From Minisyncoccota bacterium (lineage in GTDB: Bacteria; Patescibacteriota; Minisyncoccia; Phycocordibacterales; UBA2100), in the NCBI GenBank assembly GCA_035500505.1, contig DATJXE010000004.1, positions 50,230-114,229 of the forward strand: a DNA stretch of 64,000 nucleotides, written 5' to 3'. Each line of letters starts with the position of its first letter. The first letter of the stretch is position 1. This document shows, in pieces, positions 1 through 64,000 of this stretch. The translations under genes were made by a program, and so were the position numbers. Below the pieces are notes generated by a model, which worked only from the letters and a program-made list of their open reading frames with translations, was not told where the DNA came from and made no database searches.

Positions 1-261
1 ATTGCGGAATTAAAGGCACGCATTGATAAGACCATCGCGTACTTGAAGACCATCAAGCCCGAGCAGGTCATCGGCCAGGAGGGCCGCGAGGTCTCACTCC
101 CCTTCTGGGAGGGCAAAAAGGCAGACGCGTTCGGATACGTCACCGAATACCTCATCCCCAACTTCTACTTCCACGTCACGACCGCCTACTCCATCCTCCG
201 CACCAACGGCGTTCAGATCGGCAAGGACGATTACATCGGCGGATTGCCGTTCAAAGAATAA
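1..261 (+). CDS. 3' end of a DUF1993-like helical-bundle protein (partial, runs in from upstream)
   Basis: Open frame from nt 1. The C-terminal motif FYFHVTTAYSILRTNGVQIGKDDYIGG is typical of the DUF1993 family. Confidence 0.45.
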   Translation: MAELKARIDKTIAYLKTIKPEQVIGQEGREVSLPFWEGKKADAFGYVTEYLIPNFYFHVTTAYSILRTNGVQIGKDDYIGGLPFKE

Positions 262-279
262 TTTCGGGAGTGCGGTAGA

Positions 280-1677
280 ATGCGAGATATGGCGTCTCTC
301 AAAAAGACGATGTTCCGTGAGTATGACATCCGCGGGCGCGAGTCCGAGGATGAACTCAACGAGACATCCGTCTACCATATCGCCCGAGGATTTGCCGCAA
401 TGCTGAGGGGAAAGAACATAACCAAGGCAGTGGTCGGACACGACGCTCGAGCGACATCCGATCATTTTCATGCGCGAGTCGTCGCGGCCCTGCGAGAGTC
501 GGGTGTCGACGTAGTAGACATCGGAACCGTCACGACCCCGATGAGCTACTGGGCGCAATTCCATTTCAAGGTGGATGGCCTGGTCATGGTGACCGCGAGC
601 CACAATCCGGCTGGTTGGAACGGGGTGAAGCTCGGTACCGGGCTTGCAAAAACGTTGCTTGCGGAAGAAGTTAAGACTCTCTACTCCATTATCGAACGAG
701 AAGAATACGTAACCGGGACCGGCGAGTACACGAAAGAGGATATCGCGGAGCTGTACATGAACGACCTCCTCTCCCGCGTCACCATCGGAAAGAAGTTCAA
801 GCTGCTAGTCAACACCGGGAATGGGACCGCCGGGTTATTCGCGCCAACGCTCCTGCGAAAAACCGGAAGCGAGGTGATAGAACGGTATACCGACGTCGAC
901 CCTTCTTATCCTCACTACACGGCTAACCCCGACGGCACCGGGATGATGAGTGACACGGGGGCGCAGGCGAAGGCTCATGGCTGCGATCTGGGAATAGCAT
1001 TCGACGGCGACGGCGACCGCATGGGCATCACCGACGAAACAGGAGCTACCATTTGGCCCGATCGCTACCTCATCCTTCTCTCGCGTCTCGTGCTCAAGAA
1101 GCAACCCGGATCCACTATCGTGTTTGACGTCAAGGTCTCCGAAGCGCTCCCCGAAGATATCGCGGCGCACGGTGGAATTCCGATCATGTGCAGGACGGGC
1201 CACTCATACATCAAAGCGAAATTGGCCGAAGAAAAAGCTGCGCTCGCTGGGGAAATGAGCGGCCATATCTTTTTCGCCCAAGATTTCTATGGCTTCGATG
1301 ATGCCTTTTTCGCTGCATTGAAGCTTCTCGAATACCTCTCGTCGCAGGACAAACCTCTTTCGCAGATAATCTCCGACACGCCGTCCTACGTCTCGACCCC
1401 AACGATCCAGGTGAAAAGTTCAGATGAAAAGAAATACGTCATTGTCGAAAAGCTCACCGAGGAGTTCAAGAACGAAGGGTACCATGTCGTCGATATCAAC
1501 GGTGCACGCGTATACTTCAGCGACGGCTGGGGGTTGGTGCGTGCCTCTTCGAATACACCAACCCTGGTGCTCCGATTCGAATCCAAGACCCAAGAAGGTC
1601 TCGACAAAATCCGATCTGTTTTCCACGCAAAACTCGACGCGCTTGGCCTCACGGAGTGGGATTCATCCGGTCATTAG
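280..1677 (+). CDS. phosphomannomutase/phosphoglucomutase (alpha-D-phosphohexomutase)
   Basis: 465 aa. It has the catalytic TASHNPAGWNG(V)K motif and a DGDGDR metal-binding loop. A GGGAG lies ~10 nt upstream. Confidence 0.85.
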   Translation: MRDMASLKKTMFREYDIRGRESEDELNETSVYHIARGFAAMLRGKNITKAVVGHDARATSDHFHARVVAALRESGVDVVDIGTVTTPMSYWAQFHFKVDGLVMVTASHNPAGWNGVKLGTGLAKTLLAEEVKTLYSIIEREEYVTGTGEYTKEDIAELYMNDLLSRVTIGKKFKLLVNTGNGTAGLFAPTLLRKTGSEVIERYTDVDPSYPHYTANPDGTGMMSDTGAQAKAHGCDLGIAFDGDGDRMGITDETGATIWPDRYLILLSRLVLKKQPGSTIVFDVKVSEALPEDIAAHGGIPIMCRTGHSYIKAKLAEEKAALAGEMSGHIFFAQDFYGFDDAFFAALKLLEYLSSQDKPLSQIISDTPSYVSTPTIQVKSSDEKKYVIVEKLTEEFKNEGYHVVDINGARVYFSDGWGLVRASSNTPTLVLRFESKTQEGLDKIRSVFHAKLDALGLTEWDSSGH

Positions 1678-1701
1678 CAAGATGTGGTACACTTCCCCCT
1701 C

Positions 1702-2463
1702 ATGAACGCGCTCTCGATAAAGAACCTCACCAAGACCTACGGCAACGGCGTACAGGCGCTCAAAGGCGTCTCGCTTGAGATCCCCGAAGGCGACTTTTTT
1801 GCGTTGCTCGGCCCCAACGGCGCCGGCAAGACGACCATCATCGGCATCACCGCCGGATTGGTGAATAAAACAAGCGGCACCGTCGAGGTCTTCGGCCACG
1901 ATATCGACAAGGAAACAGAGGTGGCCAAGACCTTCATCGGCCTCGTCGGTCAGGAGATAAATTTCAACCCGTTCGAGCGCATCCTCGATACGGTCGTCAA
2001 CCAGGGCGGTTACTACGGCATCCCGCGTTCCGAGGCGCTACCGCGCGCCAAGCAGCTCCTCACCGACCTCGGGCTTGGCGACAAAATGGAAGGCAGTGGT
2101 ATGGAGCTCTCCGGCGGCATGAAGCGCCGCCTCATGATCGCCCGCGCGCTCATTCACCAGCCCAAATTCCTCATCCTCGACGAACCGACCGCCGGCGTCG
2201 ACGTCGAGCTTCGCCGCGGCATGTGGGATTACTTGAAAAAGCTCACCTCCAAAGGCCTCACCATCCTTCTCACCACGCATTACCTCGAAGAAGCCGAGCA
2301 GCTCGCCAAACATGTGGCCATCATCAACAAAGGACAGATCATCGTGAACGACACCATCGACAAGGTGCTTGCCATGCACACCGATACTGGCGAAGCGAAA
2401 GCGGGGTACCGCGGCAGCAAACTTGAGGAGATATTCCTCGAGCTCATCCGCGAAAATAAATAG
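1702..2463 (+). CDS. ABC-2 type transporter ATP-binding protein
   Basis: Walker A GPNGAGKTT, signature LSGGMKRRLMIARAL and Walker B ILDEPTAGVD. The track ORF starts at GTG 1684; ATG 1702 (MNALSIKNL) is the likelier start. Confidence 0.85.
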   Translation: MNALSIKNLTKTYGNGVQALKGVSLEIPEGDFFALLGPNGAGKTTIIGITAGLVNKTSGTVEVFGHDIDKETEVAKTFIGLVGQEINFNPFERILDTVVNQGGYYGIPRSEALPRAKQLLTDLGLGDKMEGSGMELSGGMKRRLMIARALIHQPKFLILDEPTAGVDVELRRGMWDYLKKLTSKGLTILLTTHYLEEAEQLAKHVAIINKGQIIVNDTIDKVLAMHTDTGEAKAGYRGSKLEEIFLELIRENK

Positions 2464-2464
2464 T

Positions 2465-3247
2465 ATGGATACCTATCACAAGTGGATCGCCTTTTATACG
2501 ATGATGCGCAAGGACGTCGTGCGCATATTCCGCATCTGGGTGCAGACATTCTTGCCGAGCGTCATCACCTCGTGCCTCTACTTCCTCATATTCGGCACCG
2601 TATTGGGAAGCCGCATCGGCACTATGGAAGGCGTGCCATACATGCAATTCGTCATTCCCGGCCTCGTCATGATGGCCATCCTCACCAACGCCTATGCGAA
2701 TTCCTCATTCACCTTCTTCCAATCCAAATTCTTCGCGCGCTCCATCGATGAACTCCTCGTCTCGCCGATGCCGCCGTGGCTCATCATTTCCGGATTCGTT
2801 TCGGGCGGCGTCATTCGCGGTGTCTTGGTGGGTGCCATCGTACTCATCGTCTCGATATTCTTCACCGGGTTGCACCTCACGATCGCCAACCTCGCCATCA
2901 TTCTTTTCTTCGCCGTCCTCACGTCGGTCGTCTTCGCGCTCGCAGGGCTCATCAACGGCGTGTACGCCAAATCGATCGACGCCATCAACATCGTGCCGAC
3001 CTTCGTCCTCACGCCGCTCACCTATCTCGGCGGTATTTTCTACTCGGTACACACGCTCCCGCAGTGGGCGCAATACGTGACCTATGTGAACCCCATCTTC
3101 TACCTCATCAACGGCTTCCGGTACGGATTCCTGGGCTTCGCCGACATTTCCGTTTGGACCTGCGTCGGCGTTCTCTCCGGGCTCATCATCGTCCTCGTCG
3201 GCATCAATTTGTATCTCATCCGCACGGGGTTGGGCTTGAAACAATAG
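2465..3247 (+). CDS. ABC-2 family transporter permease
   Basis: ATG lies 1 nt after the ATPase stop. It has six predicted TM helices with an ABC-2 permease-like profile and is co-oriented with the ATPase. Confidence 0.75.
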   Translation: MDTYHKWIAFYTMMRKDVVRIFRIWVQTFLPSVITSCLYFLIFGTVLGSRIGTMEGVPYMQFVIPGLVMMAILTNAYANSSFTFFQSKFFARSIDELLVSPMPPWLIISGFVSGGVIRGVLVGAIVLIVSIFFTGLHLTIANLAIILFFAVLTSVVFALAGLINGVYAKSIDAINIVPTFVLTPLTYLGGIFYSVHTLPQWAQYVTYVNPIFYLINGFRYGFLGFADISVWTCVGVLSGLIIVLVGINLYLIRTGLGLKQ

Positions 3248-4639
3248 TTAGCCGCGAGCGATTCTTTCCGCAAGGCCGAGGTAGTTTTCTGGTCGGAGCG
3301 CCTTGAGGCGCTTTTTTAGTTTGGCGTCGATATCGAGACCGTCGATGAATTCGGCGAAGTCTTTAAGCGTAACCTGTCGGCCGCGTGATAATTCTTTCAG
3401 CTTCTCATATGGCAAGGCGACGCCTTGACGTCGTAGGACGGTTTGGATGGCTTCGGCCAAGACTTCCGGGTGCGCACGCAGCGCTTGGAGCATTGCGCCT
3501 TTGTTGACGCTTATCTTTCCAAAGCCTTTCACGAGTGAGCGGTAGGCGATAAGCGAGTGCGCGAAAGCGGTGCCAAAGACGCGCTCGACGGTCGAATCGG
3601 AAAGGTCGCGCTGCAGGCGCGAGATGGGCAGCTTGCGCGAGAAATGCTCGAACAAGGCGTTTGCAACGCCCAAGTTCCCCTCCGCGTTCTCGAAATCTAT
3701 CGGATTCACCTTGTGCGGCATCGTCGAAGAGCCGGTCTCGCCTTTTTTTGCCTTTTGCGTGAGCCAGCCGTCGGAGATGTAGCGCCATAAGTCCTGCGAG
3801 AGATCGATGAGGATGGTGTTGATGCGACGCATGTAGTCAAAATATTCTGCATACGTATCGTGCAGCTCTATTTGCGTCGTGAACTCATTGAGCTCGATGC
3901 ACATGTAGTGCTTCTTCCCCTTCCCTTCCAGATTGAAACTCTCGATGAATTTCTTGGAGAACGCGGGCCAATTCACATCGGGCGCTGCAACGACGTGCGC
4001 ATTGTAATTCCCTGTCGCGCCGCCCCACTTCACCAAAACTTTGCCGTGTTTGAAAACATCCACCTGGTTCTGCAATCGTTTCAAAAATACTCGCATTTCC
4101 TTGCCGAAGGTCGTCGGTGAGGCGCTCTGGCCGTGGGTGCGTGCGAGCATCGGCGTTTTGGCGTGCGTTTTCGCGAGACCTTCCAACTCTTTTGCGATAT
4201 CCCACATCGGGCCGCCCAAAAATCCTTTCTCGAAGAAATCCCGGAGCATCAAGCCATATGCGACACTGTTTACGTCTTCGGAGGTAATCGCAAAGTGGAC
4301 CGACTCTGAAACGTCTTCGAGCGACGTCCCCTGCAGTTTTTGTTTTATAAAATATTCGATCGCCTTTACGTCGTGGTTCGTATCCTTTTCGATCTCTTTT
4401 ATCGATCGGGCATCTTCGAGTGAGAGCTTGGAAAGTTTCTTTAACAATTTCTGTTCCTTGTCGGTAAGTCTCCGAACGCCCGTCTTCGGCGTTTTCGAAA
4501 GCGCGAGCAAGTACTCACATTCAACGAGAATGCGGTACTTTATGAAGGCAAACTCGCTGAAATACTCGGCGACCGGACCGGTTATTTCGCGATATCGCCC
4601 GTCTATAGAGCTTACTGCTGTCAGTGGTTCAAGCGGCAT
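3248..4639 (-). CDS. purB: adenylosuccinate lyase
   Basis: 463 aa. Fumarate-lyase superfamily with the ASL-specific N-terminus (SSIDGRYREITGP) and the GSSTMPHKVNPIDFEN signature. Confidence 0.9.
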   Translation of the reverse strand: MPLEPLTAVSSIDGRYREITGPVAEYFSEFAFIKYRILVECEYLLALSKTPKTGVRRLTDKEQKLLKKLSKLSLEDARSIKEIEKDTNHDVKAIEYFIKQKLQGTSLEDVSESVHFAITSEDVNSVAYGLMLRDFFEKGFLGGPMWDIAKELEGLAKTHAKTPMLARTHGQSASPTTFGKEMRVFLKRLQNQVDVFKHGKVLVKWGGATGNYNAHVVAAPDVNWPAFSKKFIESFNLEGKGKKHYMCIELNEFTTQIELHDTYAEYFDYMRRINTILIDLSQDLWRYISDGWLTQKAKKGETGSSTMPHKVNPIDFENAEGNLGVANALFEHFSRKLPISRLQRDLSDSTVERVFGTAFAHSLIAYRSLVKGFGKISVNKGAMLQALRAHPEVLAEAIQTVLRRQGVALPYEKLKELSRGRQVTLKDFAEFIDGLDIDAKLKKRLKALRPENYLGLAERIARG

Positions 4640-5567
4640 ACGCCTTCAGATTCCGCTCAATACGGGCCAAAATCGGCTCTTTCCCAGGCTTGAACGTCGA
4701 CCCCGTGATCTGCTCATACATGCGTATATACCGCTTTGAGAGCTCTTCCACAAGCTCCGGCGGGGCTTCCGGCAGTTTCTCATCTTTGTATGGATCGCTA
4801 TGCTCTTTGAACCACAAGCGCAAGAATTCCTTGTCGAAATACTCCGGCTCCTCACCTTGTGCGAACCTCCCTTCGTACGAATCGAGCTGCCAGTAGCGCG
4901 AGGAATCCGGCGTGTGGATCTCATCTATCAGAATGATGTCGTCGCTGCCGTTGAGCGTGCCGAACTCGTACTTCGTGTCCACCAGGATGAGTCCTTGCTC
5001 GCGCGCGATCTTGGCCCCGCGCTCGTAGAGCGCAAGCGCCGCGCTTTCTATCGCATCTATCGTTTTACGCGGCAGAATTCCCTCGTTGACGATCTCCTGC
5101 GGTGAGAGTGTGCGATCGTGCGCGTCGGATTTAGTCGAAGGTGTGAAAACTGGACGTAAAAGCTGTTGGTTCTTTTTCATCCCGTCGGGCAATTTGAAAT
5201 TGCCGAAGTCACGCTTCCCCTTTTGATAGTGCGTCCACAGCGACGTGTCGGTGACACCCGTCATGTACCCGCGCACGACGGCTTCGACGGGGAGCGGCTT
5301 GCATTTCTTCCCCGCCGTTACGTTGGGATCGGGAATCGCGAGCACGTGATTGGGCACGATATCTTTCGTCTCTTCGAACCAAAACGCGCTTATCTCATTC
5401 AGCACCTGGCCCTTGTGCGGAATGTGCGCGATGAGACGGTCAAAAGATGAATGCCGGTCGGTCGTTATCAGAATGAGCCTTCCGTCCTGTTCATACACAT
5501 CCCGCACCTTGCCCGTAAACTTCCGGCCAAGATTCTTGAAATTCGTTTCTTTGAGGAGCTCTGTCAT
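4629..5567 (-). CDS. purC: phosphoribosylaminoimidazole-succinocarboxamide synthase (SAICAR synthetase)
   Basis: Start MTELLKETNF. The long bacterial/eukaryote-type PurC body is present (GKVRDVYE...LILVDTKYEFG). It overlaps the purB start by 11 nt. Confidence 0.9.
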   Translation of the reverse strand: MTELLKETNFKNLGRKFTGKVRDVYEQDGRLILITTDRHSSFDRLIAHIPHKGQVLNEISAFWFEETKDIVPNHVLAIPDPNVTAGKKCKPLPVEAVVRGYMTGVTDTSLWTHYQKGKRDFGNFKLPDGMKKNQQLLRPVFTPSTKSDAHDRTLSPQEIVNEGILPRKTIDAIESAALALYERGAKIAREQGLILVDTKYEFGTLNGSDDIILIDEIHTPDSSRYWQLDSYEGRFAQGEEPEYFDKEFLRLWFKEHSDPYKDEKLPEAPPELVEELSKRYIRMYEQITGSTFKPGKEPILARIERNLKAYAA

Positions 5568-5568
5568 A

Positions 5569-6690
5569 TCATTCGCCCGGCGGTGGAAGGGTGATTTTTT
5601 CCGGTTCGAAAATAACCTGCCGCTCGCCTTCTTCCACGCGACCGACTTCAAGCACATCGTATCCGGCTTTCTTACCCGCAGCGAGAACACGTTCGACATC
5701 GGGCGCGGCGACGAATGCATAGTAACCGATGCCCCAATTGAACGTTTTGAGGCAATCCTCGAGCGACACCCCGATCGATTGCATGAATTGGAACAGCGGC
5801 GGCACTGCAGTCCACGTATGAACGCGATAGGTCGCCGGCCGGCTGTCGAATGCAATCTTCGCAACGCCACTTCCGGTCCCGGGCAACAGTGCGTGTATAT
5901 CTACCTTTGCTTCGAGAAGCGCTTCGACAAATCCGACGTATGAGCGCGTTGGAATAAGTGTTTCTTCACCGAGTGTATTTCCATTCGGTAATTTGGTCAT
6001 GAATTTGTCTGGCAACTCAAGCGCCTTCTTAATGATGAGCGAGATGCCATTGGCATGTATACCGGAAGAAGTAACGCCGATGATCGCGTCACCCGGCGCA
6101 AGTTTTGTGCCGGTAATGAGGCGGCTTGTCGGCGCGATTATCGCGGTAACACAGCCGGAAAGCGATGGCGCGCTTTTGACTGGCGGTTCGGCTTTGACGA
6201 GATATTTGAGCGCCGGGGACTCTCCTGCAGGCAGTGCCATCCCGGCTTCCTCGCACACTTTCAGAAATCCTGTGGCGAGATCTTTTGCGCGTTTTTCGTC
6301 GGCGAACCATTCCGAATCCCCCGCGGCGACTTCGTCGGTGTAAACGACCGGCATCGCCCCTTGCGCGATAACGTCGTTGACCGCCATCAGCGCTGCGTCG
6401 ATGCCGATACCGCCGTAATATGTTTTACCCGTTCCCGCATACTGGTACATCCATTCCGCGATCCAATTCTTATTGCCTAGGCCCTCTTGCGTGTTGCACC
6501 AGAGATGCTTTTCTGCACCGCGATACTCGAACACGCCGCCATGTGAATGAAGAACATCGCTGTTTATGTATACGCCGCGTTTGTTGGGAAAGGTTATCGT
6601 CTTCTTCCCCGCTTCGATCATCGCGTGCTTGAAAGGTTCGATTTTCGTGTAATCAACCCCCGCTTTTGCATACGCGCTTTGCTTACTCAT
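5569..6690 (-). CDS. purM: phosphoribosylformylglycinamidine cyclo-ligase (AIR synthetase)
   Basis: 373 aa PurM-like AIR synthase related protein (N-term YAKAGVDY..., C-terminal AIRS_C fold). Its stop lies 1 nt before the purC ATG. Confidence 0.8.
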
Positions 6691-7198
6691 GGCCTTTCAG
6701 ATATTTCTCATATCCCATTCCCTCAAGTTCCTTCGCCTTCGCCAGAACTTCCGACTCCATCTTTGATTTATAGTCCGCGACTTTCTTCTGCACCTTTTCG
6801 TCGGAAGTTCCGATGATCTCCGCCGCGAGAATGCCGGCATTCTTTGCGCCATTTACAGCAACGGTCGCAACGGGCACGCCCGGCGGCATCTGCGCGATCG
6901 AAAGCAGCGAGTCGATACCTTTCATTGTTTTGGTCATGACGGGCACCCCGATGACCGGAAGCGGCGTGTAGGCCGCGAGCATGCCCGGTAAATGCGCGGC
7001 ACCTCCTGCGCCCGCGATGATGACCTTGACGCTGCGCCCTGCGGCAGTTTTTGCATACTCAACTAGCCTATCCGGTGTGCGATGCGCGGAAACTATCGTT
7101 ACTTCGCTCGTGATACCGAATTCTTCCAAAATCTTCGCTGCATCCTGCATTACGGAGAGATCCGAATCCGAGCCCATCACGATGCCGACTTGTGTCAT
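6683..7198 (-). CDS. purE: N5-carboxyaminoimidazole ribonucleotide mutase
   Basis: 171 aa with [10 protein letters not shown]...[13 protein letters not shown] motifs. It overlaps the purM start. Confidence 0.9.
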
Positions 7199-8286
7199 AT
7201 TGAAATTAGTGCACGTGCTTTTTCCGCTTTTTCTTTTGCTTCCTCGAGCGTATCCGCAACAGCCGTCAGATGCCCCATTTTGCGCTCCGGGCGAGTTTCC
7301 ATCTTACCGTAGATATGGACTTTTACACCTTCTATCTTTTCCGCCTCTTCGACTCCTCTCGGCTCGGCTGTGCCGCTCCTTTCGCCCAAGATATTTATCA
7401 TGACTGCCGCCGGAACCTTCATCGAACTGTTCCCCAGCGGCATGCCGCTTATCGCACGGATGTGCTGCTCGAATTGGGAGGCGTGGCAGGCTTCGATGGT
7501 GAAATGCCCGCTGTTGTGCACGCGCGGAGCGACTTCGTTGACCAAGACTTCTCCATTTGCGAGGAACATTTCGATGGCGAAAACACCGGCGCCATCGAAC
7601 GAGGCGAGAACTTTCTGCGCGAGATCGTGCGCCTTCTGTGCAACTTCTTTCGACACGGGGGCGGGGGCGAGAACCATGTGGCAGATGTGGTTCTTGTGCA
7701 TCGTTTCGACGAGCGGAAATATCTGCATCTCCCCTTTTGCGGTGCGTGCGGCAACAATTGCAAGTTCTTTCTCGAACGGAACAACGCGCTCGGCGTATGC
7801 CGGGGCGCCCTTCAATTTTTCCTGCGCAGCCTGCAAAGCTTCGGCTTTCTCAACAAGTGCGTTGCCGCGGCCGTCGAACCCACCGGAGCGGGCTTTGAGA
7901 ATATATGGATAGCCGAAATGCTCGACATCGTCCGAAAACTCCGCAACGGGAATGCCGTGCTCTTGTAAAAATCGCTTTTGTGTCAATTTGTCCTTGATGA
8001 TGCCGAGCGTTTTTGGCGAAGGATTGACGGGCATTTTTGTTGAAAGTTCTTCCAGCACGTCGGCGTTCACCGATTCTATTTCGTAGGTAAGGAAGTCGGA
8101 CTTCTCCGCGAGCGCTCGGAGCATCGCGCCGTCTTTATAATCGCCGACTATCTGCTCGTCGGCGACCTGGCCAGCCGGCGAACCCGGGGTCGGGTCCAAT
8201 ACGACGATCTTGAACCCGAGCACGTGCGCCGCCTCTGCGAGCATCCTGCCGAGCTGCCCCCCGCCAGCGATGCCGATGGTTTTCAT
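7195..8286 (-). CDS. purK: N5-carboxyaminoimidazole ribonucleotide synthase (ATP-grasp)
   Basis: 363 aa. N-terminus [15 protein letters not shown] plus an ATP-grasp body. It overlaps purE by 4 nt. Confidence 0.85.
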
Positions 8287-8831
8287 AGGTTCGCCAACAC
8301 GAACTCTACTCGTTCAGGTATTGGCAGAACGGGAACATCGACAATGGTGTGCCCGAGCTCTTCGTACGCGCGCCGAATTTCATTATGGATGTGGCGCGCT
8401 TCCTCGGGCGTTTCGAACCGCGCCGTATCGTTGGCATACTCCAACATTTCGAGCAAAAACACTTTGCGATACTTCGTTGTTTCCAAGATCCTCCTGAACT
8501 CCTCATCGATCGGGAGGTTGGTGAACCGAAAGTACGCCACGTTGTCGGGGATGCCGCGATCGAAGAACGTCACCTTGTCTTTCGCAACATTCCCCTCAAG
8601 CTCAATGTGCCGCTGCAAAATATCGTGCTCGAACTTGTTGATATCCTTTCGCATCTCGGGGATGGTCTTGCCGAGCGCGAGCTGCTCCTCGATGAACATA
8701 CGCGCCGCTTCCGGCAATACCGCATGGCCGAGCTTTTCGAGCTCAAAAACGAGCGTCGTCTTGCCCGCGCACGGGCCGCCGGTGAGCACATACCACGGGG
8801 GCGTTTTCATGGGAGCTATCATATAAAACAT
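8283..8831 (-). CDS. P-loop NTPase, AAA_28/NadR-kinase-like, embedded in the pur operon
   Basis: Walker A GGPCAGKTT, 176-182 aa. It overlaps the purK start by 4 nt. The start could be at 8831, 8822 or 8810. Confidence 0.55.
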   Translation of the reverse strand: MFYMIAPMKTPPWYVLTGGPCAGKTTLVFELEKLGHAVLPEAARMFIEEQLALGKTIPEMRKDINKFEHDILQRHIELEGNVAKDKVTFFDRGIPDNVAYFRFTNLPIDEEFRRILETTKYRKVFLLEMLEYANDTARFETPEEARHIHNEIRRAYEELGHTIVDVPVLPIPERVEFVLANL

Positions 8832-8873
8832 TCAGGAGCTCCGCGAGGAACTCCTGCAACATTCGTTTGTGCG

Positions 8874-9035
8874 TTATTTGTCATGCCAGTCCTGGTCATG
8901 ATCGCCGGTACGACCCTGTGGTCGTGCGAGAGACATGAGCGCCAAATGGATCTCGGTTGAGGACAACCCCCGTTCACCTTGACGTTCTTCTCCGTTATCG
9001 TTCGCAGCGACTGTTTTCGTGCGTTCCTTTGTCAT
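8874..9035 (-). CDS. small charged hypothetical protein (53 aa)
   Basis: ATG is preceded by a GGAGGAG Shine-Dalgarno ~9 nt upstream and sits between purQ and the NTPase. No recognizable domain. The longer track ORF 8874..9179 overlaps the purQ 3' end and was trimmed. Confidence 0.2.
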   Translation of the reverse strand: MTKERTKTVAANDNGEERQGERGLSSTEIHLALMSLARPQGRTGDHDQDWHDK

Positions 9036-9076
9036 GGCGTCCCTCTCCTCCGAGAAACGATTCGTTCGGCTGAAAG

Positions 9077-9847
9077 CTACTGGAAGTATCTTACCGCATT
9101 TCGGAACACTTGGAGACCGGGCCCGTCCTTCGGCATCGGGACGCCGTCGCGCAAGTAACGTTCCTTGAGATACGTCCAATGCGGCAGCTGCGTGAAGCGC
9201 ACCGCGCGCTCCGGGTGCGGCATGAGGCCCAAAACTCGGCCGCCATAGGCAGTGACGCCGGCGATGTCTTCGAGCGCACCGTTAGGGTTGGCGGGAAGAT
9301 CAAAATACTTCGACATCTCGCCTTCGACGTAGCGCACCGCGATGGCGTTCTCTTTTTTCAGCGCGGCGAGTGCCTCTTTCGTAGCGTAGTACTTCCCTTC
9401 GCCATGCGCGATTGGCAACGACAGCCTTCTTACTCCGGAGAGCCATGGGCTCGCGCCAGTTACTTCGAGGTCGACCCAGCGCGTGAGGTAGCGTGGAGAC
9501 TCGTTGGCAAGGAGCGCGCCGGGCAGTATCTCCGCGCTCGTGAGTATCTGGAACCCGTTGCACATGCCGATCGCAAGCGTGTCGCGTTCGAAGAATTTCT
9601 TGAGCTGGGTGCCGAGGTGCTCCTTGAGGCGATTGCCGTAGGCTTTGCCCGATCCGGTGTCGTCGCCAAAAGAGAACCCGCCGGGGAATGCGAGTATCTG
9701 CGCCTCCTTGAGCGCGGCGGGGTGCGCGATCAGGTCGTTGATGTGAATGATGTCGGCGGAAGCCCCCGCGAGCTCGAACGCGGCCTTGGTCTCCGTTTCG
9801 CAGTTGAGTCCGTAGCCCGAAAAAACGATGACGTGCGGTTTTTTCAT
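9077..9847 (-). CDS. purQ: phosphoribosylformylglycinamidine synthase I (glutaminase subunit)
   Basis: Class-I glutamine amidotransferase (GMCNGFQIL nucleophile elbow, HPE). Its ATG overlaps the purL stop (ATGA). Confidence 0.9.
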   Translation of the reverse strand: MKKPHVIVFSGYGLNCETETKAAFELAGASADIIHINDLIAHPAALKEAQILAFPGGFSFGDDTGSGKAYGNRLKEHLGTQLKKFFERDTLAIGMCNGFQILTSAEILPGALLANESPRYLTRWVDLEVTGASPWLSGVRRLSLPIAHGEGKYYATKEALAALKKENAIAVRYVEGEMSKYFDLPANPNGALEDIAGVTAYGGRVLGLMPHPERAVRFTQLPHWTYLKERYLRDGVPMPKDGPGLQVFRNAVRYFQ

Positions 9848-12807
9848 AGCCAACTTTTGAAGGGCTTTCGGTAAGCGATCGTGAGCTTGGAGAGCGGGAT
9901 GCTGAACCCGGAGCGCGGGAGTTCTATCGAAAGATGTCCGGCATTCCCCACCTGCCCTATCCGCACGCTGGGCACGCCGCGCATCAGCATTTCGAATTCT
10001 CGCTGCGCTTCCGGTCGAATAGAAACGAGGACGCGCCCCTGGCTTTCGGAAAACAGTATCGACTCCGCGTTCTTCGGAGCACCGGGAACGCTTGAGAGAT
10101 CGACATCGGCGCCGAACTGGCCTGCGACCGCCGATTTCGCAAGCGCGACGGCAAGCCCGCCGCGTCCCACGCCGAGCGCGGAGGAGATCAGTCCTTCTTC
10201 CATCGCCTGCGACAGCGCGTCGTAGGTCTTCGCGTTCTTCTTCGCGTCGACCGTCGGAACGCCCGCGCCGACGTACCCGAGCATCGAAAAATACTCGGAA
10301 GCGCCGAGTTCGTCCTTCGTGTCGCCCAAAAGGTACAGCAAGTCGCCCTCTTGTTTGAGGTCAAGCGTCACCGCCTTCGACACGTCGGGAATGATGCCGA
10401 TGGCAGAAATGAGAAGCGTGGGCGGCGCTGCGATGTGGATCTTTTCTCCTTGCGCGGTGAATCCGCGGAAGTCGTTGAACATGCTGTCCTTGCCGGAGAT
10501 GTAGGGTGTCGCGTACGCGGTGGCGATATCGAAACACGCCTTCGCGGCGCGCTTGAGCTCGTAGAGTCGCCCGGGCTCGTTGGAACTCGACCAGCAGAAG
10601 TTGTCGAGGATGGCGAGATACTCGCGCGATGCGCCTGCACAAACAGCGTTGCGTACCGCAGTGTCGATGGCAGAGGCCGCCATGTGGTACGTGTCGATGT
10701 CGGAATACCAGGGCGCGTAGCCGTGCGAAAGCACGATGCCTTTTTGCGAGTTGGGCAATGGTTGCAAGACCCCCGCATCCGCGTTGACCCGCCCGCGGCC
10801 CTGCAAAGGCTTCGTCACCGAAGAGCCTTGGACCTCGCTGTCGTACTGCTGCGCGATGAACGCCGTGCTGCCGACATTGGGGCGCGAGAGAAGTTCGAGG
10901 AACGCGGCGTCGAGGCCGCCGGTGCGCCGCAGACGCACAGGTGGATCTGCGTGGACGCGATTCACGCGCTTTCCCTTTTGCACCTCGATCGGCCGCCCGT
11001 CATGCAGGAATTCCATGCCGAGGTCCATGACCTTTTTGCCTTTGTAGCGAACAACGCAACGGCCGGAATCGGTAAAGACGCCGATGCGCGTCGCTTCGAC
11101 ATCGTGCCGGTCGAGTACTTTTTTGAGCTTCGTCCAATTCTTTTTGGGCACCGAAAGTGTCATGCGTTCTTGGGACTCCGATATCCAAATTTGCCACGGC
11201 GAGAGTCCCGGATACTTGAGCGGGACTTTTTCGAGATCGACGAGACAGCCGCCGCATTCCTTCGCCATCTCGGCGACGGCGCACGAAAGTCCGCCCGCGC
11301 CGTTGTCGGTGATGCTCGTGTAGAGCCCTACATCGCGCGCTTCGCGCACGAGCGCGTCCGAAAGTTTTTTCTGCGTGATCGGGTCACCTATCTGCACCGC
11401 CGTCGCGGGAGAACCGCTCGAAAGCGACTCCGACGAAAAGGTCGCGCCGTGGATGCCGTCGAGCCCGACCCTTCCGCCCGCCATGACGATATAGTCGCCC
11501 GGTCGCGCCTTCTTCTCGTAGAGCTTCTTCCCTTTTTGTTTACGAGGGATGAGACCGACAGTGCCGGCGAAGACGAGGGGCTTGCCGCGATAACGCGGGT
11601 CGATCGCGACGAATCCCAAGGGCGTGGGGATGCCGCTTTGGTTGCCGCCCGCGTTGACGCCGCGCACGACGCCTTCGAGGATGCGACGTGCAGCCAGAAG
11701 CGGTTGATGTTTCTCCTTGTCGCGGAAAAGATTCGTTTTGTCTTCCGGGTCGGCCACGCAAAAGCCGTAGACGTTGGCAATGGGCTTCGCGCCCAGACCA
11801 AATCCGAGCGCGTCGCGGTTGACGCCGACGATGCCGGTGATGGCGCCGCCGAAGGGATCGAGCGCCGAAGGAGAATTATGCGTCTCCACCTTGTGCGTCA
11901 CGAGGTATTCATCGTCAAAGGCGATGCCACCGGAGTTGTCGGTAAAAACGGACACGCAGAAATCCTTATCGCCTTTCTCTTTCCGTATCTGCTCCGTGGC
12001 GCCCTTGATGTAGCGGCGATAGATCCCCTCTTTCACTTCGTCCAACGGGTCGGCGAATATCGTGTGTTTGCAATGTTCCGACCACGTCTGCGCGAGCGAT
12101 TCGAGCTCGACGTCGGTCGGGTTGCGGCCAAGTTCTTTGAAATGCTTTTGGATGACCTTCATCGCGTGCAACGAGAGGGCCAAGGGGCCGCGCCGCGTGC
12201 CATCCCTGTCCGCAATGCCCTGTTTGCCTATTCTTCCGAGCTCATCATCCGGCACATTGAGCCTCACGATATCGGCGCGGGCGGAGGCATGTAGCTTCAC
12301 TTTCGGAACGACTATTGGGAACACTCTCGTCCCTGCCTGGTAGACGCTCGCCCGTTCGATGAGTGAGTTGTGCAGACCCCGCGCGAAGCCTTCGGCTTCG
12401 CGCGTTGAGATCTTTCCCGAAAGGAAGATGAGCATCGAGGAGTACACGCTTTCGCTCTCTTTGAATTTCCTCCCAATGGCATCTTCGATCGTCTGCTTCG
12501 CGGTTTTGCCGACGTTGTCCGTGACCCCCGGCAGGAATCCGATCTCTATCGCGCAGGCAAACCCCTTTGGTGCGGACAGCGTGTCGATGGTCGCCTTTTC
12601 GGTGATGGGATTCGCGAGCCGTTTTGCCGCCGTCGCGAGGTCTTCGCGAGAAAGTCTCGCATCGATGGTGTAACAGGAAACGACCGTCGCAGTGGTCGCT
12701 TTGGCGCGCGGGAATGAGTTCCGGAAGGAAGCAAGGTAGCCTTGCGCGCGGGCATCGGGCACGGTCGAGGAAACGGCTATCCGGTGCGCACGGGCCATTG
12801 CCTGCAT
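9844..12807 (-). CDS. purL: phosphoribosylformylglycinamidine synthase II with ~230-aa N-terminal PurS-like extension (PurSL-type fusion)
   Basis: The PurL AIRS/AIRS_C duplicated core is recognizable from LALSLHAMKVIQ...WSEHCKH onward. The N-terminal extension carries PurS-like repeats. No separate purS is present in the operon. Confidence 0.85.
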   Translation of the reverse strand: MQAMARAHRIAVSSTVPDARAQGYLASFRNSFPRAKATTATVVSCYTIDARLSREDLATAAKRLANPITEKATIDTLSAPKGFACAIEIGFLPGVTDNVGKTAKQTIEDAIGRKFKESESVYSSMLIFLSGKISTREAEGFARGLHNSLIERASVYQAGTRVFPIVVPKVKLHASARADIVRLNVPDDELGRIGKQGIADRDGTRRGPLALSLHAMKVIQKHFKELGRNPTDVELESLAQTWSEHCKHTIFADPLDEVKEGIYRRYIKGATEQIRKEKGDKDFCVSVFTDNSGGIAFDDEYLVTHKVETHNSPSALDPFGGAITGIVGVNRDALGFGLGAKPIANVYGFCVADPEDKTNLFRDKEKHQPLLAARRILEGVVRGVNAGGNQSGIPTPLGFVAIDPRYRGKPLVFAGTVGLIPRKQKGKKLYEKKARPGDYIVMAGGRVGLDGIHGATFSSESLSSGSPATAVQIGDPITQKKLSDALVREARDVGLYTSITDNGAGGLSCAVAEMAKECGGCLVDLEKVPLKYPGLSPWQIWISESQERMTLSVPKKNWTKLKKVLDRHDVEATRIGVFTDSGRCVVRYKGKKVMDLGMEFLHDGRPIEVQKGKRVNRVHADPPVRLRRTGGLDAAFLELLSRPNVGSTAFIAQQYDSEVQGSSVTKPLQGRGRVNADAGVLQPLPNSQKGIVLSHGYAPWYSDIDTYHMAASAIDTAVRNAVCAGASREYLAILDNFCWSSSNEPGRLYELKRAAKACFDIATAYATPYISGKDSMFNDFRGFTAQGEKIHIAAPPTLLISAIGIIPDVSKAVTLDLKQEGDLLYLLGDTKDELGASEYFSMLGYVGAGVPTVDAKKNAKTYDALSQAMEEGLISSALGVGRGGLAVALAKSAVAGQFGADVDLSSVPGAPKNAESILFSESQGRVLVSIRPEAQREFEMLMRGVPSVRIGQVGNAGHLSIELPRSGFSIPLSKLTIAYRKPFKSWL

Positions 12808-12836
12808 TATGCGGACTTCGCGCGTCCGCGCAACTC

Positions 12837-13346
12837 CTACTGTCCCCGCTCCAGATCCACCCACCGGTAGCGCAAGCCGTTCCACTCGTGGGCTTCGTCG
12901 AGCGTTTTCTTGGTGAATTCTTTCTCATACGGCGGGAAGAACGTATCCGCCTCTTTGTCGTCGTCGATCAGTGTCAAAAAAAGTTTGTCCACCTGCGGTA
13001 AGACTTGTTCGTACATCTGGGCCCCGCCGCCGATGTGTATCTCTTCGGGGTCGAGCGCTTTTGCTTTTTCTACGGCCTCATCGAGCGACTGCGCGACGAT
13101 CGCTCCTTCGTATGTATAGGTCGGGTCTCTCGTGACTACGATATTCGTGCGCTCTGGTAGCGGCTTTCCCTTGTTATAACTGAGCACTGATTCGAACGTC
13201 TTGCGGCCGAAAATAATAGGGTGCCCGCGCGTGAGCGCTTTAAATCGTTTGAGGTCGTCCGGAATATGCCAGAGCAATTTCCCCTCTTTGCCGAGCTCTC
13301 GGTTCTTCCCTATAGCAACGACGATGCAAATTCGAGGTTTTTTCAT
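12837..13346 (-). CDS. folA: dihydrofolate reductase
   Basis: Start MKKPRICIVVAIGKN..GKEGKLLWHIPDDLKRFK..TRGHPIIFGRKTFES. Classic DHFR motifs. Confidence 0.85.
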   Translation of the reverse strand: MKKPRICIVVAIGKNRELGKEGKLLWHIPDDLKRFKALTRGHPIIFGRKTFESVLSYNKGKPLPERTNIVVTRDPTYTYEGAIVAQSLDEAVEKAKALDPEEIHIGGGAQMYEQVLPQVDKLFLTLIDDDKEADTFFPPYEKEFTKKTLDEAHEWNGLRYRWVDLERGQ

Positions 13347-13420
13347 AGGTCGAATATACCACACCTCGTTTCCCCTGCCCTTGCAACGGCGCGGCAGGCG
13401 CAGAGAGCTATAATGCCCCG

Positions 13421-14095
13421 ATGCAATCCTACGAGGTCGAAGTGAAGTCGCTTTTGGGCAGTGAGGAACGGGCGGACGAACTGCGCGAGGAGATGAAAAA
13501 GATCGATCCCTTAAGCGAGCTCCAAACGAAGAACAAACAGCTGAACCATTATTTTGAAAAAGGGGCGTTAAAGAAACTTGCCGAGGTGCTGTCGCCGCAT
13601 CTCTCCGGCGTTGCGGAGATCAAGCTCGACGACATGGCAGAGCGCGCCAAGGAATTCTCCGTGCGCACGAGAGACAAGAACGGGACGGTCTATTTCGTCG
13701 TCAAGGCTTCGGTCGGCGACGACTCGAGCCAGAACGGGGTCGCGCGCATCGAATTCGAAGAGAAGCTCGACCTTTCGCTCGAAGCACTCGACAAGCTCAT
13801 TCTTTCGGCCGGATTTTCATACCAGGCCAAGTGGTCGCGCGAGCGGGAAGAATATATCTGCAAGAACGTCAACGTGACCCTCGACAAGAACGCCGGCTAC
13901 GGCTGGGTCGCGGAGTTCGAGCTCGTCGTGCAGGACCAGGCAAAGATCTCCGACGCCAAGCGCCAGATCGAGGCCCTCATGCAGGAACTAGGGGTCCAGG
14001 AACTGCCCCAGGAGCGTCTCGAACGGATGTTTTCATATTACAACACACATTGGCAAGAGTACTATGGAACCGACAAAATCTTCACGGTAGAATGA
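13421..14095 (+). CDS. CYTH-domain protein (triphosphate tunnel metalloenzyme-like)
   Basis: N-terminal YEVEVKSLL matches the ExExK CYTH motif. Acidic beta-strands (IEFEEK, AEFEL) follow. Confidence 0.5.
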   Translation: MQSYEVEVKSLLGSEERADELREEMKKIDPLSELQTKNKQLNHYFEKGALKKLAEVLSPHLSGVAEIKLDDMAERAKEFSVRTRDKNGTVYFVVKASVGDDSSQNGVARIEFEEKLDLSLEALDKLILSAGFSYQAKWSREREEYICKNVNVTLDKNAGYGWVAEFELVVQDQAKISDAKRQIEALMQELGVQELPQERLERMFSYYNTHWQEYYGTDKIFTVE

Positions 14096-14099
14096 CGTT

Positions 14100-14678
14100 A
14101 TGTTCCTCTCCGATGTCGACATAAAGAAAGCGATAAAAAAAGGAGAGATCACGCTCGAGCCGTTCACGGAGTTGCGATTGCAGCCTGCAAGTTACGATAT
14201 TTTGCTCGGCAACAAGTTCGTCGAGAACGACGCGAGCAGCACGCGCTTCGTTGACCCGGCACGAAAAGTCTACGCGAAGACGACCGAGAAAGACGTCGCC
14301 GATGGCGAAGAGTTCATGTTGCACCCCGGCGTTTCGGTCCTTGGATTGTCGAAAGAGTTTTTCGGCTCCGACCACTACCTCGTGCAGGTCGGCGGTAAAT
14401 CCTCGCTCGCGCGCATCGGCCTCATGATCCACAACACGGCCGGCATCATCAATCCGGGACACTTTTTGCACATCACGTTCGAGATAACCAATCAGAGTAA
14501 TATTCCTATCATCTTGCGTCCGGGGATGGAGATCGCGCAGATAACATTCTCCAAGCTCACGTCGCCGCCCGAGCGCAACTATCGAAGGGTCGGCCGTTTT
14601 GCCAAGGACAACTGGAACCATTTCATCGAGGCCAAAAAACCCCGCGCGACAAAACGCGCGAAAGTCGGCAAAAAATAG
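14100..14678 (+). CDS. dcd: dCTP deaminase
   Basis: MFLSDVDIKKAI...LEPF...QPASYDILLG. Typical Dcd N-terminus and length (192 aa). Confidence 0.85.
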   Translation: MFLSDVDIKKAIKKGEITLEPFTELRLQPASYDILLGNKFVENDASSTRFVDPARKVYAKTTEKDVADGEEFMLHPGVSVLGLSKEFFGSDHYLVQVGGKSSLARIGLMIHNTAGIINPGHFLHITFEITNQSNIPIILRPGMEIAQITFSKLTSPPERNYRRVGRFAKDNWNHFIEAKKPRATKRAKVGKK

Positions 14679-14679
14679 T

Positions 14680-15648
14680 ATGGATCGCCACCCCGAATAC
14701 CAGTACCTCGATCTTCTTCGGAAGACGCTTGAGCAGGGCGAGGAGCAAGTGGACAAAGGTACGGGTGTAAAAACCTATAGTTGTTTCGGTGCGCAGATCC
14801 GTTTCGATCTCTCGCAAGGATTTCCGATGCTCACGACCAAGAAGGTCTATTGGAACGGCGTCTTGCAAGAACTCTACTGGTTCCTCTCCGGCCAGACCAA
14901 CATCAAATACCTCGTGGATAAGAACGTGCACATCTGGGACGATTACCCGTACAAGCTCTACATGGAGAACGTGGAGCGCAAAGAAGTACCGAGTCTGACC
15001 AAGGATGAATTCATCGCGAAGATCAAAGACGACGCGAAGTTCGCAGAGATGTACGGAGAACTGCCACACATCTACGGCGAGCATTGGAGGCGCTGGATCG
15101 CCCGCGATGGTCGCACAGTGGACCAGCTCGCCTGGGCGATCGAGGAGTTGCGCAAGGACCCCGACGCGCACAATACGCTCGTCACCTCCTGGAATCCGGA
15201 GTACATGTATGCGATGGCAAAGCCCGGCGAGGGAGCCCGCTTCCCCATCTGCCACAACATGTACCAGATAAACATCAAACGTGGTCGCGTGTGTCTCCAG
15301 CTCTATCAGCGCAGCGCCGACATGTTCCTCGGTGTGCCGTTCAACATCGCAAGCTATGCGCTCTTGACGACCATCATCGCCAAGATATTGGGCAGAGAGC
15401 CGGGCGAGTTCGTTCATACGTTCGGCGATTTTCATATGTACGAGAACCACCGCGAACAGATAAAAGAACAGCTTTCGCGGGGGCCAAAACCATTCCCCAT
15501 GGTGCGGTTCACCCAAGATTTCAACTCGCTGGATTCGTTCAAGCCGGAGTACGTCGAGCTCGTCGGGTACGAGCCGCACGCCGCCATCAAGGCGGAACTC
15601 ACCGTCGCGGGCGGATACAACAAGAAGATGCACGGCGCAGCCGCTTAA
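14680..15648 (+). CDS. thyA: thymidylate synthase (ThyA) with ~50-aa insertion
   Basis: Start MDRHPEYQYLDLL. Catalytic FPICHNMYQ and ITSWNP...DLxLxPCH-like motifs are present. An insertion (DDYPYKLYMENVERKEVPSL...) resembles the L. casei-type insert. ATG lies 1 nt after the dcd stop. Confidence 0.9.
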   Translation: MDRHPEYQYLDLLRKTLEQGEEQVDKGTGVKTYSCFGAQIRFDLSQGFPMLTTKKVYWNGVLQELYWFLSGQTNIKYLVDKNVHIWDDYPYKLYMENVERKEVPSLTKDEFIAKIKDDAKFAEMYGELPHIYGEHWRRWIARDGRTVDQLAWAIEELRKDPDAHNTLVTSWNPEYMYAMAKPGEGARFPICHNMYQINIKRGRVCLQLYQRSADMFLGVPFNIASYALLTTIIAKILGREPGEFVHTFGDFHMYENHREQIKEQLSRGPKPFPMVRFTQDFNSLDSFKPEYVELVGYEPHAAIKAELTVAGGYNKKMHGAAA

Positions 15649-15700
15649 ATTCGTATGATTTAGGTCCTACATATCTTTATTCACCAAAATCAAAGAAGAT

Positions 15701-17044
15701 ATGGATTACGCACGCATCAAAAAAGAAGATCCAAGCATCTACAAAGCGATCGAGAACGAGCAGGAGCGGCAGGCCGAGGGCCTTGAGCTCATTCCATCGG
15801 AGAATTACACGTCGTCCGCCGTGATGGAAGCGATGGGGAGCATTCTTACGAACAAATATTCCGAAGGGTACGCCGGCAAGCGTTACTACAACGGCAATGA
15901 ATTCATCGACGAGATAGAATCGCTCGCGATAGCGCGCGCCAAAAAACTCTTCGGCGTCGAACACGTCAACGTCCAGCCGTATTCCGGAAGCCCCGCCAAC
16001 CTCGCGGTATACCTCGCGACGTGCAAGCCGGGCGACGTCGTGTTGGGGCTCAACTTGCCCGACGGCGGCCATCTCACGCACGGCTGGAAAGTCTCGGCGA
16101 CCGGCATCTTCTATAAAACGCTTCCCTACCACGTGCGCAAGGATGGCAAGATAGACATCGAAGAGGTCCGCTCGCTCGCGCGGGAGCACAAGCCGACGCT
16201 CATCTGGGCCGGAGCGACGGCGTACGAATTCAAATACGACTACGCGGCCTTCGCGAAGATAGCCGATGAGGTCGGGGCGTACCTCGCGGTTGACATCGCG
16301 CACATCGCGGGACTCATCGTCGCGGGAGCGCACCCCGACCCCGTCCCCCACGCGCACATCGTGACGACGACCACCCATAAGACGCTCCGCGGACCGCGCG
16401 GCGGTATGATAATGGTCACGAAACGCGGTCTCGCGAAAGACCCCGACCTCGCGTCAAAAGTCGACAAAGGCGTATTTCCGGGTCTTCAGGGCGGTCCGCA
16501 CGACCATCAGACCGCGGGCATTGCCATCGCGCTCAAAGAGGCGGCGACACCTGCGTTCAAAAAATACGGCAAACAGATAGTTGCCAACGCCAAAGCGCTC
16601 GCCGAGAGCCTGAAGAAGAACGGGCTGACCATCGTCGGGAACGGCACCGAGAACCACCTGCTCCGCATCGACGTGGCTCCCATCTTCGGGCCCGGCGGCG
16701 GCGTCTTTGGGAGCGACGCGCTGGAGGTCGCGGGCATGACAGCCAACAAGAACACCATTCCCAAGGACCCCGGGTCGCCGTTCTACCCGAGCGGTATCCG
16801 CATCGGTACGCCGGCGCTGACCACTCGCGGGATGAAAGAGAAGGAAATGAAACAAGTGGGCGCGTGGATCGCACGCGCGATACATGCGGTCGCATCATAT
16901 CGGCTTCCGACGGAGCAAAAAGAGCGCGCCGCTTACATCGCAAAATTCAAGAAAGATATCGCGAAGAACAAAGAACTGCTCGCCATCCGCAGCGAGATAA
17001 AAAAGTTCACCAAGAAGTTTCCGCTCCCCCACGCAAAAGCGTGA
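15701..17044 (+). CDS. glyA: serine hydroxymethyltransferase
   Basis: 447 aa. [10 protein letters not shown] and the PLP-lysine region [14 protein letters not shown] are present. Confidence 0.9.
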
Positions 17045-17053
17045 TCTTCGTAC

Positions 17054-17662
17054 ATGCTGCATACCCTCCTGCCGCATCTCGGACTCGTGCATCTCGTGCG
17101 TGCCGTCGGCTATCCCGGTCTCTTCGCGGCTGTCTTTCTTGAATCCGGCGTATTCTTCGGATTTTTCCTGCCTGGCTCTTCGATGCTTTTCACCGCCGGG
17201 CTTCTTGCGACGACCGGCCTTTTCAATCCCTGGGTCTTGATGGGGCTCATGGCGCTCGCCGCCATCCTCGGCGACAACGCCGGTTATTGGTTCGGCTCGT
17301 ACATGGGCGTTTCGCTTTTCTTTTGGAGCGACTCGCGCTTTTTCCGCCACGACTATCTCGAACGCGCGAAAGAGTTCTACGAAAAACACGGCATCCTCTC
17401 TATCGTGCTCGCGCGCTTCATTCCCATCGTGCGGACATTCGCGCCGATATTCGCCGGCGTCGTGAAGGTGCGTTACTCGCTTTTCCTCATGTACAACGTG
17501 CTCGGCGGCATCCTCTGGGCCTCCGGCGTCACGTTCCTCGGCTACTTCCTCGGGCGAAAAGTGCCGTTCATCGCAAGCTACATAACGCCCATCGTCATTT
17601 TGATAATCATTGCGAGCCTCGTCCCACTTTTGTGGGAAACGCGCAAGTCGCGTGATCGTTAG
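17054..17662 (+). CDS. DedA/SNARE-associated family membrane protein
   Basis: 202 aa. The DedA signature GYPGLFAAVFLESGVFFGFFLPGSS and multiple TM helices are present. Confidence 0.8.
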   Translation: MLHTLLPHLGLVHLVRAVGYPGLFAAVFLESGVFFGFFLPGSSMLFTAGLLATTGLFNPWVLMGLMALAAILGDNAGYWFGSYMGVSLFFWSDSRFFRHDYLERAKEFYEKHGILSIVLARFIPIVRTFAPIFAGVVKVRYSLFLMYNVLGGILWASGVTFLGYFLGRKVPFIASYITPIVILIIIASLVPLLWETRKSRDR

Positions 17663-17668
17663 CGACAC

Positions 17669-17778
17669 GTCCCCCCGCAGGCCACACGTTTGCCGTGTTC
17701 TCGGAGCGCTTGGCGCGAGAGGCAGGGAATTTTCAGCAGAAAATTACCCGACGGCAAACGTGTGGCCTGCGGGGGGAC
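17669..17778 (+). repeat. conserved ~110-nt long-hairpin element, copy 1 (28-bp perfect outer stem, conserved 70-nt core with two internal hairpins)
   Basis: GTCCCCCCGCAGGCCACACGTTTGCCGT pairs perfectly with ACGGCAAACGTGTGGCCTGCGGGGGGAC. The core CTCGGAGCGCTTGGCGCGAGAGGCAGGGAATTTTCAGCAGAAAATTACCCG lies between them. The 45-nt stretch CGAGAGGCAGGG...ACGGCAAA is identical to copy 2 at 34166-34279. The element fills the DedA/ROK convergent gap. Confidence 0.7.
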
Positions 17779-17786
17779 CTACCCAG

Positions 17787-18560
17787 TTAGTGCAACTGTT
17801 TCAGGCGGGTCATTCCGCCCCAAAGCCCGCCGAAATCGCCGAGCTGCGAGTGGACTATCTCGGGAACGTTGGGGAATTTTTTCATCACCTCAGCGACGTG
17901 CGCACGCACGCGGTCTACGGAGATGCCTATCTCGTTGAACATCGAGCCGCCAAGCACCACGCGCTCCGGCGACCAATGCAGGATGGAGTTGTGCACGCCG
18001 AAAGCGACCGTGCGCGACAGCTCTTCCCAAACTGCATGGTCTTTGCCCAGGTCCTTTGGCGATTCCACTTTGAAGCGCTCCGAAATCGCTTTGCCAGAAA
18101 CCATCTGCTCAAACGTTGTGGGGGTCTCGCCTATCGAAAGGTATTGGCCGCCGATCTCGAACCCTTGTTTGGAAATATCAATTTTCCCATCAACGATGCG
18201 GGCGCCGTTCACACCGGTCGAGACCGTGACGTACATGCAGATGCGCACGCCCTTCCCTGCGCCGTTGGTCGCTTCGCCCAAACCTACGAGCGCCGTGTCA
18301 TTCTCGATATGCAAAGGTGCATTTATACGCGCCTGCAGGTCCTTTTCGAAAGACGGGCGGGACTTCCAAATGGGTTTCCCGACGATGACGCCGTCTATCC
18401 TTCCTCCGTTCGATATACCTTTTACGGTATTGGCAAGATGTTCTATCAAGTCCTTGAGATCAGGTGGTGTGTGCGTGATGAGCGGTTCGTCAAAACGTTC
18501 CAGGTCATCGGTCTTCGCGATGCGCATCTTCGTTTCGCCTACGTCTACCGTGATGTACAT
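17787..18560 (-). CDS. ROK-family sugar kinase (glucokinase-like)
   Basis: 257 aa. The ROK glycine-rich N-terminus (ITVDVGETKMRIA) and the ENDTALVGLGE motif (like ENDANAAALGE) are present. Confidence 0.7.
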   Translation of the reverse strand: MYITVDVGETKMRIAKTDDLERFDEPLITHTPPDLKDLIEHLANTVKGISNGGRIDGVIVGKPIWKSRPSFEKDLQARINAPLHIENDTALVGLGEATNGAGKGVRICMYVTVSTGVNGARIVDGKIDISKQGFEIGGQYLSIGETPTTFEQMVSGKAISERFKVESPKDLGKDHAVWEELSRTVAFGVHNSILHWSPERVVLGGSMFNEIGISVDRVRAHVAEVMKKFPNVPEIVHSQLGDFGGLWGGMTRLKQLH

Positions 18561-18563
18561 ACG

Positions 18564-19139
18564 TTACTCGTCGAGTTGCAGCCCGCCGAAATCGGTTTTT
18601 CGAACTTCTTTGTAGAGCTTGTTGGCGACGAGCGCGGGAGCGCCGTTTTTCTCGACAACATAGTAGGCGAAGCCGTGCATTTTCTTTACCGCTTCGTAAT
18701 CCGCGTGCCCCGGCATCGAAGCGGAATCGCCCGCGCCTTCGACCGGAGAGTCGTCGAGCATAACGAGCCACGTGCTACCGATGTTGACGATGAGGTGCCC
18801 ATATCCGGGCGGCATGTAGGCGGAGTCTCCCGCTTTCACTTTGATCGCCTTGAATTCCTCAACGACGCTCGGATCGTCCTGCGAAACGAGCTTCTGCTGC
18901 AGCACGACGCCTTCGCCGGCGGAGAACCAGTAGGTCTCATCAAGGTTGCCGATGTGGTAGTGGCCGTACGTTTTTATGTATTCACCGCCGACGGTGCCGG
19001 TCTCGAGCACGGTGACGTTGCGCTTCTTCGAGCCGCCGCGGATCATGTAGTAGTGCACCGCCGGTCCCGACGCATCGGGCGCCATCAAGACCTCCTTCAT
19101 CTTCTCTTGCGTACGCGCGGCGTAAGGTTCGAATGCCAT
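18564..19139 (-). CDS. cupin-type glucose-6-phosphate isomerase (archaeal-type cPGI)
   Basis: 191 aa. The cupin metal site TYGHYHx6ETYWF plus downstream PPGYGH matches the His-His-Glu-His ligand arrangement of archaeal cupin PGIs. Confidence 0.6.
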   Translation of the reverse strand: MAFEPYAARTQEKMKEVLMAPDASGPAVHYYMIRGGSKKRNVTVLETGTVGGEYIKTYGHYHIGNLDETYWFSAGEGVVLQQKLVSQDDPSVVEEFKAIKVKAGDSAYMPPGYGHLIVNIGSTWLVMLDDSPVEGAGDSASMPGHADYEAVKKMHGFAYYVVEKNGAPALVANKLYKEVRKTDFGGLQLDE

Positions 19140-19164
19140 GGTTTGATTGTATCAAATCGCGGGG

Positions 19165-21123
19165 CTAGGCCCCTAGTTCCTGAAGCTTTTCAAGGTACTT
19201 GAGCACGGTGTGCGCGTAGGTCGCGTGGGCCCAGGTCAGGGGACTTGCGCAGACCTCCTCGCCAGTTTGTGGATTGAGCTGCTCTGAAAGGACGCCGGAG
19301 CTTGCCGCGTGGCGGCTCACCCACGAAAAGATGTCGCGCGCGCGGTCGAGGTCGTGCGGATTCCTCGCGTTGGCGATGAGGTATTCGGCGTACCAAAGGG
19401 TCGTGATGATCCAGGGGTTGCCTGTCGAAGGCCCGGGAACACGGTAGTAATCGTCGTTCTCGAAGCGGGCGATGCCTCCCGTCTGGATGCCTTCGCTCAG
19501 GCGCCGCACCGTTTCGTCCCAGGCGCGCGAAAGGCGAACGTCGTCGGCCGGCAGAACGCCGAACGAAAAGACGCCATAGACGCTCGCAATGTTCACCGTG
19601 CGGTCGACCGATACCTCGCCTTCCTTGCGCAGTATCATGTCGAGAAAAAGTCCGGCGCCCTCGTCCCACAGGTGCGTGAGGATGGCATCGCGGACTTCAC
19701 GCGCGGCTTCCCTGTAACGGGCCTCGTTCTCGCTCTTGCCGAGTATTTTGGAGAGGTCGGCGGCCGCGACGAGCCCCCCGTAGACCGTGCATGAGGTGTA
19801 GGTCGACGTGCCGCGCTTGCGCTCCCAGAGATCGTAGGACGGCTGGGGCAATTTCGTTTCGGGATCGCGATAGTCCACAAGAAAGTTCGCCGCCTTCTCG
19901 ACGAGCGGGTTGTACATGTCTTCCAGAAATTCAAGATCGCGGCTCCGTTTGTAATGCTCGCGCATCGCCCACACGACGAGCGCGGTCTCATCTTCTTGGA
20001 TGGGCAATTGGAACTGTCCGTTCTGTATCCACGGATGCCAGGAAGAGCCGAGCGATTTGTCGGGCAGATACTTGTGCATGAAGTAGCCTTCGTCGGTGAT
20101 GGTGTCGCGGCAGAATTCAAAAAAACGCTTCGCGACGTTGGTGTCGCCCGCGTGGTCGAGCGCAGCCGCAGTGTACGCGCTGTCTCTTGGCCAAACATAG
20201 GAATACGTATCGAGGCCGTACTGGAGCATGTCGGAGTCGACGGAGGCGATGATGCCGCCGCCCTGGTCGACGTGCGCGCGCACGTACATGAGAGAGCGTT
20301 TGAAGAGCGCGATGTGTTCGGGCGAGAGGTTCTTGAAATCCCATTCGTATGCATTGACCCACGCCTTCCAGAAATCGCTCGCCGTTTGGATGAGATGTTC
20401 GGGGGTCTTTTTGAGGATGTACCGGCTCAATTCCTGCGCCTCGTGGATGGACTTCCCTGCCGCTATCCAGTAGTAGCAGGTCTTCGATTGTCCTGCCGCG
20501 TAGGCGCTGTAGAGCCCAATGACGGAGTCAGCGGGGCCGTGTTCTATCGGATTTTTGCTCAAAACGCCGTCCTCTGCGTCCTTGTGCGTTCCCTCCTTGC
20601 CCTGGAAATTATCGCGACCGGTCGCGTAGTCGTCGAACGGCGTCCCTTCCAGGGTTCCCCCCATGAGAAAGACGCGCTGCCCCTTGTAGTGGATGATTGA
20701 ATGCGTGATGGGGTCGAAATAGGCGGTGTCGGAGCCGTGGGATTTGTATATCTCGAACTGGTGGGCGAAATAGAGCTTCACATCCCGCGCGGCGCCCTGA
20801 TTCGTGACCTTGATGCGCCGCAGAAAAATGGGTTGCTCGTTGTAGACGATGTCGGTAAAGGACAATTCCACCTGCAAGCGCGGATGTCGCGCGACGATGG
20901 CGGAAGCGAGCGCCTCTTCTTCGCACGAAACAGTGACGTCCCACGCCGGATCGTCGGAAAGCCAGCTCAATTGCCCGTCGACCCAAATGCCGATGCGGTG
21001 GATGTAGTGCCCTCGCACGTGATCTTCGAGCCCAACATGCGGATAGTAGATGTCGCGCACGGACGCTTTGTTATCCAGCGCCACGCACAACCCGCCGTTG
21101 GAAAGAACAATGGAGCGTGACAT
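19165..21123 (-). CDS. glycoside hydrolase family 15 (glucoamylase/trehalase-like)
   Basis: 652 aa. An N-terminal beta-sandwich precedes an (alpha/alpha)6 catalytic domain with the WPRDSAYTAAAL motif typical of GH15. Confidence 0.75.
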   Translation of the reverse strand: MSRSIVLSNGGLCVALDNKASVRDIYYPHVGLEDHVRGHYIHRIGIWVDGQLSWLSDDPAWDVTVSCEEEALASAIVARHPRLQVELSFTDIVYNEQPIFLRRIKVTNQGAARDVKLYFAHQFEIYKSHGSDTAYFDPITHSIIHYKGQRVFLMGGTLEGTPFDDYATGRDNFQGKEGTHKDAEDGVLSKNPIEHGPADSVIGLYSAYAAGQSKTCYYWIAAGKSIHEAQELSRYILKKTPEHLIQTASDFWKAWVNAYEWDFKNLSPEHIALFKRSLMYVRAHVDQGGGIIASVDSDMLQYGLDTYSYVWPRDSAYTAAALDHAGDTNVAKRFFEFCRDTITDEGYFMHKYLPDKSLGSSWHPWIQNGQFQLPIQEDETALVVWAMREHYKRSRDLEFLEDMYNPLVEKAANFLVDYRDPETKLPQPSYDLWERKRGTSTYTSCTVYGGLVAAADLSKILGKSENEARYREAAREVRDAILTHLWDEGAGLFLDMILRKEGEVSVDRTVNIASVYGVFSFGVLPADDVRLSRAWDETVRRLSEGIQTGGIARFENDDYYRVPGPSTGNPWIITTLWYAEYLIANARNPHDLDRARDIFSWVSRHAASSGVLSEQLNPQTGEEVCASPLTWAHATYAHTVLKYLEKLQELGA

Positions 21124-21127
21124 ATGG

Positions 21128-22348
21128 TCAGCCGGCGCGCTTGTCGAGACGAAGTTTGAGGTCCTGCAGCGCGTTCATGTAGGCGATGTGCGCGTCGTAG
21201 GGCGATTCGTAAGGAGAGAAATACGCGTGAACATCGCCGTCGTTGAACCATTTCGTGCACATGTAGTAGAAGTGGTCGGAGGTCTGCAGGCGACGCCAGT
21301 CTTCGAGCAACTTCAGATCGTTGGCGAGCAGTATCTTTTCTTCGAGCTCATAGATCGCCTCGAGCGCGGCGCGCTGCATCGGGTTCCCCGTCCACGCCGT
21401 GAGGTCGCGGTCGGTGTCGGCCCATGTTACGGCGTGCGGCATGTCCACTTCGTCGCGCGCGTCGTAGGACGCGATGACTTCTGATGGTGTTTTGAAATCG
21501 ATACCGGGATTCTTGGCGAGTTCTTCGGGCAACTTTTCCAAAAAGTGGAAGATGCCGGTGTCTTCCCACTGGTGCTCGCCGAACGTTTCGTAATCCATGA
21601 AAAGATTCACGACGTCCCCTTCCGCGACCCCGAGCCACTGCGCGAATTTCTCCGCCGTGAGCGGCCACTCGCTCCACGAGCGCGACGAAAATCGGAATGC
21701 AACGTCGTCGGAGAGGCGGTAATTTTTCAAAAGCAGTCTGGCGTTCTGCGAGCCTTTTGGTTTGTACACGTAATTCGGACTCCTCCAACCGAGTATCGGG
21801 TCCCACCCTTCCGCGAGCACTCCTGCATAGCCGTTTTTGTCCGCCCACTCGCCAAGGTCGTTGCGATACGAAAGTTCGGTGTTACGAAAAACGCGCGGCC
21901 ACACGCCGAAGAGCCGGCGAATGGTCTCGCGGTGTTTTCCAACCTGGCGCTCGAATTCCGACGGCGAGTAGAAGAACGCGAGCGAGTGGTAGTAGGTCTC
22001 CCCCAAGATCTCTACCCTGCCTGTGTTGACGAGCTCCTTGAAAAGTCCGATGACCTCCGGCACATACTGCTCGAGTTGCTCCAGAGCGACCCCCGAGAAG
22101 GAGAACGAAACTCGCATTTCCGGGTGCCGTTTGAGAAGCTCTATCAGGAGCTTGGTCGCCGGAATATAGCTCTTTTGAGCCACTTTTTGGACGATGCGGC
22201 GATTGTTTAGGTTGCCTTCACCGCGATCGTTGAAGTATTCGGCGTCATTGCCAATATCAAATACGCGATAGTTCTTTACCCGATAGGGCTGGTGTATTTG
22301 GAAATAGAAACATACCGATTTCATACGGTTCTTTCGCTCATTGTACAC
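21128..22348 (-). CDS. glycoside hydrolase family 57 (alpha-amylase / alpha-glucanotransferase-like)
   Basis: GH57 region-I motif FYFQIHQPYR. ~400 aa. The start is 22348 or 22324. Confidence 0.75.
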   Translation of the reverse strand: MYNERKNRMKSVCFYFQIHQPYRVKNYRVFDIGNDAEYFNDRGEGNLNNRRIVQKVAQKSYIPATKLLIELLKRHPEMRVSFSFSGVALEQLEQYVPEVIGLFKELVNTGRVEILGETYYHSLAFFYSPSEFERQVGKHRETIRRLFGVWPRVFRNTELSYRNDLGEWADKNGYAGVLAEGWDPILGWRSPNYVYKPKGSQNARLLLKNYRLSDDVAFRFSSRSWSEWPLTAEKFAQWLGVAEGDVVNLFMDYETFGEHQWEDTGIFHFLEKLPEELAKNPGIDFKTPSEVIASYDARDEVDMPHAVTWADTDRDLTAWTGNPMQRAALEAIYELEEKILLANDLKLLEDWRRLQTSDHFYYMCTKWFNDGDVHAYFSPYESPYDAHIAYMNALQDLKLRLDKRAG

Positions 22349-23558
22349 CTGAAAGGAGCGTTTCTTGCAGCACGTTCTCCACTTTTCCGGCCGCGTCCTC
22401 CCAGGTGAGGTTCGCGACCTCGCGGCGGCCGTTCTCGGAGAGCGATTGTCGGAGTCCCTTGTGCCTGACGACGCCCAATATCTTGTTGGTCATCTCGTCG
22501 ACGTCCCAAAAATCGACTTTGAGCGCGTGCTTGACCGCCTCCGCCACACCCGACTGTTTTGAAACGAGCACGGGCGCGCCGGTCTTCATCGCTTCGAGCG
22601 CCGTGATGCCGAACGGTTCCGAGACGGAGGGCATGATGAAGAGATCCGCGGCGGCGTACACTTCGTGCCGGTCCGAGCCGGAGAGGAATCCCGTAAACAG
22701 CACGCGGTCGGAAATGCCGAGCTGCGCGGCGAGGTCCATCATTTGCCGTTCCATGTCGCCGGAACCGGACAAGAGGAAGACGACTTTCGGGTCGCGCATG
22801 AGGACCGACTTGGCGGCGCGCAAAAAATAATCCGGTCCCTTTTGGAGCGTGATGCGTCCGAGAAAGAGCACGATGGAGTAGCCGGATGCCTTGAGCGACG
22901 ACAGTCGCAAACGGCTCGCGGCACCGTGCGGCTGCGTCGCCTCGTCGATGCCGTTGTGAATGACTTTTATTTTCCAATCCGGAATGCCGTAGTGACGAGT
23001 GATGATGTCCTTGGTGTACTGCGAGACCGCGATGACGCGATCGGCCGCTTCCATCCCCTCTTTTTCTATGTCGTACACGTCTTTGTTGACGCCCAACGGG
23101 CCGCCACAGCGATCGAACTCGGTCGCGTGCACGTGCACGATGAGCGGTTTGCCGGAAACTCTCTTCGCTTCGACGCCCGCGCCGAACGAAAGCCAGTCGT
23201 GCGCGTAGATGACATCGAATTGCTCTTCTTTCGCTATCTGACCGCCGAGGAGCGCGTAGCGGCGCACCTCACTCAAGAGATCGCGGCCGTAGATACCGAT
23301 GTCGTGCAACGCACGCGCGTAGCCATTGCCCGTAACATAGGGCTTCAGGGTCGAGTTGACGACGCGAGTCTCAAGTTCCGTATCCGCAAACACGAAACGC
23401 GCCCAAGACGCGTTGACGTCGAGCTTCTTTGGCATCACGAAGATGATGTCGATGCCCCGCGCCGCCATAGCCCGCGTGAGTCCTTGGCAGGCGACCCCTA
23501 AACCCCCGCTATTGTGAGGCGGGAATTCCCATCCGAACATCAAGACGCGGGTTTTCAT
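22338..23558 (-). CDS. archaeal-type glycogen/alpha-glucan synthase (GT4/GT5 glycosyltransferase)
   Basis: N-terminus MKTRVLMFGWEFPPHNSGGLGVA (EFxP..GGL as in archaeal glycogen synthases). A C-terminal GT1_B/GT4 Rossmann domain is present. Confidence 0.7.
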   Translation of the reverse strand: MKTRVLMFGWEFPPHNSGGLGVACQGLTRAMAARGIDIIFVMPKKLDVNASWARFVFADTELETRVVNSTLKPYVTGNGYARALHDIGIYGRDLLSEVRRYALLGGQIAKEEQFDVIYAHDWLSFGAGVEAKRVSGKPLIVHVHATEFDRCGGPLGVNKDVYDIEKEGMEAADRVIAVSQYTKDIITRHYGIPDWKIKVIHNGIDEATQPHGAASRLRLSSLKASGYSIVLFLGRITLQKGPDYFLRAAKSVLMRDPKVVFLLSGSGDMERQMMDLAAQLGISDRVLFTGFLSGSDRHEVYAAADLFIMPSVSEPFGITALEAMKTGAPVLVSKQSGVAEAVKHALKVDFWDVDEMTNKILGVVRHKGLRQSLSENGRREVANLTWEDAAGKVENVLQETLLSGVQ

Positions 23559-23675
23559 CCGATAAAAGTGACCGTATTGTCAATAGTACCACGTTCTGTG
23601 GATAATTCTGTGGAGAAATGTGTGGAAAAGCCTTACTTTTCGCCCAAAAGGCGACATTCGTGCTACCCTCTAACG

Positions 23676-24437
23676 ATGGAATGCCCGAAAGTGGCCCTTT
23701 TTGACCTCGACAACACCCTGGCGGAGCCATTTCGACCCGTTTCGGATGCGATAGCGGAGGCCTTTGGGCGCCTGATAACGACTCTTCCCATCTCGATCAT
23801 GACGGCGGCAAGTCTGGAACGCATACAGGTGGAAGTCCTCTCCCGGCTTTCCGGCGACACCGACTTCTCTCGCCTGACCCTGTTCACCTCGAATGCGGGC
23901 CAATCGTTCGCGTTCGACGTCGACCACTGGCAGGAGCAATACCACTTTGAATTTACGGACGCGCAGCTCCAGCAAATACGTGCCGCGATAGAGGAAGCGA
24001 TTCGCGAGACCAACGCGCTTGCGAACACGAAGGTGTATGGCGAGCAGTTCATCGATTACCGAGGTTACTTCGCGTTCACCGCGCTCGGCATCGGCGCGCC
24101 TGTCGCGGAGCGCAGAGCTTGGGACCCGGATTTTTCGAGACGCCGAAAGCTTCAGGCAACCGTCGCGCGGAAACTTCCGGAATTCGACGTGTACATTGGC
24201 GGTTCCACTTCAATTGACGTGACCTTGAAAGGTATCAGCAAAGCGTACGGCATCGAATGGCTCTCGAAACGCCTGAATATGGCGCCTGCCGACATGCTCT
24301 ACGTCGGCGACGCGCTCTACGAAGGCGGGAACGATTTCGTGGTCATCAAAACCGGCGTCCGGACGAAAGCGACGAGCGGGCCGGAAGAGACCCTCGGTAT
24401 CATCAACCAACTCATCGCCGCGTGCGCGGTGAAATGA
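23676..24437 (+). CDS. HAD-superfamily subfamily IIB phosphatase (sugar-phosphate phosphatase-like)
   Basis: Start MECPKVALFDLDNTL (motif I DxD) and a C-terminal GDALYEGGNDF (motif IV). A Cof/PMM-like cap is present. Confidence 0.65.
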   Translation: MECPKVALFDLDNTLAEPFRPVSDAIAEAFGRLITTLPISIMTAASLERIQVEVLSRLSGDTDFSRLTLFTSNAGQSFAFDVDHWQEQYHFEFTDAQLQQIRAAIEEAIRETNALANTKVYGEQFIDYRGYFAFTALGIGAPVAERRAWDPDFSRRRKLQATVARKLPEFDVYIGGSTSIDVTLKGISKAYGIEWLSKRLNMAPADMLYVGDALYEGGNDFVVIKTGVRTKATSGPEETLGIINQLIAACAVK

Positions 24438-24492
24438 GAAGCGGCGACCATTCGGTCGCCGCTTCTTTCCCCTTTCGGTTACGTAAGACGGT

Positions 24493-25260
24493 TTATCGTC
24501 TGCGGGCCCAGTACCAGTATCCGCCGCCCAGGATGATCAGGACGAGGACGAGCCACCAGTACCACGCGACTCCGGCAAGTCCCGCCGCAGCGGCCTGATT
24601 CGATGCCGAGTTGTTGGTCGCCGCGACCTCCGGCGCGGCTACTGCCGCGGTCTGATCTGAAGTGAATACATTGTCGTTCGTGCTGCTCGAGCTGTTCACC
24701 GCAGCCGTGTTCGTGTTCGAAGATTGTGTCGTCGCGACCGTCGTTTTCTTCGTGGTCGAGGCGGTCGTCGGGGTCGTCGCCGGCTTCGGAGCCGTCACCG
24801 TTATCGAGAGCGAGCCCTGGGTCCCGGAAACTTCGTTCGTGTTGTTCTGATCGAGCAAGACGGACGCGTTGGTCGCCGAGACGGTCGCCGTGCCCGGCGC
24901 GACAGCCGTGAACGTGATGGTGCCGAGCGCCGTCGGCGCGGTGAAGCCGCCCGGATACCCGCCGGTCTTCACGAGCGCGCCGCCCGTGTTGTCGGTCGAG
25001 TTATACGAGCTCTGCGTCACCGGCATCCAGTTGGTCGCGAACGTGAAGTTCGTCACCTGAAGAACACCCGGCGTGAACGAAAGGTGCGCGCTCGCCGTGT
25101 AGATGGCCGAGCTCCCCGGGGTGGCGATGACCTGCACGGTCACTGTCTGGCCGGTCGTTACGGATGTCTGCGAGGACGTCAGCTGGAAGGACGCCGCGAG
25201 CGCGAGCGAGGGCAGCATCAGAGCCGCCGTCGCGAGAAGAGTCGTTGTTATTTTGTTCAT
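24493..25260 (-). CDS. secreted cohesin-domain protein with Ser/Thr-rich linker and C-terminal TM anchor
   Basis: A signal peptide is followed by a ~130-aa cohesin-like beta-sandwich (IATPGSSAIYTASAHLSFTPGVLQV). A TTPTTASTTKKTT linker and a C-terminal hydrophobic helix plus RRR follow. Confidence 0.55.
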   Translation of the reverse strand: MNKITTTLLATAALMLPSLALAASFQLTSSQTSVTTGQTVTVQVIATPGSSAIYTASAHLSFTPGVLQVTNFTFATNWMPVTQSSYNSTDNTGGALVKTGGYPGGFTAPTALGTITFTAVAPGTATVSATNASVLLDQNNTNEVSGTQGSLSITVTAPKPATTPTTASTTKKTTVATTQSSNTNTAAVNSSSSTNDNVFTSDQTAAVAAPEVAATNNSASNQAAAAGLAGVAWYWWLVLVLIILGGGYWYWARRR

Positions 25261-25261
25261 A

Positions 25262-28200
25262 CTAAGAGGTCCAGTGGACCATGAAGCTGTTAAAGTCGAT
25301 AAGGTCTACCGTGCCGTCGCTGTTGAAGTCGCCCGGGACGCTGAACCCTGTCTTCCCGAAGTTGGTCATCAGGAGGTTGAAGTCGAGGAGATCCACCTTG
25401 CCGTCCTTGTTGAGGTCGTACTGCGAATACGTGCTGATCGAACCGCCACCGCCTCCCCCGCCTGGGCTGCCACCTCCGCTCGAAGGTGCGGGAGCGCTTT
25501 CAGTGATGACGCTCACCTCTGCCCCAGCCGTCTCAGGCGAGCCGTGCGAGATGGGGCGGAAGTAGTACGTTGTGCCGGACGAGAGTCCGCTGATGGTTAC
25601 CGAGTGGCTCGTGACCATCGGCGAGTCGTCGGTCTCGACGGTCGTGTTGGGGTAGCCGTAGTTGTCGTCACCGCCCGCTTTCGCCTCGGTCGAGGAAGCG
25701 TCGGAAACCGAGCTCGTGCCCCACACGACGCGGCTCGAAGCCGGGTGCGAGGTTGTCCACGTGATGGTGACGCTGTCATCCGTCGGGCTCACGCCCTGCT
25801 CCGCCGAGAGCGCGAGGTCGGAGACGATGACGGTGCGGGTTGCTTGCGTTGCAATATTCCCTGCTGCGTCGGTCGCGTCGTACGTGATCGTGTACGTACC
25901 CGCCACTGCCGGGTCGGGAACCGTATCACCGCCGACAACTACCACGACTGACGAATCTACGTTGTCGGTCGCAGTTGTTCCCGGATCGACGAATGTTGAA
26001 CCGGTCGGGATGTGCATCGTAGCATCACCGTTAAGCGTGATAACAGGAGCTTCAAGGTCTTTAACGTTGACCGTGCGTGTTACTGGTGTCGCCACGTTGC
26101 CTGCTGCGTCGGTGGCGGTGTAGGTAACGGTGTAGCTGCCGAGCGTGCCTACGTCGACTGCGCTCGTGTCAGCATTGACCGCCACGCTGGTGTCGACGTT
26201 GTCGCTCGCTGTGGCACCGAGGTCAACGTACGGAGTGTTGATGTTGATGTCGGTCGGGTTCGCACCAGTGACCGTGATAACCGGTGCGGTTGTGTCGATG
26301 AGAAGTGTCGTATTCACCGTTGCCGTGTTCGTCAGAGGGTCGGTCGCCGTCACCACGACTGGAAGGTCGCCTTCAGGAAGTGCGTCAGGGATCGTCACAC
26401 TCCAGGAACCATCGCCCGCGACAGTGGCCGGGTAATCAGTGCCATTTACGTGGACATTTATTGTCGCATCGGCATCGGTCGTACCACTGATGGTCGGCGT
26501 GTTCGGTGTCGTCGGGGCGACCGTGAGGCTCGGCGCGTTGTGGTCGTACGTCACAGAGAACTGCGCCGCGGCGGTGTTCTCATTGTCGGCCGCATCGGTC
26601 GCGGCTCCTGCGGCGATATCAGCCGTTACATCAAGGGGGCCGTCATTGTCCGGAGTGATAGTGAAGGTGTAGTGGGAGCCGTCAACCGCAGTGAAGTCGC
26701 CCAGTGTGCCGTTCGCTACGACCACGTCCGAGGAATCAAACCCCGTAACGTCTTCTGAGAAGACGACGCTGACTGGGATCGGCGACGCGTTCGTCGGGCT
26801 TGATACTGTCGAAGACATCGCGACACTCGGGTCAGTCTTGTCGATGCTGAAGGACAGCGATTGTGTGCTGTTGTTCCCTACATCGTCGGTCGCCGATATG
26901 TCGAAGGAATGCGAGCCTTCAGAGAAACCTGAGACGTCTATCGGCGAGGATGGGCACGCTGCGGGTGTGCCGCCGTCGAAATCGCACTCGACATCGGACG
27001 CGCCGGTAACGTCGTAGACCACCTGCGCGCCCCCGACGGTCGCGGCGTTGAGCACATCACTCGGCTGTACGGAAGCAGTAATGACAGGCGCATCGGCGTC
27101 AACATCGAACGAGTTCGAAGTTACTGAAGTCGTGTTGTTGCCCTGGTCGGTAGCGCTGACGGTCACTGTGTGCGAACCAGTCGAAAGTGTGGGGGCGAAA
27201 GTCGTGCCACTCGTGCACGGGCCAGGTGTTTGGTCATCGACTGCGCAAGTGAGCGTCAATGGTGTCGCATCCGTGGCACTAAAGGTAATCGTCGGGTTCG
27301 CATTCGTCGGACCGTTTACTGGATCGATCGTTACCGACGGTGCAACGGTGTCCTGTACGGTGACCGTGCGGGTCGTTGTGGTCGCGTTGCCGCTCAAATC
27401 TTGAGCGTTGTACGTAACGGTGTAATCCCCTACCGCCCCGGTGTTGACGGACGTCGCAGAGTCGTTTGTTGCGACAAGTCCGGTGTCGTAGTTGTCAGTG
27501 ACGGTCGTCCCTGGATCGGTATACGTCGCACCAGCTTCGATGACGTACGGGTTGTCGCCGATGAGTGTGATCGAAGGTTCCTGGGTGTCGACCACGTGTA
27601 CGGTGCGTGTCACCTGAAGAGCCGCGTTGCTGCTTGAGTCGGAGACATCGTACGTGACTGTGTAGTCGCCTATGACTGCCGTGTTGACCGGATTGTTAGT
27701 GACGATCGAAGCCGTAAGGTCGCCGTCGTAGTTGTCCGAAGCCGTCGCACCAGCGTCGGTGTAGGTCGAACCAACCTCAAGCGTCACGTTAGCGTCGCCG
27801 AGGAGCGTGATGACAGGTTTTGTCGTATCAACGACGTGCACCGTTCGGCTAGTCGAAGTCGAGTTGAGCGCGGAGTCTTCAGAAGTGTATGTAACGACAT
27901 ACGTTCCCAAGTGTTCGCTGTCGACGGTGTCACCTCCAATGACAACCGAGGAGGTGAGGTCTCCATCAACTGCGTCTATGGACGAGTAGCCGGGCTCAAC
28001 GAACGGCGTGTGAACTTCGAGCGTGAGCGGGTTGTCGCCGGAGAGAGTGATGACCGGAGCTGTGTCCTGTACCGTCACCGTGAACGTGGTCGGGGTCGCG
28101 TTGTTGGCACTCGAGTCGGGACCGGCGTTGCAGGTCACTACTGTATCGCCGATCGAGAAGGGTGAGCCTGAAGTCGGAGTGCAGTTGGCGACGAGCGTGT

Positions 28201-31102
28201 CGATGTTGTCGGTCACCGTCGGAAGGTCATAGCTAACGTTGGCACCAGCTGCGGAAGTCGCCGGGGCTGAGACGTCGGCGTGAGCAGCAATGACCGGCGC
28301 TGAGTCGTAAACGCCGACATCAAAGTGTGCGGAAGAAGAGTTGCCCACCGCATCGGTAGCGGTGCAATTGACGGTCGTCGTCCCGAGGGCGAAGGGTGAG
28401 CCCGATGCGGGAGTGCAGACTGGAATTACTGTGCCATCGACATTATCCATTGCTGTGACAGTGAAGTTGACCGGCGTAGTCGGCAGTGCTGTTGCGACCA
28501 CGGAAACGGACGTGGGCGCGGTAATAACCGGCGGCGTCAAGTCTGGGAACACACACGGAGCGTGATTCAAGACTTGTGAGACAGTGAGCACGCAGGCCCC
28601 ATTTTGTGCGAGGTAATTCACCGTGTCTTGCAGTGTTGCCGGAGTTTCCGCGTAAACGTCGTTATCGTTTGCGGGGTTCGCCTCTATTTGGTGGAAGACC
28701 AAAATAAGCCACAGTTTGTTCACGAGTGCGGTGTGTATCCAGGCCTCTATGGTTGACGTAGGTGTCGAAGAATCGAGATCCTCGACGACGAGACGATACG
28801 GGTCGGTATTTTTCGTGTTGAAGCCTTCGTCTATGGTGCGCGCAGCCGAGAAACCGCCAGCCGCAACCTGTGCTGTGCTCGTACTATTGAAGGAGCCAAA
28901 GGGATACGCAAGATTGTCATCGGGTGAAATTCCCATTGCCTGCATTTCAATCTTTGAGTTCGTTATTTCCGCTTGTGAGGTCGTGGCCGCAGAAAGCGCG
29001 TGATCGGGGCAACCAACTCCGGGGTTCCCCTGAGGGCCTGTTACGAGTGCGGAATTAGGATCGGCCTGGAGTGCGACCAGGTCGCAGTGGTCGGCGGTGT
29101 GGGACGCTATATCGTGACCGGCCGCTTGCATCTCAAGCACTTGGGCCGGTGACATGTAGATGTAGGAAGAATCCGGAGCGACGTACGACGTGTAGTTCAA
29201 CGTGTCGTTCGGAATAATGTAGAACGTCCCGTGCATTGCACCTCCGGGAGCGTTCTTGAGAGTGGAAGAGGCGTTGTACTGGTCGAGATAGCCGTCGTCG
29301 AAAGTGAGTGAGACCATACCGTTGTCGTACTGACCACTTGTCACACCTTCGCTCAAGGAAGCGTCGTCCACCGTCAGGGAACCGCCGACGGTGTCAAGAA
29401 GTTGGAACACGCTCGCCTGCACTGCACCGGGCGGCGGCGAGATGACTGCGGAAAAGGTCGAAAAGCTCCCCGGAGAAGGTTTTACTGAAGAGGAGACGAC
29501 TTCGTAGCAGTCGACATGGCTCGGATCCCCTTGGATGGCCGAACATTCACTTGAGATCGAATTCGCCGAGTTGACGATGTACTCAACGTCAACCTCAGTG
29601 TCGACGTTGGACATATACTTGTCGCTGAACGTGTAGATCTGACCCGACGTGACCGTCACAGGACTCGGGCTCCACTGTATTTGTCCTGTGCCGCCGGTCA
29701 TGTGTACTTCGGCCGCCTTCGTGCCGGAGTAGTACGAAGCAGCGGGGTAAGTTCCCCCACCGACTACACTTGAATCTTTGTAGAAGTTCCAGTTGTCCGG
29801 GCCACCAACACTGCCGTTGAACGGCGTGGTACTGGTCTCGAAGCATGGGTTCGCGAAGAGGTCATTGCCCGCATTGAGCGCACAGGGAACGCCAGGCAAG
29901 TTGTACGTGACGGTGTTGTCCGTCGCTGTAGAAGCAAGGTTGGCATTGTTGGATGCATCGTGTGCCATCCCCGCCGCGATGCTCGGGATGACCGTACCAC
30001 TCGAAGTCATACCCGAAACCGCGACACTGTACGTCGTGCCAGTGCCGGTGACGACGGCGGTCGTCGCGCCAGCGGTGCCGGAAAGCGTCACGTCGCCTGT
30101 CGCGAAGTCAGTTACTGGTGCACTAAAGACAACAGTGAAATCGATCGGTGAGTCTCCCGTCGGGTCTGATTGTCCCGCTGACTGATTGATGGTGACCGTC
30201 AGTGCAGGAGGATTGACTACCACTGCGTTGTTAAGGGTGAACGTATTGCTCGGAAGTTCTCCTGATTCGTTGGTGCAGTTCTGGCCGCTGTATGCGACAA
30301 GGTAGAGACTGTAGGTTCCGGTCGATGCTGGAGTCGTAATGTTGAAGTTCCCAGTCAGGCCCGTTTGTGCCCCGATCGTCGAACTAGGATTGTTCGTGCA
30401 GGAGGCCGTACCGACGCCATTAGTCGAGAGGAGCCAACTTGTAGACTGCCAGTCGTTGTCATTACCGCTCGAACCGATCGTATTGCCGGTGACGGTCGCA
30501 GCAATCGTCGCGCTCGGCGTAGTAGTGGTACTCGTCCCACCACCGACTGTTGCGGCCGTAATCGAACGAGTCGGATTTTGAACCAAAACCGATGGACTGA
30601 TTGCAATGTTTGAAGGGGACCCACCGCTGCCGTCATGTGTGGCTGTAGTGAACGTAGCAGTTCCCGTCGTACTTTGAACGGTCACCGACTGACCGACGCC
30701 GTACGTAACAGTAATATGATCGTTCTGGCCACAAGTTTGGGCGATGGTGATTTGTTGACCGCTGAAAGTTGGCGTTCCGGGGCTGCAAGTGTTAGTACCG
30801 CTTCCGGACCCTACCGCAACGGATACGTTAGAAGAATTCGGTGCAGTCCATCCCGAGGGAATAGTTATTCGTACATACGAACCATTTGAGAACTGCGATG
30901 AACTGTTCTGAGAAAAGTCGATGGTGAATGTCTGGTGGTTCGCTCCTGCAGCAACAGGTGAAGGTGTAATGGAGGCAGCGCCATTCCCCGATGCCGCCGC
31001 CAACGCGGTCGCAGGCACACTGATAAACAAGAGCGAGAGCGCTCCGGAAACGGCGAACGTGGCGATGCGGCTTTTTACCGCACCGATAGTAGTGGTACTC
31101 AT
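25262..31102 (-). CDS. giant secreted surface protein: CE4 polysaccharide deacetylase domain, many Ig-like (DUF5011/HYR-like) repeats, Gly-rich linker, C-terminal type-I dockerin
   Basis: 1,947 aa from MSTTTIGAV (signal peptide). The NodB motifs TFDDGY...HTADH are present. There are more than 10 repeats of ~85 aa containing DNVDS/DNYDG. The C-terminus carries DLNKDGKVDLLDFNLL...DFNSDGTVDLIDFNSF (two dockerin Ca-binding repeats). Its stop abuts the cohesin gene start. Confidence 0.7.
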   Translation of the reverse strand: MSTTTIGAVKSRIATFAVSGALSLLFISVPATALAAASGNGAASITPSPVAAGANHQTFTIDFSQNSSSQFSNGSYVRITIPSGWTAPNSSNVSVAVGSGSGTNTCSPGTPTFSGQQITIAQTCGQNDHITVTYGVGQSVTVQSTTGTATFTTATHDGSGGSPSNIAISPSVLVQNPTRSITAATVGGGTSTTTTPSATIAATVTGNTIGSSGNDNDWQSTSWLLSTNGVGTASCTNNPSSTIGAQTGLTGNFNITTPASTGTYSLYLVAYSGQNCTNESGELPSNTFTLNNAVVVNPPALTVTINQSAGQSDPTGDSPIDFTVVFSAPVTDFATGDVTLSGTAGATTAVVTGTGTTYSVAVSGMTSSGTVIPSIAAGMAHDASNNANLASTATDNTVTYNLPGVPCALNAGNDLFANPCFETSTTPFNGSVGGPDNWNFYKDSSVVGGGTYPAASYYSGTKAAEVHMTGGTGQIQWSPSPVTVTSGQIYTFSDKYMSNVDTEVDVEYIVNSANSISSECSAIQGDPSHVDCYEVVSSSVKPSPGSFSTFSAVISPPPGAVQASVFQLLDTVGGSLTVDDASLSEGVTSGQYDNGMVSLTFDDGYLDQYNASSTLKNAPGGAMHGTFYIIPNDTLNYTSYVAPDSSYIYMSPAQVLEMQAAGHDIASHTADHCDLVALQADPNSALVTGPQGNPGVGCPDHALSAATTSQAEITNSKIEMQAMGISPDDNLAYPFGSFNSTSTAQVAAGGFSAARTIDEGFNTKNTDPYRLVVEDLDSSTPTSTIEAWIHTALVNKLWLILVFHQIEANPANDNDVYAETPATLQDTVNYLAQNGACVLTVSQVLNHAPCVFPDLTPPVITAPTSVSVVATALPTTPVNFTVTAMDNVDGTVIPVCTPASGSPFALGTTTVNCTATDAVGNSSSAHFDVGVYDSAPVIAAHADVSAPATSAAGANVSYDLPTVTDNIDTLVANCTPTSGSPFSIGDTVVTCNAGPDSSANNATPTTFTVTVQDTAPVITLSGDNPLTLEVHTPFVEPGYSSIDAVDGDLTSSVVIGGDTVDSEHLGTYVVTYTSEDSALNSTSTSRTVHVVDTTKPVITLLGDANVTLEVGSTYTDAGATASDNYDGDLTASIVTNNPVNTAVIGDYTVTYDVSDSSSNAALQVTRTVHVVDTQEPSITLIGDNPYVIEAGATYTDPGTTVTDNYDTGLVATNDSATSVNTGAVGDYTVTYNAQDLSGNATTTTRTVTVQDTVAPSVTIDPVNGPTNANPTITFSATDATPLTLTCAVDDQTPGPCTSGTTFAPTLSTGSHTVTVSATDQGNNTTSVTSNSFDVDADAPVITASVQPSDVLNAATVGGAQVVYDVTGASDVECDFDGGTPAACPSSPIDVSGFSEGSHSFDISATDDVGNNSTQSLSFSIDKTDPSVAMSSTVSSPTNASPIPVSVVFSEDVTGFDSSDVVVANGTLGDFTAVDGSHYTFTITPDNDGPLDVTADIAAGAATDAADNENTAAAQFSVTYDHNAPSLTVAPTTPNTPTISGTTDADATINVHVNGTDYPATVAGDGSWSVTIPDALPEGDLPVVVTATDPLTNTATVNTTLLIDTTAPVITVTGANPTDININTPYVDLGATASDNVDTSVAVNADTSAVDVGTLGSYTVTYTATDAAGNVATPVTRTVNVKDLEAPVITLNGDATMHIPTGSTFVDPGTTATDNVDSSVVVVVGGDTVPDPAVAGTYTITYDATDAAGNIATQATRTVIVSDLALSAEQGVSPTDDSVTITWTTSHPASSRVVWGTSSVSDASSTEAKAGGDDNYGYPNTTVETDDSPMVTSHSVTISGLSSGTTYYFRPISHGSPETAGAEVSVITESAPAPSSGGGSPGGGGGGGSISTYSQYDLNKDGKVDLLDFNLLMTNFGKTGFSVPGDFNSDGTVDLIDFNSFMVHWTS

Positions 31103-31643
31103 ATCCCTGGGGGACGTGTTATGGCTAATGATTAATAACCAAAGCGAAAACACGCAGTTCCCAGGCCGCGAGGTGACCAAAAGCTGGGCGCATCCTACTA
31201 CAGGCCCGTATGCCGTAACAAGTTGACACTAAGTCAAACGCCTGCTACGTTGCAGGCGTTGCGAGTTCCTTTCTAAGGAACTTTTTTCTTTTATATAAGC
31301 CGCGTAAGGGCGCGAGAAGGGCCCGAACACTCCAGCCTTCGGCTGGTTCCCAGAGTTTTGGGCCCTTCCCACTCCCCTACATTCAACTCGGAAAAGCCAT
31401 GCCCGCCCTTTTCAGAGCGGCGCGCACGTGTCCTTATTATACAAGTCGCAACCCGCGGATATCTCCTTTATCCACAGGTCGTAATCCCCTGAAAAAACCT
31501 TGAAGTTCTGATGAGGGGGCATACAATCAATGCAACTACGAGCGTGCGCGCACGTAGAACATAATGGGAACCAGCCAAGCCATCTATGGCTACGGCTTTT
31601 TCTTTATTACATTCCCGACTCGGCAACGCATAACTTCTTGCGT

Positions 31644-34163
31644 ATGCCGATTTTTTTAGACACATCGAAACGGCGCAAGCTGTTCATCCGCGTCTTCGCC
31701 GTCACGTTCGCGTCCATCACTTTCTTGGGTCTTGTGTTCCTCGCAGTCAGCGTCTTTTTCGAAAGCCCGCAGCGCCCCGCGCTCACCTACGCCGAAGCCG
31801 CGGATTCGTATCACTACTACTACAGCTCCGCCAACGATCACAAGATCGCGATCACTTTCAACGACGGCCCGCAGCCGGGTATTTCGCAATCCCTGATGGC
31901 GACGCTTGAGAAAGACAACGCGCCGGCGACCTTCTTCTATATCGGCGAGAATGTTTTCATGCACCCCAACATCGTCCACGAGGCGGCGACGGAAGGATTC
32001 ACTATCGGCAATCAGTCCTTCACCGGCTCCGACAACGTCGAGTCTTCGGCCACACGGCTCTCGCTCGAACTGCACGCGACCGAATTCCTGATATCGCGCA
32101 TCACCGGCGCGTCGTCGTTCTTTTATCGGCCGCCATACCTCCTTGGCGTGGGCACCGACCCGACCATGAATCCCTACCTTCCGCCCTCACAGGACATTTT
32201 GTGGGCCATGGAGAACGGTTACAACCCCGTCGGCGCCGACATCGACCCCAACGATTGGAAGGCCGACACAAAAGAGGACGTTGAGTCGGGCGTCATCGCC
32301 GCACTCAAGAGTTCCCCCAACGGGCACATCCTGCTTCTGCACGAGCGGCCCCAGACCGCGGAAGCGATGGATGCGATAGTCCAGACCATCCGTAAGAGCG
32401 GCTACACCATCGTGCCGCTTTCCGAACTTCTCACGCCGCCCGCGCAGCTCGCGCTCACACAACCGCTCCAGCAGGGCGATACCGACGCGACGACCGAGGG
32501 CCAGGTGTCGCAATTGCAGTGGTTCCTCTACAAAGACGGCGACCTCGACCCGTACCTCATCACCGGCACGTTCGGCTCCCTCACTCGCACGGCGCTCATA
32601 CGCTTCCAATTGAAGAGCAACATCCTCAACGGCGGTTCCGCATCGGCTGGCGCAGGCATCGCCGACGCCGCGACGCGAAAAGCCATCGAGAGCCGCTCGG
32701 TCGCCGTCTTGCAGCACAACGCGCTCTTCAATGCGCCCGTTCTTCATCCCTTCGCGTTCACGTGGATAGGACAACTCTTCGCCTTCGCCTACATCAACCT
32801 CTTCCCCGCCCTGCACGACGGCCTCTCTGCCATCATGTGGCTCGCCCTCTTCATCGTGCTCATACGCTGCGCCGCCCTCTTGGGACTTCTCGCGTGGGCG
32901 AAACGACAGGAGCGGCTGGCCAAGATCGGCGACCCGGAAGACATGGGAGAAGGGATCTCGGTGCTCATTCCCGCGTACAACGAAGAAGAGAACATCCGCG
33001 CGACGATAGAAAGCGTGTTGCACTCCAACTACCAGCCCAAAGAGGTCATCGTCATCGACGACGGCTCGACCGACGGGACCGGCGGCGTCGTGCGCGAAGC
33101 CATGGCGGCGCATCCGGACGAACCCATCAGGCTTCTGCAAGTCGAGAACGGCGGAAAAGCGAGCGCGCTCAACCACGGACTCGAAGCGGCGCAGTTCAAC
33201 ATCTGCGCGGTGCTCGATGCCGACGCGGTCATCGAGGAAGGGACCCTTTCGTATTTCGCGCGACACTTCAAGGACGCCGAGGTGGGCGCTGTCGCGGGCA
33301 AGGTGTGTACGACCGCGAGCGCGCGCGTCCTCGACATGTTGCAGACGCTCGAATATGCGATAGGCCAGAACATCAACAAGCGCGCGCTTTCGACCATTGG
33401 CGCGATAGGCGTCGTGCCGGGACCTTCCGGCGCGTGGAACAAGCGATTCGTGCTCGAAGCCGGCGGTTTCAGCACCGACACCCTGGTCGAGGACCAGGAC
33501 ATGACGCTCACGCTCCTACGCGCCGGCAGGAAGGTCGTCTACGAAGAGAAAGCCGTCGCCTACACGGAAACGCCGCACACCGTGAAGAACTTTCTCAAAC
33601 AGCGATTCCGCTGGGTCTACGGCACGCTGCAATGCTTCTGGAAACACAAGCGCGTCGTCATCGAGCACCCGCTTTCGAGCATGAGCCTCATCGTGCTGCC
33701 CAACATCATCGTGTTCAACACCCTGCTGCCGCTCACCTATCCTTTCTCCGATCTTTCGCTCGTCATCGGCCTCCTCGTGAGCGACTGGCACGGTCTCGTC
33801 CTGCCGTTCCTGCTCTTCACCGCGTTCGACGTTTCGTACGCGGCGGTCGGGGTTTGGCGCGAGAAAGACCGCGTGCGGATGCTCGCCTATGTCCCCTTGC
33901 AGCGTTTCGTGTACCGCCAGCTGCTCTATTACACGGTCATGCGGGGCCTCATCCGCGCGCTCGAAGGCACGGGCTCGGGCTGGAACAAGTTCTCGAAGAT
34001 CGGCGAGACGCAGCGTTTCTACTTCTCCGCCCTCGGCGAGAGCCCCGAGCCCGTGTTGGATTTTCTCCCGTCATTTTCGCCCCTCCCGGACTTGTCGACG
34101 TCGTCGTCTCCGAGCACGTCGGGGATGCTCTCGCTTTCGGAAAGCAGCGACTTACAAACGTAG
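31644..34163 (+). CDS. fusion protein: CE4 (NodB-like) deacetylase, peptidoglycan-binding domain, processive family-2 glycosyltransferase (NodC/PgaC-like)
   Basis: An N-terminal TM helix is followed by ITFNDGP (NodB motif) and a PG_binding_1-like segment (LQWFLYKDGDLDPYLITGTFGSLTRTAL). The GT2 domain has LIPAYNEE, DDGSTDGT, DAD and the QRFRW processive-synthase motif. Multiple C-terminal TM helices follow. Confidence 0.75.
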   Translation: MPIFLDTSKRRKLFIRVFAVTFASITFLGLVFLAVSVFFESPQRPALTYAEAADSYHYYYSSANDHKIAITFNDGPQPGISQSLMATLEKDNAPATFFYIGENVFMHPNIVHEAATEGFTIGNQSFTGSDNVESSATRLSLELHATEFLISRITGASSFFYRPPYLLGVGTDPTMNPYLPPSQDILWAMENGYNPVGADIDPNDWKADTKEDVESGVIAALKSSPNGHILLLHERPQTAEAMDAIVQTIRKSGYTIVPLSELLTPPAQLALTQPLQQGDTDATTEGQVSQLQWFLYKDGDLDPYLITGTFGSLTRTALIRFQLKSNILNGGSASAGAGIADAATRKAIESRSVAVLQHNALFNAPVLHPFAFTWIGQLFAFAYINLFPALHDGLSAIMWLALFIVLIRCAALLGLLAWAKRQERLAKIGDPEDMGEGISVLIPAYNEEENIRATIESVLHSNYQPKEVIVIDDGSTDGTGGVVREAMAAHPDEPIRLLQVENGGKASALNHGLEAAQFNICAVLDADAVIEEGTLSYFARHFKDAEVGAVAGKVCTTASARVLDMLQTLEYAIGQNINKRALSTIGAIGVVPGPSGAWNKRFVLEAGGFSTDTLVEDQDMTLTLLRAGRKVVYEEKAVAYTETPHTVKNFLKQRFRWVYGTLQCFWKHKRVVIEHPLSSMSLIVLPNIIVFNTLLPLTYPFSDLSLVIGLLVSDWHGLVLPFLLFTAFDVSYAAVGVWREKDRVRMLAYVPLQRFVYRQLLYYTVMRGLIRALEGTGSGWNKFSKIGETQRFYFSALGESPEPVLDFLPSFSPLPDLSTSSSPSTSGMLSLSESSDLQT

Positions 34164-34165
34164 CG

Positions 34166-34279
34166 GAAGTCCCCGGGACGGCATGGTTTTGCCGTGTCTC
34201 GGAGTGCGTCGGCACGAGAGGCAGGGAATTTTCAGCAGAAAATTACCCGACGGCAAAACCATGCCGCCCCGGGGACTTC
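34166..34279 (+). repeat. conserved ~110-nt long-hairpin element, copy 2
   Basis: GAAGTCCCCGGGACGGCATGGTTTTGCCGT pairs with ACGGCAAAACCATGCCGCCCCGGGGACTTC (one A/C mismatch). The core is identical to copy 1 from CGAGAGGCAGGG through ACGGCAAA. It fills the gap between the GT2 gene stop and the 3D-domain gene stop. Confidence 0.7.
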
Positions 34280-34299
34280 GCAATAAGGAACGAGAGAGA

Positions 34300-35064
34300 C
34301 TAATGCGTGGGCGTATTGCCGTACTGCGCAGTGCAGCTTGTGCCGTTGAAGAGCGAGCCGGGAACGACCGCGTAGGTCGGACTCGGGTTCTCGATGATGG
34401 TGTAGTTGCCGGTTATGGTGTCCTCGCATGCGAGCACCCCTTTGCCGGAATAGTCGCCCGCGTACATGTCCACCCAGACCTGCACGCCCTTCGGCGTTTG
34501 GTGGCATTCGGCGCAGGTGTCGGCCACGATGAAGTAGCGCCGCACGTTGGGGATGTAGAACTTCGTCCCGGCTGGAATGTCCGGCTTTTCGCCGACGTAG
34601 CCGACGGCGAGCGTGATGGGAGCCTGGTAGGTGCCGGTGCCGCCGGCGCTTCCTTCGATGCCGCTGATGTAAGTGATGATACTTCCCGCAGGATCGTTAT
34701 CGCCCGCAGCGTAGGAGGTCGTGTATGCGGTGAGATAAATTTCGCCCGAAGACGTTGCGGGCGGCGTGCTCGTTGGCGACGTGCTCGGCGGAGGATTTTG
34801 CGGAGGCGGCGGAGGCGGGGGCGTCGGTTTCGTTGTGGTCGCCGTAGACGTGGAGGTCGTCGAACCCGACGTGCCGCCCGACGAATGCTTGGGAGGCTGC
34901 TTCGTATTATTGGAAGTATTCGAACCGGAATGCTGGCTCGAGATGATAACACTCGGCGTCTGTTGTACCGGAGTCGGTGAAGGCTGGGACCAGCCGAAGT
35001 GTCCGCCAAAGAAGAGCGCGCCGACAGAGAGCACTGCGGCCGCCATGAACGACAAGAAATGCAT
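34300..35064 (-). CDS. secreted 3D-domain (MltA/YabE-like) cell-wall protein with Pro/Thr-rich linker
   Basis: A signal/TM segment is followed by a PT-rich linker (TKPTPPPPPPPQNPPPSTSPTSTPP). The C-terminus has GTKFYIPNVRRYFIVADTCAECHQ...VQVWVDMYAGD, which resembles a 3D domain. An alternative start lies at 35130. Confidence 0.5.
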   Translation of the reverse strand: MHFLSFMAAAVLSVGALFFGGHFGWSQPSPTPVQQTPSVIISSQHSGSNTSNNTKQPPKHSSGGTSGSTTSTSTATTTKPTPPPPPPPQNPPPSTSPTSTPPATSSGEIYLTAYTTSYAAGDNDPAGSIITYISGIEGSAGGTGTYQAPITLAVGYVGEKPDIPAGTKFYIPNVRRYFIVADTCAECHQTPKGVQVWVDMYAGDYSGKGVLACEDTITGNYTIIENPSPTYAVVPGSLFNGTSCTAQYGNTPTH

Positions 35065-35215
35065 ATGTATGTTTAATAAGATGTATAACCCTACGCAAGA
35101 ACGGGTGACCCTCGCGTGAAGGTATCTCATGCACCCACGCTCTTTAGCAATCGTATCAGACACTGGCGTCCTGATACAAATCGGGCTATAAAGCCCCTGT
35201 CAGCATCATGAACGT

Positions 35216-36490
35216 ATGACGCACCCGGATAAGTTTTGGAAATTTTTCTGGGCAGCCGTGGGCGCAGCGTTCCTCCTCTACGTCATCGCGATCGGGGTTC
35301 TTACGTATCTATATAACCCCATACGCACTGCGGGTGCGGCAGCGGTCGGCATTGAGTACAACGCATCGAAGGATCCGTTCGCTTCCACGACTAAGACGCA
35401 AAGCGACCGTCCTTCTTTCACGGGCGACTATTTCTACCAGGAGTCGCTGCCGCTCGCCTTCGCCGACTGGTCGTGGGGTGCCAACGTGGATTGGAACTCG
35501 ACCGAACAGGCGTATGAAGGCTCGCACTCATTCAAGGTGCAGTTCTTGCAACAGTGGTCGGGAGTGCGGGTGGACGCAAGCGACATAGACGTCTCCGCGT
35601 ACCAGGGGCTTTCCCTTGCGGTCTACCCCGATCAGAACGTCGGCAATCTCTACATTTCGCTGTACGACACGTTCGGCAACACGCTTGGCCGCCAATCCAT
35701 CGGCTGGTACACGGCGAGCAGCACACTCACCGCTGGAGCGTGGAATGTTGCGACCATTCCGCTCCAAAATCTCGTGCCCGACGGGCAAGCGATACGCCCC
35801 ATCACGGGATTTTCCATCAGCTCCGACAACCCCGGCACCATTTACGTGGACGACGTGAAGTTGGAGACGACGGCAGCCGCGCACGATCGCTGGGTCGAAC
35901 CGCCGCCGCCCACTCCGGTAGCTGCGGCGCCCGTCGTGCCCATTGCGCTTCCCTACACGCTCGCGCTCACGCCGGATTCCGTCGGTGACTGGTACAAAGA
36001 GTTCGGCCGATTCGACCTCACCCAAAACGGCGTGTCCGCAGGTCCTGTCCCAAACACGACCAACGGTTCGATGGCCTACCTATCCGGCGGCAAGGACTGG
36101 AAAGATTATCGCGTCGACGCGACGCTCTACTGGGGTCCGGTCGACACGTTCTCGCTTCTCGTGCGTTTCGCGGACGACGCCGATTTCATTTCCTGCGCCT
36201 TCTCGCGCTACGGACAGTTCGTGCAAATGTACGAAGTTCAGAACGGCAAGTCTACGCTCCTGGGCACGTCGCCCAATCTGCCGATACGCGCCTATGAGCC
36301 GTGGAAGGATGCGAAGCACGGCGCTTCCGTCCAAGGCAACGTCGCCAATTGTTACCAGGACGGCAATAAGGTACTCTCGGAAACCATTCCGGATATCTCG
36401 CCGACGGGAACAGCAGGCATCGAAACATGGAGCACCAACTCACTTGCCCCGCCGCACACGCTGGAAGCGCTGACGGTCACGCCGCTATAA
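35216..36490 (+). CDS. membrane-anchored hypothetical protein with two predicted extracytoplasmic beta-sandwich (CBM/lectin-like) domains
   Basis: 424 aa with an N-terminal TM helix. The rest is rich in W/Y/G/T as in carbohydrate-binding modules. It has a PPPPTP linker and no catalytic motif. Confidence 0.5.
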   Translation: MTHPDKFWKFFWAAVGAAFLLYVIAIGVLTYLYNPIRTAGAAAVGIEYNASKDPFASTTKTQSDRPSFTGDYFYQESLPLAFADWSWGANVDWNSTEQAYEGSHSFKVQFLQQWSGVRVDASDIDVSAYQGLSLAVYPDQNVGNLYISLYDTFGNTLGRQSIGWYTASSTLTAGAWNVATIPLQNLVPDGQAIRPITGFSISSDNPGTIYVDDVKLETTAAAHDRWVEPPPPTPVAAAPVVPIALPYTLALTPDSVGDWYKEFGRFDLTQNGVSAGPVPNTTNGSMAYLSGGKDWKDYRVDATLYWGPVDTFSLLVRFADDADFISCAFSRYGQFVQMYEVQNGKSTLLGTSPNLPIRAYEPWKDAKHGASVQGNVANCYQDGNKVLSETIPDISPTGTAGIETWSTNSLAPPHTLEALTVTPL

Positions 36491-36525
36491 CACAAAACAC
36501 CCCGCCTACGCGGGGTGTTTTGCCA
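36491..36525. terminator. bidirectional intrinsic terminator between convergent genes
   Basis: AAAACACCCCGC-CTAC-GCGGGGTGTTTTG is a GC-rich 9-bp stem with A-run/T-run flanks. It sits between the 36490 and 36537 gene ends. Confidence 0.55.
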
Positions 36526-36536
36526 AAACGGAACGA

Positions 36537-39500
36537 TCAATGATCGTTGCCGCCGTAGCCATTGTTCCCGAAATTCCCGAAGCCGTTGTTGCCGTGGCCG
36601 TTGTCGTCCCAGTCGTTGTCGCCATCAGAACCCTTGCCTTTCTTGGGGTGTTGGGTGTTGCCAAAATTCTCATTTTTGGCGTTCGTGCCGGATTGAACTT
36701 TGATGGAACCCGGGTGCTGTGTCTGGGTCCAGCCTGTCTGCGACACCTCGGTAAGCGTGTACGTTCCGGCCGCAAGCCCGGTGAAGGAGAAGCTGCCGTC
36801 GGAACCGGTCGTTGTCGTTTGCGTCTGACCGTGCGGGCCGTGGAGAACGATTGTCCAACCCTCAAGTCCGGTCTCGCCGTTATCTTTCCTGCCGTTGCCG
36901 TTGGCGTCGTTGTACTTCATACCCGAGATGGTGCCGGGCTTGAAGTTACCGAAGTCTTTCTTCTTGGCATTCTGTCCCGCGCTCAAGGTGACCGTGTAGC
37001 AGCCGCCGCCGGTCTTCGGATACGTTTGCGTCCAGCCGCTCGGTACGACTTCGCAGACGTGGTACGTCCCTGCGACAAGTCCGGTGAAGTCATAGAAGCC
37101 TTGCTTGTTGGTCGTCAGCGACGTCTCACCGTTGTCGAGCTGGCCGTTATTATTGGCATCGAGGAAGATGGTTACGCCGGAGAGTTTGTGGTGATCGCCA
37201 TCCTTGAGCGTCCCGTCGCCGTCGCGGTCTTCATACTTCGTGCCGCGGATGGAGCCCAGGAGCTTATTGCTGGTGTTGGTGATGATGCAATTGATGTTGT
37301 CCCCTGCGGCGACAGGCAGTGCGGTGCAGCTGTTGTCCGTCTCGGTCCAGCCCTTGGGAAGGTTCACCTCGGTGACGTTGTAGATGCCCGGCGCAACATC
37401 GTCGAAGGTCACGCTGCCCGAGTGGTTAGTCGTCGTGATGCTGAAGCTCGGGTGGTTGGGAATATCACTGGTGAAGTTGTACGTCCCGCTTCCATTCCCG
37501 CCGTTCGTTTCTTTGGTGATAGTGAGGGTTGCGGTCGTCGGACAGAAATCATTCCACACGATGACGTACTGATCGGTGGTTATCTGCGAGAACTGGATGG
37601 GCGTCGTGGTCGTAGCTGCCGTTGCGGCATCGTCGAAGCTCATCGGGCTCGTGCTGTACCCGTCGAAGTAGTATTTGCCCGGCGAACAGGATTCTATAGA
37701 CGGCACGACCTGGCTTGAGGGGTCAATGTCACTCGTGATCTCTGATGTTACGTAATCTGCGGGCGCTTGCATCGGCGCGGTGTCCGCGAAGTAGCCGGTC
37801 GCCCCGCCCCATCCGGTACCCAATGTGTACGGTCCGCTCGTTTGCGCGCCACCGTTGAGGTTGGCGGTTTGCCATGTGGCCGTCATGGGGAAGATGTAAT
37901 TGCTGGCGCTTTCGGCTGTGGCAGGCTTTCCGTCGAGGTACTTTTCAATATGGACTTTGAGCGTCGCGGGTGGGGTAACAGTACAGCTCTTGTTCCACAC
38001 GATGATGTACTGATTGCCATTGATCGTTACGGTCGGCGGCGTCGAGGACTGAGAAGCGTTTTCTGCGTCTTGCAAGGTACTGCCTGTCGAGTACCCGACG
38101 AGGACGTACGGATGTACGCCGTCGCACTCTGGCCCAGGGCCTACCAAGCTCGTCGTCGTGTCCTCATTTGCGGTGTAGGTCGAATTTGCAGGAATAACGT
38201 TGGTTGATGCTTCGTAATCGACATCCGGCGTGGCGGGATTCCATCCGCCGGGCCCGAGCGTGAATGGAGCGTTATACGTGGCGGTGAACATCGGGAACGA
38301 GACACTGCCGACGCTGGCTGTAGTCGCTTGGACGCCGTCCACGAACTTGAAGATGTGCACTGCACCGTCTTGTGGCGGAGGAGGCGCGAAACAATACTGC
38401 CCCTGCGCGCTGTAGAGGAGTCCCGTCGGATTGACGGAGCCGGGGTAGGAAGAGTTCCTGACGACGAACGAGAGCGTGTTGGTTTGCCCGGCGACAGGTG
38501 TGAACGTCGCGCTGTAGGTATTGCCGAAGACCGACGGCAAAGAACCCGGCGTTGCCGCATAAGTATCGAGGTCGGGATTGGTGTCGCCTATCCATACGCC
38601 GTTGAAGTACACGCTCACAGCATTGTCCGCAGTGTAGTAGATGGTTATGGGGCTAACGGTCGCGCCAGCAGGGACATTGAAGTCTTTCTGGAAGAGCCTC
38701 CATTGATCTTCGGTGCCGGCTCCTTCACCTCCCGAATCTCCCGGGGACGCAGCGATATCAGATATCCATGCTGCGCCCGAACCCGCAAATGAACCACTTG
38801 AAGGGTCAGTCCACGGCCCAGGAACGAGCGTGAAGCCAGTGGGGCTGAGGTTCGCGAGCATCGAGGTCACGAAGTTGCCAGTGTCGGTGTAATTCAAGGG
38901 ATTGAGGCCCGATGCATCATTCGTGACGGCTACCCCACCTTTTACATTGGTTCCGTTGGTCCAACCACCAGTAAAGGTCGAGGTGTCGCTCACAAGATTG
39001 ATTGGGGTGCATTCTGACGGCGAGCTCGCAGGGATCGGGCCCGAAGCGAGCGTCAAATTGTCGATCAGGAATCCTTTGTCTAAGTTGGCTGGAACCGCAG
39101 CTCCTCCGGCACGGAAAAGCATCGTGCGCACGGCGCGGCTGTGATCATTCGAGAATCCGGGGTTGGATTCCGAATCGTAGAGATAGTAGTCTTCCCAGCT
39201 CGTGCCGGTCGCCATCAGATGGTCATCGATGTATATATTCACGACATCGTTATCAGGACCGTCGTAGAAATCCATCGAGAACTTGACCGTGTGCGGCACG
39301 CCCGAACTTAGAAGTGCAATTTGAGACTCGTTGAAAGTATCTTCGTTATTAGAATGGGTCGGGTCGGTCACGTCATCGAAGTACACGTGGATACCGTCGG
39401 CTTCGCTGTCGAAACGCAAATAGCTCATACGCGCACCATCGCCGCGATCGGGCGAAACTGACATGACGTCACCGATGCTGTCAGGAATCGCATATATGTC

Positions 39501-39881
39501 GAACTGAGATTCGAAGTGGGCCTGGAGCGGTCCGCTTGGGAAACCGCCCAAATCGGCGTTGCTCTCCCCTGCCGCATTAGTTAGCGGCGGGGCAAACGTC
39601 TGGTCACCAAAACTGCCGCTGGTTACTGCGTTGGATATGCGAAGGCTTTGGGTCGCAAAACTCGCGGGGGCACCAGAGATCGTTGAATTATCGGAAACCG
39701 CGACATCATAAGCGCCCGTCATCGACCAACCATTTTGGCCGTTTATATTGCCAACGGTGTAAGTAGGAGCGGAAGGCTCAAAAGTAATAGGGCCAATCGT
39801 GTCTGCGGACGCTAGCGCCGGAAGAATAAGGAGCGCCGAGGAGATGATGGCTGAGGCGATAAGATATTTATTCGTTTTCAT
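36537..39881 (-). CDS. large secreted surface protein with C-terminal SdrD-B/Cna-B-type repeats and Gly/Asn-rich tail
   Basis: 1,114 aa with a signal peptide. Two C-terminal ~110-aa repeats (G.KY.D.DGDG..D.GE.GL.GVTI.L....G......TTT...G.Y.F..L..GTY) are present. The protein ends with GNNGFGNFGNNGYGGNDH. Confidence 0.65.
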   Translation of the reverse strand: MKTNKYLIASAIISSALLILPALASADTIGPITFEPSAPTYTVGNINGQNGWSMTGAYDVAVSDNSTISGAPASFATQSLRISNAVTSGSFGDQTFAPPLTNAAGESNADLGGFPSGPLQAHFESQFDIYAIPDSIGDVMSVSPDRGDGARMSYLRFDSEADGIHVYFDDVTDPTHSNNEDTFNESQIALLSSGVPHTVKFSMDFYDGPDNDVVNIYIDDHLMATGTSWEDYYLYDSESNPGFSNDHSRAVRTMLFRAGGAAVPANLDKGFLIDNLTLASGPIPASSPSECTPINLVSDTSTFTGGWTNGTNVKGGVAVTNDASGLNPLNYTDTGNFVTSMLANLSPTGFTLVPGPWTDPSSGSFAGSGAAWISDIAASPGDSGGEGAGTEDQWRLFQKDFNVPAGATVSPITIYYTADNAVSVYFNGVWIGDTNPDLDTYAATPGSLPSVFGNTYSATFTPVAGQTNTLSFVVRNSSYPGSVNPTGLLYSAQGQYCFAPPPPQDGAVHIFKFVDGVQATTASVGSVSFPMFTATYNAPFTLGPGGWNPATPDVDYEASTNVIPANSTYTANEDTTTSLVGPGPECDGVHPYVLVGYSTGSTLQDAENASQSSTPPTVTINGNQYIIVWNKSCTVTPPATLKVHIEKYLDGKPATAESASNYIFPMTATWQTANLNGGAQTSGPYTLGTGWGGATGYFADTAPMQAPADYVTSEITSDIDPSSQVVPSIESCSPGKYYFDGYSTSPMSFDDAATAATTTTPIQFSQITTDQYVIVWNDFCPTTATLTITKETNGGNGSGTYNFTSDIPNHPSFSITTTNHSGSVTFDDVAPGIYNVTEVNLPKGWTETDNSCTALPVAAGDNINCIITNTSNKLLGSIRGTKYEDRDGDGTLKDGDHHKLSGVTIFLDANNNGQLDNGETSLTTNKQGFYDFTGLVAGTYHVCEVVPSGWTQTYPKTGGGCYTVTLSAGQNAKKKDFGNFKPGTISGMKYNDANGNGRKDNGETGLEGWTIVLHGPHGQTQTTTTGSDGSFSFTGLAAGTYTLTEVSQTGWTQTQHPGSIKVQSGTNAKNENFGNTQHPKKGKGSDGDNDWDDNGHGNNGFGNFGNNGYGGNDH

Positions 39882-40087
39882 AGATAAATGAAAAAAATTT
39901 ATAAAATTGCTGGATAAAAATTGCCAAGAAATTAAGGCAATCCTCTATTGCGCCTGAGGCTATCATGAAATCGCACGGCAAAAAGATTCGCCACCTACGT
40001 CAATAGGTGGGTAACTCGTCTGAAAAGCCCGTGGATTACCGGTGCGTAACCCTGTGCACAAGTCTTCCCCCAACGTAAGGGTCTTCC

Positions 40088-40116
40088 CCTGCGTCAAGGC
40101 GACGCCTTGACGCAGG
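40088..40116. repeat. REP-like palindrome upstream of the RAYT gene
   Basis: CCTGCGTCAAGGCG-A-CGCCTTGACGCAGG is a perfect 14-nt inverted repeat. Confidence 0.6.
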
Positions 40117-40151
40117 GGGCTTCCAAAAAAGCCTTCGTATAAAATCAATCC

Positions 40152-40823
40152 ATGAATCGGGGTCACTTTGCCGTCGGCGAGTGGTATCACTGCTATTCGC
40201 GCGGGATCGAAAAAAGGAAAACATTCGTAAGCAAACGGGACTACGAACGGTTTATCCAACTATTGTATCTTTGTAACTCCCCTCGACCGATCCATCGAAG
40301 TAACTTGAGAAATCCGTCCTTGGGTGAAGTCTTGAATATTCCACGGCAAGAAACTCTGGTGTCTTTGGGTGCATTTTGCCTAATGCCCAATCACTTTCAT
40401 TTGTTAGTCAAAGAAAAACGGGAACAGGGAATCTCGCGTTTCATGCAAAAACTTGGAACGGCGTACACAATGTACTTTAATATCAAAGAAACGAGGGTCG
40501 GCGGACTTTTCACCAAACCGTTCCGTTCGCGCCTCGTGGGCGACGATAGATATTTTCAGTACGCACTACAATATATCCACTGCAATCCGGCCGAATTGTA
40601 CGAAGCCGGTTGGAAAGAGGGCGTTGTCAAAAATATGAAGGAGTTGGAACAACTGTTGGTGGAATACCCCTACGGGAGTTTCGGCGTTTACCAAAGTGCG
40701 AATCATCGTTTGCGCCCGCTCCTTGCGGACGAGGTTTTCGAGATCCAATCTCAAGCAACTCCTGCTCGAATGTTGAGAGAGGCCCGACTCTATTATGCAG
40801 AACGCGTCAAGGCGTCGCCTTGA
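40152..40823 (+). CDS. REP-associated tyrosine transposase (RAYT; IS200/IS605 TnpA-like HuH enzyme)
   Basis: 223 aa. N-terminus MNRGHFAVGEWYHCYSRG, the HuH motif PNHFHLL and a catalytic Tyr region (RYFQYALQYIHCNP). Domain order and length are as in RAYT/COG1943. Confidence 0.8.
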   Translation: MNRGHFAVGEWYHCYSRGIEKRKTFVSKRDYERFIQLLYLCNSPRPIHRSNLRNPSLGEVLNIPRQETLVSLGAFCLMPNHFHLLVKEKREQGISRFMQKLGTAYTMYFNIKETRVGGLFTKPFRSRLVGDDRYFQYALQYIHCNPAELYEAGWKEGVVKNMKELEQLLVEYPYGSFGVYQSANHRLRPLLADEVFEIQSQATPARMLREARLYYAERVKASP

Positions 40824-40828
40824 CGCGT
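40802..40828. repeat. REP-like palindrome overlapping the RAYT 3' end
   Basis: ACGCGTCAAGGCG-T-CGCCTTGACGCGT has the same GCGTCAAGGCG core as the upstream REP. It encodes the RAYT C-terminus ..RVKASP*. Confidence 0.6.
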
Positions 40829-40829
40829 G

Positions 40830-42620
40830 TCAGCCGAACGTGAACGTGTAGGCTTGAAGCCCCGGTTGCGAGATGACGAACTCGAGGAAGTGTTCGCCGT
40901 AATCCTTGCCGGCGACGATGTCATAAAGACGGTTCTCATTGACGTCTACGTAGCTCATCCCGTCTTTGAAATACACGTCCTTCCCCGCCACCGACGCGTC
41001 GAGCGGCTTGCTGTCGAGCAAGACTTCGACGGGAATGGCTTTGCCTGTCGCAGAACCAGCGACGAAATAAACATTCTTTGAGTCATATTTGTAGTCAACG
41101 CGGTCGGAGCCAACGGAACCGCCGACGTCGCTTCCCGTTTGGGCGTACTGGTCCTCGATATCCCACTGCCCTACCAGATAGAGCGTGTTGAGGTCCACCT
41201 GTTGCGGCTCGTCAAAATTTTGCACGCCGCTTATGCCCGGCTGCCCATTGCCCAGATACTCGTTGCGCTCCGAACCGAAGTAGGTCTCCGGCGATTGCAC
41301 GCCGTTGAAGTTTATCGGGATCATGTTGCTCGGCGTCGTCGAAGTTGCGTTGAAATCCGGCGTTGGAAGGCCGAGACGCGCGGCGCGTTCGATGAGCGCC
41401 TTTTGGATGGCGGCCTCGGCGCCGTCGTAGTCGCCTTCGCCCGCATGGTTGTAGACGATGTAGCCGTCGATATCCACGAGGAAATCGTTGGGCCAGTATT
41501 CGTTGCTGAACGCGTTCCACGTGCCGTACTCATTGTCGAGAACGACCAAGTACGTGATGCCGAATTGTTTCACTGCATTCGCGACATTGTCGTACACATG
41601 TTCGAACGCGAATTCGGGAGTAGAAACACCGATGATGACGAACCCGTACGGCGCGTATTTCTTGTACCACGCCTCGAGGTACGGGATGGTGCGCTGGCAG
41701 TTAATGCAGGAGTACGTCCAGAAATCCACCAGAACGACGTCGTTGCCCTTGTACTGCCCTATCGTTATCGGCTTGCCGTTGGTGTTGATGTAGCCGTCTA
41801 TCGAAGCGAGTTCGGGAGATTTCTTGTACACCATCGCCTTTTCGCTCGGCGAGAGAAGGGCTGTCGAGGTCGACGTGGTCGTGACACTCGATGAGGTGCT
41901 GTTTTGCGCGCCGAGGAGTTGCTCCTCGACGCCGCCAAGGTCGAAACCGTGGTTCAAGAGCCACGCTTCCGCGCTCGCCTCAGCGCCTGTGGCGACCAAA
42001 AGTCCTATGAGGATAAAAAGGATGCCGATGCCGCGGCGGAACCAGCCGGTCGGGTTTATCGTCACACCGAGCCTGTCTACCAATTTCTGTCCCGCGAGCG
42101 CGATGATGAAGAGAAAACCGGAAAGCCCCACCGCGTAGGCGAGGAGGTCGAGGAAGCCGGCAGCGAAGCTCTGAGGCAAGACCGTCGCGAGGATGACGAA
42201 GTACGTTGGCGAGCAGCTCGAGAAGACCGGGCCGAGCGCCGCGCCCATGATCATGTCGCCCACGCGAGAGTTACGCTGGTACCCTTCCGCAAGGAGCTTG
42301 TTGGAGCTGCGGTTCATCAGGTTGACGAAGCCCAGACGGTCCCACAGCGACGGAAAGACCATCACGAGCCCGAAGAGGACGAGGATGATACCCGAGAACC
42401 ATTCCCAAAAGGTCTGCGGGATATTGATGAATATCGTAGAAGCTTTCAGGAGCAACGTGAAGACGATGACCGAAACGCCGAGCGAAAAACATATCGTGTA
42501 AGCGCGCCACCTGCCGCCTTGCGCCAAGGAGCCGCCGACGATGACCGGCAAAAGCGGCAGGACGCACGGCGCTAAGACCGTAAGTACCCCGGCGATGAAT
42601 GAGATGAGAAAGAGGAGCAT
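40830..42620 (-). CDS. DsbD/CcdA-family transmembrane thiol:disulfide transporter fused to thioredoxin-like (TlpA/redoxin) and C-terminal extracytoplasmic domain
   Basis: An N-terminal CcdA-like 6-TM core (LAPCVLPLLP) is followed by a redoxin domain with WTYSCINCQRT (CxxC). A ~200-aa Gly/Asp-rich beta domain follows. Confidence 0.75.
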   Translation of the reverse strand: MLLFLISFIAGVLTVLAPCVLPLLPVIVGGSLAQGGRWRAYTICFSLGVSVIVFTLLLKASTIFINIPQTFWEWFSGIILVLFGLVMVFPSLWDRLGFVNLMNRSSNKLLAEGYQRNSRVGDMIMGAALGPVFSSCSPTYFVILATVLPQSFAAGFLDLLAYAVGLSGFLFIIALAGQKLVDRLGVTINPTGWFRRGIGILFILIGLLVATGAEASAEAWLLNHGFDLGGVEEQLLGAQNSTSSSVTTTSTSTALLSPSEKAMVYKKSPELASIDGYINTNGKPITIGQYKGNDVVLVDFWTYSCINCQRTIPYLEAWYKKYAPYGFVIIGVSTPEFAFEHVYDNVANAVKQFGITYLVVLDNEYGTWNAFSNEYWPNDFLVDIDGYIVYNHAGEGDYDGAEAAIQKALIERAARLGLPTPDFNATSTTPSNMIPINFNGVQSPETYFGSERNEYLGNGQPGISGVQNFDEPQQVDLNTLYLVGQWDIEDQYAQTGSDVGGSVGSDRVDYKYDSKNVYFVAGSATGKAIPVEVLLDSKPLDASVAGKDVYFKDGMSYVDVNENRLYDIVAGKDYGEHFLEFVISQPGLQAYTFTFG

Positions 42621-42890
42621 TTAGTGCATCATGACTCCCTCCGAAGTCGAAGCCGAGACGTCCATCATGTCATGCGACGAAGTTCCCATCATGTCGTGCG
42701 AGGAAGTTCCCATCATTTCGTCGGACGACGTTCCCATCATGTGATCCGACGAGGACGCCATCATGTCGCCGCTTTGCTCGTGCATCATTGCGTCGTTCGA
42801 AGAATAATTCTCATTGTGCTGGATAAGGAGGTACCCGCCGCCGATAACAACTATCGCTGCGACGATCCATCCGATAAGTGTCGTTGTCAT
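42621..42890 (-). CDS. small membrane-anchored Met/His-rich tandem-repeat protein (candidate metal, e.g. Cu, binding)
   Basis: 89 aa. A TM helix is followed by four tandem ~8-aa repeats (S)SDHMMGTS / SHDMMGTS, encoded by ~24-nt DNA repeats. Its stop abuts the DsbD-like gene start. Confidence 0.5.
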   Translation of the reverse strand: MTTTLIGWIVAAIVVIGGGYLLIQHNENYSSNDAMMHEQSGDMMASSSDHMMGTSSDEMMGTSSHDMMGTSSHDMMDVSASTSEGVMMH

Positions 42891-42975
42891 ACGTATATGA
42901 TTGAAATGCTAATGCATCGAGTGTAGTGCGGCGCCTGGCGATGTCAAGCTCACTTTACATTGGACAATGTGGATA

Positions 42976-43341
42976 TCAGCGATACAAGGAACTCCAGAGT
43001 CGCGCACCTACCTTGGCGAGCACCATGACCATGAGCGCGAATACGAGCCACGGATCGGGCTCGCCGTGAGACCCTTCGAAGAGTATCGCGATGATGAGCG
43101 CGACGCCCCCCGCGAGGAACGCGGCGCGGCCAGCGAGCATCTTATGGGCTTCCTCGCGCTCGTCCCCTTGCCCTTCGGCGAGCACGAATACCGCGAGCGC
43201 GCCGAAGACGGCTACGGCAGCGGCGAGCATTGCGACGTGCGCCATGCTCGGCATCCACAGATGGAACGGGTTGATGAGAAACGCGCCGATGACGACGAGC
43301 GCAAGCGCGGCGATGAATTGTAAGAACATGCTACGAGTCAT
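42976..43341 (-). CDS. multi-pass membrane protein (DUF2975-like partner of XRE regulator)
   Basis: Start MTRSMFLQFIAALALVV with 3-4 TM helices. It overlaps the 3' end of the XRE gene by 11 nt. Confidence 0.45.
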   Translation of the reverse strand: MTRSMFLQFIAALALVVIGAFLINPFHLWMPSMAHVAMLAAAVAVFGALAVFVLAEGQGDEREEAHKMLAGRAAFLAGGVALIIAILFEGSHGEPDPWLVFALMVMVLAKVGARLWSSLYR

Positions 43342-43543
43342 ACCGTATTGAAAATATATCTTCGACCGGTCGCTTGAATAAGCGCGCGAGCTTGAGCGCA
43401 AGCGCGACCGAGGGGGTGTAGTTGCCTTTTTCCATGGCGATGATGGTCTGCCTGCTCACGCCCACTTTGTGAGCGAGTTCTTCCTGGGTCGCTTTGGAGC
43501 GCTCTCGCAAGCGCTGTACCTGATTCTCGACATATTCGCGCAT
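43331..43543 (-). CDS. XRE-family HTH transcriptional regulator
   Basis: 70 aa with the Cro/C1-type HTH QEELAHKVGVSRQTIIAMEKG. Confidence 0.75.
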   Translation of the reverse strand: MREYVENQVQRLRERSKATQEELAHKVGVSRQTIIAMEKGNYTPSVALALKLARLFKRPVEDIFSIRYDS

Positions 43544-43592
43544 GTGGGGCCATCATACGGAGCGACGCGCCGGGGTCAAGTTGATTTTACAT

Positions 43593-44297
43593 TTACCTGA
43601 AGAATTCGCGGCGGATGCGCATGACATCGTGATGGAAGTTCTCGCTCTCGCGCCTCGGATACGGAAGGTCTACGGGAAAGATGGCGTCCACGGTGCCGTC
43701 GCGCATGAGGATGACACGGTCCGCGAGTGAGACCGCCTCTTCGATGAGGTGCGAGACCATGACTATCGTTTTCTTCGTTTCGCGCCAGATGGCGATGAGG
43801 TCGTCGTGCAGCTCCGCGGTCGTCTTGGGATCGAGCGCGGAAAAGGGTTCATCGAGCAAAAGCACCTGCGGATCGACGGCGAGAGCACGGGCGATGCCAA
43901 CACGTTGCCGCTGCCCGCCGGAGAGGTCGGCGGGATATTTCGCCTGATAGGCATGCATGTTCATCGCGCGCAATTCCTTTTCGACGACACGCGAGACCTC
44001 GCTTTCGTTCGCCCCTTTTTGCCGCAACCCGAGCGCCGCGTTCTCAAAGACAGTGAGCCAGGGAAAGAGTGCGCCCTGCTGGAACGCCATTGCGATATGT
44101 TCCGGCTTCGTTATGGCCCCCTCCGTCGGCCGCTCCAGCCCGGCGATGAGCTTCAACATGGTCGTTTTGCCGCAGCCGGAGGCACCAACAAGGCAGATGA
44201 ACTCCCCTTCCGCAACGGAGAACGTCACGTTACGCAACGCGGGACGCGTCTCTTCGGGATAGATCATCCCCACGTTCTTGAATTCGATGACGGGCAT
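43593..44297 (-). CDS. ABC transporter ATP-binding protein (NitT/TauT nitrate/sulfonate/bicarbonate-type)
   Basis: Walker A GASGCGKTT, signature LSGGQRQRVGIARAL, Walker B LLLDEPFSALD. Confidence 0.85.
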   Translation of the reverse strand: MPVIEFKNVGMIYPEETRPALRNVTFSVAEGEFICLVGASGCGKTTMLKLIAGLERPTEGAITKPEHIAMAFQQGALFPWLTVFENAALGLRQKGANESEVSRVVEKELRAMNMHAYQAKYPADLSGGQRQRVGIARALAVDPQVLLLDEPFSALDPKTTAELHDDLIAIWRETKKTIVMVSHLIEEAVSLADRVILMRDGTVDAIFPVDLPYPRRESENFHHDVMRIRREFFR

Positions 44298-44303
44298 ATC
44301 GTA

Positions 44304-45119
44304 TCACTCGAAGCGGAAACGCTGCGCGTAGTGCAGAAGCCTTTGCCAGACGAAGAAGTTGAGGAGCGCGATGAGAACGACCATCACGAAGACGCACGCG
44401 AGGAATACTCCGTTCTGCGCGTTAGCCGCGGCAGAAACGAGAATAGACCCGACGCCGAAAAGGTCCTGCGCCGAGGTTCCGCCCGGAATGTACGTGTGCA
44501 GCACTTCCGCGACGATGATGAGGTTCCATCCCTGCGCGACCGCGAGGATGGAGCCTGTCACGAGCTGCGGAAAAATAGCGGGGAGCACGAGGCGGCGAAT
44601 GAACTCGAATCCCTTCAACCCGAAAATGTGCGCCGCGTCGATGATGTCGCGCGGGATTATCTTGAGACCGCCGACGACGGTGAAGACGATGTTCCAGAGC
44701 ATCGAGAGGAAGAGAATGAAGACGGCCGCTCCGTTCAAATTCCCGAAGCGGATGAAAAGCATGATGACGACCGGGAAGAGCGCGAGGATGGGCACAGATT
44801 CGAGCACGTCGAACGCCGGCAAGAGTATCGCCTCAACGAACCGATTGGACGTGACGAGGAGCGCGAGCGGAATGGCGACGACGACCGCGAAAACATACGC
44901 AATGGTGAGCCGCACGCAGGTGTCGAATGCGGCGAGAAGTATCGTGTCGAATGAGACCGCTTGTCCCGTCGGAATGAGGATGGGATAGAAGTAGAACGCG
45001 AGCCCCATGAGCCCGACAACGACCAACGGCCCGAGCACGATGGCGTAGAAACGCTGCCATAGCGTGACGGGGTAGCTGATCATTATGTGATGTGCGTGTC
45101 CGCGAGTCGTGTGCTTCAT
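44304..45119 (-). CDS. ABC transporter permease (BPD_transp_1, SsuC/TauC-like)
   Basis: 271 aa, 6 TM helices. It contains the EAA-like loop region and is adjacent and co-oriented with the ATPase. No binding-protein gene is adjacent. Confidence 0.8.
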   Translation of the reverse strand: MKHTTRGHAHHIMISYPVTLWQRFYAIVLGPLVVVGLMGLAFYFYPILIPTGQAVSFDTILLAAFDTCVRLTIAYVFAVVVAIPLALLVTSNRFVEAILLPAFDVLESVPILALFPVVIMLFIRFGNLNGAAVFILFLSMLWNIVFTVVGGLKIIPRDIIDAAHIFGLKGFEFIRRLVLPAIFPQLVTGSILAVAQGWNLIIVAEVLHTYIPGGTSAQDLFGVGSILVSAAANAQNGVFLACVFVMVVLIALLNFFVWQRLLHYAQRFRFE

Positions 45120-45214
45120 TTCCTCTATTGTAGGACGTATTCGAACCGGTGTTTGCGTTATGCATGTAATTACTGCATAATTTTAGTGGTTGGAATTCCT
45201 CCGGCCAGGGAGTT

Positions 45215-45523
45215 GTGGCGATGACGATCCATGCAGATCTAAACCCTAAGGCGAGAGGCTACATGCCGCGTCCGTTGACGAAAACCGAAGAGGAGATCGA
45301 GGCCCTGTGGCTGCACAGTCGGCAAAAGGTTAGGGCCCTCGTCGAGACCTGGGTGGAAGAGCTTGTCGTAAAGATCGGCCAAACATCCTCGCAAAAGGTC
45401 GACGACTATGTCAGGTTCGCGCATGAAACTGTTGATGATTGCTACAAACGCGAGATCTCACCGTTCGCAGCCGTCGACGAGATCCGACAGTGTTTGATCG
45501 ATTTGGGCCTGTGCCCGGCATAA
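45215..45523 (+). CDS. hypothetical protein (102 aa)
   Basis: ATG follows a GGGAG RBS-like element. No recognizable motif. Confidence 0.35.
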   Translation: MAMTIHADLNPKARGYMPRPLTKTEEEIEALWLHSRQKVRALVETWVEELVVKIGQTSSQKVDDYVRFAHETVDDCYKREISPFAAVDEIRQCLIDLGLCPA

Positions 45524-45595
45524 GAACATTTTTTGAAGAGCAGCGGAGGCCGCCACACAAGGCGGCCTTCTTGTTTTTCAAGATATAATCAAGAC

Positions 45596-47245
45596 ATGGC
45601 TCTTCGAGACCGCATCCAGCCTCTCATCAAGGGCGACTGCGCGGACGACGACGCGACACTTTCAAAATACAGCCGGGACACGAGCATTTTCGAGCGTCGG
45701 CCCGCACTGGTTGTTTTTCCCAAGGACGCGGACGACGTCGCGGCGGTCGTGAGGTTCGTGCACGATGCGAAACAGAGCGGCGAACATATTTCTTTGGCCG
45801 CGCGTTCGGCGGGCACCGACATGGGCGGCGGACCTTTGACCGATTCCATCGCGCTCGTGTTCACCAAATACATGAACCATATGGGAGAGATCGGCAAAGA
45901 CTTCGCCGCCGCCGAGCCGGGGGTCCTCTACCGCGATTTTGAAAAAGCCACGCTTGCGAAGCGAGGGATGCTACTTCCCTCCTACCCGGCTTCGCGCGAG
46001 CTGTGCGCTATTGGCGGTATTGTCGCCAACAACTCCGGCGGCGAGCTCACCCTGCGCTACGGCAAGACCAATCGATACATCCGCACGCTCGACGTCGTCC
46101 TCTCCGACGGCTCGCGCGCGACCTTCAGGCCGCTTTCGATGCACGAGCTGCCTGCCAAAGAGCGCGAGCAAACGCTCGAGGGGCATATTTACCGTGAGGT
46201 CCACAAACTCATCGACGCGCATCAGGCGGAGATAGCCGCGGCGCGACCGAACGTGACGAAGAATTCCGCCGGGTACGCGCTGTGGGACGTCGTGGACAGA
46301 ACGAAGCACACGTTCGACCTCACCCAGCTCATCTGCGGCTCCCAGGGCACGCTCGGTATCGTGACCTCGGCGACGCTCGATCTCGTGAGGACCAAGACGC
46401 ACCGCTCGATGCTCGTCATCTTTCTTTCCGACATCGAGGTGCTGCCGGATATCGTGCACCGCGTGATGCGCTACGGCCCCGAGAGCTTCGAAAGCTACGA
46501 CGATCAGACCTTCAAGCTGGCGGTGCGTTTCCTGCCGCAAATCCTCTCGCAGCTCGGCTTAAGGAAAATGCTCTCGCTCGGGCTGGCCTTCATTCCCGAA
46601 ATGTGGGCGGTGCTCACGGGCGGCGTGCCAAAGCTCGTCCTCATGGCCGAATTTGCCGAAGACACCGCCGACGAAGCACTGCAAAAGGCCGAGGAAGCTC
46701 GGGCGCTCCTCCACGGACTTCCGGTGCGCACCGAGATCGCGCGGACCGAAGCACAGTCGAAAAAATACTGGACGATACGACGCGAAAGCTTCTCGCTCCT
46801 GCGCAAGAACCTCCGCGGCCTCTACGCCTCTCCTTTCATCGACGACATCGTCGTGCACCCCGATGATTACCCCAAATTTATTCCCGAGTTGAACGCGCTC
46901 TTGTCGCGCCACCACCTGCTCTACACCATCGCGGGACACATCGGTGACGGTAACTTCCACATCATTCCGCTCATGAACCTGGCCGACCCGAAAATGCGCA
47001 AGGAAATATTGGAACTGCAGCCGCAAGTGTACGCGCTCGTCGCGAAGTTCCACGGCTCGACGACCGGCGAGCACAACGACGGCATCATTCGCACGCCCTA
47101 CCTCGGCATGATGTTCGGTGAAAAGATGGCGCAGTTCTTCGGCGACGTGAAAAAGATATTCGATCCGCTCGGCATTTTGAACCCTGGCAAGAAAACGGGC
47201 GGCACTATGCAGGACATCGAACGCAGCATGATACGGAACAAGTAG
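45596..47245 (+). CDS. FAD-linked oxidase (GlcD/D-lactate dehydrogenase-like; FAD_binding_4 + FAD-oxidase_C)
   Basis: Start MALRDRIQ (the track ORF starts at 45533). FAD-binding PCMH-type domain motifs (VVFPKDADDV, SAGTDMGGGP) and a C-terminal oxidase domain are present. Confidence 0.8.
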   Translation: MALRDRIQPLIKGDCADDDATLSKYSRDTSIFERRPALVVFPKDADDVAAVVRFVHDAKQSGEHISLAARSAGTDMGGGPLTDSIALVFTKYMNHMGEIGKDFAAAEPGVLYRDFEKATLAKRGMLLPSYPASRELCAIGGIVANNSGGELTLRYGKTNRYIRTLDVVLSDGSRATFRPLSMHELPAKEREQTLEGHIYREVHKLIDAHQAEIAAARPNVTKNSAGYALWDVVDRTKHTFDLTQLICGSQGTLGIVTSATLDLVRTKTHRSMLVIFLSDIEVLPDIVHRVMRYGPESFESYDDQTFKLAVRFLPQILSQLGLRKMLSLGLAFIPEMWAVLTGGVPKLVLMAEFAEDTADEALQKAEEARALLHGLPVRTEIARTEAQSKKYWTIRRESFSLLRKNLRGLYASPFIDDIVVHPDDYPKFIPELNALLSRHHLLYTIAGHIGDGNFHIIPLMNLADPKMRKEILELQPQVYALVAKFHGSTTGEHNDGIIRTPYLGMMFGEKMAQFFGDVKKIFDPLGILNPGKKTGGTMQDIERSMIRNK

Positions 47246-47293
47246 GCGGCGCGGCACTATCACCGCCGATTTGTTCTGCTATACTGGAGAAAA

Positions 47294-47773
47294 ATGCCCA
47301 CCAGAAACGATACTTCGTTCTTGTTGCAGGTCGTGCAGCCGGGGCTCGCCGGCCTTATGGACGGCTCCGTCTCGACGCTCGCGCCCATATTCGCGGCGGC
47401 GTTCGCGACACGTGACGCGCACACCGCGTTCCTTATCGGCATGTCGGCAGCGATTGGTGCGGGCATTTCGATGGCGTTCGCCGAAGCGCTATCAGACACC
47501 GGCAAGGAAACGGGCCGAGGCCATCCCGCCTATCGCGGCTTCATCATCGGCGCAATGACGTTCGTCGGCGGCATTTTTCACACACTCCCCTTCCTCATCT
47601 CGAATTTCTATGCGGCGGTCACGCTCGCGTTCCTCGTCGTCGGCTGCGAACTCGTCGCGATCGCCTACATTCGCTATCACTTTTTCCACATGCGTTTTTG
47701 GCTTTCCGTTCTGCAAGTCATCATCGGCGGCGGGCTCGTTCTCGCGGCAGGTCTTTTGATCGGCGGAGCCTAG
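47294..47773 (+). CDS. VIT1/CCC1-family (DUF125) membrane protein
   Basis: 159 aa with Gly/Ala-rich TM segments characteristic of the VIT family. A TATACT and GGAG lie upstream. Confidence 0.55.
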   Translation: MPTRNDTSFLLQVVQPGLAGLMDGSVSTLAPIFAAAFATRDAHTAFLIGMSAAIGAGISMAFAEALSDTGKETGRGHPAYRGFIIGAMTFVGGIFHTLPFLISNFYAAVTLAFLVVGCELVAIAYIRYHFFHMRFWLSVLQVIIGGGLVLAAGLLIGGA

Positions 47774-48168
47774 GCGCGATGCCTTTCCGCTCCGCACCTG
47801 CAGCCGTGCGGCTTGATGAATTCGTCGAAATATTCCTGGCCGTAGTCGATGGTTATTTCCTCGCCCTGAAAGATATCGCGCAGCGCGTGGATGAGGATTT
47901 TCCCCTTTTGGACCTCGGCCTCGGCGTTGGGCACGCAGGCGTGATTGATCCAACGGGCGTGATTGTCCTGTCCTTCTCCGTCGATGGTCCACTTCGTATC
48001 GAGTTCGAACAGGTAGCGCCCTTTGGACGAATTGGCTTCTTTCGTCGGTATCTTTTTGCCCGTATATTCGAGGATGAAGTCCCCTTCCGCGATGGGTTCG
48101 CGTGCAAAAAGGCCCCACCCTATGCCCGGAGATTCGCGCACTTCGAAACGTGGGTCCATGGTTTGCAT
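47770..48168 (-). CDS. SET-domain protein (putative lysine methyltransferase)
   Basis: SET signatures RWINHACVPNAE (NHxCxPN) and EEITIDYG (ELxxDY). A post-SET-like CRCGAERH follows. Start MQTMDPRF. Confidence 0.7.
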   Translation of the reverse strand: MQTMDPRFEVRESPGIGWGLFAREPIAEGDFILEYTGKKIPTKEANSSKGRYLFELDTKWTIDGEGQDNHARWINHACVPNAEAEVQKGKILIHALRDIFQGEEITIDYGQEYFDEFIKPHGCRCGAERHRA

Positions 48169-48208
48169 ACCTCTTTTCGTGCCCTTAGTTTTAATGCATA
48201 CTGTCCCA

Positions 48209-49471
48209 ATGAACAAGCGAGAGCGGGTCTCCACGGAATCCTACAAGGGCGTTCGCGATTTCTATCCCCAAGATCAATTCCTGCAACGATACCTCTTCGA
48301 GCACATGGAGCGCGTGTGCGAGCTCTACGGTTACGAGGAATACAACGCGAGCGTGCTCGAACCCGCGGAACTCTACCGCGCCAAAACGAGCGAGGAGATC
48401 GTGAATGAGCAGACCTACACCTTCATCGATCGCGGCGGACGTGAAGTGACCCTTCGACCTGAGATGACGCCGACCCTCGCCCGCATGGTCGCGGCACGCA
48501 TCCGAGAGATCCCGCTGCCGGCCCGCTGGTACTGCATCGAGAACAATTTCCGCTACGACCGCATGCAGCGCGGCCGAGAGCGCGAGTTCTGGCAGCTCAA
48601 CGCTGACCTCATCGGAGCTGAAGGGGTCGAGGCGGATGCGGAAATTATCGCCATCGCGCACGGGGTCCTGCGCTCGCTCGGCGCCGACGAGCGGGATTTC
48701 GAGATCCGCGTTTCCGACCGACGCATCCTCGACTCGATCTATGCGTCCGTCGGGATCGCAAAAGAGTACACCGCCAACGTGACCCGCCTTCTCGACAAGC
48801 GCGCCAAGATAGATGATTTCGAAAAACAGTTGACCGACATGATCGCCCATGAGGAAAAGGCCGTACGGCTCATCGAAGAGCTCGAGCGCATTACGTCGAC
48901 GAAGTACCTCGAAGACCTGCGCGTCAAACTCGAACATATGGGAGTCGGCAACATGATAGTGGACACTTCCATCACGAGAGGGTTCGACTACTACACCGGC
49001 ATGATATTCGAGGTGTACGACACCAACGAAAAGAACTCCCGATCGCTTCTGGGCGGCGGCCGATACGACAACCTGCTTTCGATGTTCGGAGCAGAACCCA
49101 TACCCGCTGTCGGGTTCGCGATGGGTGATGTGACTGCCAAAGACTTCCTGCAAACGCACAACCTGCTGCCCGAATACGCGCCCGCAACGGAACTCATGGT
49201 CTGTATCGTCGCGGAGAGCGCGACGCAGCACGCGGTTGCTCTCGCACAGGACCTGCGCCGGCAGGACATCGCCGTCGCCGTCAACTTCTCCGGCAAGCGC
49301 ATCGGCGACCAGATAAAGGATGCGGATAAGATGAAAGTGCCGTTCGTCATCGTCGTCGGCGAGAAGGAGCGCGACTCCGGCCGCTACAGCTTGAAGAACC
49401 TCGAAACAGGCAACGAGGTCATCCTCCCCGCGGACAGGATCGCCGAGCACTTGTTCTCCGCCTTGGAATAA
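48209..49471 (+). CDS. hisS: histidyl-tRNA synthetase
   Basis: Class-II motifs (GVRDFYP, ...FRYDRMQRGRERE..., GGGRYDNL) and a C-terminal anticodon-binding domain. Start MNKRERV. Confidence 0.9.
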   Translation: MNKRERVSTESYKGVRDFYPQDQFLQRYLFEHMERVCELYGYEEYNASVLEPAELYRAKTSEEIVNEQTYTFIDRGGREVTLRPEMTPTLARMVAARIREIPLPARWYCIENNFRYDRMQRGREREFWQLNADLIGAEGVEADAEIIAIAHGVLRSLGADERDFEIRVSDRRILDSIYASVGIAKEYTANVTRLLDKRAKIDDFEKQLTDMIAHEEKAVRLIEELERITSTKYLEDLRVKLEHMGVGNMIVDTSITRGFDYYTGMIFEVYDTNEKNSRSLLGGGRYDNLLSMFGAEPIPAVGFAMGDVTAKDFLQTHNLLPEYAPATELMVCIVAESATQHAVALAQDLRRQDIAVAVNFSGKRIGDQIKDADKMKVPFVIVVGEKERDSGRYSLKNLETGNEVILPADRIAEHLFSALE

Positions 49472-49472
49472 C

Positions 49473-50048
49473 ATGAGGATCGTCACGTTCGACATCGAAA
49501 CGGCGAATTGGTTCGCCGAGACGGGCGGGAATAATCCGGCCGATCTCGACATCGCGCTCGTCGGCGTTCACGACTCCGAAACGGATTCCTACACGAGCTA
49601 CCTCGAACCGGAGCTGCCGCAGCTCTGGCCCATCATCGAGCGCGCGGATATGCTCGTCGGCTACAACTCCGACCACTTCGACGTGCCGCTTTTGAACAAG
49701 TACTACCCCGGCGACCTCTCGCGCATCAAGTCGCTCGACCTCATGGTCGAGGTGTACGACGTGCTCGGCAGGCGGCTTAAACTCGACTCCATCGCCGAGG
49801 CGACGCTCGGTGTGAACAAGATAGGCAGCGGGTCGCAATCCCTCCAGTGGTGGCGCGCGGGCGACGTGGAGAAAGTGCGCGAATACTGCCTCAAGGACGT
49901 CGAGATAACCAAAAAGATATTCGATTACGCGCTCGAAAAAGGTTCCATCAAATACAAAGACCTCGGCAACCTGCGCGAAGTGAAGCTCGACACATCGAAA
50001 TGGCTGCAGCCCAAAAGCGGCGCAATGACGTTTTCGATGGGATTCTGA
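49473..50048 (+). CDS. DEDD-family 3'-5' exonuclease (DnaQ/RNase-T-like)
   Basis: Exo I FDIET, Exo II YNSDHFDVPLL and Exo III YCLKDVEIT (DEDDy). ATG lies 1 nt after the hisS stop. Confidence 0.65.
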   Translation: MRIVTFDIETANWFAETGGNNPADLDIALVGVHDSETDSYTSYLEPELPQLWPIIERADMLVGYNSDHFDVPLLNKYYPGDLSRIKSLDLMVEVYDVLGRRLKLDSIAEATLGVNKIGSGSQSLQWWRAGDVEKVREYCLKDVEITKKIFDYALEKGSIKYKDLGNLREVKLDTSKWLQPKSGAMTFSMGF

Positions 50049-50057
50049 TTCTCTTTG

Positions 50058-50131
50058 TGCCCAGGGCCAGACTCGCACTGGCGACCCTTCGCTCTTCAGG
50101 CGAATGCTCTAACTAACTGAGCTACCTGGGC
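50058..50131 (-). tRNA. tRNA-Phe (anticodon GAA)
   Basis: Cloverleaf GCCCAGG/CCTGGGC acceptor, D-arm GCTC..GAGC and anticodon loop CUGAAGA. The T-loop TGCGAGT is unusual. CCA is not encoded. Confidence 0.8.
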
Positions 50132-50171
50132 TTCGCGAGCCACTTTATCATAAAGGGCCGTTCCCTTCACC

Positions 50172-50495
50172 TCATTGCGTTGTGGTAGAAGTCGGCGTCG
50201 AGCCGCCAAAGCGCGATTCGAACTGTTGGATGGCGTTTTCAAATCCTTGGAACTGGTTCTGCGCCTGAGAGTTCGTGCCTTCTATCTTGTTGATGGTCGC
50301 GAGCATCTGCTGCACGGCGGTATTGAGATAGGTAAAGTAGAACCAGATGGGAGCGGAAAGAAGCGCGGCGTAGATGATGAATCTGACGAACCCCCATAAA
50401 AACGCGCTTCGGCGCATGTGGTGCATCATCTGGTTGTTCTCCCGCGTCAGCCGCAAGATCTCCTGCAGCGTCTGGTCGTTGTTCGTCGGTTCCAT
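50172..50495 (-). CDS. hypothetical membrane protein
   Basis: One TM helix (FLWGFVRFIIYAALLSAPIWFYF) and a Gln-rich C-terminus. The start is ambiguous (50546 or 50495). Confidence 0.35.
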   Translation of the reverse strand: MEPTNNDQTLQEILRLTRENNQMMHHMRRSAFLWGFVRFIIYAALLSAPIWFYFTYLNTAVQQMLATINKIEGTNSQAQNQFQGFENAIQQFESRFGGSTPTSTTTQ

Positions 50496-50497
50496 GG

Positions 50498-50758
50498 TTA
50501 TTCTTTGAGGGAAATTCCGGTTCGTTTTGCGATTCTCTTTATCCAACGGTCATGTCGTGATGTTTGCTCTTTCACCGCCACGTATTCGAGAGTCAGCCTC
50601 TGGAAAGGAGTGATTAGGCCGTCGATAGCCTGGAGCATCTGCTCTTGAACGTCCCGCATTTCCTTTATTTCTTCCTTAACTTCTTTAAAGGAATCACGCA
50701 ACTCCATCTTGGTCGCGAAGACCGACAGAAGTTTGTTCATGTCTTTGTCCGTCAACAT
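50498..50758 (-). CDS. hypothetical coiled-coil protein (86 aa)
   Basis: Charged helical sequence. Adjacent and co-oriented with the previous gene. Confidence 0.35.
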   Translation of the reverse strand: MLTDKDMNKLLSVFATKMELRDSFKEVKEEIKEMRDVQEQMLQAIDGLITPFQRLTLEYVAVKEQTSRHDRWIKRIAKRTGISLKE

Positions 50759-50783
50759 GAAAATAGTGTACCATGACGCGATT

Positions 50784-50855
50784 GCCCTCGTAGCTCAATG
50801 GATAGAGCAATCCCGTCCTAAGGGAGAGATGTGGGTTCGATTCCTGCCGAGGGCA
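50784..50855 (+). tRNA. tRNA-Arg (anticodon CCU)
   Basis: Acceptor GCCCTCG/CGAGGGC, canonical T-loop GGTTCGATTCC and anticodon loop GUCCUAA with G32 and an A27-G43 mismatch. Confidence 0.75.
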
Positions 50856-51104
50856 TCAAGCAGGCACGTTCAAGAGCTCTCGCAGACGGTCCTCGTCGAA
50901 TCCGACGACGAGTTCGCCGCCGACGTCGATGACCGGCACGCCCATCTGGCCGCTTTTCTGTATCATTTCTTGGCGCTTCGCCAAGTCGCTCGCGACGTTG
51001 TATTCGGTGAATGCGATATTGTGCTCGCCGAAGAACTCCTTTGCCGCATGACAAAAGTGACACGTCGGGGTCGAGTAAATGGTTACTGGTTTCTGATCTG
51101 CCAT
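50856..51104 (-). CDS. glutaredoxin-like protein (NrdH/YruB-type)
   Basis: 82 aa with an N-terminal CHFC (CxxC) active site in a thioredoxin fold. Confidence 0.75.
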   Translation of the reverse strand: MADQKPVTIYSTPTCHFCHAAKEFFGEHNIAFTEYNVASDLAKRQEMIQKSGQMGVPVIDVGGELVVGFDEDRLRELLNVPA

Positions 51105-51136
51105 ACGAATTATTTTATTTTTATAACGCTAGTATA

Positions 51137-51724
51137 TCACGCGGAGTTCCGCGCCGTCTTCAAGGCTTTTCCCCACCACAGTAACTGCTCAAGCATCATC
51201 TTGGCAGCGCCCTCGAACTGCTCCAACACCCCGGGCTTGAAGGCGCCTTTTTCATCCATCATGGTCCACGGCGCCTGAATGTGAACTGCGGTCCGCACCG
51301 ATGCCATGTGTAATTCCACGGCCGTCTGTCGCAAGTGCTCGACCGAACGCGCTCCGCCCGCGCTGCCGTAGGCAACGAACGCAAGGGGCTTGTAGTTCCA
51401 TTCCGTGAACACGTGATCGAAGGAATTCTTCAAGACCGCCGGCACTCCGTGGTCGTATTCCGGAGCGATCACAATGAACGCATCGGCTTCTTTGATCTTG
51501 GCCGCCCACTTCTGGACGACCTCGTTGTTATATGCGCCATCCTTCACCTGGCTCGGCGTCGTCGCTTCGTCGTAAAACGGCATCGGATACTCGCGTAAGT
51601 CGAGCAGTTCGGCATCAAATGCGTCGTTCTTTTTGACTTGCTCCAGCACCCAGGGCGCGACCTTTTCACTTGTGCGATTGGGCCGAGTGGAACCGAGGAT
51701 AATTTTCACCTTAAGTTTGTCCAT
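51137..51724 (-). CDS. NADPH-dependent FMN reductase family flavoprotein
   Basis: Start MDKLKVKIILGSTR. Flavodoxin-like fold with FMN_red motifs. Confidence 0.7.
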   Translation of the reverse strand: MDKLKVKIILGSTRPNRTSEKVAPWVLEQVKKNDAFDAELLDLREYPMPFYDEATTPSQVKDGAYNNEVVQKWAAKIKEADAFIVIAPEYDHGVPAVLKNSFDHVFTEWNYKPLAFVAYGSAGGARSVEHLRQTAVELHMASVRTAVHIQAPWTMMDEKGAFKPGVLEQFEGAAKMMLEQLLWWGKALKTARNSA

Positions 51725-51815
51725 AATGATGATGGTGAGGTCTGTTAGAGGAACAGTGTACGGCATGCGCTTTACTTTGTAAAGCGGGCTGCGTCATGCT
51801 AGCATGTGGATATCT

Positions 51816-52121
51816 ATGAAAACGGCGGAAAAGCCCTGTCCGGTCGGCAAGGTAGTCGAATTGCTCGGCGATAATTGCTCTATTCTCATCGTCCGCGACC
51901 TTCTGGAGGGCCCGCGGCGCTTCGGCGAGCTCGAAACGTCACTCGGAAGCTCCTCCCGCACGCTCGCCAAGAAGCTGAAACTCCTCGAACATGAAAAAAT
52001 GGTGACGCGTAAGGAGTCCAAAGATGAACCCTCGTGCGTGAAATATCAACTCACCCGCAAAGGCGAGGCCTTCCACGGCGTCGTGGACGCGATGCGCGCG
52101 TATGGCAAGAAATATCTCTAG
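51816..52121 (+). CDS. HxlR-family winged-helix transcriptional regulator
   Basis: CPV...LGDNCSILIVRDLLEGPRRFGEL signature. Divergent from the FMN reductase gene. Confidence 0.75.
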   Translation: MKTAEKPCPVGKVVELLGDNCSILIVRDLLEGPRRFGELETSLGSSSRTLAKKLKLLEHEKMVTRKESKDEPSCVKYQLTRKGEAFHGVVDAMRAYGKKYL

Positions 52122-52163
52122 CGCATATTTCTGCAGGGCACACACTTGGCGCGCGGAAGTGTG

Positions 52164-53189
52164 CTAGGTTTTGCGCACGATACAAAACGGCGTCATTTCG
52201 TCCGACTGCCCCATCGGGTTGTCGCGGAACAGTTTGCCGATGAAAGACTCGGTGATGGCCCCCGTCTTGCCGAGACTGAATGCGCCGCGATAGTTGGAAT
52301 CGAGGATGATCGTCTCACAGCCGAGACGCGCTTTGATTCGTTTCGCGTTGCCGCCGGGATCGAGCGGGGCAAGCTTCGCCGAGTGCGCGTATTCGAGGAT
52401 GAGGAACGACATCGGAAGGTCGACCGACTTGGCCTGGGTTCCGCATAGGTAGTAAAAAAGGCCACGAATGCCGAACGGGCGCGTTATCGCCGAAACGATG
52501 CCTGCGAACATGGCGCGGACATACCCTGCTTCTTCGATGAGCAATTGCATCGCGAGCGGCGTGCCGTGGCCGAAGCCGTGGAAATCGCTCGTGCCGTAGT
52601 AATTGCTTACGTTACGTGCAAAGAGATATGCGAGCCACGATGGCTGTATCTCGGCCATGTCGATGACCCTTCCCTGCGTGATGGTAAGGGCTTTCTCGCT
52701 CACGAAGAGCATGTCGCCAGGCTTCAGGTGCGGTCCTGCGAATTCCTCGATGATAGGCAGGATGTCCTTGTCCTTCATCGTGATGAGGCGCGATTTCACC
52801 AAGAGGCGGTCGTACTTCGTGCCATCAACCTCGATGGACTTATTAGCGGGCGCCGAAGAAGGTGTGTCGGGACGAGGGGCGCTCACCGAGGCAATTATCT
52901 GGGGAGAGATCTTCTCGCCACGGAACATGGCGAACAGGATGTCGACTGCACGACGTATTTCGACCGGAGTTTGCCTAAGCTTCGCGCGCGAACGCAACAA
53001 CTCCGTCGCTTCCATGTACAGAATATGTGCCTCGTCGATGCGTTTTACTGAAAAAGCTGCGGTGATGTCCGGTCCCTGCCCTATCGCTCCCAGTATGACG
53101 TTCCCTTTCTTATCAGGTGTGTACGTTATCGTGAGCCCGGTTTGGGCTTTCATCTCGTCATACATGAGCAGCCGTTCCGTCATGCGCAT
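52164..53189 (-). CDS. CofE-like (F420-0:gamma-glutamyl ligase family) protein
   Basis: GDMLFVSEKALTITQGR resembles the CofE GDVLVISSKVVSKAEGR motif. A DSN motif is also present. 341 aa. Confidence 0.45.
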   Translation of the reverse strand: MRMTERLLMYDEMKAQTGLTITYTPDKKGNVILGAIGQGPDITAAFSVKRIDEAHILYMEATELLRSRAKLRQTPVEIRRAVDILFAMFRGEKISPQIIASVSAPRPDTPSSAPANKSIEVDGTKYDRLLVKSRLITMKDKDILPIIEEFAGPHLKPGDMLFVSEKALTITQGRVIDMAEIQPSWLAYLFARNVSNYYGTSDFHGFGHGTPLAMQLLIEEAGYVRAMFAGIVSAITRPFGIRGLFYYLCGTQAKSVDLPMSFLILEYAHSAKLAPLDPGGNAKRIKARLGCETIILDSNYRGAFSLGKTGAITESFIGKLFRDNPMGQSDEMTPFCIVRKT

Positions 53190-53203
53190 GAGAATACCAC
53201 AGA

Positions 53204-53274
53204 TGCGGGTACGGGGAATCGAACCCCGATCTAATGCTTGGGAAGCATTCGTTCTGCCACTAAACTATACCCGC
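53204..53274 (-). tRNA. tRNA-Gly (anticodon CCC)
   Basis: Acceptor GCGGGTA/TACCCGC, anticodon loop UUCCCAA and T-loop GGTTCGATTCC. Confidence 0.8.
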
Positions 53275-53345
53275 CTTCGCTAAAGCTTCGGCGGGCAGGC
53301 CCGCTCCAACTTCGCGTTCTGTAAATCTACCAAAGCTTGTCGCTT

Positions 53346-53717
53346 TTACCACCACGAAAACGCCTTCTTGAGCTTGTCCAAAAAGCTCTGCGGCTGGGGA
53401 GGAGGCGTAGTTGAGGAATCGACGATGACTATCATGTCCTCGCCCTGCTTCCCCACCGCGTACTGCTGTCGGAGCGCGGCCTCCTTGCCGCGCTCGCTCT
53501 GCAATTCGGTGATGTTTCCCTGCAACTGCGATTCCTGGGACGAAAGGTCCGCGAGCGCGGCTTGCGACTCTCGGTTGAGCGCGGACGACTGTTTCTCCTT
53601 CTGCCAGGAGTTCCACACGCCCGCGCCGACGAACACGACCAGCACGAACAGCCCGAAAAGCCTGAGGCGCCGCCACAGGAGGCGCGTCGGATCGTTCCTT
53701 GGCCGTATTGCCATCAT
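53346..53717 (-). CDS. FtsB/DivIC-like septum formation initiator
   Basis: An N-terminal TM helix is followed by a leucine-zipper-like coiled coil. The C-terminus is Pro-rich. Confidence 0.5.
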   Translation of the reverse strand: MMAIRPRNDPTRLLWRRLRLFGLFVLVVFVGAGVWNSWQKEKQSSALNRESQAALADLSSQESQLQGNITELQSERGKEAALRQQYAVGKQGEDMIVIVDSSTTPPPQPQSFLDKLKKAFSWW

Positions 53718-53737
53718 TAGGTATACTCTAGCACTAT

Positions 53738-53866
53738 ATGAGTTTCCTGTTCCACAAACGCACGAGGAAGGTAGCGAACATCGTTTGGGGCGTCATCGCC
53801 GTCCTGGTCATCCTGGGCATGGTCATTTTCTTCGCCCCAGGCCTCACGAATTTGTTGACGCAGTAG
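53738..53866 (+). CDS. possible small hydrophobic peptide (42 aa)
   Basis: ATG lies 11 nt after a TATACT -10-like hexamer. It has a single TM helix. It is below the 60-aa track cutoff and has no RBS. Confidence 0.2.
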   Translation: MSFLFHKRTRKVANIVWGVIAVLVILGMVIFFAPGLTNLLTQ

Positions 53867-53908
53867 GGCTTTGAAACTTTCCTGGAAATTTGAATGGTGT
53901 TGGAGCAG

Positions 53909-54358
53909 TTACTCATCTTTTTCTGGAAATTCAGCTTTCGCATCTAAAGTGCGTCGAAATCGTATAAGATCCTGACGAGAAGCTTCTAACCTTTCTAATG
54001 TTTCGATGATCTGCTCTCTTCCTCTCTCATCCTCACTTACTATATTCTGGACACTGTCCAATCTCTCTTTTATATCTTGCCGTGTGACCGACCCCGCAAG
54101 CTGAGACTCAAGTTCAGCCAATGTGCGTTTCCATTCAGCGAGGCTCAAATCTTTCCGTTTGAGGGCATCGTTGTATTCAGTAATCCACAGGTCGTTTTGT
54201 TTTATATATCTCGTTATTCGGGATTTATGTTGTGTCAGTGATTCGTTTTCGCGACGGGAGTAAGGTAATTCCATCGGAAGGATTTTCTTTTCTCCAGACT
54301 CACCTTCAGGCATACATTCACTATACCAAACCAACAGAGCTTGAATCCTGCCAACCAC
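53909..54358 (-). CDS. hypothetical coiled-coil protein in low-GC segment
   Basis: 149 aa, charged and helical. Judged by eye, the local GC content is well below the window average. Confidence 0.35.
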   Translation of the reverse strand: MVGRIQALLVWYSECMPEGESGEKKILPMELPYSRRENESLTQHKSRITRYIKQNDLWITEYNDALKRKDLSLAEWKRTLAELESQLAGSVTRQDIKERLDSVQNIVSEDERGREQIIETLERLEASRQDLIRFRRTLDAKAEFPEKDE

Positions 54359-54394
54359 AGATATGCTATTAACTCTTCTGGATTGTTGACTTTC

Positions 54395-56170
54395 CTAGCT
54401 CTCTCTGACGACCTTGAGGAAGACATCGTGCGGGATGTCGACCTTGCCGCGCGCGAGCATTTTCTTCTTGCCGCGCTTTTGCTTTTCCAGAAGCTTCATC
54501 TTGCGGGTGATGTCGCCACCGTAGAGGTAGCCGGTGACGTCCTTGCGCATCGCGCTTTTGCGACGCGACGCGATGATGCGACCATTGGCCTTCGCCTGGA
54601 TCTTCAGTTCGAACAATTGCTTCGGCAATAACTTCTCCAGTTTCTCCACGAGCTGTTCGGCCTCGAGTTGCACGCGACGTCTCGAAACAATGCGCGCGAA
54701 CGCCGGGACCGGCTCTTCCGCAACGAGAATGTCGAGCCGGACCACGTCGGCCTCGCGCAATCCGATAAGTTTGTAGCCGAGCGATCCGAATCCGGACGAA
54801 ACGCTCTTCAGTTTGTCGAAAAATCCGCGCATCAGTTCGCGCAGCGGCATTTCGGCCCGGAGTTCCACCTTGCCATCGGGCATCGTCACGGTGTTCCCCG
54901 TCTTCGCCTCGTGGTCATACAGGAGCTGCGAGATGCTACCCATGTACTCGCTCGGGGTGATGAGCGTGATATCGGCCCATAGCTCGCGTACCAATTTTGC
55001 CGTGCCGTCGTCGGGAAATTTGGCGGGAGAATAGATCTCTTCCACTGTCCCGTTCATCGTGGTTATTTCATAGACCGTGGTCGGCTGTGTTACCACCAGC
55101 TTCATATCGAACTCGCGACGCAAACGTTCGATGATTATCTCCAAGTGGAGCATGCCCAAAAACCCGCAGCGGAACCCGCGACCCATGATGCCGGAGGATT
55201 CTTCTTCGAATGAAAGCGAAGAGTCGGAAAGGCGCAGTTTGCCGAGCGCTTGGCGCAAGAGTGGCAGGTCATCTTGCGATTCCGGGTAGACGCTCGCCCA
55301 AATGACCGGCGTCGGGGCCATGTAGCCGCCGAGCGCCGACGCAGGTCGCTTCGCGTTGGCCACGGTGTCTCCTACGGAAGCGATGCCCGGCTTCTTAACG
55401 CCCGTCACGATGTAACCGATCTCCCCTTCCGTCAATTTCTCTGCGGGCTGCTCGTCCGGTGAAAGGGTTCCCACTTCAAGCGCCAGGAAATCCGCGTCTG
55501 CCGCGACGAAGCGGAGCGTATCGCCTTTCGCGAACGTCCCGCCGAATACGCGCAAATACACGATGATGCCGCGGTGATCGGAATAGCCGAAATCGAATAT
55601 GAGTCCTTGCGTGGCGTCGGTGTGCGAGGGCGGTGGAACGAGCTCGACCACGCGGTCGAGAAGTGCCGCGACTCCCTCGCCGGTCTTACCTGAAACACCG
55701 AGTATCGTCGACTCGTCGATCTCGAGGAGGAGCGCGAGTTCGCTCTTGATGTCGGCAACGCGGGCGTTCTTCGAGTCTATCTTCGACACGACCGGAATGA
55801 TGACGCGGTTGAGCGATCTCGCGACCTGCAGGACCGAAAGCGTTTGCGCCTGCACTCCTTGGGTCGCATCAACGAGGAGGATGACGCCTTCGACGGCCGT
55901 GAGCGCGCGGGACACTTCGTAGGCGAAATCGACGTGTCCGGGCGTATCGATAAGATTTAGTATGAAATCCTGCTCCTTGTAGTTCCAGCGCATTCGCACC
56001 GGCTGCATCTTGATAGTGATGCCGCGCTCGCGCTCGAGATCCATCCTGTCCAGCACCTGCTCCTGCATTCGTCGCGGTTCGATGGTGCCGGTCAGTTCAA
56101 GCATTCGGTCGGCAAGCGTGGATTTGCCATGGTCAATGTGGGCTATGATGGAAAAATTACGGATGTTCAT
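54395..56170 (-). CDS. lepA: elongation factor 4 (LepA)
   Basis: FSIIAHIDHGKSTLADR G1 motif and the LepA-specific C-terminal domain. 591 aa. Confidence 0.9.
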   Translation of the reverse strand: MNIRNFSIIAHIDHGKSTLADRMLELTGTIEPRRMQEQVLDRMDLERERGITIKMQPVRMRWNYKEQDFILNLIDTPGHVDFAYEVSRALTAVEGVILLVDATQGVQAQTLSVLQVARSLNRVIIPVVSKIDSKNARVADIKSELALLLEIDESTILGVSGKTGEGVAALLDRVVELVPPPSHTDATQGLIFDFGYSDHRGIIVYLRVFGGTFAKGDTLRFVAADADFLALEVGTLSPDEQPAEKLTEGEIGYIVTGVKKPGIASVGDTVANAKRPASALGGYMAPTPVIWASVYPESQDDLPLLRQALGKLRLSDSSLSFEEESSGIMGRGFRCGFLGMLHLEIIIERLRREFDMKLVVTQPTTVYEITTMNGTVEEIYSPAKFPDDGTAKLVRELWADITLITPSEYMGSISQLLYDHEAKTGNTVTMPDGKVELRAEMPLRELMRGFFDKLKSVSSGFGSLGYKLIGLREADVVRLDILVAEEPVPAFARIVSRRRVQLEAEQLVEKLEKLLPKQLFELKIQAKANGRIIASRRKSAMRKDVTGYLYGGDITRKMKLLEKQKRGKKKMLARGKVDIPHDVFLKVVRES

Positions 56171-56234
56171 AAGGACGCTTGTCCCGCCAGGGCGGGATTC
56201 ACCTCAAAAATCTAGCATTTTGGAGGCCCAAAGA

Positions 56235-57959
56235 CTACTTCACGTCGGAAGGCTCGATGGCAACGATCGCCGGCGCGTCGACGAACCTGCGCCTGAGCGC
56301 GCCCAGGACCTCCGAGAGTTCCCTGCTCTTCAAGAGCCGCAGCATGAAGACCGAGACCGCAATGCCGACGATGCCGGCCCCGGCGCCCTGCGCAAAAATA
56401 CCGAGGGTCGTGTTGATGGTGCCCACCTGCCCCGTCGCGGAAAGAATGATGTACGAAGCCGCTCCGCCTATCACGGAAGCCGCGAAGCTCTCGAAAAAGA
56501 GGCGTTGGAACGCGGCGCGGGAAACGGAAAAATCGTTGAGGAAAAAGGAGTAGCCGACGAAAAATTCTGCTATAGAACCGAGCGCGTACCCCAACGCGAG
56601 CATCAGAACACTGGTGCCGCTTATGTCGCTCACGCGCAAAAGCGCTTCCACGAAATTCCTGAAGAACAGGTTCTCGTGGAAAACGGCGAGGAGCGCGAAC
56701 GCGGAGATGACCGAAACCGCGATGTCAAAGAGCCCGAAATAGAAGGGTTTTTTGGTGTTGCCGATCGCATAGTAAGCGCGCGAGATAAGGAACGTTGCCG
56801 ATTGGGCCAAAAGCGAGAGAACGAAGAGCGCGAGCGCGGCCGCGGTGAGACGCGTCGCGCTCCAGTCGAATTGCCCAGCGCCGAGGATGGTGCGCACGAT
56901 CTGTGCGCGCAGGACAATGACGAAAACGGTGCAGGGCACCGACCAGAAGATGATGTGCCGGAGCGCGGCCTCGGCGTAGCGGGTGAATTCTTCTTTGGCC
57001 CCCTTTGCATAGAGACGCGCGAACGTCGGGAACGCGGCGACCGAATACGAAATGCCGATGATGGTCAAAGGGACCGACTGCAGGTTGTAAGAAAAGTTGA
57101 ACACCGCGATCGAGCCCGGCGCCAAGAAGGACGCGAGCGCGATGATGATGAGGAGCGATATCTGATTGGACGCGAGCGCGAGCGTGCGCGGGATGGAGAG
57201 TGCCAGGATCTCTTTCGTCAGCGAAACGAGCCGCGGCAACTCCACGCGCCCTTCGCCTTTTTCGCCGAAAAAGAACGGCAACTGCACCGCCATGTGGAGG
57301 AAAGCGCCGAAGACGACGCCGAGCCCCAGCCCCGCAATGCCGAAGCGCGGGTACAGCGCGACCGCGCCGAAGATGATGCCGAGGTTATAGAGGAGCGGCG
57401 AAATGGAGTAGAGAAGGAATCGATGCCGCAGCTGCGTGAGCGACGAGATGGTGTTAGAGATGCCCAAGAGGATCGGCTGGAGAAGGAGGATGCGAATGAG
57501 CAGAACGAGGTCGGTGCGCGATGCCGCGTCAGAAAGCCCCGGTGCGATGACAGGCAACAAAAGCGGCGCGAGCGCATAGGCGACCAGCGAGAAGAACGTC
57601 ATGCCCAGCAGAAAGACGAACGTGAGGTCGCGCAAGAACGAGATCATGAGGCCCTTCCGTTCTTCCTCAAGTCGGGAGAGAATGGGCAAAAGCGCGTAGA
57701 GCGAGAAGAGCGACGCGATGGTGGCGAAGAGAAAATCCGGCACGCGGAAGGCTGCGTAGTAAAGATCGAGCGTGTGCCCCGCGCCGAACGACGCGGCCAA
57801 TATCCTGTCGCGCAGGAGGCCGATCACCTGCGATGCGAACGCGAAGGCAGCGAGAAGGTACGCAGCCTCGTGCATGCCGCGAGTCTCGGATGCAAAAAAG
57901 CGCCACGCGCGGGAGGTAAGGTAGGCGCCGCTGTTTCGGACTCGTTCGAATGGCGACAT
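56235..57959 (-). CDS. murJ: lipid II flippase MurJ (MviN)
   Basis: 14-TM MOP-superfamily protein. Start MSPFERVRNS. The motif RILAASFGAG is typical of MurJ. Confidence 0.8.
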   Translation of the reverse strand: MSPFERVRNSGAYLTSRAWRFFASETRGMHEAAYLLAAFAFASQVIGLLRDRILAASFGAGHTLDLYYAAFRVPDFLFATIASLFSLYALLPILSRLEEERKGLMISFLRDLTFVFLLGMTFFSLVAYALAPLLLPVIAPGLSDAASRTDLVLLIRILLLQPILLGISNTISSLTQLRHRFLLYSISPLLYNLGIIFGAVALYPRFGIAGLGLGVVFGAFLHMAVQLPFFFGEKGEGRVELPRLVSLTKEILALSIPRTLALASNQISLLIIIALASFLAPGSIAVFNFSYNLQSVPLTIIGISYSVAAFPTFARLYAKGAKEEFTRYAEAALRHIIFWSVPCTVFVIVLRAQIVRTILGAGQFDWSATRLTAAALALFVLSLLAQSATFLISRAYYAIGNTKKPFYFGLFDIAVSVISAFALLAVFHENLFFRNFVEALLRVSDISGTSVLMLALGYALGSIAEFFVGYSFFLNDFSVSRAAFQRLFFESFAASVIGGAASYIILSATGQVGTINTTLGIFAQGAGAGIVGIAVSVFMLRLLKSRELSEVLGALRRRFVDAPAIVAIEPSDVK

Positions 57960-57980
57960 GGTGAGCCGAGTATACAGCAA

Positions 57981-58004
57981 AATGGCCCCGAGGGGCCATT
58001 TTGC
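57981..58004. terminator. perfect GC hairpin with A/T flanks 22 nt upstream of murJ start
   Basis: AAAATGGCCCC-GA-GGGGCCATTTT, followed on the minus strand by TATACT and the murJ ATG. Confidence 0.4.
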
Positions 58005-58042
58005 TGCGCCCATACTCGCTACACTCGTTTCGACTTGCTCAT

Positions 58043-58077
58043 TCGGAAACGAAAAAGCGAAGCTTTTTCGCTTCGCT
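58043..58077 (-). terminator. intrinsic terminator of rnpB
   Basis: Minus strand AGCGAAGC-GAAAAA-GCTTCGCT followed by TTTTCGTTT. Confidence 0.6.
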
Positions 58078-58424
58078 CATTTCGCTGCGTCGATAAGCCG
58101 GATTCTGTCGAGGGCAGCCATGTATCTGGGATGGTCGTTGCCGACCACCTCAAGCGACACTTTCGTGAGGCCCAATTGGTTCCCCACGAACACGGCCTTG
58201 CACGCGGGTAGGATTTTTGCCGTTGCACCTCCGAGTTACCTTCGGAGCTGTTCTGCGCAAGGTTGAACCTTGCTCAGAACCCCTTACCTCTCGGCTCGGG
58301 CGTCTCTGTTCGCATCCCTATCCTCGCGGACGGCGGGCGTTACCCGCTACCTTCTTAACATCTCGCGATGTGCGTGTCCGGACTTTCCTCCGCGTTTGAC
58401 GCGGCGACTGCCTGGCGCAGACAG
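58078..58424 (-). ncRNA. rnpB: RNase P RNA, bacterial type A
   Basis: Minus strand carries CAGGCAGUCGCCGC (P2/P3), the universally conserved GGAGGAAAGUCCGGAC (P4/CR-I), GGUAACGCC, GCGAACAGAGAC, AGGUAAGGGGU and 3' ACAGAAUCCGGCUUAUCGACGCAG (P4'/P1). Ends are approximate (+/-5 nt). Confidence 0.8.
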
Positions 58425-58446
58425 ATAAAATACCACGCGCCAGAGG

Positions 58447-58932
58447 TTATGGCAACGTCGCCGTATCCCCCACTTTGATCCCATAGGTGGCCGCAAAGTT
58501 CGCCGGCACTTCGAGCACGTAGCGCGAAGGAGCATCAGGCCCGAAGGCTTCCGGGTAGGTGTCTGGCGAAACATGTGGCTGGATGTAGATGACGGTGCCG
58601 TCCTGTGAGAGCCATATCATGTCTATCGAAAACTCCATGTCTTTCATCCAGAACATGTGCTGCGCATTACTCGGGAAGATGAACAGCATGCCGGCGTGGT
58701 CTGCCAGCCCCGCGCGACCGCCGAGGCCGAGTTCCTGTTGTGCGGGGGTTTCTTCGAGTTCGACGGAGATCGTTTGCCCGTCGATCATGACAACGGGTCG
58801 TTGCGTTGCCGCAGGTGCGGGAGCACTCGCCTGAGGCAGGTTGTACCAAACTTCAAAACCGACCGCCGCTATAATGACGACCGCGAGAAGCACGAGCGCG
58901 TTCTTGTTGTGCTTTCTATTCGTTTCCGACAT
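58447..58932 (-). CDS. DUF192 (COG1430) domain protein
   Basis: A signal/TM helix is followed by MLFIFP...FWMKDMEFSIDMIWL...GTVIYI, typical of DUF192. Confidence 0.6.
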   Translation of the reverse strand: MSETNRKHNKNALVLLAVVIIAAVGFEVWYNLPQASAPAPAATQRPVVMIDGQTISVELEETPAQQELGLGGRAGLADHAGMLFIFPSNAQHMFWMKDMEFSIDMIWLSQDGTVIYIQPHVSPDTYPEAFGPDAPSRYVLEVPANFAATYGIKVGDTATLP

Positions 58933-59383
58933 AAGAACCGGGACCCTGGGTGTTGTAAGAATTTTGGACGAAAAGCACGGAGGTATACAGCAATATCAAC
59001 GCCATCACGAGGAACGACACGAGCCAGTAGAACGCGTCGATGAGGTAGAGACGTACGGGCTTTTGGTCCCATAAAACCTGCCCCAGGAGCGTCGGCGCGC
59101 AAAATCCTACCCAACACCAAAGGCCGAGCTCAAGCGCGCCCGCCCAATCGTACACTTGTCGGGCGATGCCGAAATACGCCATCACATATGCGACGAGCAT
59201 GCTCGCGAGAAGCCCGAACAACGCGACGACCCACAGCCTTTTTTTGCCGAGTTCGATCTGCTCCGGCGAGAGATTCGTAAGCCGCATCCACGTTCCTCCG
59301 AATACGCGGGGACTGTACCACACCCACCCGATGAGAACCGACGCTACTCCTGCCAGCAAGATGGGCACAAAGGCGACGATCAT
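58916..59383 (-). CDS. DUF1761-like membrane protein
   Basis: 4 TM helices. Start MIVAFVPILL. It overlaps the DUF192 start by ~17 nt. Confidence 0.45.
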   Translation of the reverse strand: MIVAFVPILLAGVASVLIGWVWYSPRVFGGTWMRLTNLSPEQIELGKKRLWVVALFGLLASMLVAYVMAYFGIARQVYDWAGALELGLWCWVGFCAPTLLGQVLWDQKPVRLYLIDAFYWLVSFLVMALILLYTSVLFVQNSYNTQGPGSYVGNE

Positions 59384-59598
59384 GCGAGTATGATACCGCA
59401 CGCGCGCGGCCCGCGCAGGCATGGTATGCACAGGCGGAGTATCTCCACCGGTCCAAAACTATCGTGCTAGCATCAGGTATGAAATTGCGGGTCATTACGG
59501 GAAAAAAGCTCTCTAAAGCTCGAAGAAAACACATCGCTGCTCACAAAAGGCCACACGAAAGCCAGATAAAATCCTGATAAAGTGCCGATGCGAAGATC

Positions 59599-60285
59599 AT
59601 GAATATGCGCGTACTCATCGTCGAAGATGAAAAGAGAATAGCGGACTTTCTCAAAGAATCGCTTGAGGCGGAATATTTCGCCGTGGACGTCGTCGATGAC
59701 GGCGACAAGGGTGCCTATTATGCGCAAATAAACGACTACGATCTCATCATCCTCGACATCATGTTGCCCAAGAAGGACGGATTTGAGGTCCTGCACGAAC
59801 TGCGGAGCGTCGGCATCACGATCCCCATCCTGGTACTCTCGGTCAAGAGCGAAACGGTCAAGAAAGTCGACTTCCTCAACGCGGGGGCCGATGATTACCT
59901 CACCAAGCCGTTCGTGTTGAGCGAACTCCTTGCTCGCATCCGAGCGCTTTTGCGGCGGCCGCAAAAGACCGAGGCTGAAGTATTCGCAGTGGGCGACCTA
60001 ACGCTGAACGTAAAGGCCGGAAAGGTCACGCGCGGCAAAAGGGATATATATCTTACGCGAAAAGAATTCATGCTTCTGCGCTACCTCATGCAGAATGAAG
60101 GCTCCATCATCTCGCGCGGCATGATACTCGAACACGTCTGGGACATGAGTGCCGACATCTTTTCAAACACGATAGAATCGCACATCTTGAGCCTCCGGAA
60201 GAAGCTCGGCGATACCGGCAAAACCCGCCTCATCCAGACTGTTCCTGGGCGAGGCTACAAGATAGAGGCCCCGCTTACTTCTTAG
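59599..60285 (+). CDS. OmpR-family response regulator (REC + winged-helix)
   Basis: Receiver domain with D9/D10, the phospho-acceptor D53 (LIILDIMLP) and K103. The C-terminal trans_reg_C domain is present. No histidine kinase gene is adjacent. Confidence 0.85.
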   Translation: MNMRVLIVEDEKRIADFLKESLEAEYFAVDVVDDGDKGAYYAQINDYDLIILDIMLPKKDGFEVLHELRSVGITIPILVLSVKSETVKKVDFLNAGADDYLTKPFVLSELLARIRALLRRPQKTEAEVFAVGDLTLNVKAGKVTRGKRDIYLTRKEFMLLRYLMQNEGSIISRGMILEHVWDMSADIFSNTIESHILSLRKKLGDTGKTRLIQTVPGRGYKIEAPLTS

Positions 60286-60391
60286 CCTCCTTGTGCACCG
60301 TTTGCTTACGGCACCACTTGCAGTACTTCTTAGTGCTACGTGCAGCAATACAAATGAGAAGACCACCGTACCGAGAGGCGCGATGGCTTCT
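60278..60391 (-). pseudogene. ribosomal protein L33 C-terminal fragment (attR-like remnant of rpmG 3' end)
   Basis: Its last 18 codons (KKYCKWCRKQTVHKEAKK*) are identical in protein to rpmG. There are 7 nucleotide differences, all synonymous. There is no start codon: an in-frame TAG lies 38 codons upstream, and the upstream part is unrelated to L33. Confidence 0.55.
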
Positions 60392-60418
60392 CTAACGGTG
60401 GTCTCGTGTTCGCGGCGA

Positions 60419-60886
60419 CTACGTAATGCCCGCCGCCATTGCTTCAATCGCCATCGCCCCCGAGCGCATGCTGCCGGCGGAAATCTTCGATGGATCCCGC
60501 ATTGCCAGCGCGCCCATTTTCAGGAGTTCGACTAAGTCGGTCTTCGTGCAGTTTCCCGGCAATGTGACCGTGACGTTGCGCCGATCCATATTGATCCGAT
60601 CGGCGATCCGCTCCATCCCCGCCAAGGCGGATTGGAACAGGAGGAAGATGGCGACTTCACGTTCGTTGACACGTATGCCAAGAATGGCTCCGTCGCGGTA
60701 GATGACAGCGCCCTGCATGCCCCGCGGCGCTTCATCGCACACGACGGCGCCGAGATGATGTGCAATCGCCTCGTTGGTCATGGTGTCGTCGTGGAGCTGA
60801 AACCAGACCGCCGAATTGAGCAGGGTCTTGGTGCCAGGCATTTTGGGCGTTCTCTTGCCGGAGGCAGGAGTGGCTTGGGTCTGCAT
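60419..60886 (-). CDS. hypothetical protein (155 aa), cargo gene 3 of rpmG-associated insertion
   Basis: AAGGAG RBS 7 nt upstream of the ATG. No recognizable domain. Confidence 0.45.
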   Translation of the reverse strand: MQTQATPASGKRTPKMPGTKTLLNSAVWFQLHDDTMTNEAIAHHLGAVVCDEAPRGMQGAVIYRDGAILGIRVNEREVAIFLLFQSALAGMERIADRINMDRRNVTVTLPGNCTKTDLVELLKMGALAMRDPSKISAGSMRSGAMAIEAMAAGIT

Positions 60887-61044
60887 GGTGTTTCTCCTTC
60901 GCAGTCTGGACCCTCTTGTCCGCGCGGCACTATGTCATAAAAGTGCACTGATAGCAACAGACAGCGTCAGTCGCATGCGAAGGAAAGATGAAATTATTTG
61001 AGGTCAACATTCCCGCAACGGACTCGACCAACGAAGAAAAACTT

Positions 61045-61081
61045 GAATAACAAAAAAGGAGGCCCGCGTCGAGCGCGGGCC
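61045..61081 (-). terminator. intrinsic terminator after the 162-aa gene
   Basis: Minus strand GGCCCGCG-CUCGA-CGCGGGCC followed by UCCUUUUUUGUU. Confidence 0.55.
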
Positions 61082-61106
61082 GTTGATCGAAGAGCGAGCT
61101 GCGCCG

Positions 61107-61595
61107 TCAGTCGCTCTCGGGATCCCTGAAGTAGAACTCGACAATCGACATATATCGGTTATCGCGGAGCAGTTTCCGCGCGTCCTTGCGGCTCATGTCG
61201 CCGCACCCGACCGCGAGCATCGCCCCAGCGATTTCATCCACGTCGGGGAGGTAGCCGGAAAAACCGTATTCGTTCTCGTTGCCGCTGACCGCTCCGGCGT
61301 ATTTCTCCTCGCTTTCGTTCATGCTCTGGCGGCTGAGACGGTGTCCGAGATCGCGGAACTCGAACAGGCGGCGGCACTTCTCGCGGCTCAGCCGGTCGTA
61401 CTTCTCGCGCTTGTCGAGCTTCGGCACGTCGCCCACAAGCCCACCGGCAATCGGTGTGCCTTGATGAGACACGCAGAAATATGCGCCGTCACGGCCTTGC
61501 ATCCCCTCATAGTCCCTGAGCAGAGCTTGAACGACTCCGGCGACGTATGTCGCTCGGGACGCGAAGGTGAAATAGTCAGGTAATCGGTCGCTCAT
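61107..61595 (-). CDS. hypothetical protein (162 aa), cargo gene 2
   Basis: GGGGAG RBS. The start codon lies 12 nt after the upstream gene's TGA. No recognizable domain. Confidence 0.5.
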   Translation of the reverse strand: MSDRLPDYFTFASRATYVAGVVQALLRDYEGMQGRDGAYFCVSHQGTPIAGGLVGDVPKLDKREKYDRLSREKCRRLFEFRDLGHRLSRQSMNESEEKYAGAVSGNENEYGFSGYLPDVDEIAGAMLAVGCGDMSRKDARKLLRDNRYMSIVEFYFRDPESD

Positions 61596-61607
61596 GGTGA
61601 ACTCCCC

Positions 61608-61787
61608 TCATTGCATCACGTAGCCACTGCCATACTTACAGGGCGTACCGTCAGACCTGTCGTGCTTCACGAATCTCAGGCCTGCCTTGTTGCTGCCATA
61701 AGCCAGGGATTCGGCAGATACATTTGGATCCTCCGCGACGTTTTGTTCGGTCTTGCAGAAAGGACAGATTTCTTTGCCCTCGCGCAT
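61608..61787 (-). CDS. small hypothetical protein (59 aa, CxxC-containing), cargo gene 1
   Basis: AGGAG RBS 8 nt upstream of the ATG. N-terminal ICPFCK. Its stop TGA overlaps the RBS of the next gene. It is below the track length cutoff in part (the track shows overlapping alternative-frame ORFs). Confidence 0.4.
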   Translation of the reverse strand: MREGKEICPFCKTEQNVAEDPNVSAESLAYGSNKAGLRFVKHDRSDGTPCKYGSGYVMQ

Positions 61788-61816
61788 GGTGTAAACTCCT
61801 CTGTTTCGCGGCCTGC

Positions 61817-61845
61817 AAAATAACTATTCCAGCGAGTATTGTCAA
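61817..61845 (-). promoter_or_regulatory. sigma70-like promoter for the three-gene cassette
   Basis: Minus strand TTGACA-17 nt-TATTTT ends 30 nt upstream of the ATG at 61787. Palindromes CGCACAATGTGTGTTGTGCG and GAGCGAGATCTCGCTC lie just upstream (61861-61895). Confidence 0.35.
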
Positions 61846-61912
61846 TTAGATGAGGCGAATCGCACAATGTGTGTTGTGCGAGCGAGATCTCGCTCATTCG
61901 AGCGAGACGGTT

Positions 61913-62071
61913 TTACTTTTTAGCCTCCTTGTGTACGGTCTGTTTCCTGCACCACTTGCAGTACTTCTTGAGTTCAATTTTGCGCTCGACGAGCTTGCGG
62001 TTCTTGCGCGACCAATAGTTGATGCGGCCGCACTTTGAGCAAGCAAGTTTTATGAGTTGATCTTGTGACAT
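61913..62071 (-). CDS. rpmG: 50S ribosomal protein L33
   Basis: MSQDQLIKLACSKCGRINYWSRKNRK..ELKKYCKWCRKQTVHKE. Zn-ribbon L33 (two CxxC). The track ORF extends upstream to 62137. Confidence 0.85.
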   Translation of the reverse strand: MSQDQLIKLACSKCGRINYWSRKNRKLVERKIELKKYCKWCRKQTVHKEAKK

Positions 62072-62140
62072 AGGAATATATCGCGCCCGCCTCTTCGGCG
62101 GGCAAGGCACTATAACGCACAGGAGCTTGATGGTCAAACC

Positions 62141-62542
62141 TCACGGCTGCGAACACAACGTGTTCCAGGACGCGTTCGTGGTGAGCGCTGCCATGATGAC
62201 GCTCACGATGATCCAGGCGGTGAGGATAAGCACGAGTCCGATGGTGACGTTCCAGAATATCTTCTTTGCCTGCGAAACCTGCGCCGTATTACCCGAAGAA
62301 GAACCGATGATCATGTTCCACCCTGCCCAAGCAAAGAGGATGGCCGAAAGGAAGATGGCGATGTAGATGCCGTCGGTGAGCGCATTCTGGGCAAGCTGCG
62401 CGAGATCGCAGATAGACTGGCAGCCGCCCGCCCCTTTGCAGCTGTCCGGAACGATGGAAACGAGCCCAAGCGCGGAGGAGAGGGTCGGCGCGAGCGTGAG
62501 CAACGTGAGAAGAGCGACGATCGCGAATCTTCGCTTTACCAT
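62141..62542 (-). CDS. TrbC/VirB2-like pilin family small membrane protein
   Basis: A signal peptide is followed by a Cys-rich segment and two hydrophobic helices separated by a short loop (IYIAIFLSAILFAWAGWNMI ... VTIGLVLILTAWIIVSVIMAAL). This matches the VirB2/TrbC topology. Confidence 0.45.
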   Translation of the reverse strand: MVKRRFAIVALLTLLTLAPTLSSALGLVSIVPDSCKGAGGCQSICDLAQLAQNALTDGIYIAIFLSAILFAWAGWNMIIGSSSGNTAQVSQAKKIFWNVTIGLVLILTAWIIVSVIMAALTTNASWNTLCSQP

Positions 62543-62593
62543 GGCGAATATTGTAGCACGCGCGAAAGTACGGCATACTGCTCATGTTCCCAC

Positions 62594-62676
62594 GCGTCGG
62601 TGGCGGAGTGGTCAAACGCACTTGGCTGTAAACCAAGCGCCTTCGGGCTACGCAGGTTCGAATCCTGCCCGGCGCA
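62594..62676 (+). tRNA. tRNA-Tyr (anticodon GUA), type II with long variable arm
   Basis: Acceptor GCGTCGG/CCGGCGC (one G-U), 3-bp D-stem, anticodon loop CUGUAAA, 14-nt variable arm and T-loop TTCGAAT. Discriminator A. Confidence 0.8.
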
Positions 62677-62752
62677 CAAAACAAAGGAGACCGACGCATG
62701 CCGTCGGACGACTATTGTTTTGCAGCTGCCGGCTTGGCCGAATCCTCACCCT

Positions 62753-64000
62753 TTAAGCCCGTACCGCCGCCCGGGCGCGCACGCTGCGCTCGCGGCTGGG
62801 GCCTTTGCGCACGTCATAGGTGAACTCCCCGTTCTTGGCGTCCACCGAGACCGCGCCGCCTTCCATGACACCGCGGGAGACCATGAGATTGGCGATGGGC
62901 GTGAGCACCTTGGTTTGGATGAGGCGCTTGAGAGGGCGCGCGCCGTATTGCGCGTTGTAGCCTTCCTTCGCCAAAAGCTCCATCGCCTCTTTCGTGAGAC
63001 GGAGCGTTATCTGTTTCTCTTCGAGACGCTTCGCGACGATATCCACTTGCATGCGTACGATGTCGAGAATGGCTTCGTGCGAAAGAATGTTGAAGAGAAT
63101 GACGTCGTCGAGACGGTTCAAGAACTCCGGGCGGAAGAATTCCTTCAGAGAATCCGTGACCTTGCTCTTCACCTGCTCGTAACGCTCGCCCTCGGTCGAG
63201 GAGCCGCCGCTCGCGAAGCCGAGCGAGGACATCCTGTCGATGTGTTCGGCGCCGATGTTCGAGGTCATGATGATGACGCAATTCTTGAAGTTGACAGTGC
63301 GGCCTTTGGCGTCGGTGAGGCGGCCGTTGTCGAGCACTTGCAGGAGGATGTTGAACACCTCCGGATGTGCCTTCTCTATTTCATCGAAGAGGATGACGGA
63401 ATAGGGGCGGTGCCGCACCAGTTCGGTGAGTCCTCCGCCTTCGTCATAGCCAACGTAGCCGGGCGGCGAGCCGATCATTTTGGAAACGCTGTGCTTCTCC
63501 ATGTATTCGGACATGTCGACACGGATGAGCGCCTTGTCGCTGTTGAAGAGGAATTCCGCGAGCGAACGCGTGAGCTCGGTCTTCCCCACCCCAGTGGGGC
63601 CGAGGAACAGGAATGAGCCGACGGGGCGGTTGGGATCGGCGATGCCGGCGCGAGAGCGCTTGATGGCGTCGGAAACTTTCTGCACGGCTTCGTCCTGGCC
63701 GACGATGCGCTTTTTGAGTTCTTCTTCCATGCGCGAGAGCTTTTCCGCTTCCTCTTCGAGCATGCGGGAGACCGGCACCCCGGTCCAGCGGGAAACGACC
63801 CCCGCGATGTCTTCGGCGGTGATCTCTTCTTTGAGGACGCGGCGGGTTTGCTGCAATTTCTTGAGACGCTTGGTCGCCGCCTCGATCTGGTGCTCAAGCG
63901 CGGGTATGGTGCCGTAGCGGATCTCGGCGGTCTTGGTGAGGTCGCCTATGTTCTCCGCGGAATCGGCGTCGATGCGCGACTGCTCGAGTTCTCCCTTCGC
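62753..64000 (-). CDS. clpB: ClpB/ClpA-family AAA+ chaperone, C-terminal half (5' end beyond window)
   Basis: The second AAA+ module is present: GQDEAV, Walker A GPTGVGKTE, Walker B ILFDEIEKAH, sensor-2 GARPLKR and the C-terminal domain. The frame stays open to the window edge. Confidence 0.85.
   Translation of the reverse strand, partial: AKGELEQSRIDADSAENIGDLTKTAEIRYGTIPALEHQIEAATKRLKKLQQTRRVLKEEITAEDIAGVVSRWTGVPVSRMLEEEAEKLSRMEEELKKRIVGQDEAVQKVSDAIKRSRAGIADPNRPVGSFLFLGPTGVGKTELTRSLAEFLFNSDKALIRVDMSEYMEKHSVSKMIGSPPGYVGYDEGGGLTELVRHRPYSVILFDEIEKAHPEVFNILLQVLDNGRLTDAKGRTVNFKNCVIIMTSNIGAEHIDRMSSLGFASGGSSTEGERYEQVKSKVTDSLKEFFRPEFLNRLDDVILFNILSHEAILDIVRMQVDIVAKRLEEKQITLRLTKEAMELLAKEGYNAQYGARPLKRLIQTKVLTPIANLMVSRGVMEGGAVSVDAKNGEFTYDVRKGPSRERSVRARAAVRA

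Follow-up and report, generated by a model that had tools for sequence, protein, structure and literature searches.

The 110-nt palindrome that separates a convergent DedA/ROK gene pair in the 64,000-nt stretch of DNA analyzed here (the window, which comes from a Candidatus Paceibacterota MAG) is probably one insertion of a small (~110- to 125-nt), noncoding, nonautonomous mobile repeat family dispersed in the Patescibacteria (CPR), a reading to which we assign a probability of roughly 0.6. Judged by Rfam 15 and the literature that we searched, the palindrome, here called copy 1, is a member of an undescribed dispersed repeat family of these bacteria.

A perfect palindrome between convergent DedA and ROK genes

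The two 28-nt arms of copy 1 are 100% complementary and lie 54 nt apart, confirming the perfect 28-bp inverted repeat around a 54-nt core that the first-pass annotation had described at positions 17669 to 17778. No comparable inverted-repeat match occurs in dinucleotide-preserving shuffles of the window. Folded as RNA, copy 1 reaches -82.8 kcal/mol on the plus strand and -81.2 kcal/mol on the minus strand (z of about -12, with 0 of 200 shuffles equally stable). The minimum-energy fold is a three-way junction in which a long stem, P1, encloses two smaller hairpins, P2 and P3 (Table 1). The fold energy, together with covariation across ~60 copies, upholds the structured three-way junction proposed earlier. 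The first of the two hairpins in that proposal also exists, but its register is shifted by one: the pairing CUCG/CGAG plus CGC/GCG is replaced by UCUC/GAGG plus GCGC/GCGC with a 3×2 internal loop (GGA/GA), which is the register supported by covariation. The inner ends of the element read TTTTGCCG...CGGCAAAA.

Gene annotation agrees with the convergent neighbors named previously, a DedA/VTT-domain gene and a ROK-family gene on the minus strand, and leaves 6 nt between the hairpin and the gene on the DedA side and 8 nt on the ROK side. Neither side of copy 1 has a T-tract. The element had also been described as having no ATG and no coding potential; copy 1 indeed has no ATG on either strand.

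Table 1. Positions of copy 1, copy 2, and other features discussed in the text, numbered from the first letter of the window
Feature	Position	Strand	Description
Left direct repeat	17658..17662	+	GTTAG; holds the DedA stop codon TAG (17660-17662), where the gene ends; found again at 17786-17790
Inserted unit of copy 1	17663..17785	+	123 nt: the hairpin, with 6 nt before it and 7 nt after it
P1 5' arm	17669..17696	+	28 nt; C-rich tip GTCCCC, copy-specific middle, conserved T-tract and GC clamp TTTGCCGT
Junction GU, P2, junction CA	17697..17724	+	P2a UCUC/GAGG, internal loop GGA/GA, P2b GCGC/GCGC, loop UUG
P3	17725..17749	+	GGGAAUUUUC, loop AGCA, GAAAAUU, bulged A, CCC
Junction G and P1 3' arm	17750..17778	+	Near-invariant G; arm proper at 17751-17778
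Right direct repeat	17786..17790	+	GTTAG; holds the ROK stop codon (TTA 17787-17789, read on the minus strand)
Copy 2	34166..34279	+	30-bp P1 with one A·C mismatch; between convergent genes
Run of copy 2 identical to copy 1	34215..34257		43 nt
P3 of copy 1 recurring in copy 2	34224..34248		AT-rich core hairpin
Terminator	36494..36521		Ordinary bidirectional terminator (A-tract/GC-stem/T-tract)
Resident RAYT	40152..40820		Y1_Tnp (Y1 HUH transposase)
Terminator	57978..58003		Ordinary bidirectional terminator (A-tract/GC-stem/T-tract)

A family of copies in the Patescibacteria

P3 of copy 1 recurs inside a second element of the window, copy 2, as part of a longer run that is identical in the two copies. 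The outer arms of copy 2 are unrelated to those of copy 1 and are still complementary to each other. Copy 2 lies between two convergent genes, one for an 877-aa GT2/deacetylase with its stop at 34163 and one of 287 aa with its stop at 34300; no T-tract follows copy 2 on either strand. A covariance-model search run without filters finds only these two copies in the window.

A scan of one genome per prokaryotic species returned 23 loci with the P3 pattern, nearly all of them in MAGs labeled Paceibacteria/Paceibacterota or Saccharibacteria, with GC contents of 34 to 57%. A metagenome scan for the same pattern added 40 further loci. Applied to the fetched DNA, a covariance model built from 22 copies recognized 62 distinct copies, including variants of the P3 sequence. 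Local density reaches four copies per 8 kb (loci L017 and L041), and in AT-rich Paceibacteria one or two copies, in many cases inverted neighbors, occupy nearly every intergenic gap of an 8-kb stretch. The core module occurs in other architectures as well: it is four-way at L004 and L049 and follows a tRNA as a single copy at L012. Among phages and plasmids, the P3 pattern has no match in IMG/VR, and the element is absent from INPHARED and PLSDB.

The earlier statement that the element matches no known RNA family agrees with our search of Rfam 15, whose families include the known ribozymes, riboswitches, SRP, 6S, and tmRNA: it gave no match to the element at the gathering score in the window and eight further loci and none at E ≤ 10 for the element. 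Elsewhere, the search returned only RNase P and tRNAs. In the literature searched, no repeats of a MITE-like or structured type are reported for CPR, and the papers that match the motif strings are all unrelated.

Empty sites and flanking direct repeats

The nearest relative (L064) has the same GPI-ROK/DedA-SHMT synteny as the window, with no intergenic DNA and no element between the convergent genes. Their stop codons overlap there (CTAA) within a single CTTAG, and the DedA and ROK proteins of the window can be aligned with those of the relative as far as the stops. Copy 2 has an empty orthologous site at two related loci (L067 and L069), and at the empty sites of both copies the stop codons overlap and there is no palindrome. 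The covariance model found 0 copies in 66.8 kb of five related loci; the L064 contig carries one copy elsewhere (L044). The relatives are distant, and at ~60 to 65% protein identity a loss of the element in them instead of a gain in the window is conceivable.

Since GTTAG flanks copy 1 on both sides, and since removal of positions 17663 to 17790 from the window recreates the overlapping stops of L064, the best reading of copy 1 is an insertion of 123 nt that duplicated 5 bp of its target, GTTAG, and in this way recreated both stop codons. The hairpin delimited in the first-pass annotation stands, and the inserted unit would be slightly larger, spanning 17663 to 17785 between the direct repeats. 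Elsewhere in the family, the only similarity between L036 and L046 is a 122-nt block, 94% identical and matching the copy 1 unit in size, and the kilobases around it are unrelated. This block is bounded by 9-bp direct repeats that are particular to each locus, matching at 9 of 9 positions in L046 and 8 of 9 in L036. Among 46 copies, direct repeats of at least 6 nt adjoin both ends in five cases (1.0 expected) and those of at least 7 nt in three (0.4 expected), counts that are reached in at most 2 of 300 shuffles. Flanking direct repeats measure 5 to 11 nt and are absent from most copies, copy 2 among them.

We infer that the element is, or recently was, mobile and nonautonomous. Two variants of this history were rejected. 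Insertion of a small unit into a preexisting terminator hairpin disagrees with the empty sites, which have no palindrome, and with the arms, which have no distal A/T tracts. Derivation of the arms from the target or its flank disagrees with L036 and L046, which carry the same arms at unrelated loci, and with the reconstruction of the copy 1 site, which leaves no space for a prior arm. Counting against the mobile-repeat reading itself, no transposase or other partner enzyme, parent IS, or autonomous parent element was found, including beside dense clusters and the Saccharibacteria-type variant, and the terminal inverted repeats are not conserved. The private, locus-specific functional RNA implied by the first-pass annotation does not survive the dispersed copies, several per genome and in both orientations, the empty orthologous sites, and the target-site duplications. 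That annotation would have counted ordinary REP or MITE copies that lack structural covariation against its reading; the copies do resemble MITEs, but their covariation is strong.

Gene context and orientation

The copies lie near stop codons rather than starts, with the nearest stop ~20 nt away (median). In co-directional gaps, 17 copies are antisense and 10 are sense; a further nine are in convergent gaps and six in divergent gaps. Their neighbors are unrelated and include DedA, ROK, GT2/deacetylase, pilC-type, SET-domain, GatB, GTPase, FtsW/MurG, and GH18 genes. One copy sits between the co-directional ftsW and murG, and inverted neighbor copies occur within a single operon gap. No promoter-like sites were found at the copies, and consensus terminator-like sites are not enriched around them. 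Given both orientations, the location mostly at 3' ends, and the unrelated neighbors, we rejected a gene-specific cis-regulatory RNA (riboswitch or leader).

A conserved fold with covariation

The consensus fold begins with P1, which measures 26 ± 4 bp in the GC-rich type. P2 comprises P2a (2 to 4 bp, with one pair that is mostly U·G), a 3×2 internal loop (G-S-A/G-A) whose G, A, G, and A are near-invariant, P2b (4 bp), and a G-W-C-G loop. P3 is 10 bp long and always A/T-rich, and its AGCA loop and bulged A are near-invariant. The junction between P2 and P3 ends in A, and the last junction is a single G. Approximately 15 unpaired core positions in the loops, bulge, and junctions are near-invariant across CPR classes, which exceeds the obvious needs of a selfish repeat.

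In an alignment fitted to the covariance model, and hence biased toward the structure, standard pairs make up 93.1% of cells, and both partners have changed in 28 of the 30 pairs. Covariation scores 0.496, compared with 0.04 to 0.093 for slid partners, and 0 of 500 shuffles attain the observed values. The same helices arise from single-sequence folding of every copy, and RNAalifold recovers P2b and P3 from a plain MAFFT alignment. All four pairs of P2b covary, as do 8 of the 10 pairs of P3 among the P3-variant copies, in which variants such as GCAAAAUUUC/GAAAUUU-A-UGC retain the helix. On inspection, loop variants of P2 and P3 show no covariation with each other, and a loop-loop pairing between the two hairpins was rejected. 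Wobble pairs are scarce: G·U accounts for 0 among 434 A-U cells in P3, and the internal positions of P1 comprise 668 Watson-Crick pairs, 11 G·U, 5 A·C, and 30 other mismatches (93 to 94% Watson-Crick). For assigning the strand from G·U versus A·C, counts of 11 and 5 are too few to decide.

The foremost alternative is a host-selected structured RNA, which we consider unlikely. P2-P3 would then bind a protein or a ligand or cleave itself, acting in cis at mRNA 3' ends or as a multiplied small RNA, with mobility being incidental. Strong covariation in all four helices fits such a role, as do the near-invariant unpaired positions, the retention of the module across the 34% to 57% GC range of Paceibacteria- and Saccharibacteria-labeled MAGs, its four-way and post-tRNA architectures, the identical cores with diverged arms described below, and the mostly U·G pair of P2a. 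It is opposed by the context of the copies, which show no preferred orientation to transcription, stand as inverted neighbors in one operon gap, and have no promoter-like site and unrelated neighbor genes, and by the related genomes, in which both sites of the window are empty. The near absence of G·U pairs from P3 and P1 is unusual for a selected RNA helix, and because of it an action of the fold as RNA is in doubt.

Constant cores within copy-specific arms

In the GC-rich type, which includes both copies of the window, similarity between copies stops at the T-tract/A-tract of inner P1, such that 62 to 80 nt are shared. The C-rich tip of P1 is loose and present in about half of the copies. 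Six pairs of copies have cores that are at least 97% identical, two of them 100% over 72 to 76 nt and each of these two from a single metagenome. Five of the six pairs have outer arms that match only at random level (identity of 0.25 to 0.42) and no recognizable target duplication, and the arms of each copy pair perfectly with each other. Total element length stays roughly constant despite the differing arms. AT-rich genomes present another pattern, in which whole 115- to 125-nt units, arms included, are conserved between copies and genomes.

Positions that differ freely in the family as a whole show no differences within the core-identical pairs, and so purifying selection does not by itself account for the identical cores. 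These reflect either recent shared ancestry or homogenization by gene conversion. Because unrelated arms surround identical cores, simple copy-and-paste of the whole unit is not the whole story; gene conversion of the core, or arms that are made anew, must be added to it.

A more radical reading takes the 54-nt core as a new functional nucleic acid module, catalytic or protein recruiting, whose activity makes or remakes the arms, or as a scaffold that presents unique duplexes. Hairpin-primed copying or DNA-end capping may be routes by which a core could regenerate its arms. We regard this reading as quite improbable and keep it open because of the identical cores with unrelated arms, the near-perfectly Watson-Crick P1 without wobble preference, the roughly constant length, and the invariant unpaired positions. 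If the core does remake its arms, this would represent a new propagation mechanism for a bacterial repeat.

A palindrome possibly kept perfect at the DNA level

With their near-pure Watson-Crick pairing, P1 and P3 resemble a palindrome whose perfection is maintained in DNA, by arm-to-arm copying or by selection for a perfect duplex, more closely than they resemble a typical RNA helix. One enzyme class that handles DNA hairpins is represented in the window by the resident RAYT. The palindromes that flank this gene, GCGTCAAGGCG[A/T]CGCCTTGACGC, are unrelated to the element, in accord with the earlier claim that it is not a REP of the resident RAYT, and we rejected a REP/REPIN identity. A second analogy is provided by the T- or Y-shaped terminal hairpins of AAV (the ITRs) and parvoviruses, which form the ends of linear single-stranded DNA genomes and are handled by the Rep HUH nuclease. 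The element likewise measures ~120 nt and has a long palindromic stem that ends in two small hairpins, a possible likeness to such an ITR, and arm-to-arm copying of the kind that the analogy suggests would explain the near-perfect Watson-Crick arms. However, the copies here are chromosomal, interspersed, and accompanied by target duplications, and no Rep gene was seen.

A DNA hairpin or cruciform handled by a hairpin-binding HUH enzyme, whether the RAYT as on REP/REPIN sequences or the partner of a parvoviral-ITR-like T-shaped origin whose arm-to-arm copying keeps the arms perfect, is an improbable alternative. The 93 to 94% Watson-Crick P1 without wobble preference, the equally good folding of both strands, the Y1 HUH transposase encoded in the window, and the possible likeness to T-shaped ITRs are what it would account for. 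The REP palindromes around the RAYT, though, are its own and unrelated to the element, and HUH/Y1 transposition leaves no target duplication, whereas duplications of 9 bp and 5 bp are seen. Nor was a Rep-like gene seen beside any copy. GTAG/CGTC tags at the stem feet were rejected as a signature: they do not exceed chance and are confounded by TAG stop codons.

Integron attC sites carry R''/R' core sites (RYYYAAC/GTTRRRY) around a variable center and form cassette arrays beside intI. This identity was rejected: the ends here are GTCCCC/GGGGAC, it is the center that is conserved, and housekeeping genes surround the copies. TIGR arrays, in which 36-nt units made of alternating repeats, 9-nt spacers, and box C/D motifs stand in tandem next to a Tas gene (PMC12045711), were rejected as well; the copies here are single, dispersed, ~120 nt long, and of a different architecture.

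Termination and the origin of the arms

The absence of a U-tract on either strand of copy 1, noted in the first-pass annotation, holds on reanalysis. A hairpin is present, but no T-tract follows either copy of the window on either strand, and a canonical intrinsic terminator was rejected on these grounds. An unusual factor-independent, bidirectional terminator or 3'-end stabilizer with no other role is improbable to much the same degree as a hairpin handled by an HUH enzyme. It would fit the short distance to the nearest stop, the frequent location in convergent gaps, the extreme stability of the hairpin on both strands, and the A-tract and T-tract that flank copies in AT-rich genomes in the manner of bidirectional terminators. 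Against it, the copies of the window have no U-tract, and ordinary terminators are present in the same genome (Table 1); a conserved asymmetric core with covarying hairpins is not needed for termination; the copy between ftsW and murG is in a co-directional gap; and the relatives manage with overlapping stops and no hairpin.

It is very unlikely that the unique arms are programmable, guide- or spacer-like sequences on a constant scaffold, processed from the duplex to target foreign or host nucleic acids: although identical cores, unrelated but perfectly complementary arms of ~20 bp, a roughly constant total length, and exact matches of 19 and 20 nt in viral contigs of IMG/VR for two of six arm queries suggest it, both matches stop at 19 to 20 nt inside GC-rich coding sequence, about one match is expected by chance, the other four queries have none, the arms have no second match within the window, arms are conserved between copies in AT-rich genomes and inherited in L036 and L046, and no associated effector gene was seen.

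Discussion

Among described elements, bcr1 of the Bacillus cereus group is the closest in kind, and SPRITE offers a second comparison; the element is assigned to neither family and differs from them in hosts and size. bcr1 is a ~155-bp, transcribed repeat of patchy distribution with 5-bp direct repeats, in which base changes compensate one another and so preserve a long stem and two independent stem-loops (PMC3184786). Like bcr1, the element is a short, noncoding, interspersed repeat whose distribution is not conserved between related strains and to which no transposase is assigned, and it shares the 5-bp flanking direct repeats (here at copy 1) and a long stem plus two stem-loops under compensatory change. 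The likeness claimed is one of kind. There are differences as well: bcr1 is confined to one species group at ~155 bp, whereas the family described here spans CPR classes with 34 to 57% GC, and copies of bcr1 share their whole sequence, whereas the outer arms here are copy specific around a constant core. Transcription of bcr1 has been shown, while the present element is known from DNA sequence alone.

SPRITE and REP sequences have proposed effects on termination and mRNA stability (PMC3184786). The element resembles them as a small palindromic repeat enriched near gene 3' ends and between convergent genes. SPRITE has a terminator-like motif, however, in contrast to the copies of the window with their three-way junction and no U-tract, and REPs are simple hairpins of 20 to 40 nt tied to a RAYT, unlike the element, which is unrelated to the REPs beside the resident RAYT. 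The Correia/nemis elements of Neisseria are MITEs, which are noncoding, shorter than 200 bp, and intergenic, with a long stem-loop and target-site duplications (PMC3184786). With its 110 to 125 nt of noncoding sequence, several dispersed copies, and presence or absence at orthologous sites, albeit in distant relatives, the element is MITE-like. MITEs, however, conserve their terminal inverted repeats and leave the interior free. The element does the reverse, with an interior that is kept in both sequence and structure and a stem that for the most part varies; no parent IS with matching ends was found.

The mobile, nonautonomous repeat that we favor suggests the following course of events. A 123-nt unit would have landed in the overlapping stops of the convergent DedA and ROK genes and duplicated GTTAG, such that each gene keeps a stop codon. 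The near-invariant core would be the part that a putative trans-acting machinery recognizes when it is folded as single-stranded DNA or RNA. Such machinery would copy the element or homogenize its cores, and the arms would need only to pair with each other. Read-through transcripts of both genes would carry a 3' hairpin of approximately -82 kcal/mol. Such a hairpin would stop 3' exonucleases and make convergent read-through harder, as is described for REP, SPRITE, and Correia elements (PMC3184786).

The genomes of CPR/Patescibacteria are tiny and streamlined, and almost nothing is known of their noncoding DNA. An element that occupies most intergenic gaps in some Paceibacteria bears on how transcripts end between tightly packed or convergent genes and on how mobile DNA persists in reduced genomes. 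It is also a risk for annotation, where it can be mistaken for a novel noncoding RNA gene. The combination of a constant core with copy-specific, perfect arms is not classical MITE behavior and provides a handle on a new hairpin-recognizing enzyme or RNA function.

Variant forms of the element in other genomes

The AT-rich Paceibacteria carry two subfamilies of the element that differ in the sequence of the P3 hairpin; a copy of one neighbours an inverted copy of the other, with 40-120 nt between them. Such pairs occupy almost the entire intergenic gap, and the A-tracts and T-tracts that border their outermost stems give them a resemblance to bidirectional terminators. At loci of the Saccharibacteria type, the P2-P3 module is present as a single copy that follows, on the same strand, a tRNA gene lying about 240 nt upstream. 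In L012, roughly 131 nt holding the module are enclosed by two copies of a 17-nt direct repeat, GAATCTCTCATCCTCCG, the second of which supplies the closing stem with its 3' arm; the arrangement may represent a target duplication or a switch between alternative pairings. Four-way-junction versions arise from an extra hairpin in L004, another Saccharibacteria-type locus, and, in the variant copy of L049, from an additional GC-rich hairpin (GCCCGCCCG...CGGGCGGG) between P1 and P2. One Omnitrophota metagenome-assembled genome also has two exact occurrences of the P3 hairpin, here with AAAA as its loop, embedded in another repeated sequence, CCCCGAGGGAGTCAGGG...CGGTATATAGCGACCCGGGGGA, in which P2 and P1 are not recognizable.

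Copy-specific arms and viral contigs

Among the copy-specific P1 arms compared with IMG/VR, the arms of window copy 2 (19 nt) and of locus L032 (20 nt) have exact matches in GC-rich phage coding sequences. Neither extends past the length of the query, and the number of viral arm matches is about that predicted by chance. The matches of both arms nevertheless fall within one common sample series.

Coordinates of features in the window and in loci from other genomes, metagenomes or viral contigs
Feature	Location	Coordinates	Strand	Remarks
Exact arm matches	L065	2761-2779		IMG/VR, series 33000368xx
	L066	9301-9319		As above
	L071	11101-11120		As above
Inverted subfamily pairs	L017	3530-3810
	L041	6455-6720
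	L001, L002, L003, L006, L019, L029, L040, L053, L058
P2-P3 module	L012	7440-7760	-
	L004	6493-6861		Four-way junction
Variant copy	L049	9020-9125		Four-way junction
Omnitrophota P3 hairpins	L009	3327-3466
	L023	2540-2680
RAYT-type gene	Window	40152-40820		Y1_Tnp
REP-like palindromes	Window	40089-40120, 40802-40828		One each side of RAYT gene
Bidirectional terminators	Window	36494-36521		Convergent gene gap
	Window	57978-58003
P1-like palindrome	Window	59945-59969
Response-regulator gene	Window	59599-60285
RNase P RNA class A	Window	58079-58423	-	Rfam, 122.8 bits
tRNA genes	Window	50058-50131, 50784-50855, 53204-53274, 62594-62676		Rfam

Other repeats, RNAs and terminators in the window

The window encodes a RAYT-type Y1 transposase (Pfam Y1_Tnp, E = 3.4e-8), and the REP-like palindrome GCGTCAAGGCG[A/T]CGCCTTGACGC has two copies in the whole window, both of them bordering this gene. 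Another palindrome, CTTTTGCGGC-G-GCCGCAAAAG, shares the T-tract/GC-clamp polarity of the element's inner P1 and lacks the core; because it falls inside the coding sequence for a response regulator, the likeness is probably coincidental. Rfam matches in the window are limited to bacterial RNase P RNA class A and four tRNA genes. Two canonical bidirectional intrinsic terminators, each with an A-tract, GC stem and T-tract (AAAACACCCCGC-CTAC-GCGGGGTGTTTT at 36494-36521 and GCAAAATGGCCCC-GA-GGGGCCATTTTGC at 57978-58003), are also present, showing that ordinary terminators are in use by the organism that hosts the element.

Follow-up and report, generated by a model that had tools for sequence, protein, structure and literature searches.

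A non-cellulosomal cohesin-dockerin gene pair proposed to hold a giant deacetylase-bearing protein at the cell surface of a probable patescibacterium

The window, by which we mean the whole 64-kb stretch of DNA analysed, contains two adjacent minus-strand genes, an upstream gene for a large cargo protein and a downstream gene for a small anchor protein, both located by the ORF list and translation. The organism that carries this cassette is probably an ultra-small, Paceibacterota-like bacterium of the Patescibacteria. Both proteins begin with a signal-peptide-like hydrophobic segment. The earlier note had described the large protein as secreted and 1,947 aa long; the secretion signal was present, but the length is 1,946 aa from the ATG at 31102, with the open frame extending up to a TTG at 31180. 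It had also placed the genes next to each other with a 2-nt gap, of which the adjacency stood and the gap was corrected to 1 nt, a spacing that leaves no room for a separate promoter at the junction. The divergently transcribed neighbour of the cargo gene encodes a synthase fusion. The features are listed below.

24493..25260, minus strand: anchor protein gene, 255 aa, stop at 24493-24495 (ORF list, translation)
24496..24573, minus strand: C-terminal transmembrane helix, residues 230-252, and RRR tail (translation; same helix in the family)
24577..24789, minus strand: T/A/S/N-rich low-complexity linker, residues 158-228 (composition; wall-spanning role presumed)
24790..25194, minus strand: cohesin domain, residues 23-157 (PF00963 matches of homologues, AlphaFold, Foldseek)
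25195..25260, minus strand: anchor signal peptide, residues 1-22, predicted cleavage between ...SLALA and AS (translation)
25258..25264, minus strand: gene junction TAG-T-ATG, 1-nt spacer (sequence read)
25262..31102, minus strand: cargo protein gene, 1,946 aa, secreted, stop TAG at 25262-25264 (ORF list, translation)
25265..25438, minus strand: dockerin, residues 1889-1946, Ca-binding loops at 25382-25417 and 25295-25330 (motif scan, PF00404)
25439..25483, minus strand: Gly-rich hinge SSGGGSPGGGGGGGS, residues 1874-1888 (translation)
25538..25783, minus strand: FN3-like domain, residues 1774-1855 (Pur_ac_phosph_N 31.9-35.4 bits; fn3 weak)
25823..28546, minus strand: Ig-like stalk, residues 853-1760 (Pfam on whole protein and segments)
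28568..29317, minus strand: CE4/NodB polysaccharide deacetylase, residues 596-845 (PF01522)
29348..29791, minus strand: CBM4/CBM16-like beta-sandwich, residues 438-585 (CBM_4_9, AlphaFold, Foldseek)
29792..30997, minus strand: N-terminal beta-rich region without family, residues 36-437 (weak Big_12 match only)
30998..31102, minus strand: cargo signal peptide, residues 1-35, predicted cleavage between ...PATALA and AAS (translation)
31530..34163, plus strand: CE4, PG_binding_1 and PgaC/IcaA-like GT2 synthase fusion, 877 aa (Pfam, NCBIfam)

The anchor had been read as a secreted protein with a cohesin-like beta-sandwich, a Ser/Thr linker and a membrane anchor at the C-terminus, and its translation contains the signal, the linker and a C-terminal membrane helix. 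A direct cohesin HMM match had been set beforehand as the test of the beta-sandwich, and direct scans of the 255-aa protein returned no Pfam or NCBIfam match, cohesin included. However, its homologues (49-62% identity) matched PF00963 at 27.2 and 39.3 bits, above the cut-off of 24.1, and 64 of 118 family members did so at E<=0.01. The AlphaFold model of the cohesin was all-beta with a pLDDT of 97.7, and a Foldseek comparison with the PDB gave solved cohesins as all of the best 50 matches (TM about 0.7), at sequence identities of merely 7-19%. The predicted cohesin fold is supported transitively, by the HMM matches of homologues and by structural matching, and the missing Pfam match reflects HMM sensitivity rather than a wrong fold.

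About 2,400 sequence clusters matched the family profile of the anchor, and almost all share its layout, running from the signal peptide through cohesin and linker to a membrane helix at the C-terminus. Among the 137 representatives between 200 and 300 aa in length, 133 have this hydrophobic helix. Together with the RRR tail it resembles a sortase signal, and the C-terminus might be a sorting signal cut by a sortase-like enzyme, leaving the cohesin covalently on the wall. Such attachment by sortase is used for the cohesin of Ruminococcus flavefaciens ScaE, which resembles the anchor in its single cohesin, Gram-positive-type envelope, and C-terminal hydrophobic segment with basic tail. Short motifs ahead of the helix may point the same way: [LFIVM]G[TS]x occurs within 22 residues of it in 38 of the 133 representatives and AAA(A/G) in another 24, with QAAAAG in the window anchor, and at L044/L045 a sortase gene is present about 3 kb from the cassette. 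These motifs differ among subfamilies. Unlike ScaE, which also has different cargo, the window anchor has no LPXTG-like motif, and a motif-level scan found the TLxTC sortase signature in no plausible ORF of the window. We regard sortase processing as quite unlikely.

The cargo protein was described by the earlier note as carrying a NodB-type deacetylase and at least 10 Ig-like repeats, both of which Pfam bore out. The CE4 domain scored 47.6-52.4 bits against PF01522 (cut-off 23.1), and its catalytic set is intact, with D602 and D603 (TFDDG), H668 and H672 (HTADH), R755 and H804 (LVFH) invariant or nearly so across 90 homologues. The model of the domain (pLDDT 94.4) matched the folds of peptidoglycan deacetylases, including Bacillus 6go1 and 4hd5, and PgaB, BpsB and IcaB were among the closest deacetylase folds, at 19-23% identity. 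The protein contains at least 12 Ig/FN3-type domains, counting the FN3-like one; the stalk comprises two HYR, five Bact_surface_Ig-like, one Big_13/PKD-like, Big_12, Big_13 and InlK_D3 matches. The CBM-like module scored 19 bits with CBM_4_9, below threshold, although PF02018 is present in homologues; its model (pLDDT 94.4) matched CBM4-2 and CBM16 in Foldseek. Pfam gave nothing at E<=0.1 in residues 1-330, and Big_12 weakly matched residues 320-440 (15.7 bits, scanned as a segment).

The cargo C-terminus consists of two 22-residue repeats, DLNKDGKVDLLD... and DFNSDGTVDLID..., each with a canonical DxNxDGxxDxxD loop followed by a DFNxxM helix. This is the sole such Ca-loop pair in the six frames of the window (motif scan). 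PF00404 (cut-off 22.9) scored 34.0 bits on the dockerin alone, 28.4 bits in a 337-aa C-terminal segment and 17.8 bits, below the cut-off, in the full-length protein, confirming the canonical duplicated dockerin that had been reported there. No X-module adjoins it, and many related cargo proteins have a comparable poly-Gly hinge ahead of the dockerin. The two repeats are almost symmetrical where contacts are predicted, suggesting by analogy with type-I dockerins that either orientation may bind the cohesin.

The proposed pairing of the two modules draws support from gene order. Every one of the first homologue loci examined had a dockerin-ending gene directly upstream of the cohesin gene; the order was present in 32 of 35 testable loci from GTDB genomes and, with local HMMs, in 82 of 84 testable loci (73 unique dockerin-cohesin pairs). 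The cargo of these sister cassettes varied widely (proteases including subtilases, CE4, lectin-like Laminin_G_3, Ig-rich and small unknown proteins) and had nothing in common except the dockerin. Just six dockerin matches were found away from cassettes in 735 kb. Furthermore, locus L033 joins a degenerate dockerin and a cohesin in one 656-aa membrane-anchored protein, and where CE4-dockerin genes are divergent and show another helix pattern, the cohesin-like anchor encoded after them is divergent in a corresponding way. Binding dockerins is what cohesin modules characteristically do, through a face formed by strands 8-3-6-5. In both dockerin repeats, helix positions 14 and 18 co-varied with strand 3 (positions 33/34) and strand 8 (positions 114/115) of the cohesin, the highest APC z being 7.4, although the signal is essentially a single deep split into two classes (42 versus 22 pairs) and could arise from shared ancestry without contact.

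These observations also bear on whether the two proteins bind at all. Adjacency might reflect mere co-expression or a common export route, the C-terminal module being an EF-hand-like Ca2+ stabiliser or a binder of something else and the anchor an independent Ig-like membrane protein. Consistent with this, the best PDB sequence matches of the dockerin, although dockerins, score marginally and have troponin C and further EF-hand proteins scattered among them, the window cohesin lacks a direct HMM match, and the co-variation may be phylogenetic. We consider it very improbable, given an order kept across cargo alike in the dockerin alone, the near absence of dockerin matches elsewhere, the L033 fusion, the matched divergent pairs, the role of cohesins in general, and an anchor fold that is cohesin and nothing else.

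The synthase beside the cargo gene offers a candidate substrate. It matched NCBIfam PgaC_IcaA at 177.5 bits over positions 11-391 of 407 (equivalog cut-off 422.3); the PgaB score was 19.4 (equivalog cut-off 321.9). As in IcaA/IcaB and PgaC/PgaB, a processive GT2 synthase, for which PgaC_IcaA is the best NCBIfam match, lies beside an extracellular CE4. The differences from PNAG/PIA machinery are scores far under the equivalog cut-offs, a synthase fused to its own CE4 and PG-binding domain, and a deacetylase that sits at the tip of a long Ig stalk and would be retained through cohesin-dockerin. A PgaC/IcaA-like GT2 adjoined the CE4-dockerin gene in all four loci examined (the window, L042, L043 and L044), a conservation that suggests deacetylation of a GlcNAc polymer by the docked enzyme. 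On these sequence grounds the synthase likely makes the polymer on which the docked CE4 acts; that the CE4 de-N-acetylates a GlcNAc-containing polymer from this synthase is a tentative proposal. Since the synthase already carries its own CE4, the docked one may act on a different substrate.

The position of the CE4 at the distal end of the long stalk is no less compatible with a target outside the envelope of the cell itself. With the docking unchanged, the stalk might present the CBM and CE4, both at its N-terminal end, to peptidoglycan GlcNAc or chitin of a host cell wall, as an episymbiont adhesin or wall-modifying enzyme. The Bacillus peptidoglycan deacetylases among the fold matches, the outward-acting appearance of sister cargo (subtilases, Laminin_G_3 and Ig-rich proteins) and the near confinement of the anchor family's genome loci to Patescibacteria all favour this. 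In addition, a dockerin-domain protein is essential in a cultivated Saccharibacterium, whose authors speculated that host glycans are its target (PMC10633639). However, no cohesin gene follows this essential Southlakia dockerin gene, which is therefore different from the present cassette; no host is identifiable from the window, and the synthase at all four CE4-dockerin loci points to an endogenous polymer. A host-directed role seems rather unlikely, though not as much so as the other alternatives.

We propose a two-gene surface-display cassette, in which the binding itself, its Ca2+ dependence, the topology, the stoichiometry and the substrate are inferred. The anchor would be a type-I membrane protein, its single cohesin left exposed after signal peptide cleavage and raised on a roughly 70-residue T/A/S/N-rich stalk over the membrane helix. 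The Ca2+-binding dockerin of the secreted cargo, on its poly-Gly hinge, would plug into this cohesin and hold the cargo at the cell by its C-terminus, and the Ig/FN3-like domains would project the N-terminal region, CBM4-like module and CE4 outward. A gap of 1 nt between the genes suggests that their translation is coupled and yields plug and socket in roughly the same amount. The CE4 would then act on the GlcNAc polymer of the neighbouring synthase, following the IcaA/IcaB and PgaC/PgaB logic, with cohesin-dockerin as the means of retaining the deacetylase at the surface. Docking of the cargo dockerin into the anchor cohesin is quite likely in our judgement and much better supported than the substrate assignment; the model as a whole we consider likely.

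The closest known arrangement is that of OlpA and OlpC of C. thermocellum, in which one surface-held cohesin directly captures one dockerin-bearing enzyme; complexes 3ul4 and 4dh2 were among the fold matches of the anchor cohesin. The all-beta, type-I-like cohesin topology and the lack of an X-module beside the dockerin are also shared with clostridial single-cohesin anchors. In contrast to OlpA/OlpC, the anchor relies on an S/T-rich stalk with a membrane helix at the C-terminus instead of SLH repeats, a giant CE4/Ig protein takes the place of a plant-cell-wall hydrolase as cargo, and the two partners are encoded side by side in what looks like a one-to-one relation, in a probable patescibacterium rather than a cellulosomal clostridium. 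Cohesin-dockerin modules outside cellulose degradation also occur in C. perfringens and Archaeoglobus fulgidus, whose toxin-complex cohesins (2vo8, 2jh2, 2w1n) and dockerin (2jnk/2ozn), and cohesin 2xdh, respectively, were among the best fold or sequence matches. The C. perfringens modules join secreted glycoside hydrolases together, whereas here they would tie cargo to a dedicated membrane anchor specified by the adjoining gene. The non-cellulolytic use suggested by the earlier note holds as a reading but is not new, being already known in kind, going by citations of the survey of Peer et al. (2009).

The window pair is, in our assessment, a non-cellulosomal cohesin-dockerin pair, and it is no isolated case but a single copy of a cassette that is very common in Patescibacteria. 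Within the literature searched, no paper described the phylum-wide dockerin-then-cohesin gene order. Rather than a cellulosome, the plug-then-socket pair seems to be a surface-display system that is widespread and has apparently escaped description.

The two genes of the pair lie in tandem on the reverse strand, with the gene of the large, dockerin-ending cargo protein upstream of the small anchor gene:

ATG 31102 to stop TAG 25262-25264, reverse strand, large gene, 1,946 aa on translation
ATG 25260 to 24493, reverse strand, small gene, 255 aa on translation

The open frame of the large gene extends upstream to a TTG at 31180, and a protein started at ATG 31102 carries a normal signal peptide. 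A single T separates the stop codon of the large gene from the ATG of the small gene. The earlier note had placed both genes correctly, and only its length for the large protein (1,947 aa, 1,946 aa found) and its intergenic gap (2 nt, 1 nt found) were each off by one; the rest of its observation was borne out. A promoter and terminator scan of 23400-31700 gave counts not above those of shuffled sequence. A perfect 9-bp hairpin and a T-run after it (GAGTTCCTT-TCT-AAGGAACTT TTTTCTTTT) is found at 31263-31283 on the forward strand, between the divergent cargo and synthase genes.

The small protein had no Pfam match at E<=1, whether scanned full-length or as the isolated domain, and the PF00963 scan that the earlier note had named as a check on its cohesin assignment did not reach a score above the curated cut-off of 24.1 bits. 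NCBIfam returned low-complexity noise only, and neither the protein nor a four-sequence profile found more than chance matches among PDB sequences. A word-indexed search recovered three homologues with 49-62% identity. Two of them (62% and 49% identity) scored 27.2 and 39.3 bits on PF00963 with the whole profile covered, and one close homologue is named 'cohesin domain-containing protein [Candidatus Paceibacterota bacterium]'. By exhaustive profile search, the family comprised 2,402 clusters at E<=1e-3, including 206 at E<=1e-30, and 64 of 118 scanned members matched PF00963 at E<=0.01. Since homologues match PF00963 whereas the 255-aa protein itself does not, its membership among the cohesins is transitive rather than direct, and the PF00963 HMM falls short of its clade. 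Residues 23-160, modeled by AlphaFold from an input of 118 sequences, are all-beta (pLDDT 97.7) and are predicted to form the nine-stranded beta-sandwich (jelly-roll) of solved cohesins. The best 50 Foldseek matches of this model in the PDB were all cohesin modules (probability 1.00; E from 2e-8 to 7e-6; TM 0.6-0.79, about 0.7), spanning type I, type II, and the non-cellulosomal modules of C. perfringens and A. fulgidus. Because the homologues, the large family and the structure agree, we assign a cohesin fold to the small protein, in line with the cohesin-like beta-sandwich proposed from the sequence.

The large protein was scanned by Pfam whole and as ten overlapping segments. From the N-terminus to the C-terminus, all on the reverse strand, it contains:

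N-terminal beta-rich region of ~400 aa, without family assignment
CBM_4_9 after the N-terminal region, a sub-threshold Pfam match
CE4 domain after the CBM, PF01522 at 47.6-52.4 bits against a cut-off of 23.1
Two HYR and five Bact_surface_Ig-like domains C-terminal to the CE4 domain, by Pfam
Big_13/PKD-like, Big_12, Big_13, and InlK_D3 domains after the Bact_surface_Ig-like set, by Pfam
FN3-like domain, Gly-rich hinge, and dockerin, in that order at the C-terminal end, by Pfam and segments

Both the NodB-type deacetylase domain and the Ig-like repeats described earlier were thus recovered by Pfam. The duplicated type-I dockerin was likewise confirmed: its two repeats, DLNKDGKVDLLD-FNLLMTNFGK and DFNSDGTVDLID-FNSFMVHWTS, are identical to each other at 11 of 22 positions, and both have the ~22-residue dockerin form, in which a canonical 12-residue Ca2+ loop (D1, N/D3, D5, D9, D12) is followed by a helix. 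The PF00404 score (cut-off, 22.9 bits) was 17.8 bits for the full-length protein, 28.4 bits for a 337-aa C-terminal segment, and 34.0 bits, in two stretches, for the 63-aa tail alone. This tail is the sole instance of a canonical duplicated Ca2+-loop pair in the window.

Residues 158-228 of the small protein form a T/A/S/N-rich stretch, followed by a hydrophobic helix (230-252) and RRR at the C-terminus. The same C-terminal helix was present in 133 of 137 family representatives of 200-300 aa. Ahead of the helix, 38 of the 133 anchors (representatives P0004-P0153) have the motif [LFIVM]G[TS]x (e.g., ITFGTGS, ILTLGTKD), and another 24 have an AAA(A/G) motif; the window anchor, whose C-terminal stretch is encoded at 24496-24600 on the reverse strand, is of the latter kind, with NQAAAAGLAG. 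Taken as a unit, the motif, the helix, and the basic tail resemble a sorting signal. The window anchor is nevertheless probably not a sortase substrate: the protein has no LPXTG-like motif, and a motif scan of the 64 kb window found no TLxTC sortase signature in a plausible ORF.

The pairing of the two genes is conserved well beyond the window. At the first homologue loci, every gene directly upstream of the anchor gene had a duplicated dockerin at its end, preceded by a poly-Gly hinge, and was otherwise variable. A scan of GTDB genomes gave 37 anchor loci, almost all in Patescibacteria (Paceibacterota, Minisyncoccia, Taylor-, Lipton-, Nealson-, Kaiser-, Nomura-, and Brennerbacteria, and Kazan); an upstream dockerin gene was present in 32 of the 35 testable ones, at gaps of -53 to +45 nt. 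With local HMMs and 60 further metagenome loci, the order dockerin then cohesin was found in 82 of 84 testable loci, representing 73 unique pairs. Within the 64 kb window, the same HMMs detected a single cohesin and a single dockerin. The sister cargo proteins range from 177 to 1,476 aa and have only the tail in common; they are mostly non-GH proteins and include CHB_HEX_C_1/Fn3_assoc and Ig-like domains, three subtilases, a CE4, and a Laminin_G_3.

Only six dockerin matches occurred elsewhere in the 735 kb. Three were CE4-dockerin genes with a cohesin-like anchor of greater divergence behind them, and one was a dockerin-ending ORF at locus L103, where the cohesin match is partial and cut at the locus end. 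Another was an extra dockerin gene, placed in tandem with the first ahead of one shared cohesin gene, and the last was a natural fusion. The fusion (L033:6573-8543, forward strand, in a Candidatus Brennerbacteria MAG) encodes a 656-aa protein with FN3 repeats, poly-Gly, a degenerate dockerin, a cohesin, and a membrane helix; among 153 family proteins checked, no cohesin-dockerin fusion was found.

The tandem arrangement (L022:5131-7873, forward strand, in a Candidatus Nealsonbacteria MAG) has two dockerin-ending genes and then one cohesin anchor gene, which hints that one socket may serve several cargo proteins. At L042:5650-6489, L043:5043-5957, and L044:5452-6356, the helix pattern of the CE4-dockerin differs (DALDLSxxLTNWG / NIKDATLVSLNWG), and a more divergent cohesin-like anchor comes next. 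The L044 anchor looks split into two ORFs, one with the domain and one with the linker and helix, possibly by a frameshift.

Co-variation between the two modules was scored with APC on 64 non-redundant dockerin/cohesin pairs. Cohesin positions 33/34, 114/115, and 120 co-vary with positions 14 and 18 in the dockerin helices, in both repeats alike (top score, z = 7.4). Dockerins of the form 'DFN...', including that of the window, pair with cohesins having T33, A/V34, L114, D/N115, and N120, and those of the form 'DFV/I...A' with cohesins having A33, E34, F114, E/Q115, and S/T120. In the predicted structure, the co-varying cohesin positions lie on strand 3 (31-39) and in the strand-8 region (112-114), which we take, from solved complexes, to be the dockerin-binding face. 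The symmetry of the signal across both dockerin repeats would fit a dual binding mode. As the signal is one deep two-class split, shared ancestry is a possible cause of the co-variation. The comparative evidence for a partnership is strong, though indirect: from the gene order (82 of 84 loci), the L033 fusion, and the co-variation together, we infer that the window cohesin and dockerin probably bind each other, as the earlier note had proposed.

The pair is not a cellulosome. A scaffoldin with at least two cohesins is absent, the 255-aa protein having one, and the cargo consists of CBM4-like, CE4, and Ig-like domains without a GH domain; a single cohesin and a cargo without glycoside hydrolase led us to reject this reading. 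Single-cohesin anchoring is shared with OlpA/OlpC and ScaE, whereas the anchor of the cassette is its own membrane helix. A broad class of non-cellulosomal cohesin-dockerin modules was reportedly recognized by Peer et al. in 2009, and the window pair belongs there. A 2,059-aa homologue, P0045, is very acidic, with 15 matches to the anchor cohesin profile and a PGF-CTERM-like tail (PGFAAASALIALFATALIARF), and looks like a haloarchaeal multi-cohesin scaffoldin.

Beyond the HMM match, the CE4 domain has the Asp-His-His metal triad of its family, the Asp and His of catalysis, and the conserved Arg, which sits past the YPFG motif and not within it. Across 90 homologues, H668, H672, R755, and H804 never vary, and D602/D603 are almost invariant. 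Homologues of the CBM-CE4 unit are common; the best is from Paceibacterota (58% identity), and several bear dockerins. A PDB sequence search with this segment gave nothing at E<=0.001. In a fold search, its AlphaFold model (pLDDT 94.4) matched CBM4 and CBM16 modules, and for the CE4 part, deacetylases of peptidoglycan from Bacillus and of PNAG (PgaB, BpsB, and IcaB). For the whole two-domain module (28568-29791, reverse strand), the top structural match, ahead of every bacterial CE4 enzyme, was 8qpg_TA, a turret protein from Haloferax tailed virus 1 (TM 0.49, E = 6.7e-17, 438 aligned columns).

Upstream, a gene (31530-34163, forward strand) encodes an 877-aa protein with an N-terminal CE4, PG_binding_1, and a PgaC/IcaA-like processive GT2. 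This fusion is unusual, and its gene diverges from the cargo gene over a 427-nt spacer. Its best NCBIfam match, PgaC_IcaA (TIGR03937), covers almost the full profile at 177.5 bits against a cut-off of 422.3, and the cargo CE4 scores 19.4 bits on PgaB (TIGR03938) against 321.9. The cassette resembles IcaB/PgaB in having a deacetylase beside a polymer synthase, but with both enzymes below the equivalog cut-offs; they would be alike in function to the PNAG system without being equivalog members of PgaC_IcaA or PgaB.

A PgaC/IcaA-like GT2 also lies near each of three independent metagenome CE4-dockerin genes (P0223, P0251, P0254), whose adjoining gene encodes a signal peptide, a beta domain, an S/T linker, and a membrane helix, in one case with 23.3 bits on PF00963. 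The recurring trio suggests that the docked CE4 may deacetylate a GlcNAc-type polymer made by the adjacent synthase, by analogy with IcaB and PgaB. Alternatively, the docked CE4 may act on the wall of a host cell, a reading supported by how far out the enzyme sits and by the way members of the phylum live.

Directly downstream of the anchor gene lies an alpha-glucan cluster (19165-24437) of HAD/PMM-like, GT4/GT5 starch-synthase-like, GH57, and GH15 genes, with synteny of the PMM-like and GT4/GT5 genes in contigs of the closest relative (L002/L003). Besides the cargo protein, the window encodes another large secreted protein, of 1,114 aa (36537-39881, reverse strand), which has SdrD_B and SpaA-type prealbumin-like domains and a Gly/Asn/Asp-rich C-terminal tail, without a dockerin or a membrane helix.

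In the searchable literature on cohesins and dockerins in CPR/Patescibacteria, we found no description of the cassette. The sole mention of a Patescibacteria dockerin there is the essential Southlakia protein SEML1_0315 (PMC10633639). Its neighbors are an alpha/beta hydrolase and a tRNA gene; with no cohesin gene next to it, SEML1_0315 does not represent this cassette.

We rate the window pair as one instance of a widespread, apparently unreported surface-display cassette of Patescibacteria rather than a feature specific to this window. A wider reading, to which we give slightly less than an even chance, is that one membrane-anchored cohesin acts across Patescibacteria as a universal socket for interchangeable dockerin cargo, in at least two co-evolving specificity classes, and is one of their main ways of equipping the surface for attachment and feeding. 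The cargo would then comprise deacetylases, subtilases, lectin-like and Ig-rich proteins, and many small proteins of unknown function, displayed on wall-poor, host-dependent cells by a system that would so far be undescribed.

Patescibacteria account for much of bacterial diversity and live attached to other cells, and the makeup of their surface is, to our knowledge, poorly understood. If the cassette is conserved, the dockerin tail would provide a simple rule for spotting surface-exposed proteins in any such genome. The cassette would also single out a small, testable protein pair and could serve genetic work on the few members in culture as a natural scaffold for display. In the window itself, the finding connects the giant deacetylase with a synthase locus of the PNAG-like kind. 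To cohesin-dockerin biology, the cassette adds ~2,400 clusters that form a large, divergent clade; its anchor is a membrane helix, its cargo is mostly non-cellulolytic, and current HMMs miss many of its members.

What the first reader, a model, noticed from the sequence alone, without database searches (positions are those of the whole stretch)
34166..34279. Second copy of the element shows a fully swapped but perfectly compensatory stem segment (covariation)
Copy 2 (GT2 gene / 3D-domain gene convergent gap) shares with copy 1 the stem ends (GTCCCC...GGGGAC), the inner stem (UUUGCCGU/ACGGCAAA) and a 100% identical 45-nt core. The ~13 bp in the middle of the stem are completely different (CCGCAGGCCACACG vs GGGACGGCATGGT), yet each copy remains almost perfectly self-complementary (one mismatch in 30 bp). 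Inside the core, the small hairpin also shows a compensatory C-G to U-A change (CGC-UUG-GCG vs UGC-GUCG-GCA). Both copies are in the same orientation, and both sit 2-20 nt from two converging stop codons. A conserved scaffold with a programmed variable paired segment is not what neutral drift between repeat copies produces. It suggests either a functional RNA/DNA hairpin family or a small non-autonomous element that targets palindromes.
Basis: seen in the sequence. Interest (0 to 1): 0.8.

Follow-up and report, generated by a model that had tools for sequence, protein, structure and literature searches.

The report
Mobile structured hairpin repeat of Patescibacteria
The two look-alike hairpins belong to a widespread, apparently uncatalogued family of about 110-base mobile non-coding elements in ultra-small (Patescibacteria) bacteria, with a conserved three-way core on a long stem that keeps its pairing but not its sequence; the swapped stem is ordinary compensatory evolution, not a programmed guide.

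Summary
Copy 1 (17669-17778) and copy 2 (34166-34279) share a 43-nt identical core, the stem ends and the inner stem. The middle about 14 bp of the stems are unrelated, yet 28/28 and 29/30 positions pair.

Pattern scans and a covariance model recovered about 60 related copies. Almost all come from Paceibacteria/Kaiserbacteria-type genomes, with several per genome. All have a 22-36 bp closing stem plus a three-way junction: P2 with a conserved U.G wobble, and P3, an A/U-rich hairpin with a bulged A and an AGCA loop. Covariation is strong in P1, P2 and P3. There is no Rfam 15 match and I found no paper.

Both window copies are insertions. In the closest relatives the same convergent gene pairs have overlapping or abutting stop codons and no palindrome. 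So the whole hairpin is the inserted unit, and the idea of a core dropped into a terminator is refuted for these sites.

One orthologous pair of copies (L008/L014) diverges at the same rate as its flanks, with compensatory changes. The variable arms match nothing else searched. The nearby RAYT has its own different palindromes.

Verdict: a real, new structured mobile repeat family. Its function and its mobilising enzyme are unknown.

The parts
34166..34195 (+). Copy 2, P1 5' arm (GAAGTCCCCGGGACGGCATGGTTTTGCCGT). Its zones are a weakly conserved outer end, a roughly 14-nt variable zone, a U-tract and a GC clamp.
   Evidence: Inverted repeat I1, 30 nt, 97% complementary; fold; covariance-model hit 34178-34267 at 104.6 bits.
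34196..34222 (+). Copy 2, P2. P2a is GUCUC/GAGGC with a U.G wobble, followed by a 3x2 internal loop (GGA/GA). P2b is GUGC-GUCG-GCAC.
   Evidence: Fold. Family covariation: pair 19-45 is GC in 11 and CG in 9 copies, pair 20-44 is U.G in 15 of 21, and P2b shows several pair types.
34224..34248 (+). Copy 2, P3: GGGAAUUUUC-AGCA-GAAAAUU-A-CCC. A 10-bp A/U-rich hairpin with a bulged A and an AGCA loop.
   Evidence: Identical 25-mer in 51 loci. The stem covaries while the loop and bulge are kept in 15 type B copies.
34250..34279 (+). Copy 2, P1 3' arm (ACGGCAAAACCATGCCGCCCCGGGGACTTC).
17669..17696 (+). Copy 1, P1 5' arm.
   Evidence: Inverted repeat I2, 28 nt, 100% complementary.
17697..17749 (+). 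Copy 1 core: P2 at 17697-17723, P3 at 17725-17749.
   Evidence: covariance-model hit 17679-17768 at 90.7 bits.
17751..17778 (+). Copy 1, P1 3' arm.
17658..17662 (+). GTTAG, left copy of the putative 5-bp target-site duplication of copy 1. It contains the TAG stop of the VTT/DedA gene.
   Evidence: In relative L052 the two stops overlap as TTAG. In the window each gene keeps its ancestral stop position, inside one GTTAG copy.
17786..17790 (+). GTTAG, right copy of the putative duplication. It contains the TTA (TAA on the - strand) stop of the ROK gene.
17663..17785 (+). Whole inserted segment of copy 1 (123 nt): the hairpin plus 6-7 nt unpaired tails.
   Evidence: The gap is 124 nt in the window. 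It is -4 nt in L052 and 44 nt in L053 for the same ROK/VTT gene pair.
34164..34299 (+). Whole intergenic gap holding copy 2 (136 nt). It is absent from the orthologous sites.
   Evidence: The same gene pair overlaps by 4 nt in L056 and is 2 nt apart in L057.

Best explanation
Copies 1 and 2 are members of a Patescibacteria-wide family (mainly Paceibacteria/Kaiserbacteria) of non-coding, multi-copy elements of about 100-125 nt that are inserted as whole units.

**Anatomy.** Each element is a 22-36 bp closing stem (P1) carrying a conserved three-way junction. P1 is constrained only to pair, apart from a U-tract and GC clamp next to the junction and a weak C-rich/G-rich base. P2 is a helix with a conserved U.G wobble and a 3x2 internal loop. 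P3 is an A/U-rich 10-bp hairpin with a bulged A and an AGCA loop.

**The swapped stem.** The different stem in copy 2 comes from long divergence or independent insertion of copies, under selection for pairing but not sequence. It is not a programmed or guide segment.

**Mechanism, shown:**
- The element arrives as one piece at gene ends. In this window both sites are places where convergent stop codons formerly overlapped or abutted.
- It is gained and lost between related genomes.
- Its + strand is the one whose structure is conserved.

**Mechanism, inferred:**
- It is mobilised in trans by an unknown enzyme that recognises the core rather than the ends.
- Insertion tends to occur next to DnaA-box-like sites.
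- Resident copies are read through by neighbouring genes. The perfect duplex of at least 22 bp would then act as a transcript-end or RNase III-type processing stalk, leaving the core as a protein-binding module.
For: **Family and structure**
- 51 loci carry the exact P3 25-mer, and 44 of them are canonical (type A) or rearranged (L020/L024) copies. The other seven are four type C loci (L004, L038, L012) and unrelated hits (L009, L023, L013, L021).
- A strict P3 scan found 15 further type B copies, and the covariance model gave 71 hits in total, some on both strands.
- Covariation on 21 copies: 91.6% of cells paired against 74.7% shuffled (0/500), against 37-54% for slid controls. 19 of 37 pairs show double changes, and the outer nine P1 pairs each show all four Watson-Crick types.
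- P3 stems covary across nine variants while the AGCA loop and bulged A stay.

**Strand**
- The U.G wobble at pair 20-44 is present in 15 of 21 copies.
- In a strand-symmetric census of stem mismatches, G.U on the + strand occurs 31 times against A.C 12 times, p=0.005.

**Insertion as a unit**
- ROK/VTT stops overlap in L052 and are 44 nt apart in L053, against 124 nt in the window.
- GT2 and its convergent neighbour overlap in L056 and are 2 nt apart in L057, against 136 nt in the window.
- The model finds no copy in L052, L053 or L055-L057; L054, which duplicates L053, was not scanned.
- GTTAG is duplicated around copy 1, and each copy carries one gene's ancestral stop.
- Presence or absence also varies at the rpmH-dnaA spacer: present in L008, L014 and L059, absent in L058 and L060.

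**Ordinary evolutionary rate**
- L008 and L014 are orthologous copies. The element shows 12/97 differences against 21% in the flanks. The arms include one full compensatory change, one change to U.G and one mismatch.

**Location**
- Orientation relative to neighbouring genes: (+,+) 11, convergent 11, (-,-) 9, divergent 4.
- All stems are at least 22 bp, median 27.
- DnaA-box-like 9-mers within 30 nt of the hairpin base: 12 observed against 0.69 expected.
Against: - No transcript data are available, so RNA-level function, read-through and RNase III processing are all inference.
- Copies lie sense and antisense to co-directional neighbours about equally (11 vs 9). That does not fit a purely mRNA-embedded RNA role.
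- Flanking direct repeats are not significant family-wide against a within-locus null (Fisher p=0.31). The transposition chemistry is therefore unknown.
- No mobilising protein was found near any copy.
- The stems are almost purely Watson-Crick (about 93-94% in the high-GC copies). That could equally reflect DNA-level maintenance of a palindrome.
- Most copies were collected with an exact P3 pattern, so the apparent invariance of P3 in type A is partly ascertainment.
Confidence: 0.6

Rival explanations
1. Host-beneficial small RNA gene family. The core plus part of the stem is a trans-acting RNA or ribonucleoprotein component, released from any transcript by cleavage of the long stem. Copies spread by duplication, and mobility is incidental.
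For: - Structure is conserved with covariation and a conserved wobble on one strand.
- A copy is retained at the rpmH-dnaA spacer between genomes that are 79% identical in nucleotide sequence.
- Every stem is at least 22 bp.
- The core also turns up in other settings, the type C copies.
Against: - Copy number and positions differ between close relatives.
- Copies are absent from 21 kb around dnaA in two Kaiserbacteria.
- No promoter or terminator signature was seen. This rests only on reading the flanks; no promoter or terminator scan was run.
- Orientation relative to neighbouring genes is random.
Confidence: 0.22
2. DNA-level element. The + strand folds as single-stranded DNA, or as a cruciform, and serves replication or recombination. 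Examples would be a DnaA-box-associated hairpin or a recognition site for a structure-specific nuclease or HUH enzyme. Stem perfection is kept by template-switch correction of quasi-palindromes.
For: - The stems are nearly pure Watson-Crick, with as many transversion-type mismatches as wobbles.
- Orientation is independent of transcription.
- The base of the hairpin is strongly associated with DnaA-box-like sites (P about 1e-11), and copies sit in the oriC-type rpmH-dnaA spacer.
- From my own memory, untested: P3, with its bulged base, resembles the hairpins bound by Y1 transposases.
Against: - The excess of G.U over A.C on one strand, and the conserved U.G in P2a, are more typical of RNA.
- The only Y1 gene nearby has different cognate palindromes.
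- The rpmH-dnaA copy is dispensable.
Confidence: 0.13
3. Programmable, guide-like variable segment: the roughly 13-bp variable duplex specifies a target.
For: Only the pattern itself, a conserved scaffold with unrelated paired inserts even between copies of one genome.
Against: - The arms have no match with up to 4 mismatches in 20 nt elsewhere in the window.
- There is no exact 20-mer in IMG/VR.
- Both strands of the 'guide' are sequestered in a perfect duplex.
- The one orthologous pair of copies examined drifts at the flank rate.
- No effector protein is linked to the copies.
Confidence: 0.03
4. A small core MITE inserted into pre-existing terminator palindromes.
For: The core plus inner stem is conserved while the outer arms differ. 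The window does contain plain 13-16 bp terminator-like hairpins.
Against: - The empty sites for both window copies have overlapping or abutting stops and no palindrome.
- The arms are 22-36 bp with the U-tract on the inner 5' side, unlike the window's terminators, which run A-tract, stem, T-tract.
Confidence: 0.02

Closest known systems
REPINs / REP elements mobilised by RAYT (Y1 HUH transposases)
   Same: Multi-copy, extragenic hairpin-forming repeats of about 100 nt, enriched between convergent genes. A RAYT-like gene (PF01797) lies in the window.
   Different: In REPINs the arms are the conserved REP sequence and the loop varies. Here the apical core is conserved and the arms are free in sequence. 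The RAYT at 40152 is bracketed by a different palindrome, GCGTCAAGGCG-A-CGCCTTGACGC. No RAYT lies in the first 23 fetched loci, L001-L023.
Correia/NEMIS elements of Neisseria and other MITE-like structured repeats (ERIC, BOX, RUP, RPE)
   Same: Small non-coding inserted units whose presence varies between strains, and which fold into long hairpins. From my own knowledge, Correia transcripts are cut by RNase III and alter the fate of neighbouring mRNAs, which is the role inferred here.
   Different: Those families have conserved terminal inverted repeats and a fixed target duplication (TA for Correia). Here the ends are not conserved, direct repeats are not general, and the conserved part is an internal three-way junction with RNA-type covariation.
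rRNA-operon processing stalks and other RNase III excision stems
   Same: A long, near-perfect duplex (at least 22 bp) formed by the sequences flanking a structured RNA.
   Different: This is an analogy only. No processing data exist, and the element is dispersed and mobile.
phi29-type packaging RNA (pRNA), shape only
   Same: A three-way junction with two hairpins on a long 5'/3' helix.
   Different: There is no Rfam match, no phage context, and the element is multi-copy in chromosomes.

Membership tests
Any Rfam 15 family | Covariance-model score at or above the family's gathering threshold. | tested here: not met
   The window at gathering threshold gives only RNase P and tRNAs. In E-value mode on 34100-34350 the only hit is a spurious miRNA-hairpin match, 35 bits against a gathering score of 94. 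Ten related loci give tRNAs only.
REPIN/REP-RAYT | Arms are copies of one conserved REP sequence in inverted orientation. | tested here: not met
   Arms of copies from one genome are unrelated, 4/14 identity between the window copies.
REPIN/REP-RAYT | The cognate RAYT gene is flanked by the same repeat. | tested here: not met
   The RAYT at 40152-40823 is flanked by other palindromes at 40086-40118 and 40802-40828. tblastn finds no RAYT in L001-L023.
MITE (DDE-transposon derived) | Terminal inverted repeats conserved among copies and shared with an autonomous insertion sequence. | tested here: not met
   The outer stem ends differ between copies of one genome. No partner insertion sequence was seen, and no neighbouring gene recurs.
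MITE (DDE-transposon derived) | Target-site duplication of fixed length. | tested here: inconclusive
   There is a 5-bp GTTAG around copy 1, supported by the empty site, an 8-mer in L033 and an 11-mer in L041. Family-wide the signal is not significant.
MITE (generic) | Small, non-coding, multi-copy, with presence/absence polymorphism at orthologous sites. | tested here: met
Integron attC site | R''/R' boxes (RYYYAAC ... GTTRRRY) at the ends, and arrays of cassettes in one orientation next to intI. | tested here: not met
   The ends are GTCCCC/GGGGAC or unrelated. The copies are single, 16.5 kb apart, and sit between convergent housekeeping genes.
Intrinsic (bidirectional) terminator | GC-rich stem directly followed by a U-tract (and preceded by an A-tract if bidirectional). 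| tested here: not met
   No U-tract follows either window copy. The U-tract lies inside the 5' arm. Contrast the true terminator-like hairpins at 36493-36522 and 57975-58006.
Conserved structured RNA (generic) | Base pairs kept through compensatory double substitutions beyond the controls. | tested here: met
   (0/500 shuffles reach the observed values; slid controls 37-54% paired), plus for P3.
RNase III substrate | Cleavage of the duplex in vivo or in vitro. | not testable with these tools
   Only the length criterion (at least 22 bp in all 28 high-GC copies) is met.

The most novel reading that the evidence does not exclude
The family is a new type of bacterial mobile RNA/DNA element recognised through its internal three-way junction rather than its ends. 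It would home to DnaA-box-proximal sites, including the oriC-type rpmH-dnaA spacer. Its transcript would be excised by its own long stem, as a self-contained, promoter-less small-RNA cassette or a SINE-like retro-mobile unit. This would link replication-origin sequence motifs, mobility and RNA processing in genome-reduced Patescibacteria.
Probability: 0.15. Interest if true: 0.85.

Novelty: new variant of a known kind. Interest (0 to 1): 0.55.

Why it matters
Patescibacteria have very small, tightly packed genomes, and their non-coding content is almost unstudied. This element is among the few recurrent structured non-coding features seen there.

It shows textbook covariation, and it pushes apart genes whose stop codons used to overlap. 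It also inverts the usual repeat-element logic, with a conserved centre and free arms.

The family gives a ready covariance model for annotating these genomes. It offers a natural marker of insertion dynamics, and a concrete candidate for a new RNA-protein or DNA-protein partnership. The unexplained association with DnaA-box-like sites is directly testable.

Tried and rejected
- **Rfam**, at gathering and E-value thresholds: nothing.
- **RAYT as partner**: rejected. It has different flanking palindromes and there is no RAYT in L001-L023.
- **Recurrent neighbouring gene or cis-regulatory role**: none found. Clusters were only duplicate or orthologous loci. The PilC, DprA, ComEC and DnaA neighbours were not pursued as a regulon.
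- **Guide hypothesis**: no arm matches in the window or in IMG/VR.
- **Phage or plasmid origin**: no hits.
- **Family-wide target-site duplications**: a first cross-locus null suggested enrichment. A within-locus null removed it.
- **Strand test by isolated mismatches only**: underpowered, 6 against 5. It was replaced by a local-alignment census.
- **Ungapped stem-extension script**: failed on the low-GC copies and was replaced by fold-based boundaries.
- **MAFFT alignment of mixed subtypes**: it mis-registered P1, so covariation was counted on an ungapped high-GC set.
- **Exact-protein look-up of the VTT ORF**: not on record.
- **Hammerhead, twister, K-turn, attC and retron**: compared by eye with features recalled from memory. 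None fits, and these are not formal tests.
- **Literature**: three full-text searches found no description of such a repeat in Patescibacteria.

Full report
**1. The observation**

- Copy 2 has arms 34166-34195 / 34250-34279, 30 nt, with one A.C mismatch at 34178/34267.
- Copy 1 has arms 17669-17696 / 17751-17778, 28 nt, perfect.
- The shared core is 47 nt at 98%, of which 43 nt are strictly identical.
- The outer GTCCCC/GGGGAC and the inner TTTGCCGT/ACGGCAAA are shared. The 14 nt between them match at 4/14.

Both strands fold into a long stem closed by a three-way junction, with z-scores of -9.5 to -12.4. A covariance model built later finds only these two copies when run without filters on the whole window, at 104.6 and 90.7 bits. 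Both copies lie on the + strand in convergent gaps. Copy 1 sits between a VTT/DedA gene and a ROK gene. Copy 2 sits between a GT2/deacetylase gene and an unannotated ORF.

**2. It is a family**

Rfam 15 has nothing for it. I scanned for the P3 hairpin with the pattern GGGAATTTTCNNNNGAAAATTACCC. That gave 23 loci in GTDB species genomes and 28 in JGI metagenomes. Nearly all are from Paceibacteria-type Patescibacteria, with up to five per MAG. There were none in IMG/VR, GenBank phages or PLSDB plasmids. The window itself is from a Paceibacterota MAG, on a contig of 196 kb.

Forty-four of the 51 loci are canonical (type A) or rearranged (L020/L024) copies with the same architecture:
- a closing stem P1 of 22-36 bp (median 27; whole element 97-125 nt);
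- P2, made of P2a, a 3x2 internal loop G(G/C)A / GA, and a 4-bp P2b capped by GNCG or a triloop;
- a 4-6 nt joining strand;
- P3, a 10-bp A/U-rich hairpin with a bulged A in the 3' arm and an AGCA loop;
- one G, then the 3' arm.

Within P1 the nine pairs next to the junction are semi-conserved, a U-tract/A-tract plus a GC clamp that switches between GGGGU/ACCCC, GCCGU/ACGGC and CGGC/GCCG. The next 10-12 pairs have no consensus. The base is weakly C-rich on the 5' side and G-rich on the 3' side.

A structure-only scan for P3-like hairpins found 15 more copies of a second subtype, type B, in low-GC Paceibacteria. These carry nine different P3 stems but keep the AGCA loop and the bulged A. The model recovered 71 hits in the loci held, including both strands of some.

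**3. Covariation**

I used an ungapped alignment of 21 high-GC copies.
- 91.6% of cells form standard pairs, against 74.7% in column shuffles (0/500 reach it) and 37-54% when the partners are slid.
- 19 of 37 pairs show double substitutions.
- The nine outer P1 pairs each show all four Watson-Crick types.
- P2a pair 19-45 is G-C in 11 copies and C-G in 9.
- Pair 20-44 is a U.G wobble in 15 of 21 copies. It would be a C.A mismatch on the other strand.

A strand-symmetric census of stem mismatches gives G.U on the + strand 31 times against A.C 12 times (p=0.005, copies not independent), with 58 transversion-type mismatches. So the conserved fold belongs to the + strand. The stem is otherwise almost purely Watson-Crick.

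**4. Both window copies are insertions of the whole hairpin**

For copy 1, the closest ROK homologues (65% and 64% identity) sit in the same ROK-to-VTT convergent pair. In L052 the stops overlap by 4 nt (TTAG), and in L053 they are 44 nt apart. The window gap is 124 nt. Both genes in the window end at the ancestral residue. Each stop lies in one of two GTTAG copies (17658-62 and 17786-90) that bracket a 123-nt insert. That is what a 4-5 bp target duplication at overlapping stops would give.

For copy 2, the orthologous pair overlaps by 4 nt (CTAG) in L056 and is 2 nt apart in L057. The GT2 proteins are 73-77% identical and the neighbouring protein 69-86%. The window gap is 136 nt, and no clean duplication is visible there.

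None of the empty sites contains a palindrome. The model finds no copy in L052, L053 or L055-L057; L054, which duplicates L053, was not scanned.

Other loci also show presence/absence differences. The SodA/ComEC gap of L006, L017 and L024 is one. The rpmH-dnaA spacer is another: present in L008, L014 and L059, absent in L058 and L060.

**5. The variable stem is not programmed**

L008 and L014 carry orthologous copies in the rpmH-dnaA spacer, and their flanks are 79% identical. The element differs at 12 of 97 positions and each arm at 4 of 23. These include one full compensatory change, one change to a U.G wobble and one uncompensated mismatch. The arms therefore evolve at about the flank rate, by the usual path. 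This rests on one orthologous pair, and both members were collected through the exact P3 pattern.

The two window copies also differ in P2: an indel, a compensatory pair and a different loop. They are old or independently acquired relatives, so unrelated arms are expected. The arms match nothing else in the window with up to 4 mismatches in 20 nt. Their 20-mers are absent from IMG/VR.

**6. Context**

No neighbouring gene recurs. Using heuristic ORF calls, orientation relative to neighbours is (+,+) 11, convergent 11, (-,-) 9 and divergent 4. Gene 3' ends are favoured, but sense and antisense are about equal.

Family-wide, flanking direct repeats are not significant against a within-locus null. 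The exceptions are an 11-mer in L041 and an 8-mer in L033, two copies of one subfamily at different loci.

The RAYT-like gene at 40152-40823 (PF01797) has its own perfect palindromes at 40086-40118 and 40802-40828. It has no homologue in L001-L023, so I see no link to this element.

**7. An unexpected association**

DnaA-box-like 9-mers (TTATCCACA with at most 1 mismatch) occur within 30 nt of the hairpin base 12 times, against 0.69 expected (Poisson P about 1e-11). They always read away from the hairpin, on either side, whatever the orientation of the core.

In the rpmH-dnaA spacer the box and the CGTATAATG element are conserved whether or not the element is present. The L059 copy has an unrelated stem and different spacing, which suggests repeated insertion at one hot spot. 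This points to a target-side preference, or to a DNA-level role. The two window copies have no such box.

**8. What it most likely is and does**

Shown:
- It is a conserved single-strand fold on the + strand.
- It is multi-copy.
- It is inserted as a unit at gene ends.
- It is gained and lost between relatives.
- Stem sequence turns over at an ordinary rate with pairing kept.

Inferred:
- It is mobilised in trans by an unknown enzyme that reads the core, because the ends are not conserved.
- Copies are read through by neighbouring genes.
- The duplex of at least 22 bp acts as a transcript-end or RNase III-type stalk, as is known for Correia elements (from my own knowledge).
- The core acts as a protein-binding module.

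The main rivals are a host small-RNA gene family and a DNA-level hairpin linked to DnaA or replication. Neither can be excluded without transcript data. The guide, terminator-insertion and RAYT/REPIN readings are disfavoured by direct tests.

**9. Known families**

It fails the defining features tested for REPIN (conserved arms, cognate RAYT). It also fails those for classical MITEs (conserved terminal repeats), attC sites and intrinsic terminators, and it matches no Rfam family. It does meet the generic MITE traits and the covariation criterion for structured RNA. Three literature searches found no description. I class it as a new variant of the known kind 'structured intergenic repeat element'. 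It is unusual in having a conserved internal three-way junction and sequence-free arms.

**Caveats**
- The collection was seeded with an exact P3 pattern.
- MAG taxonomy labels are approximate. The 'Saccharibacteria'-labelled L008 is 79% identical to the Paceibacteria-labelled L014.
- ORF calls are heuristic.
- E-values from the model are rough.

Noticed in passing
window 40086-40118, 40802-40828, 3401-3430 (around the ORF at 40152-40823): The RAYT-like Y1 transposase (PF01797) is bracketed by perfect palindromes built on GCGTCAAGGCG-A-CGCCTTGACGC, and a related copy lies near 3401-3430. This looks like a separate REP/RAYT pair, unrelated to the three-way-junction element.
   Followed up: partly
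Flanks of family copies, e.g. L051 about 1976-1999, L027 about 340-355, L041, L033, L044 and L007; also L008, L014 and L059 upstream of dnaA: DnaA-box-like 9-mers abut the hairpin base in about 30% of copies (12 observed against 0.69 expected) and always read away from the hairpin. In the rpmH-dnaA spacer the element is present in three genomes and absent in two, while the box is conserved in all five.
   Followed up: partly
L001, L002, L003, L006, L017, L019, L020, L028, L036, L037, L045, L049: A second subtype, type B (...GCGTGCGCAAGCCTGTCGAGGCGAGCAATGA GGAAATTTCT AGCA AGAAATTATCC...), has strongly covarying P3 stems. It often lies 125-150 nt from a type A copy in inverted orientation. L037 holds four copies in 8.5 kb.
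   Followed up: partly
L004 6668-6710 and 6866-6908; L012 7300-7960 (- strand): A third setting, type C. The P2b and P3 core lies in a segment bounded by long direct repeats, 43 nt in L004. In L012 the 17-nt 3' end of tRNA-Ser occurs three times. Both are about 270 nt downstream of a tRNA gene, which resembles att-site duplications of tiny integrated elements.
   Followed up: partly
L043 about 9030-9070; L020 about 3080-3150; L024 about 2600-2670: Rearranged copies. L043 has an extra 35-nt hairpin inserted between P1 and P2. L020 and L024 keep P3 and the 3' arm, but the 5' half is replaced by other hairpins.
   Followed up: no
window 42638-42781: Five copies of a 24-nt tandem repeat encode His/Met-rich MMGTSS(H/D)(D/E) repeats in a small membrane-anchored ORF on the - strand. 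It lies next to a 596-aa ORF (40830-42620) that I took from its sequence alone to be a thiol-disulfide/CcdA-like membrane protein, so the repeat protein may be a metal-binding partner.
   Followed up: no
window 61913-62080 (-) and 60275-60331: An intact ribosomal protein L33 gene, and 1.6 kb away a second copy (88% identical) of only its last 57 nt, without an intact reading frame.
   Followed up: no
L024, about rel. 1340-1540 from its element (the gap between the ComEC and SodA homologues): Where L006 and L017 carry family copies, L024 has plain short palindromes sharing AGGTGTCC(A/G)ACA(C/T)CT. This may be another small repeat family.
   Followed up: no
window 58079-58423 (-), 50058-50131, 50784-50855, 53204-53274, 62594-62676: RNase P RNA class A (122.8 bits) and four tRNA genes. 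In L033 a family copy sits directly after the homologue of the gene that precedes RNase P RNA in the window.
   Followed up: no
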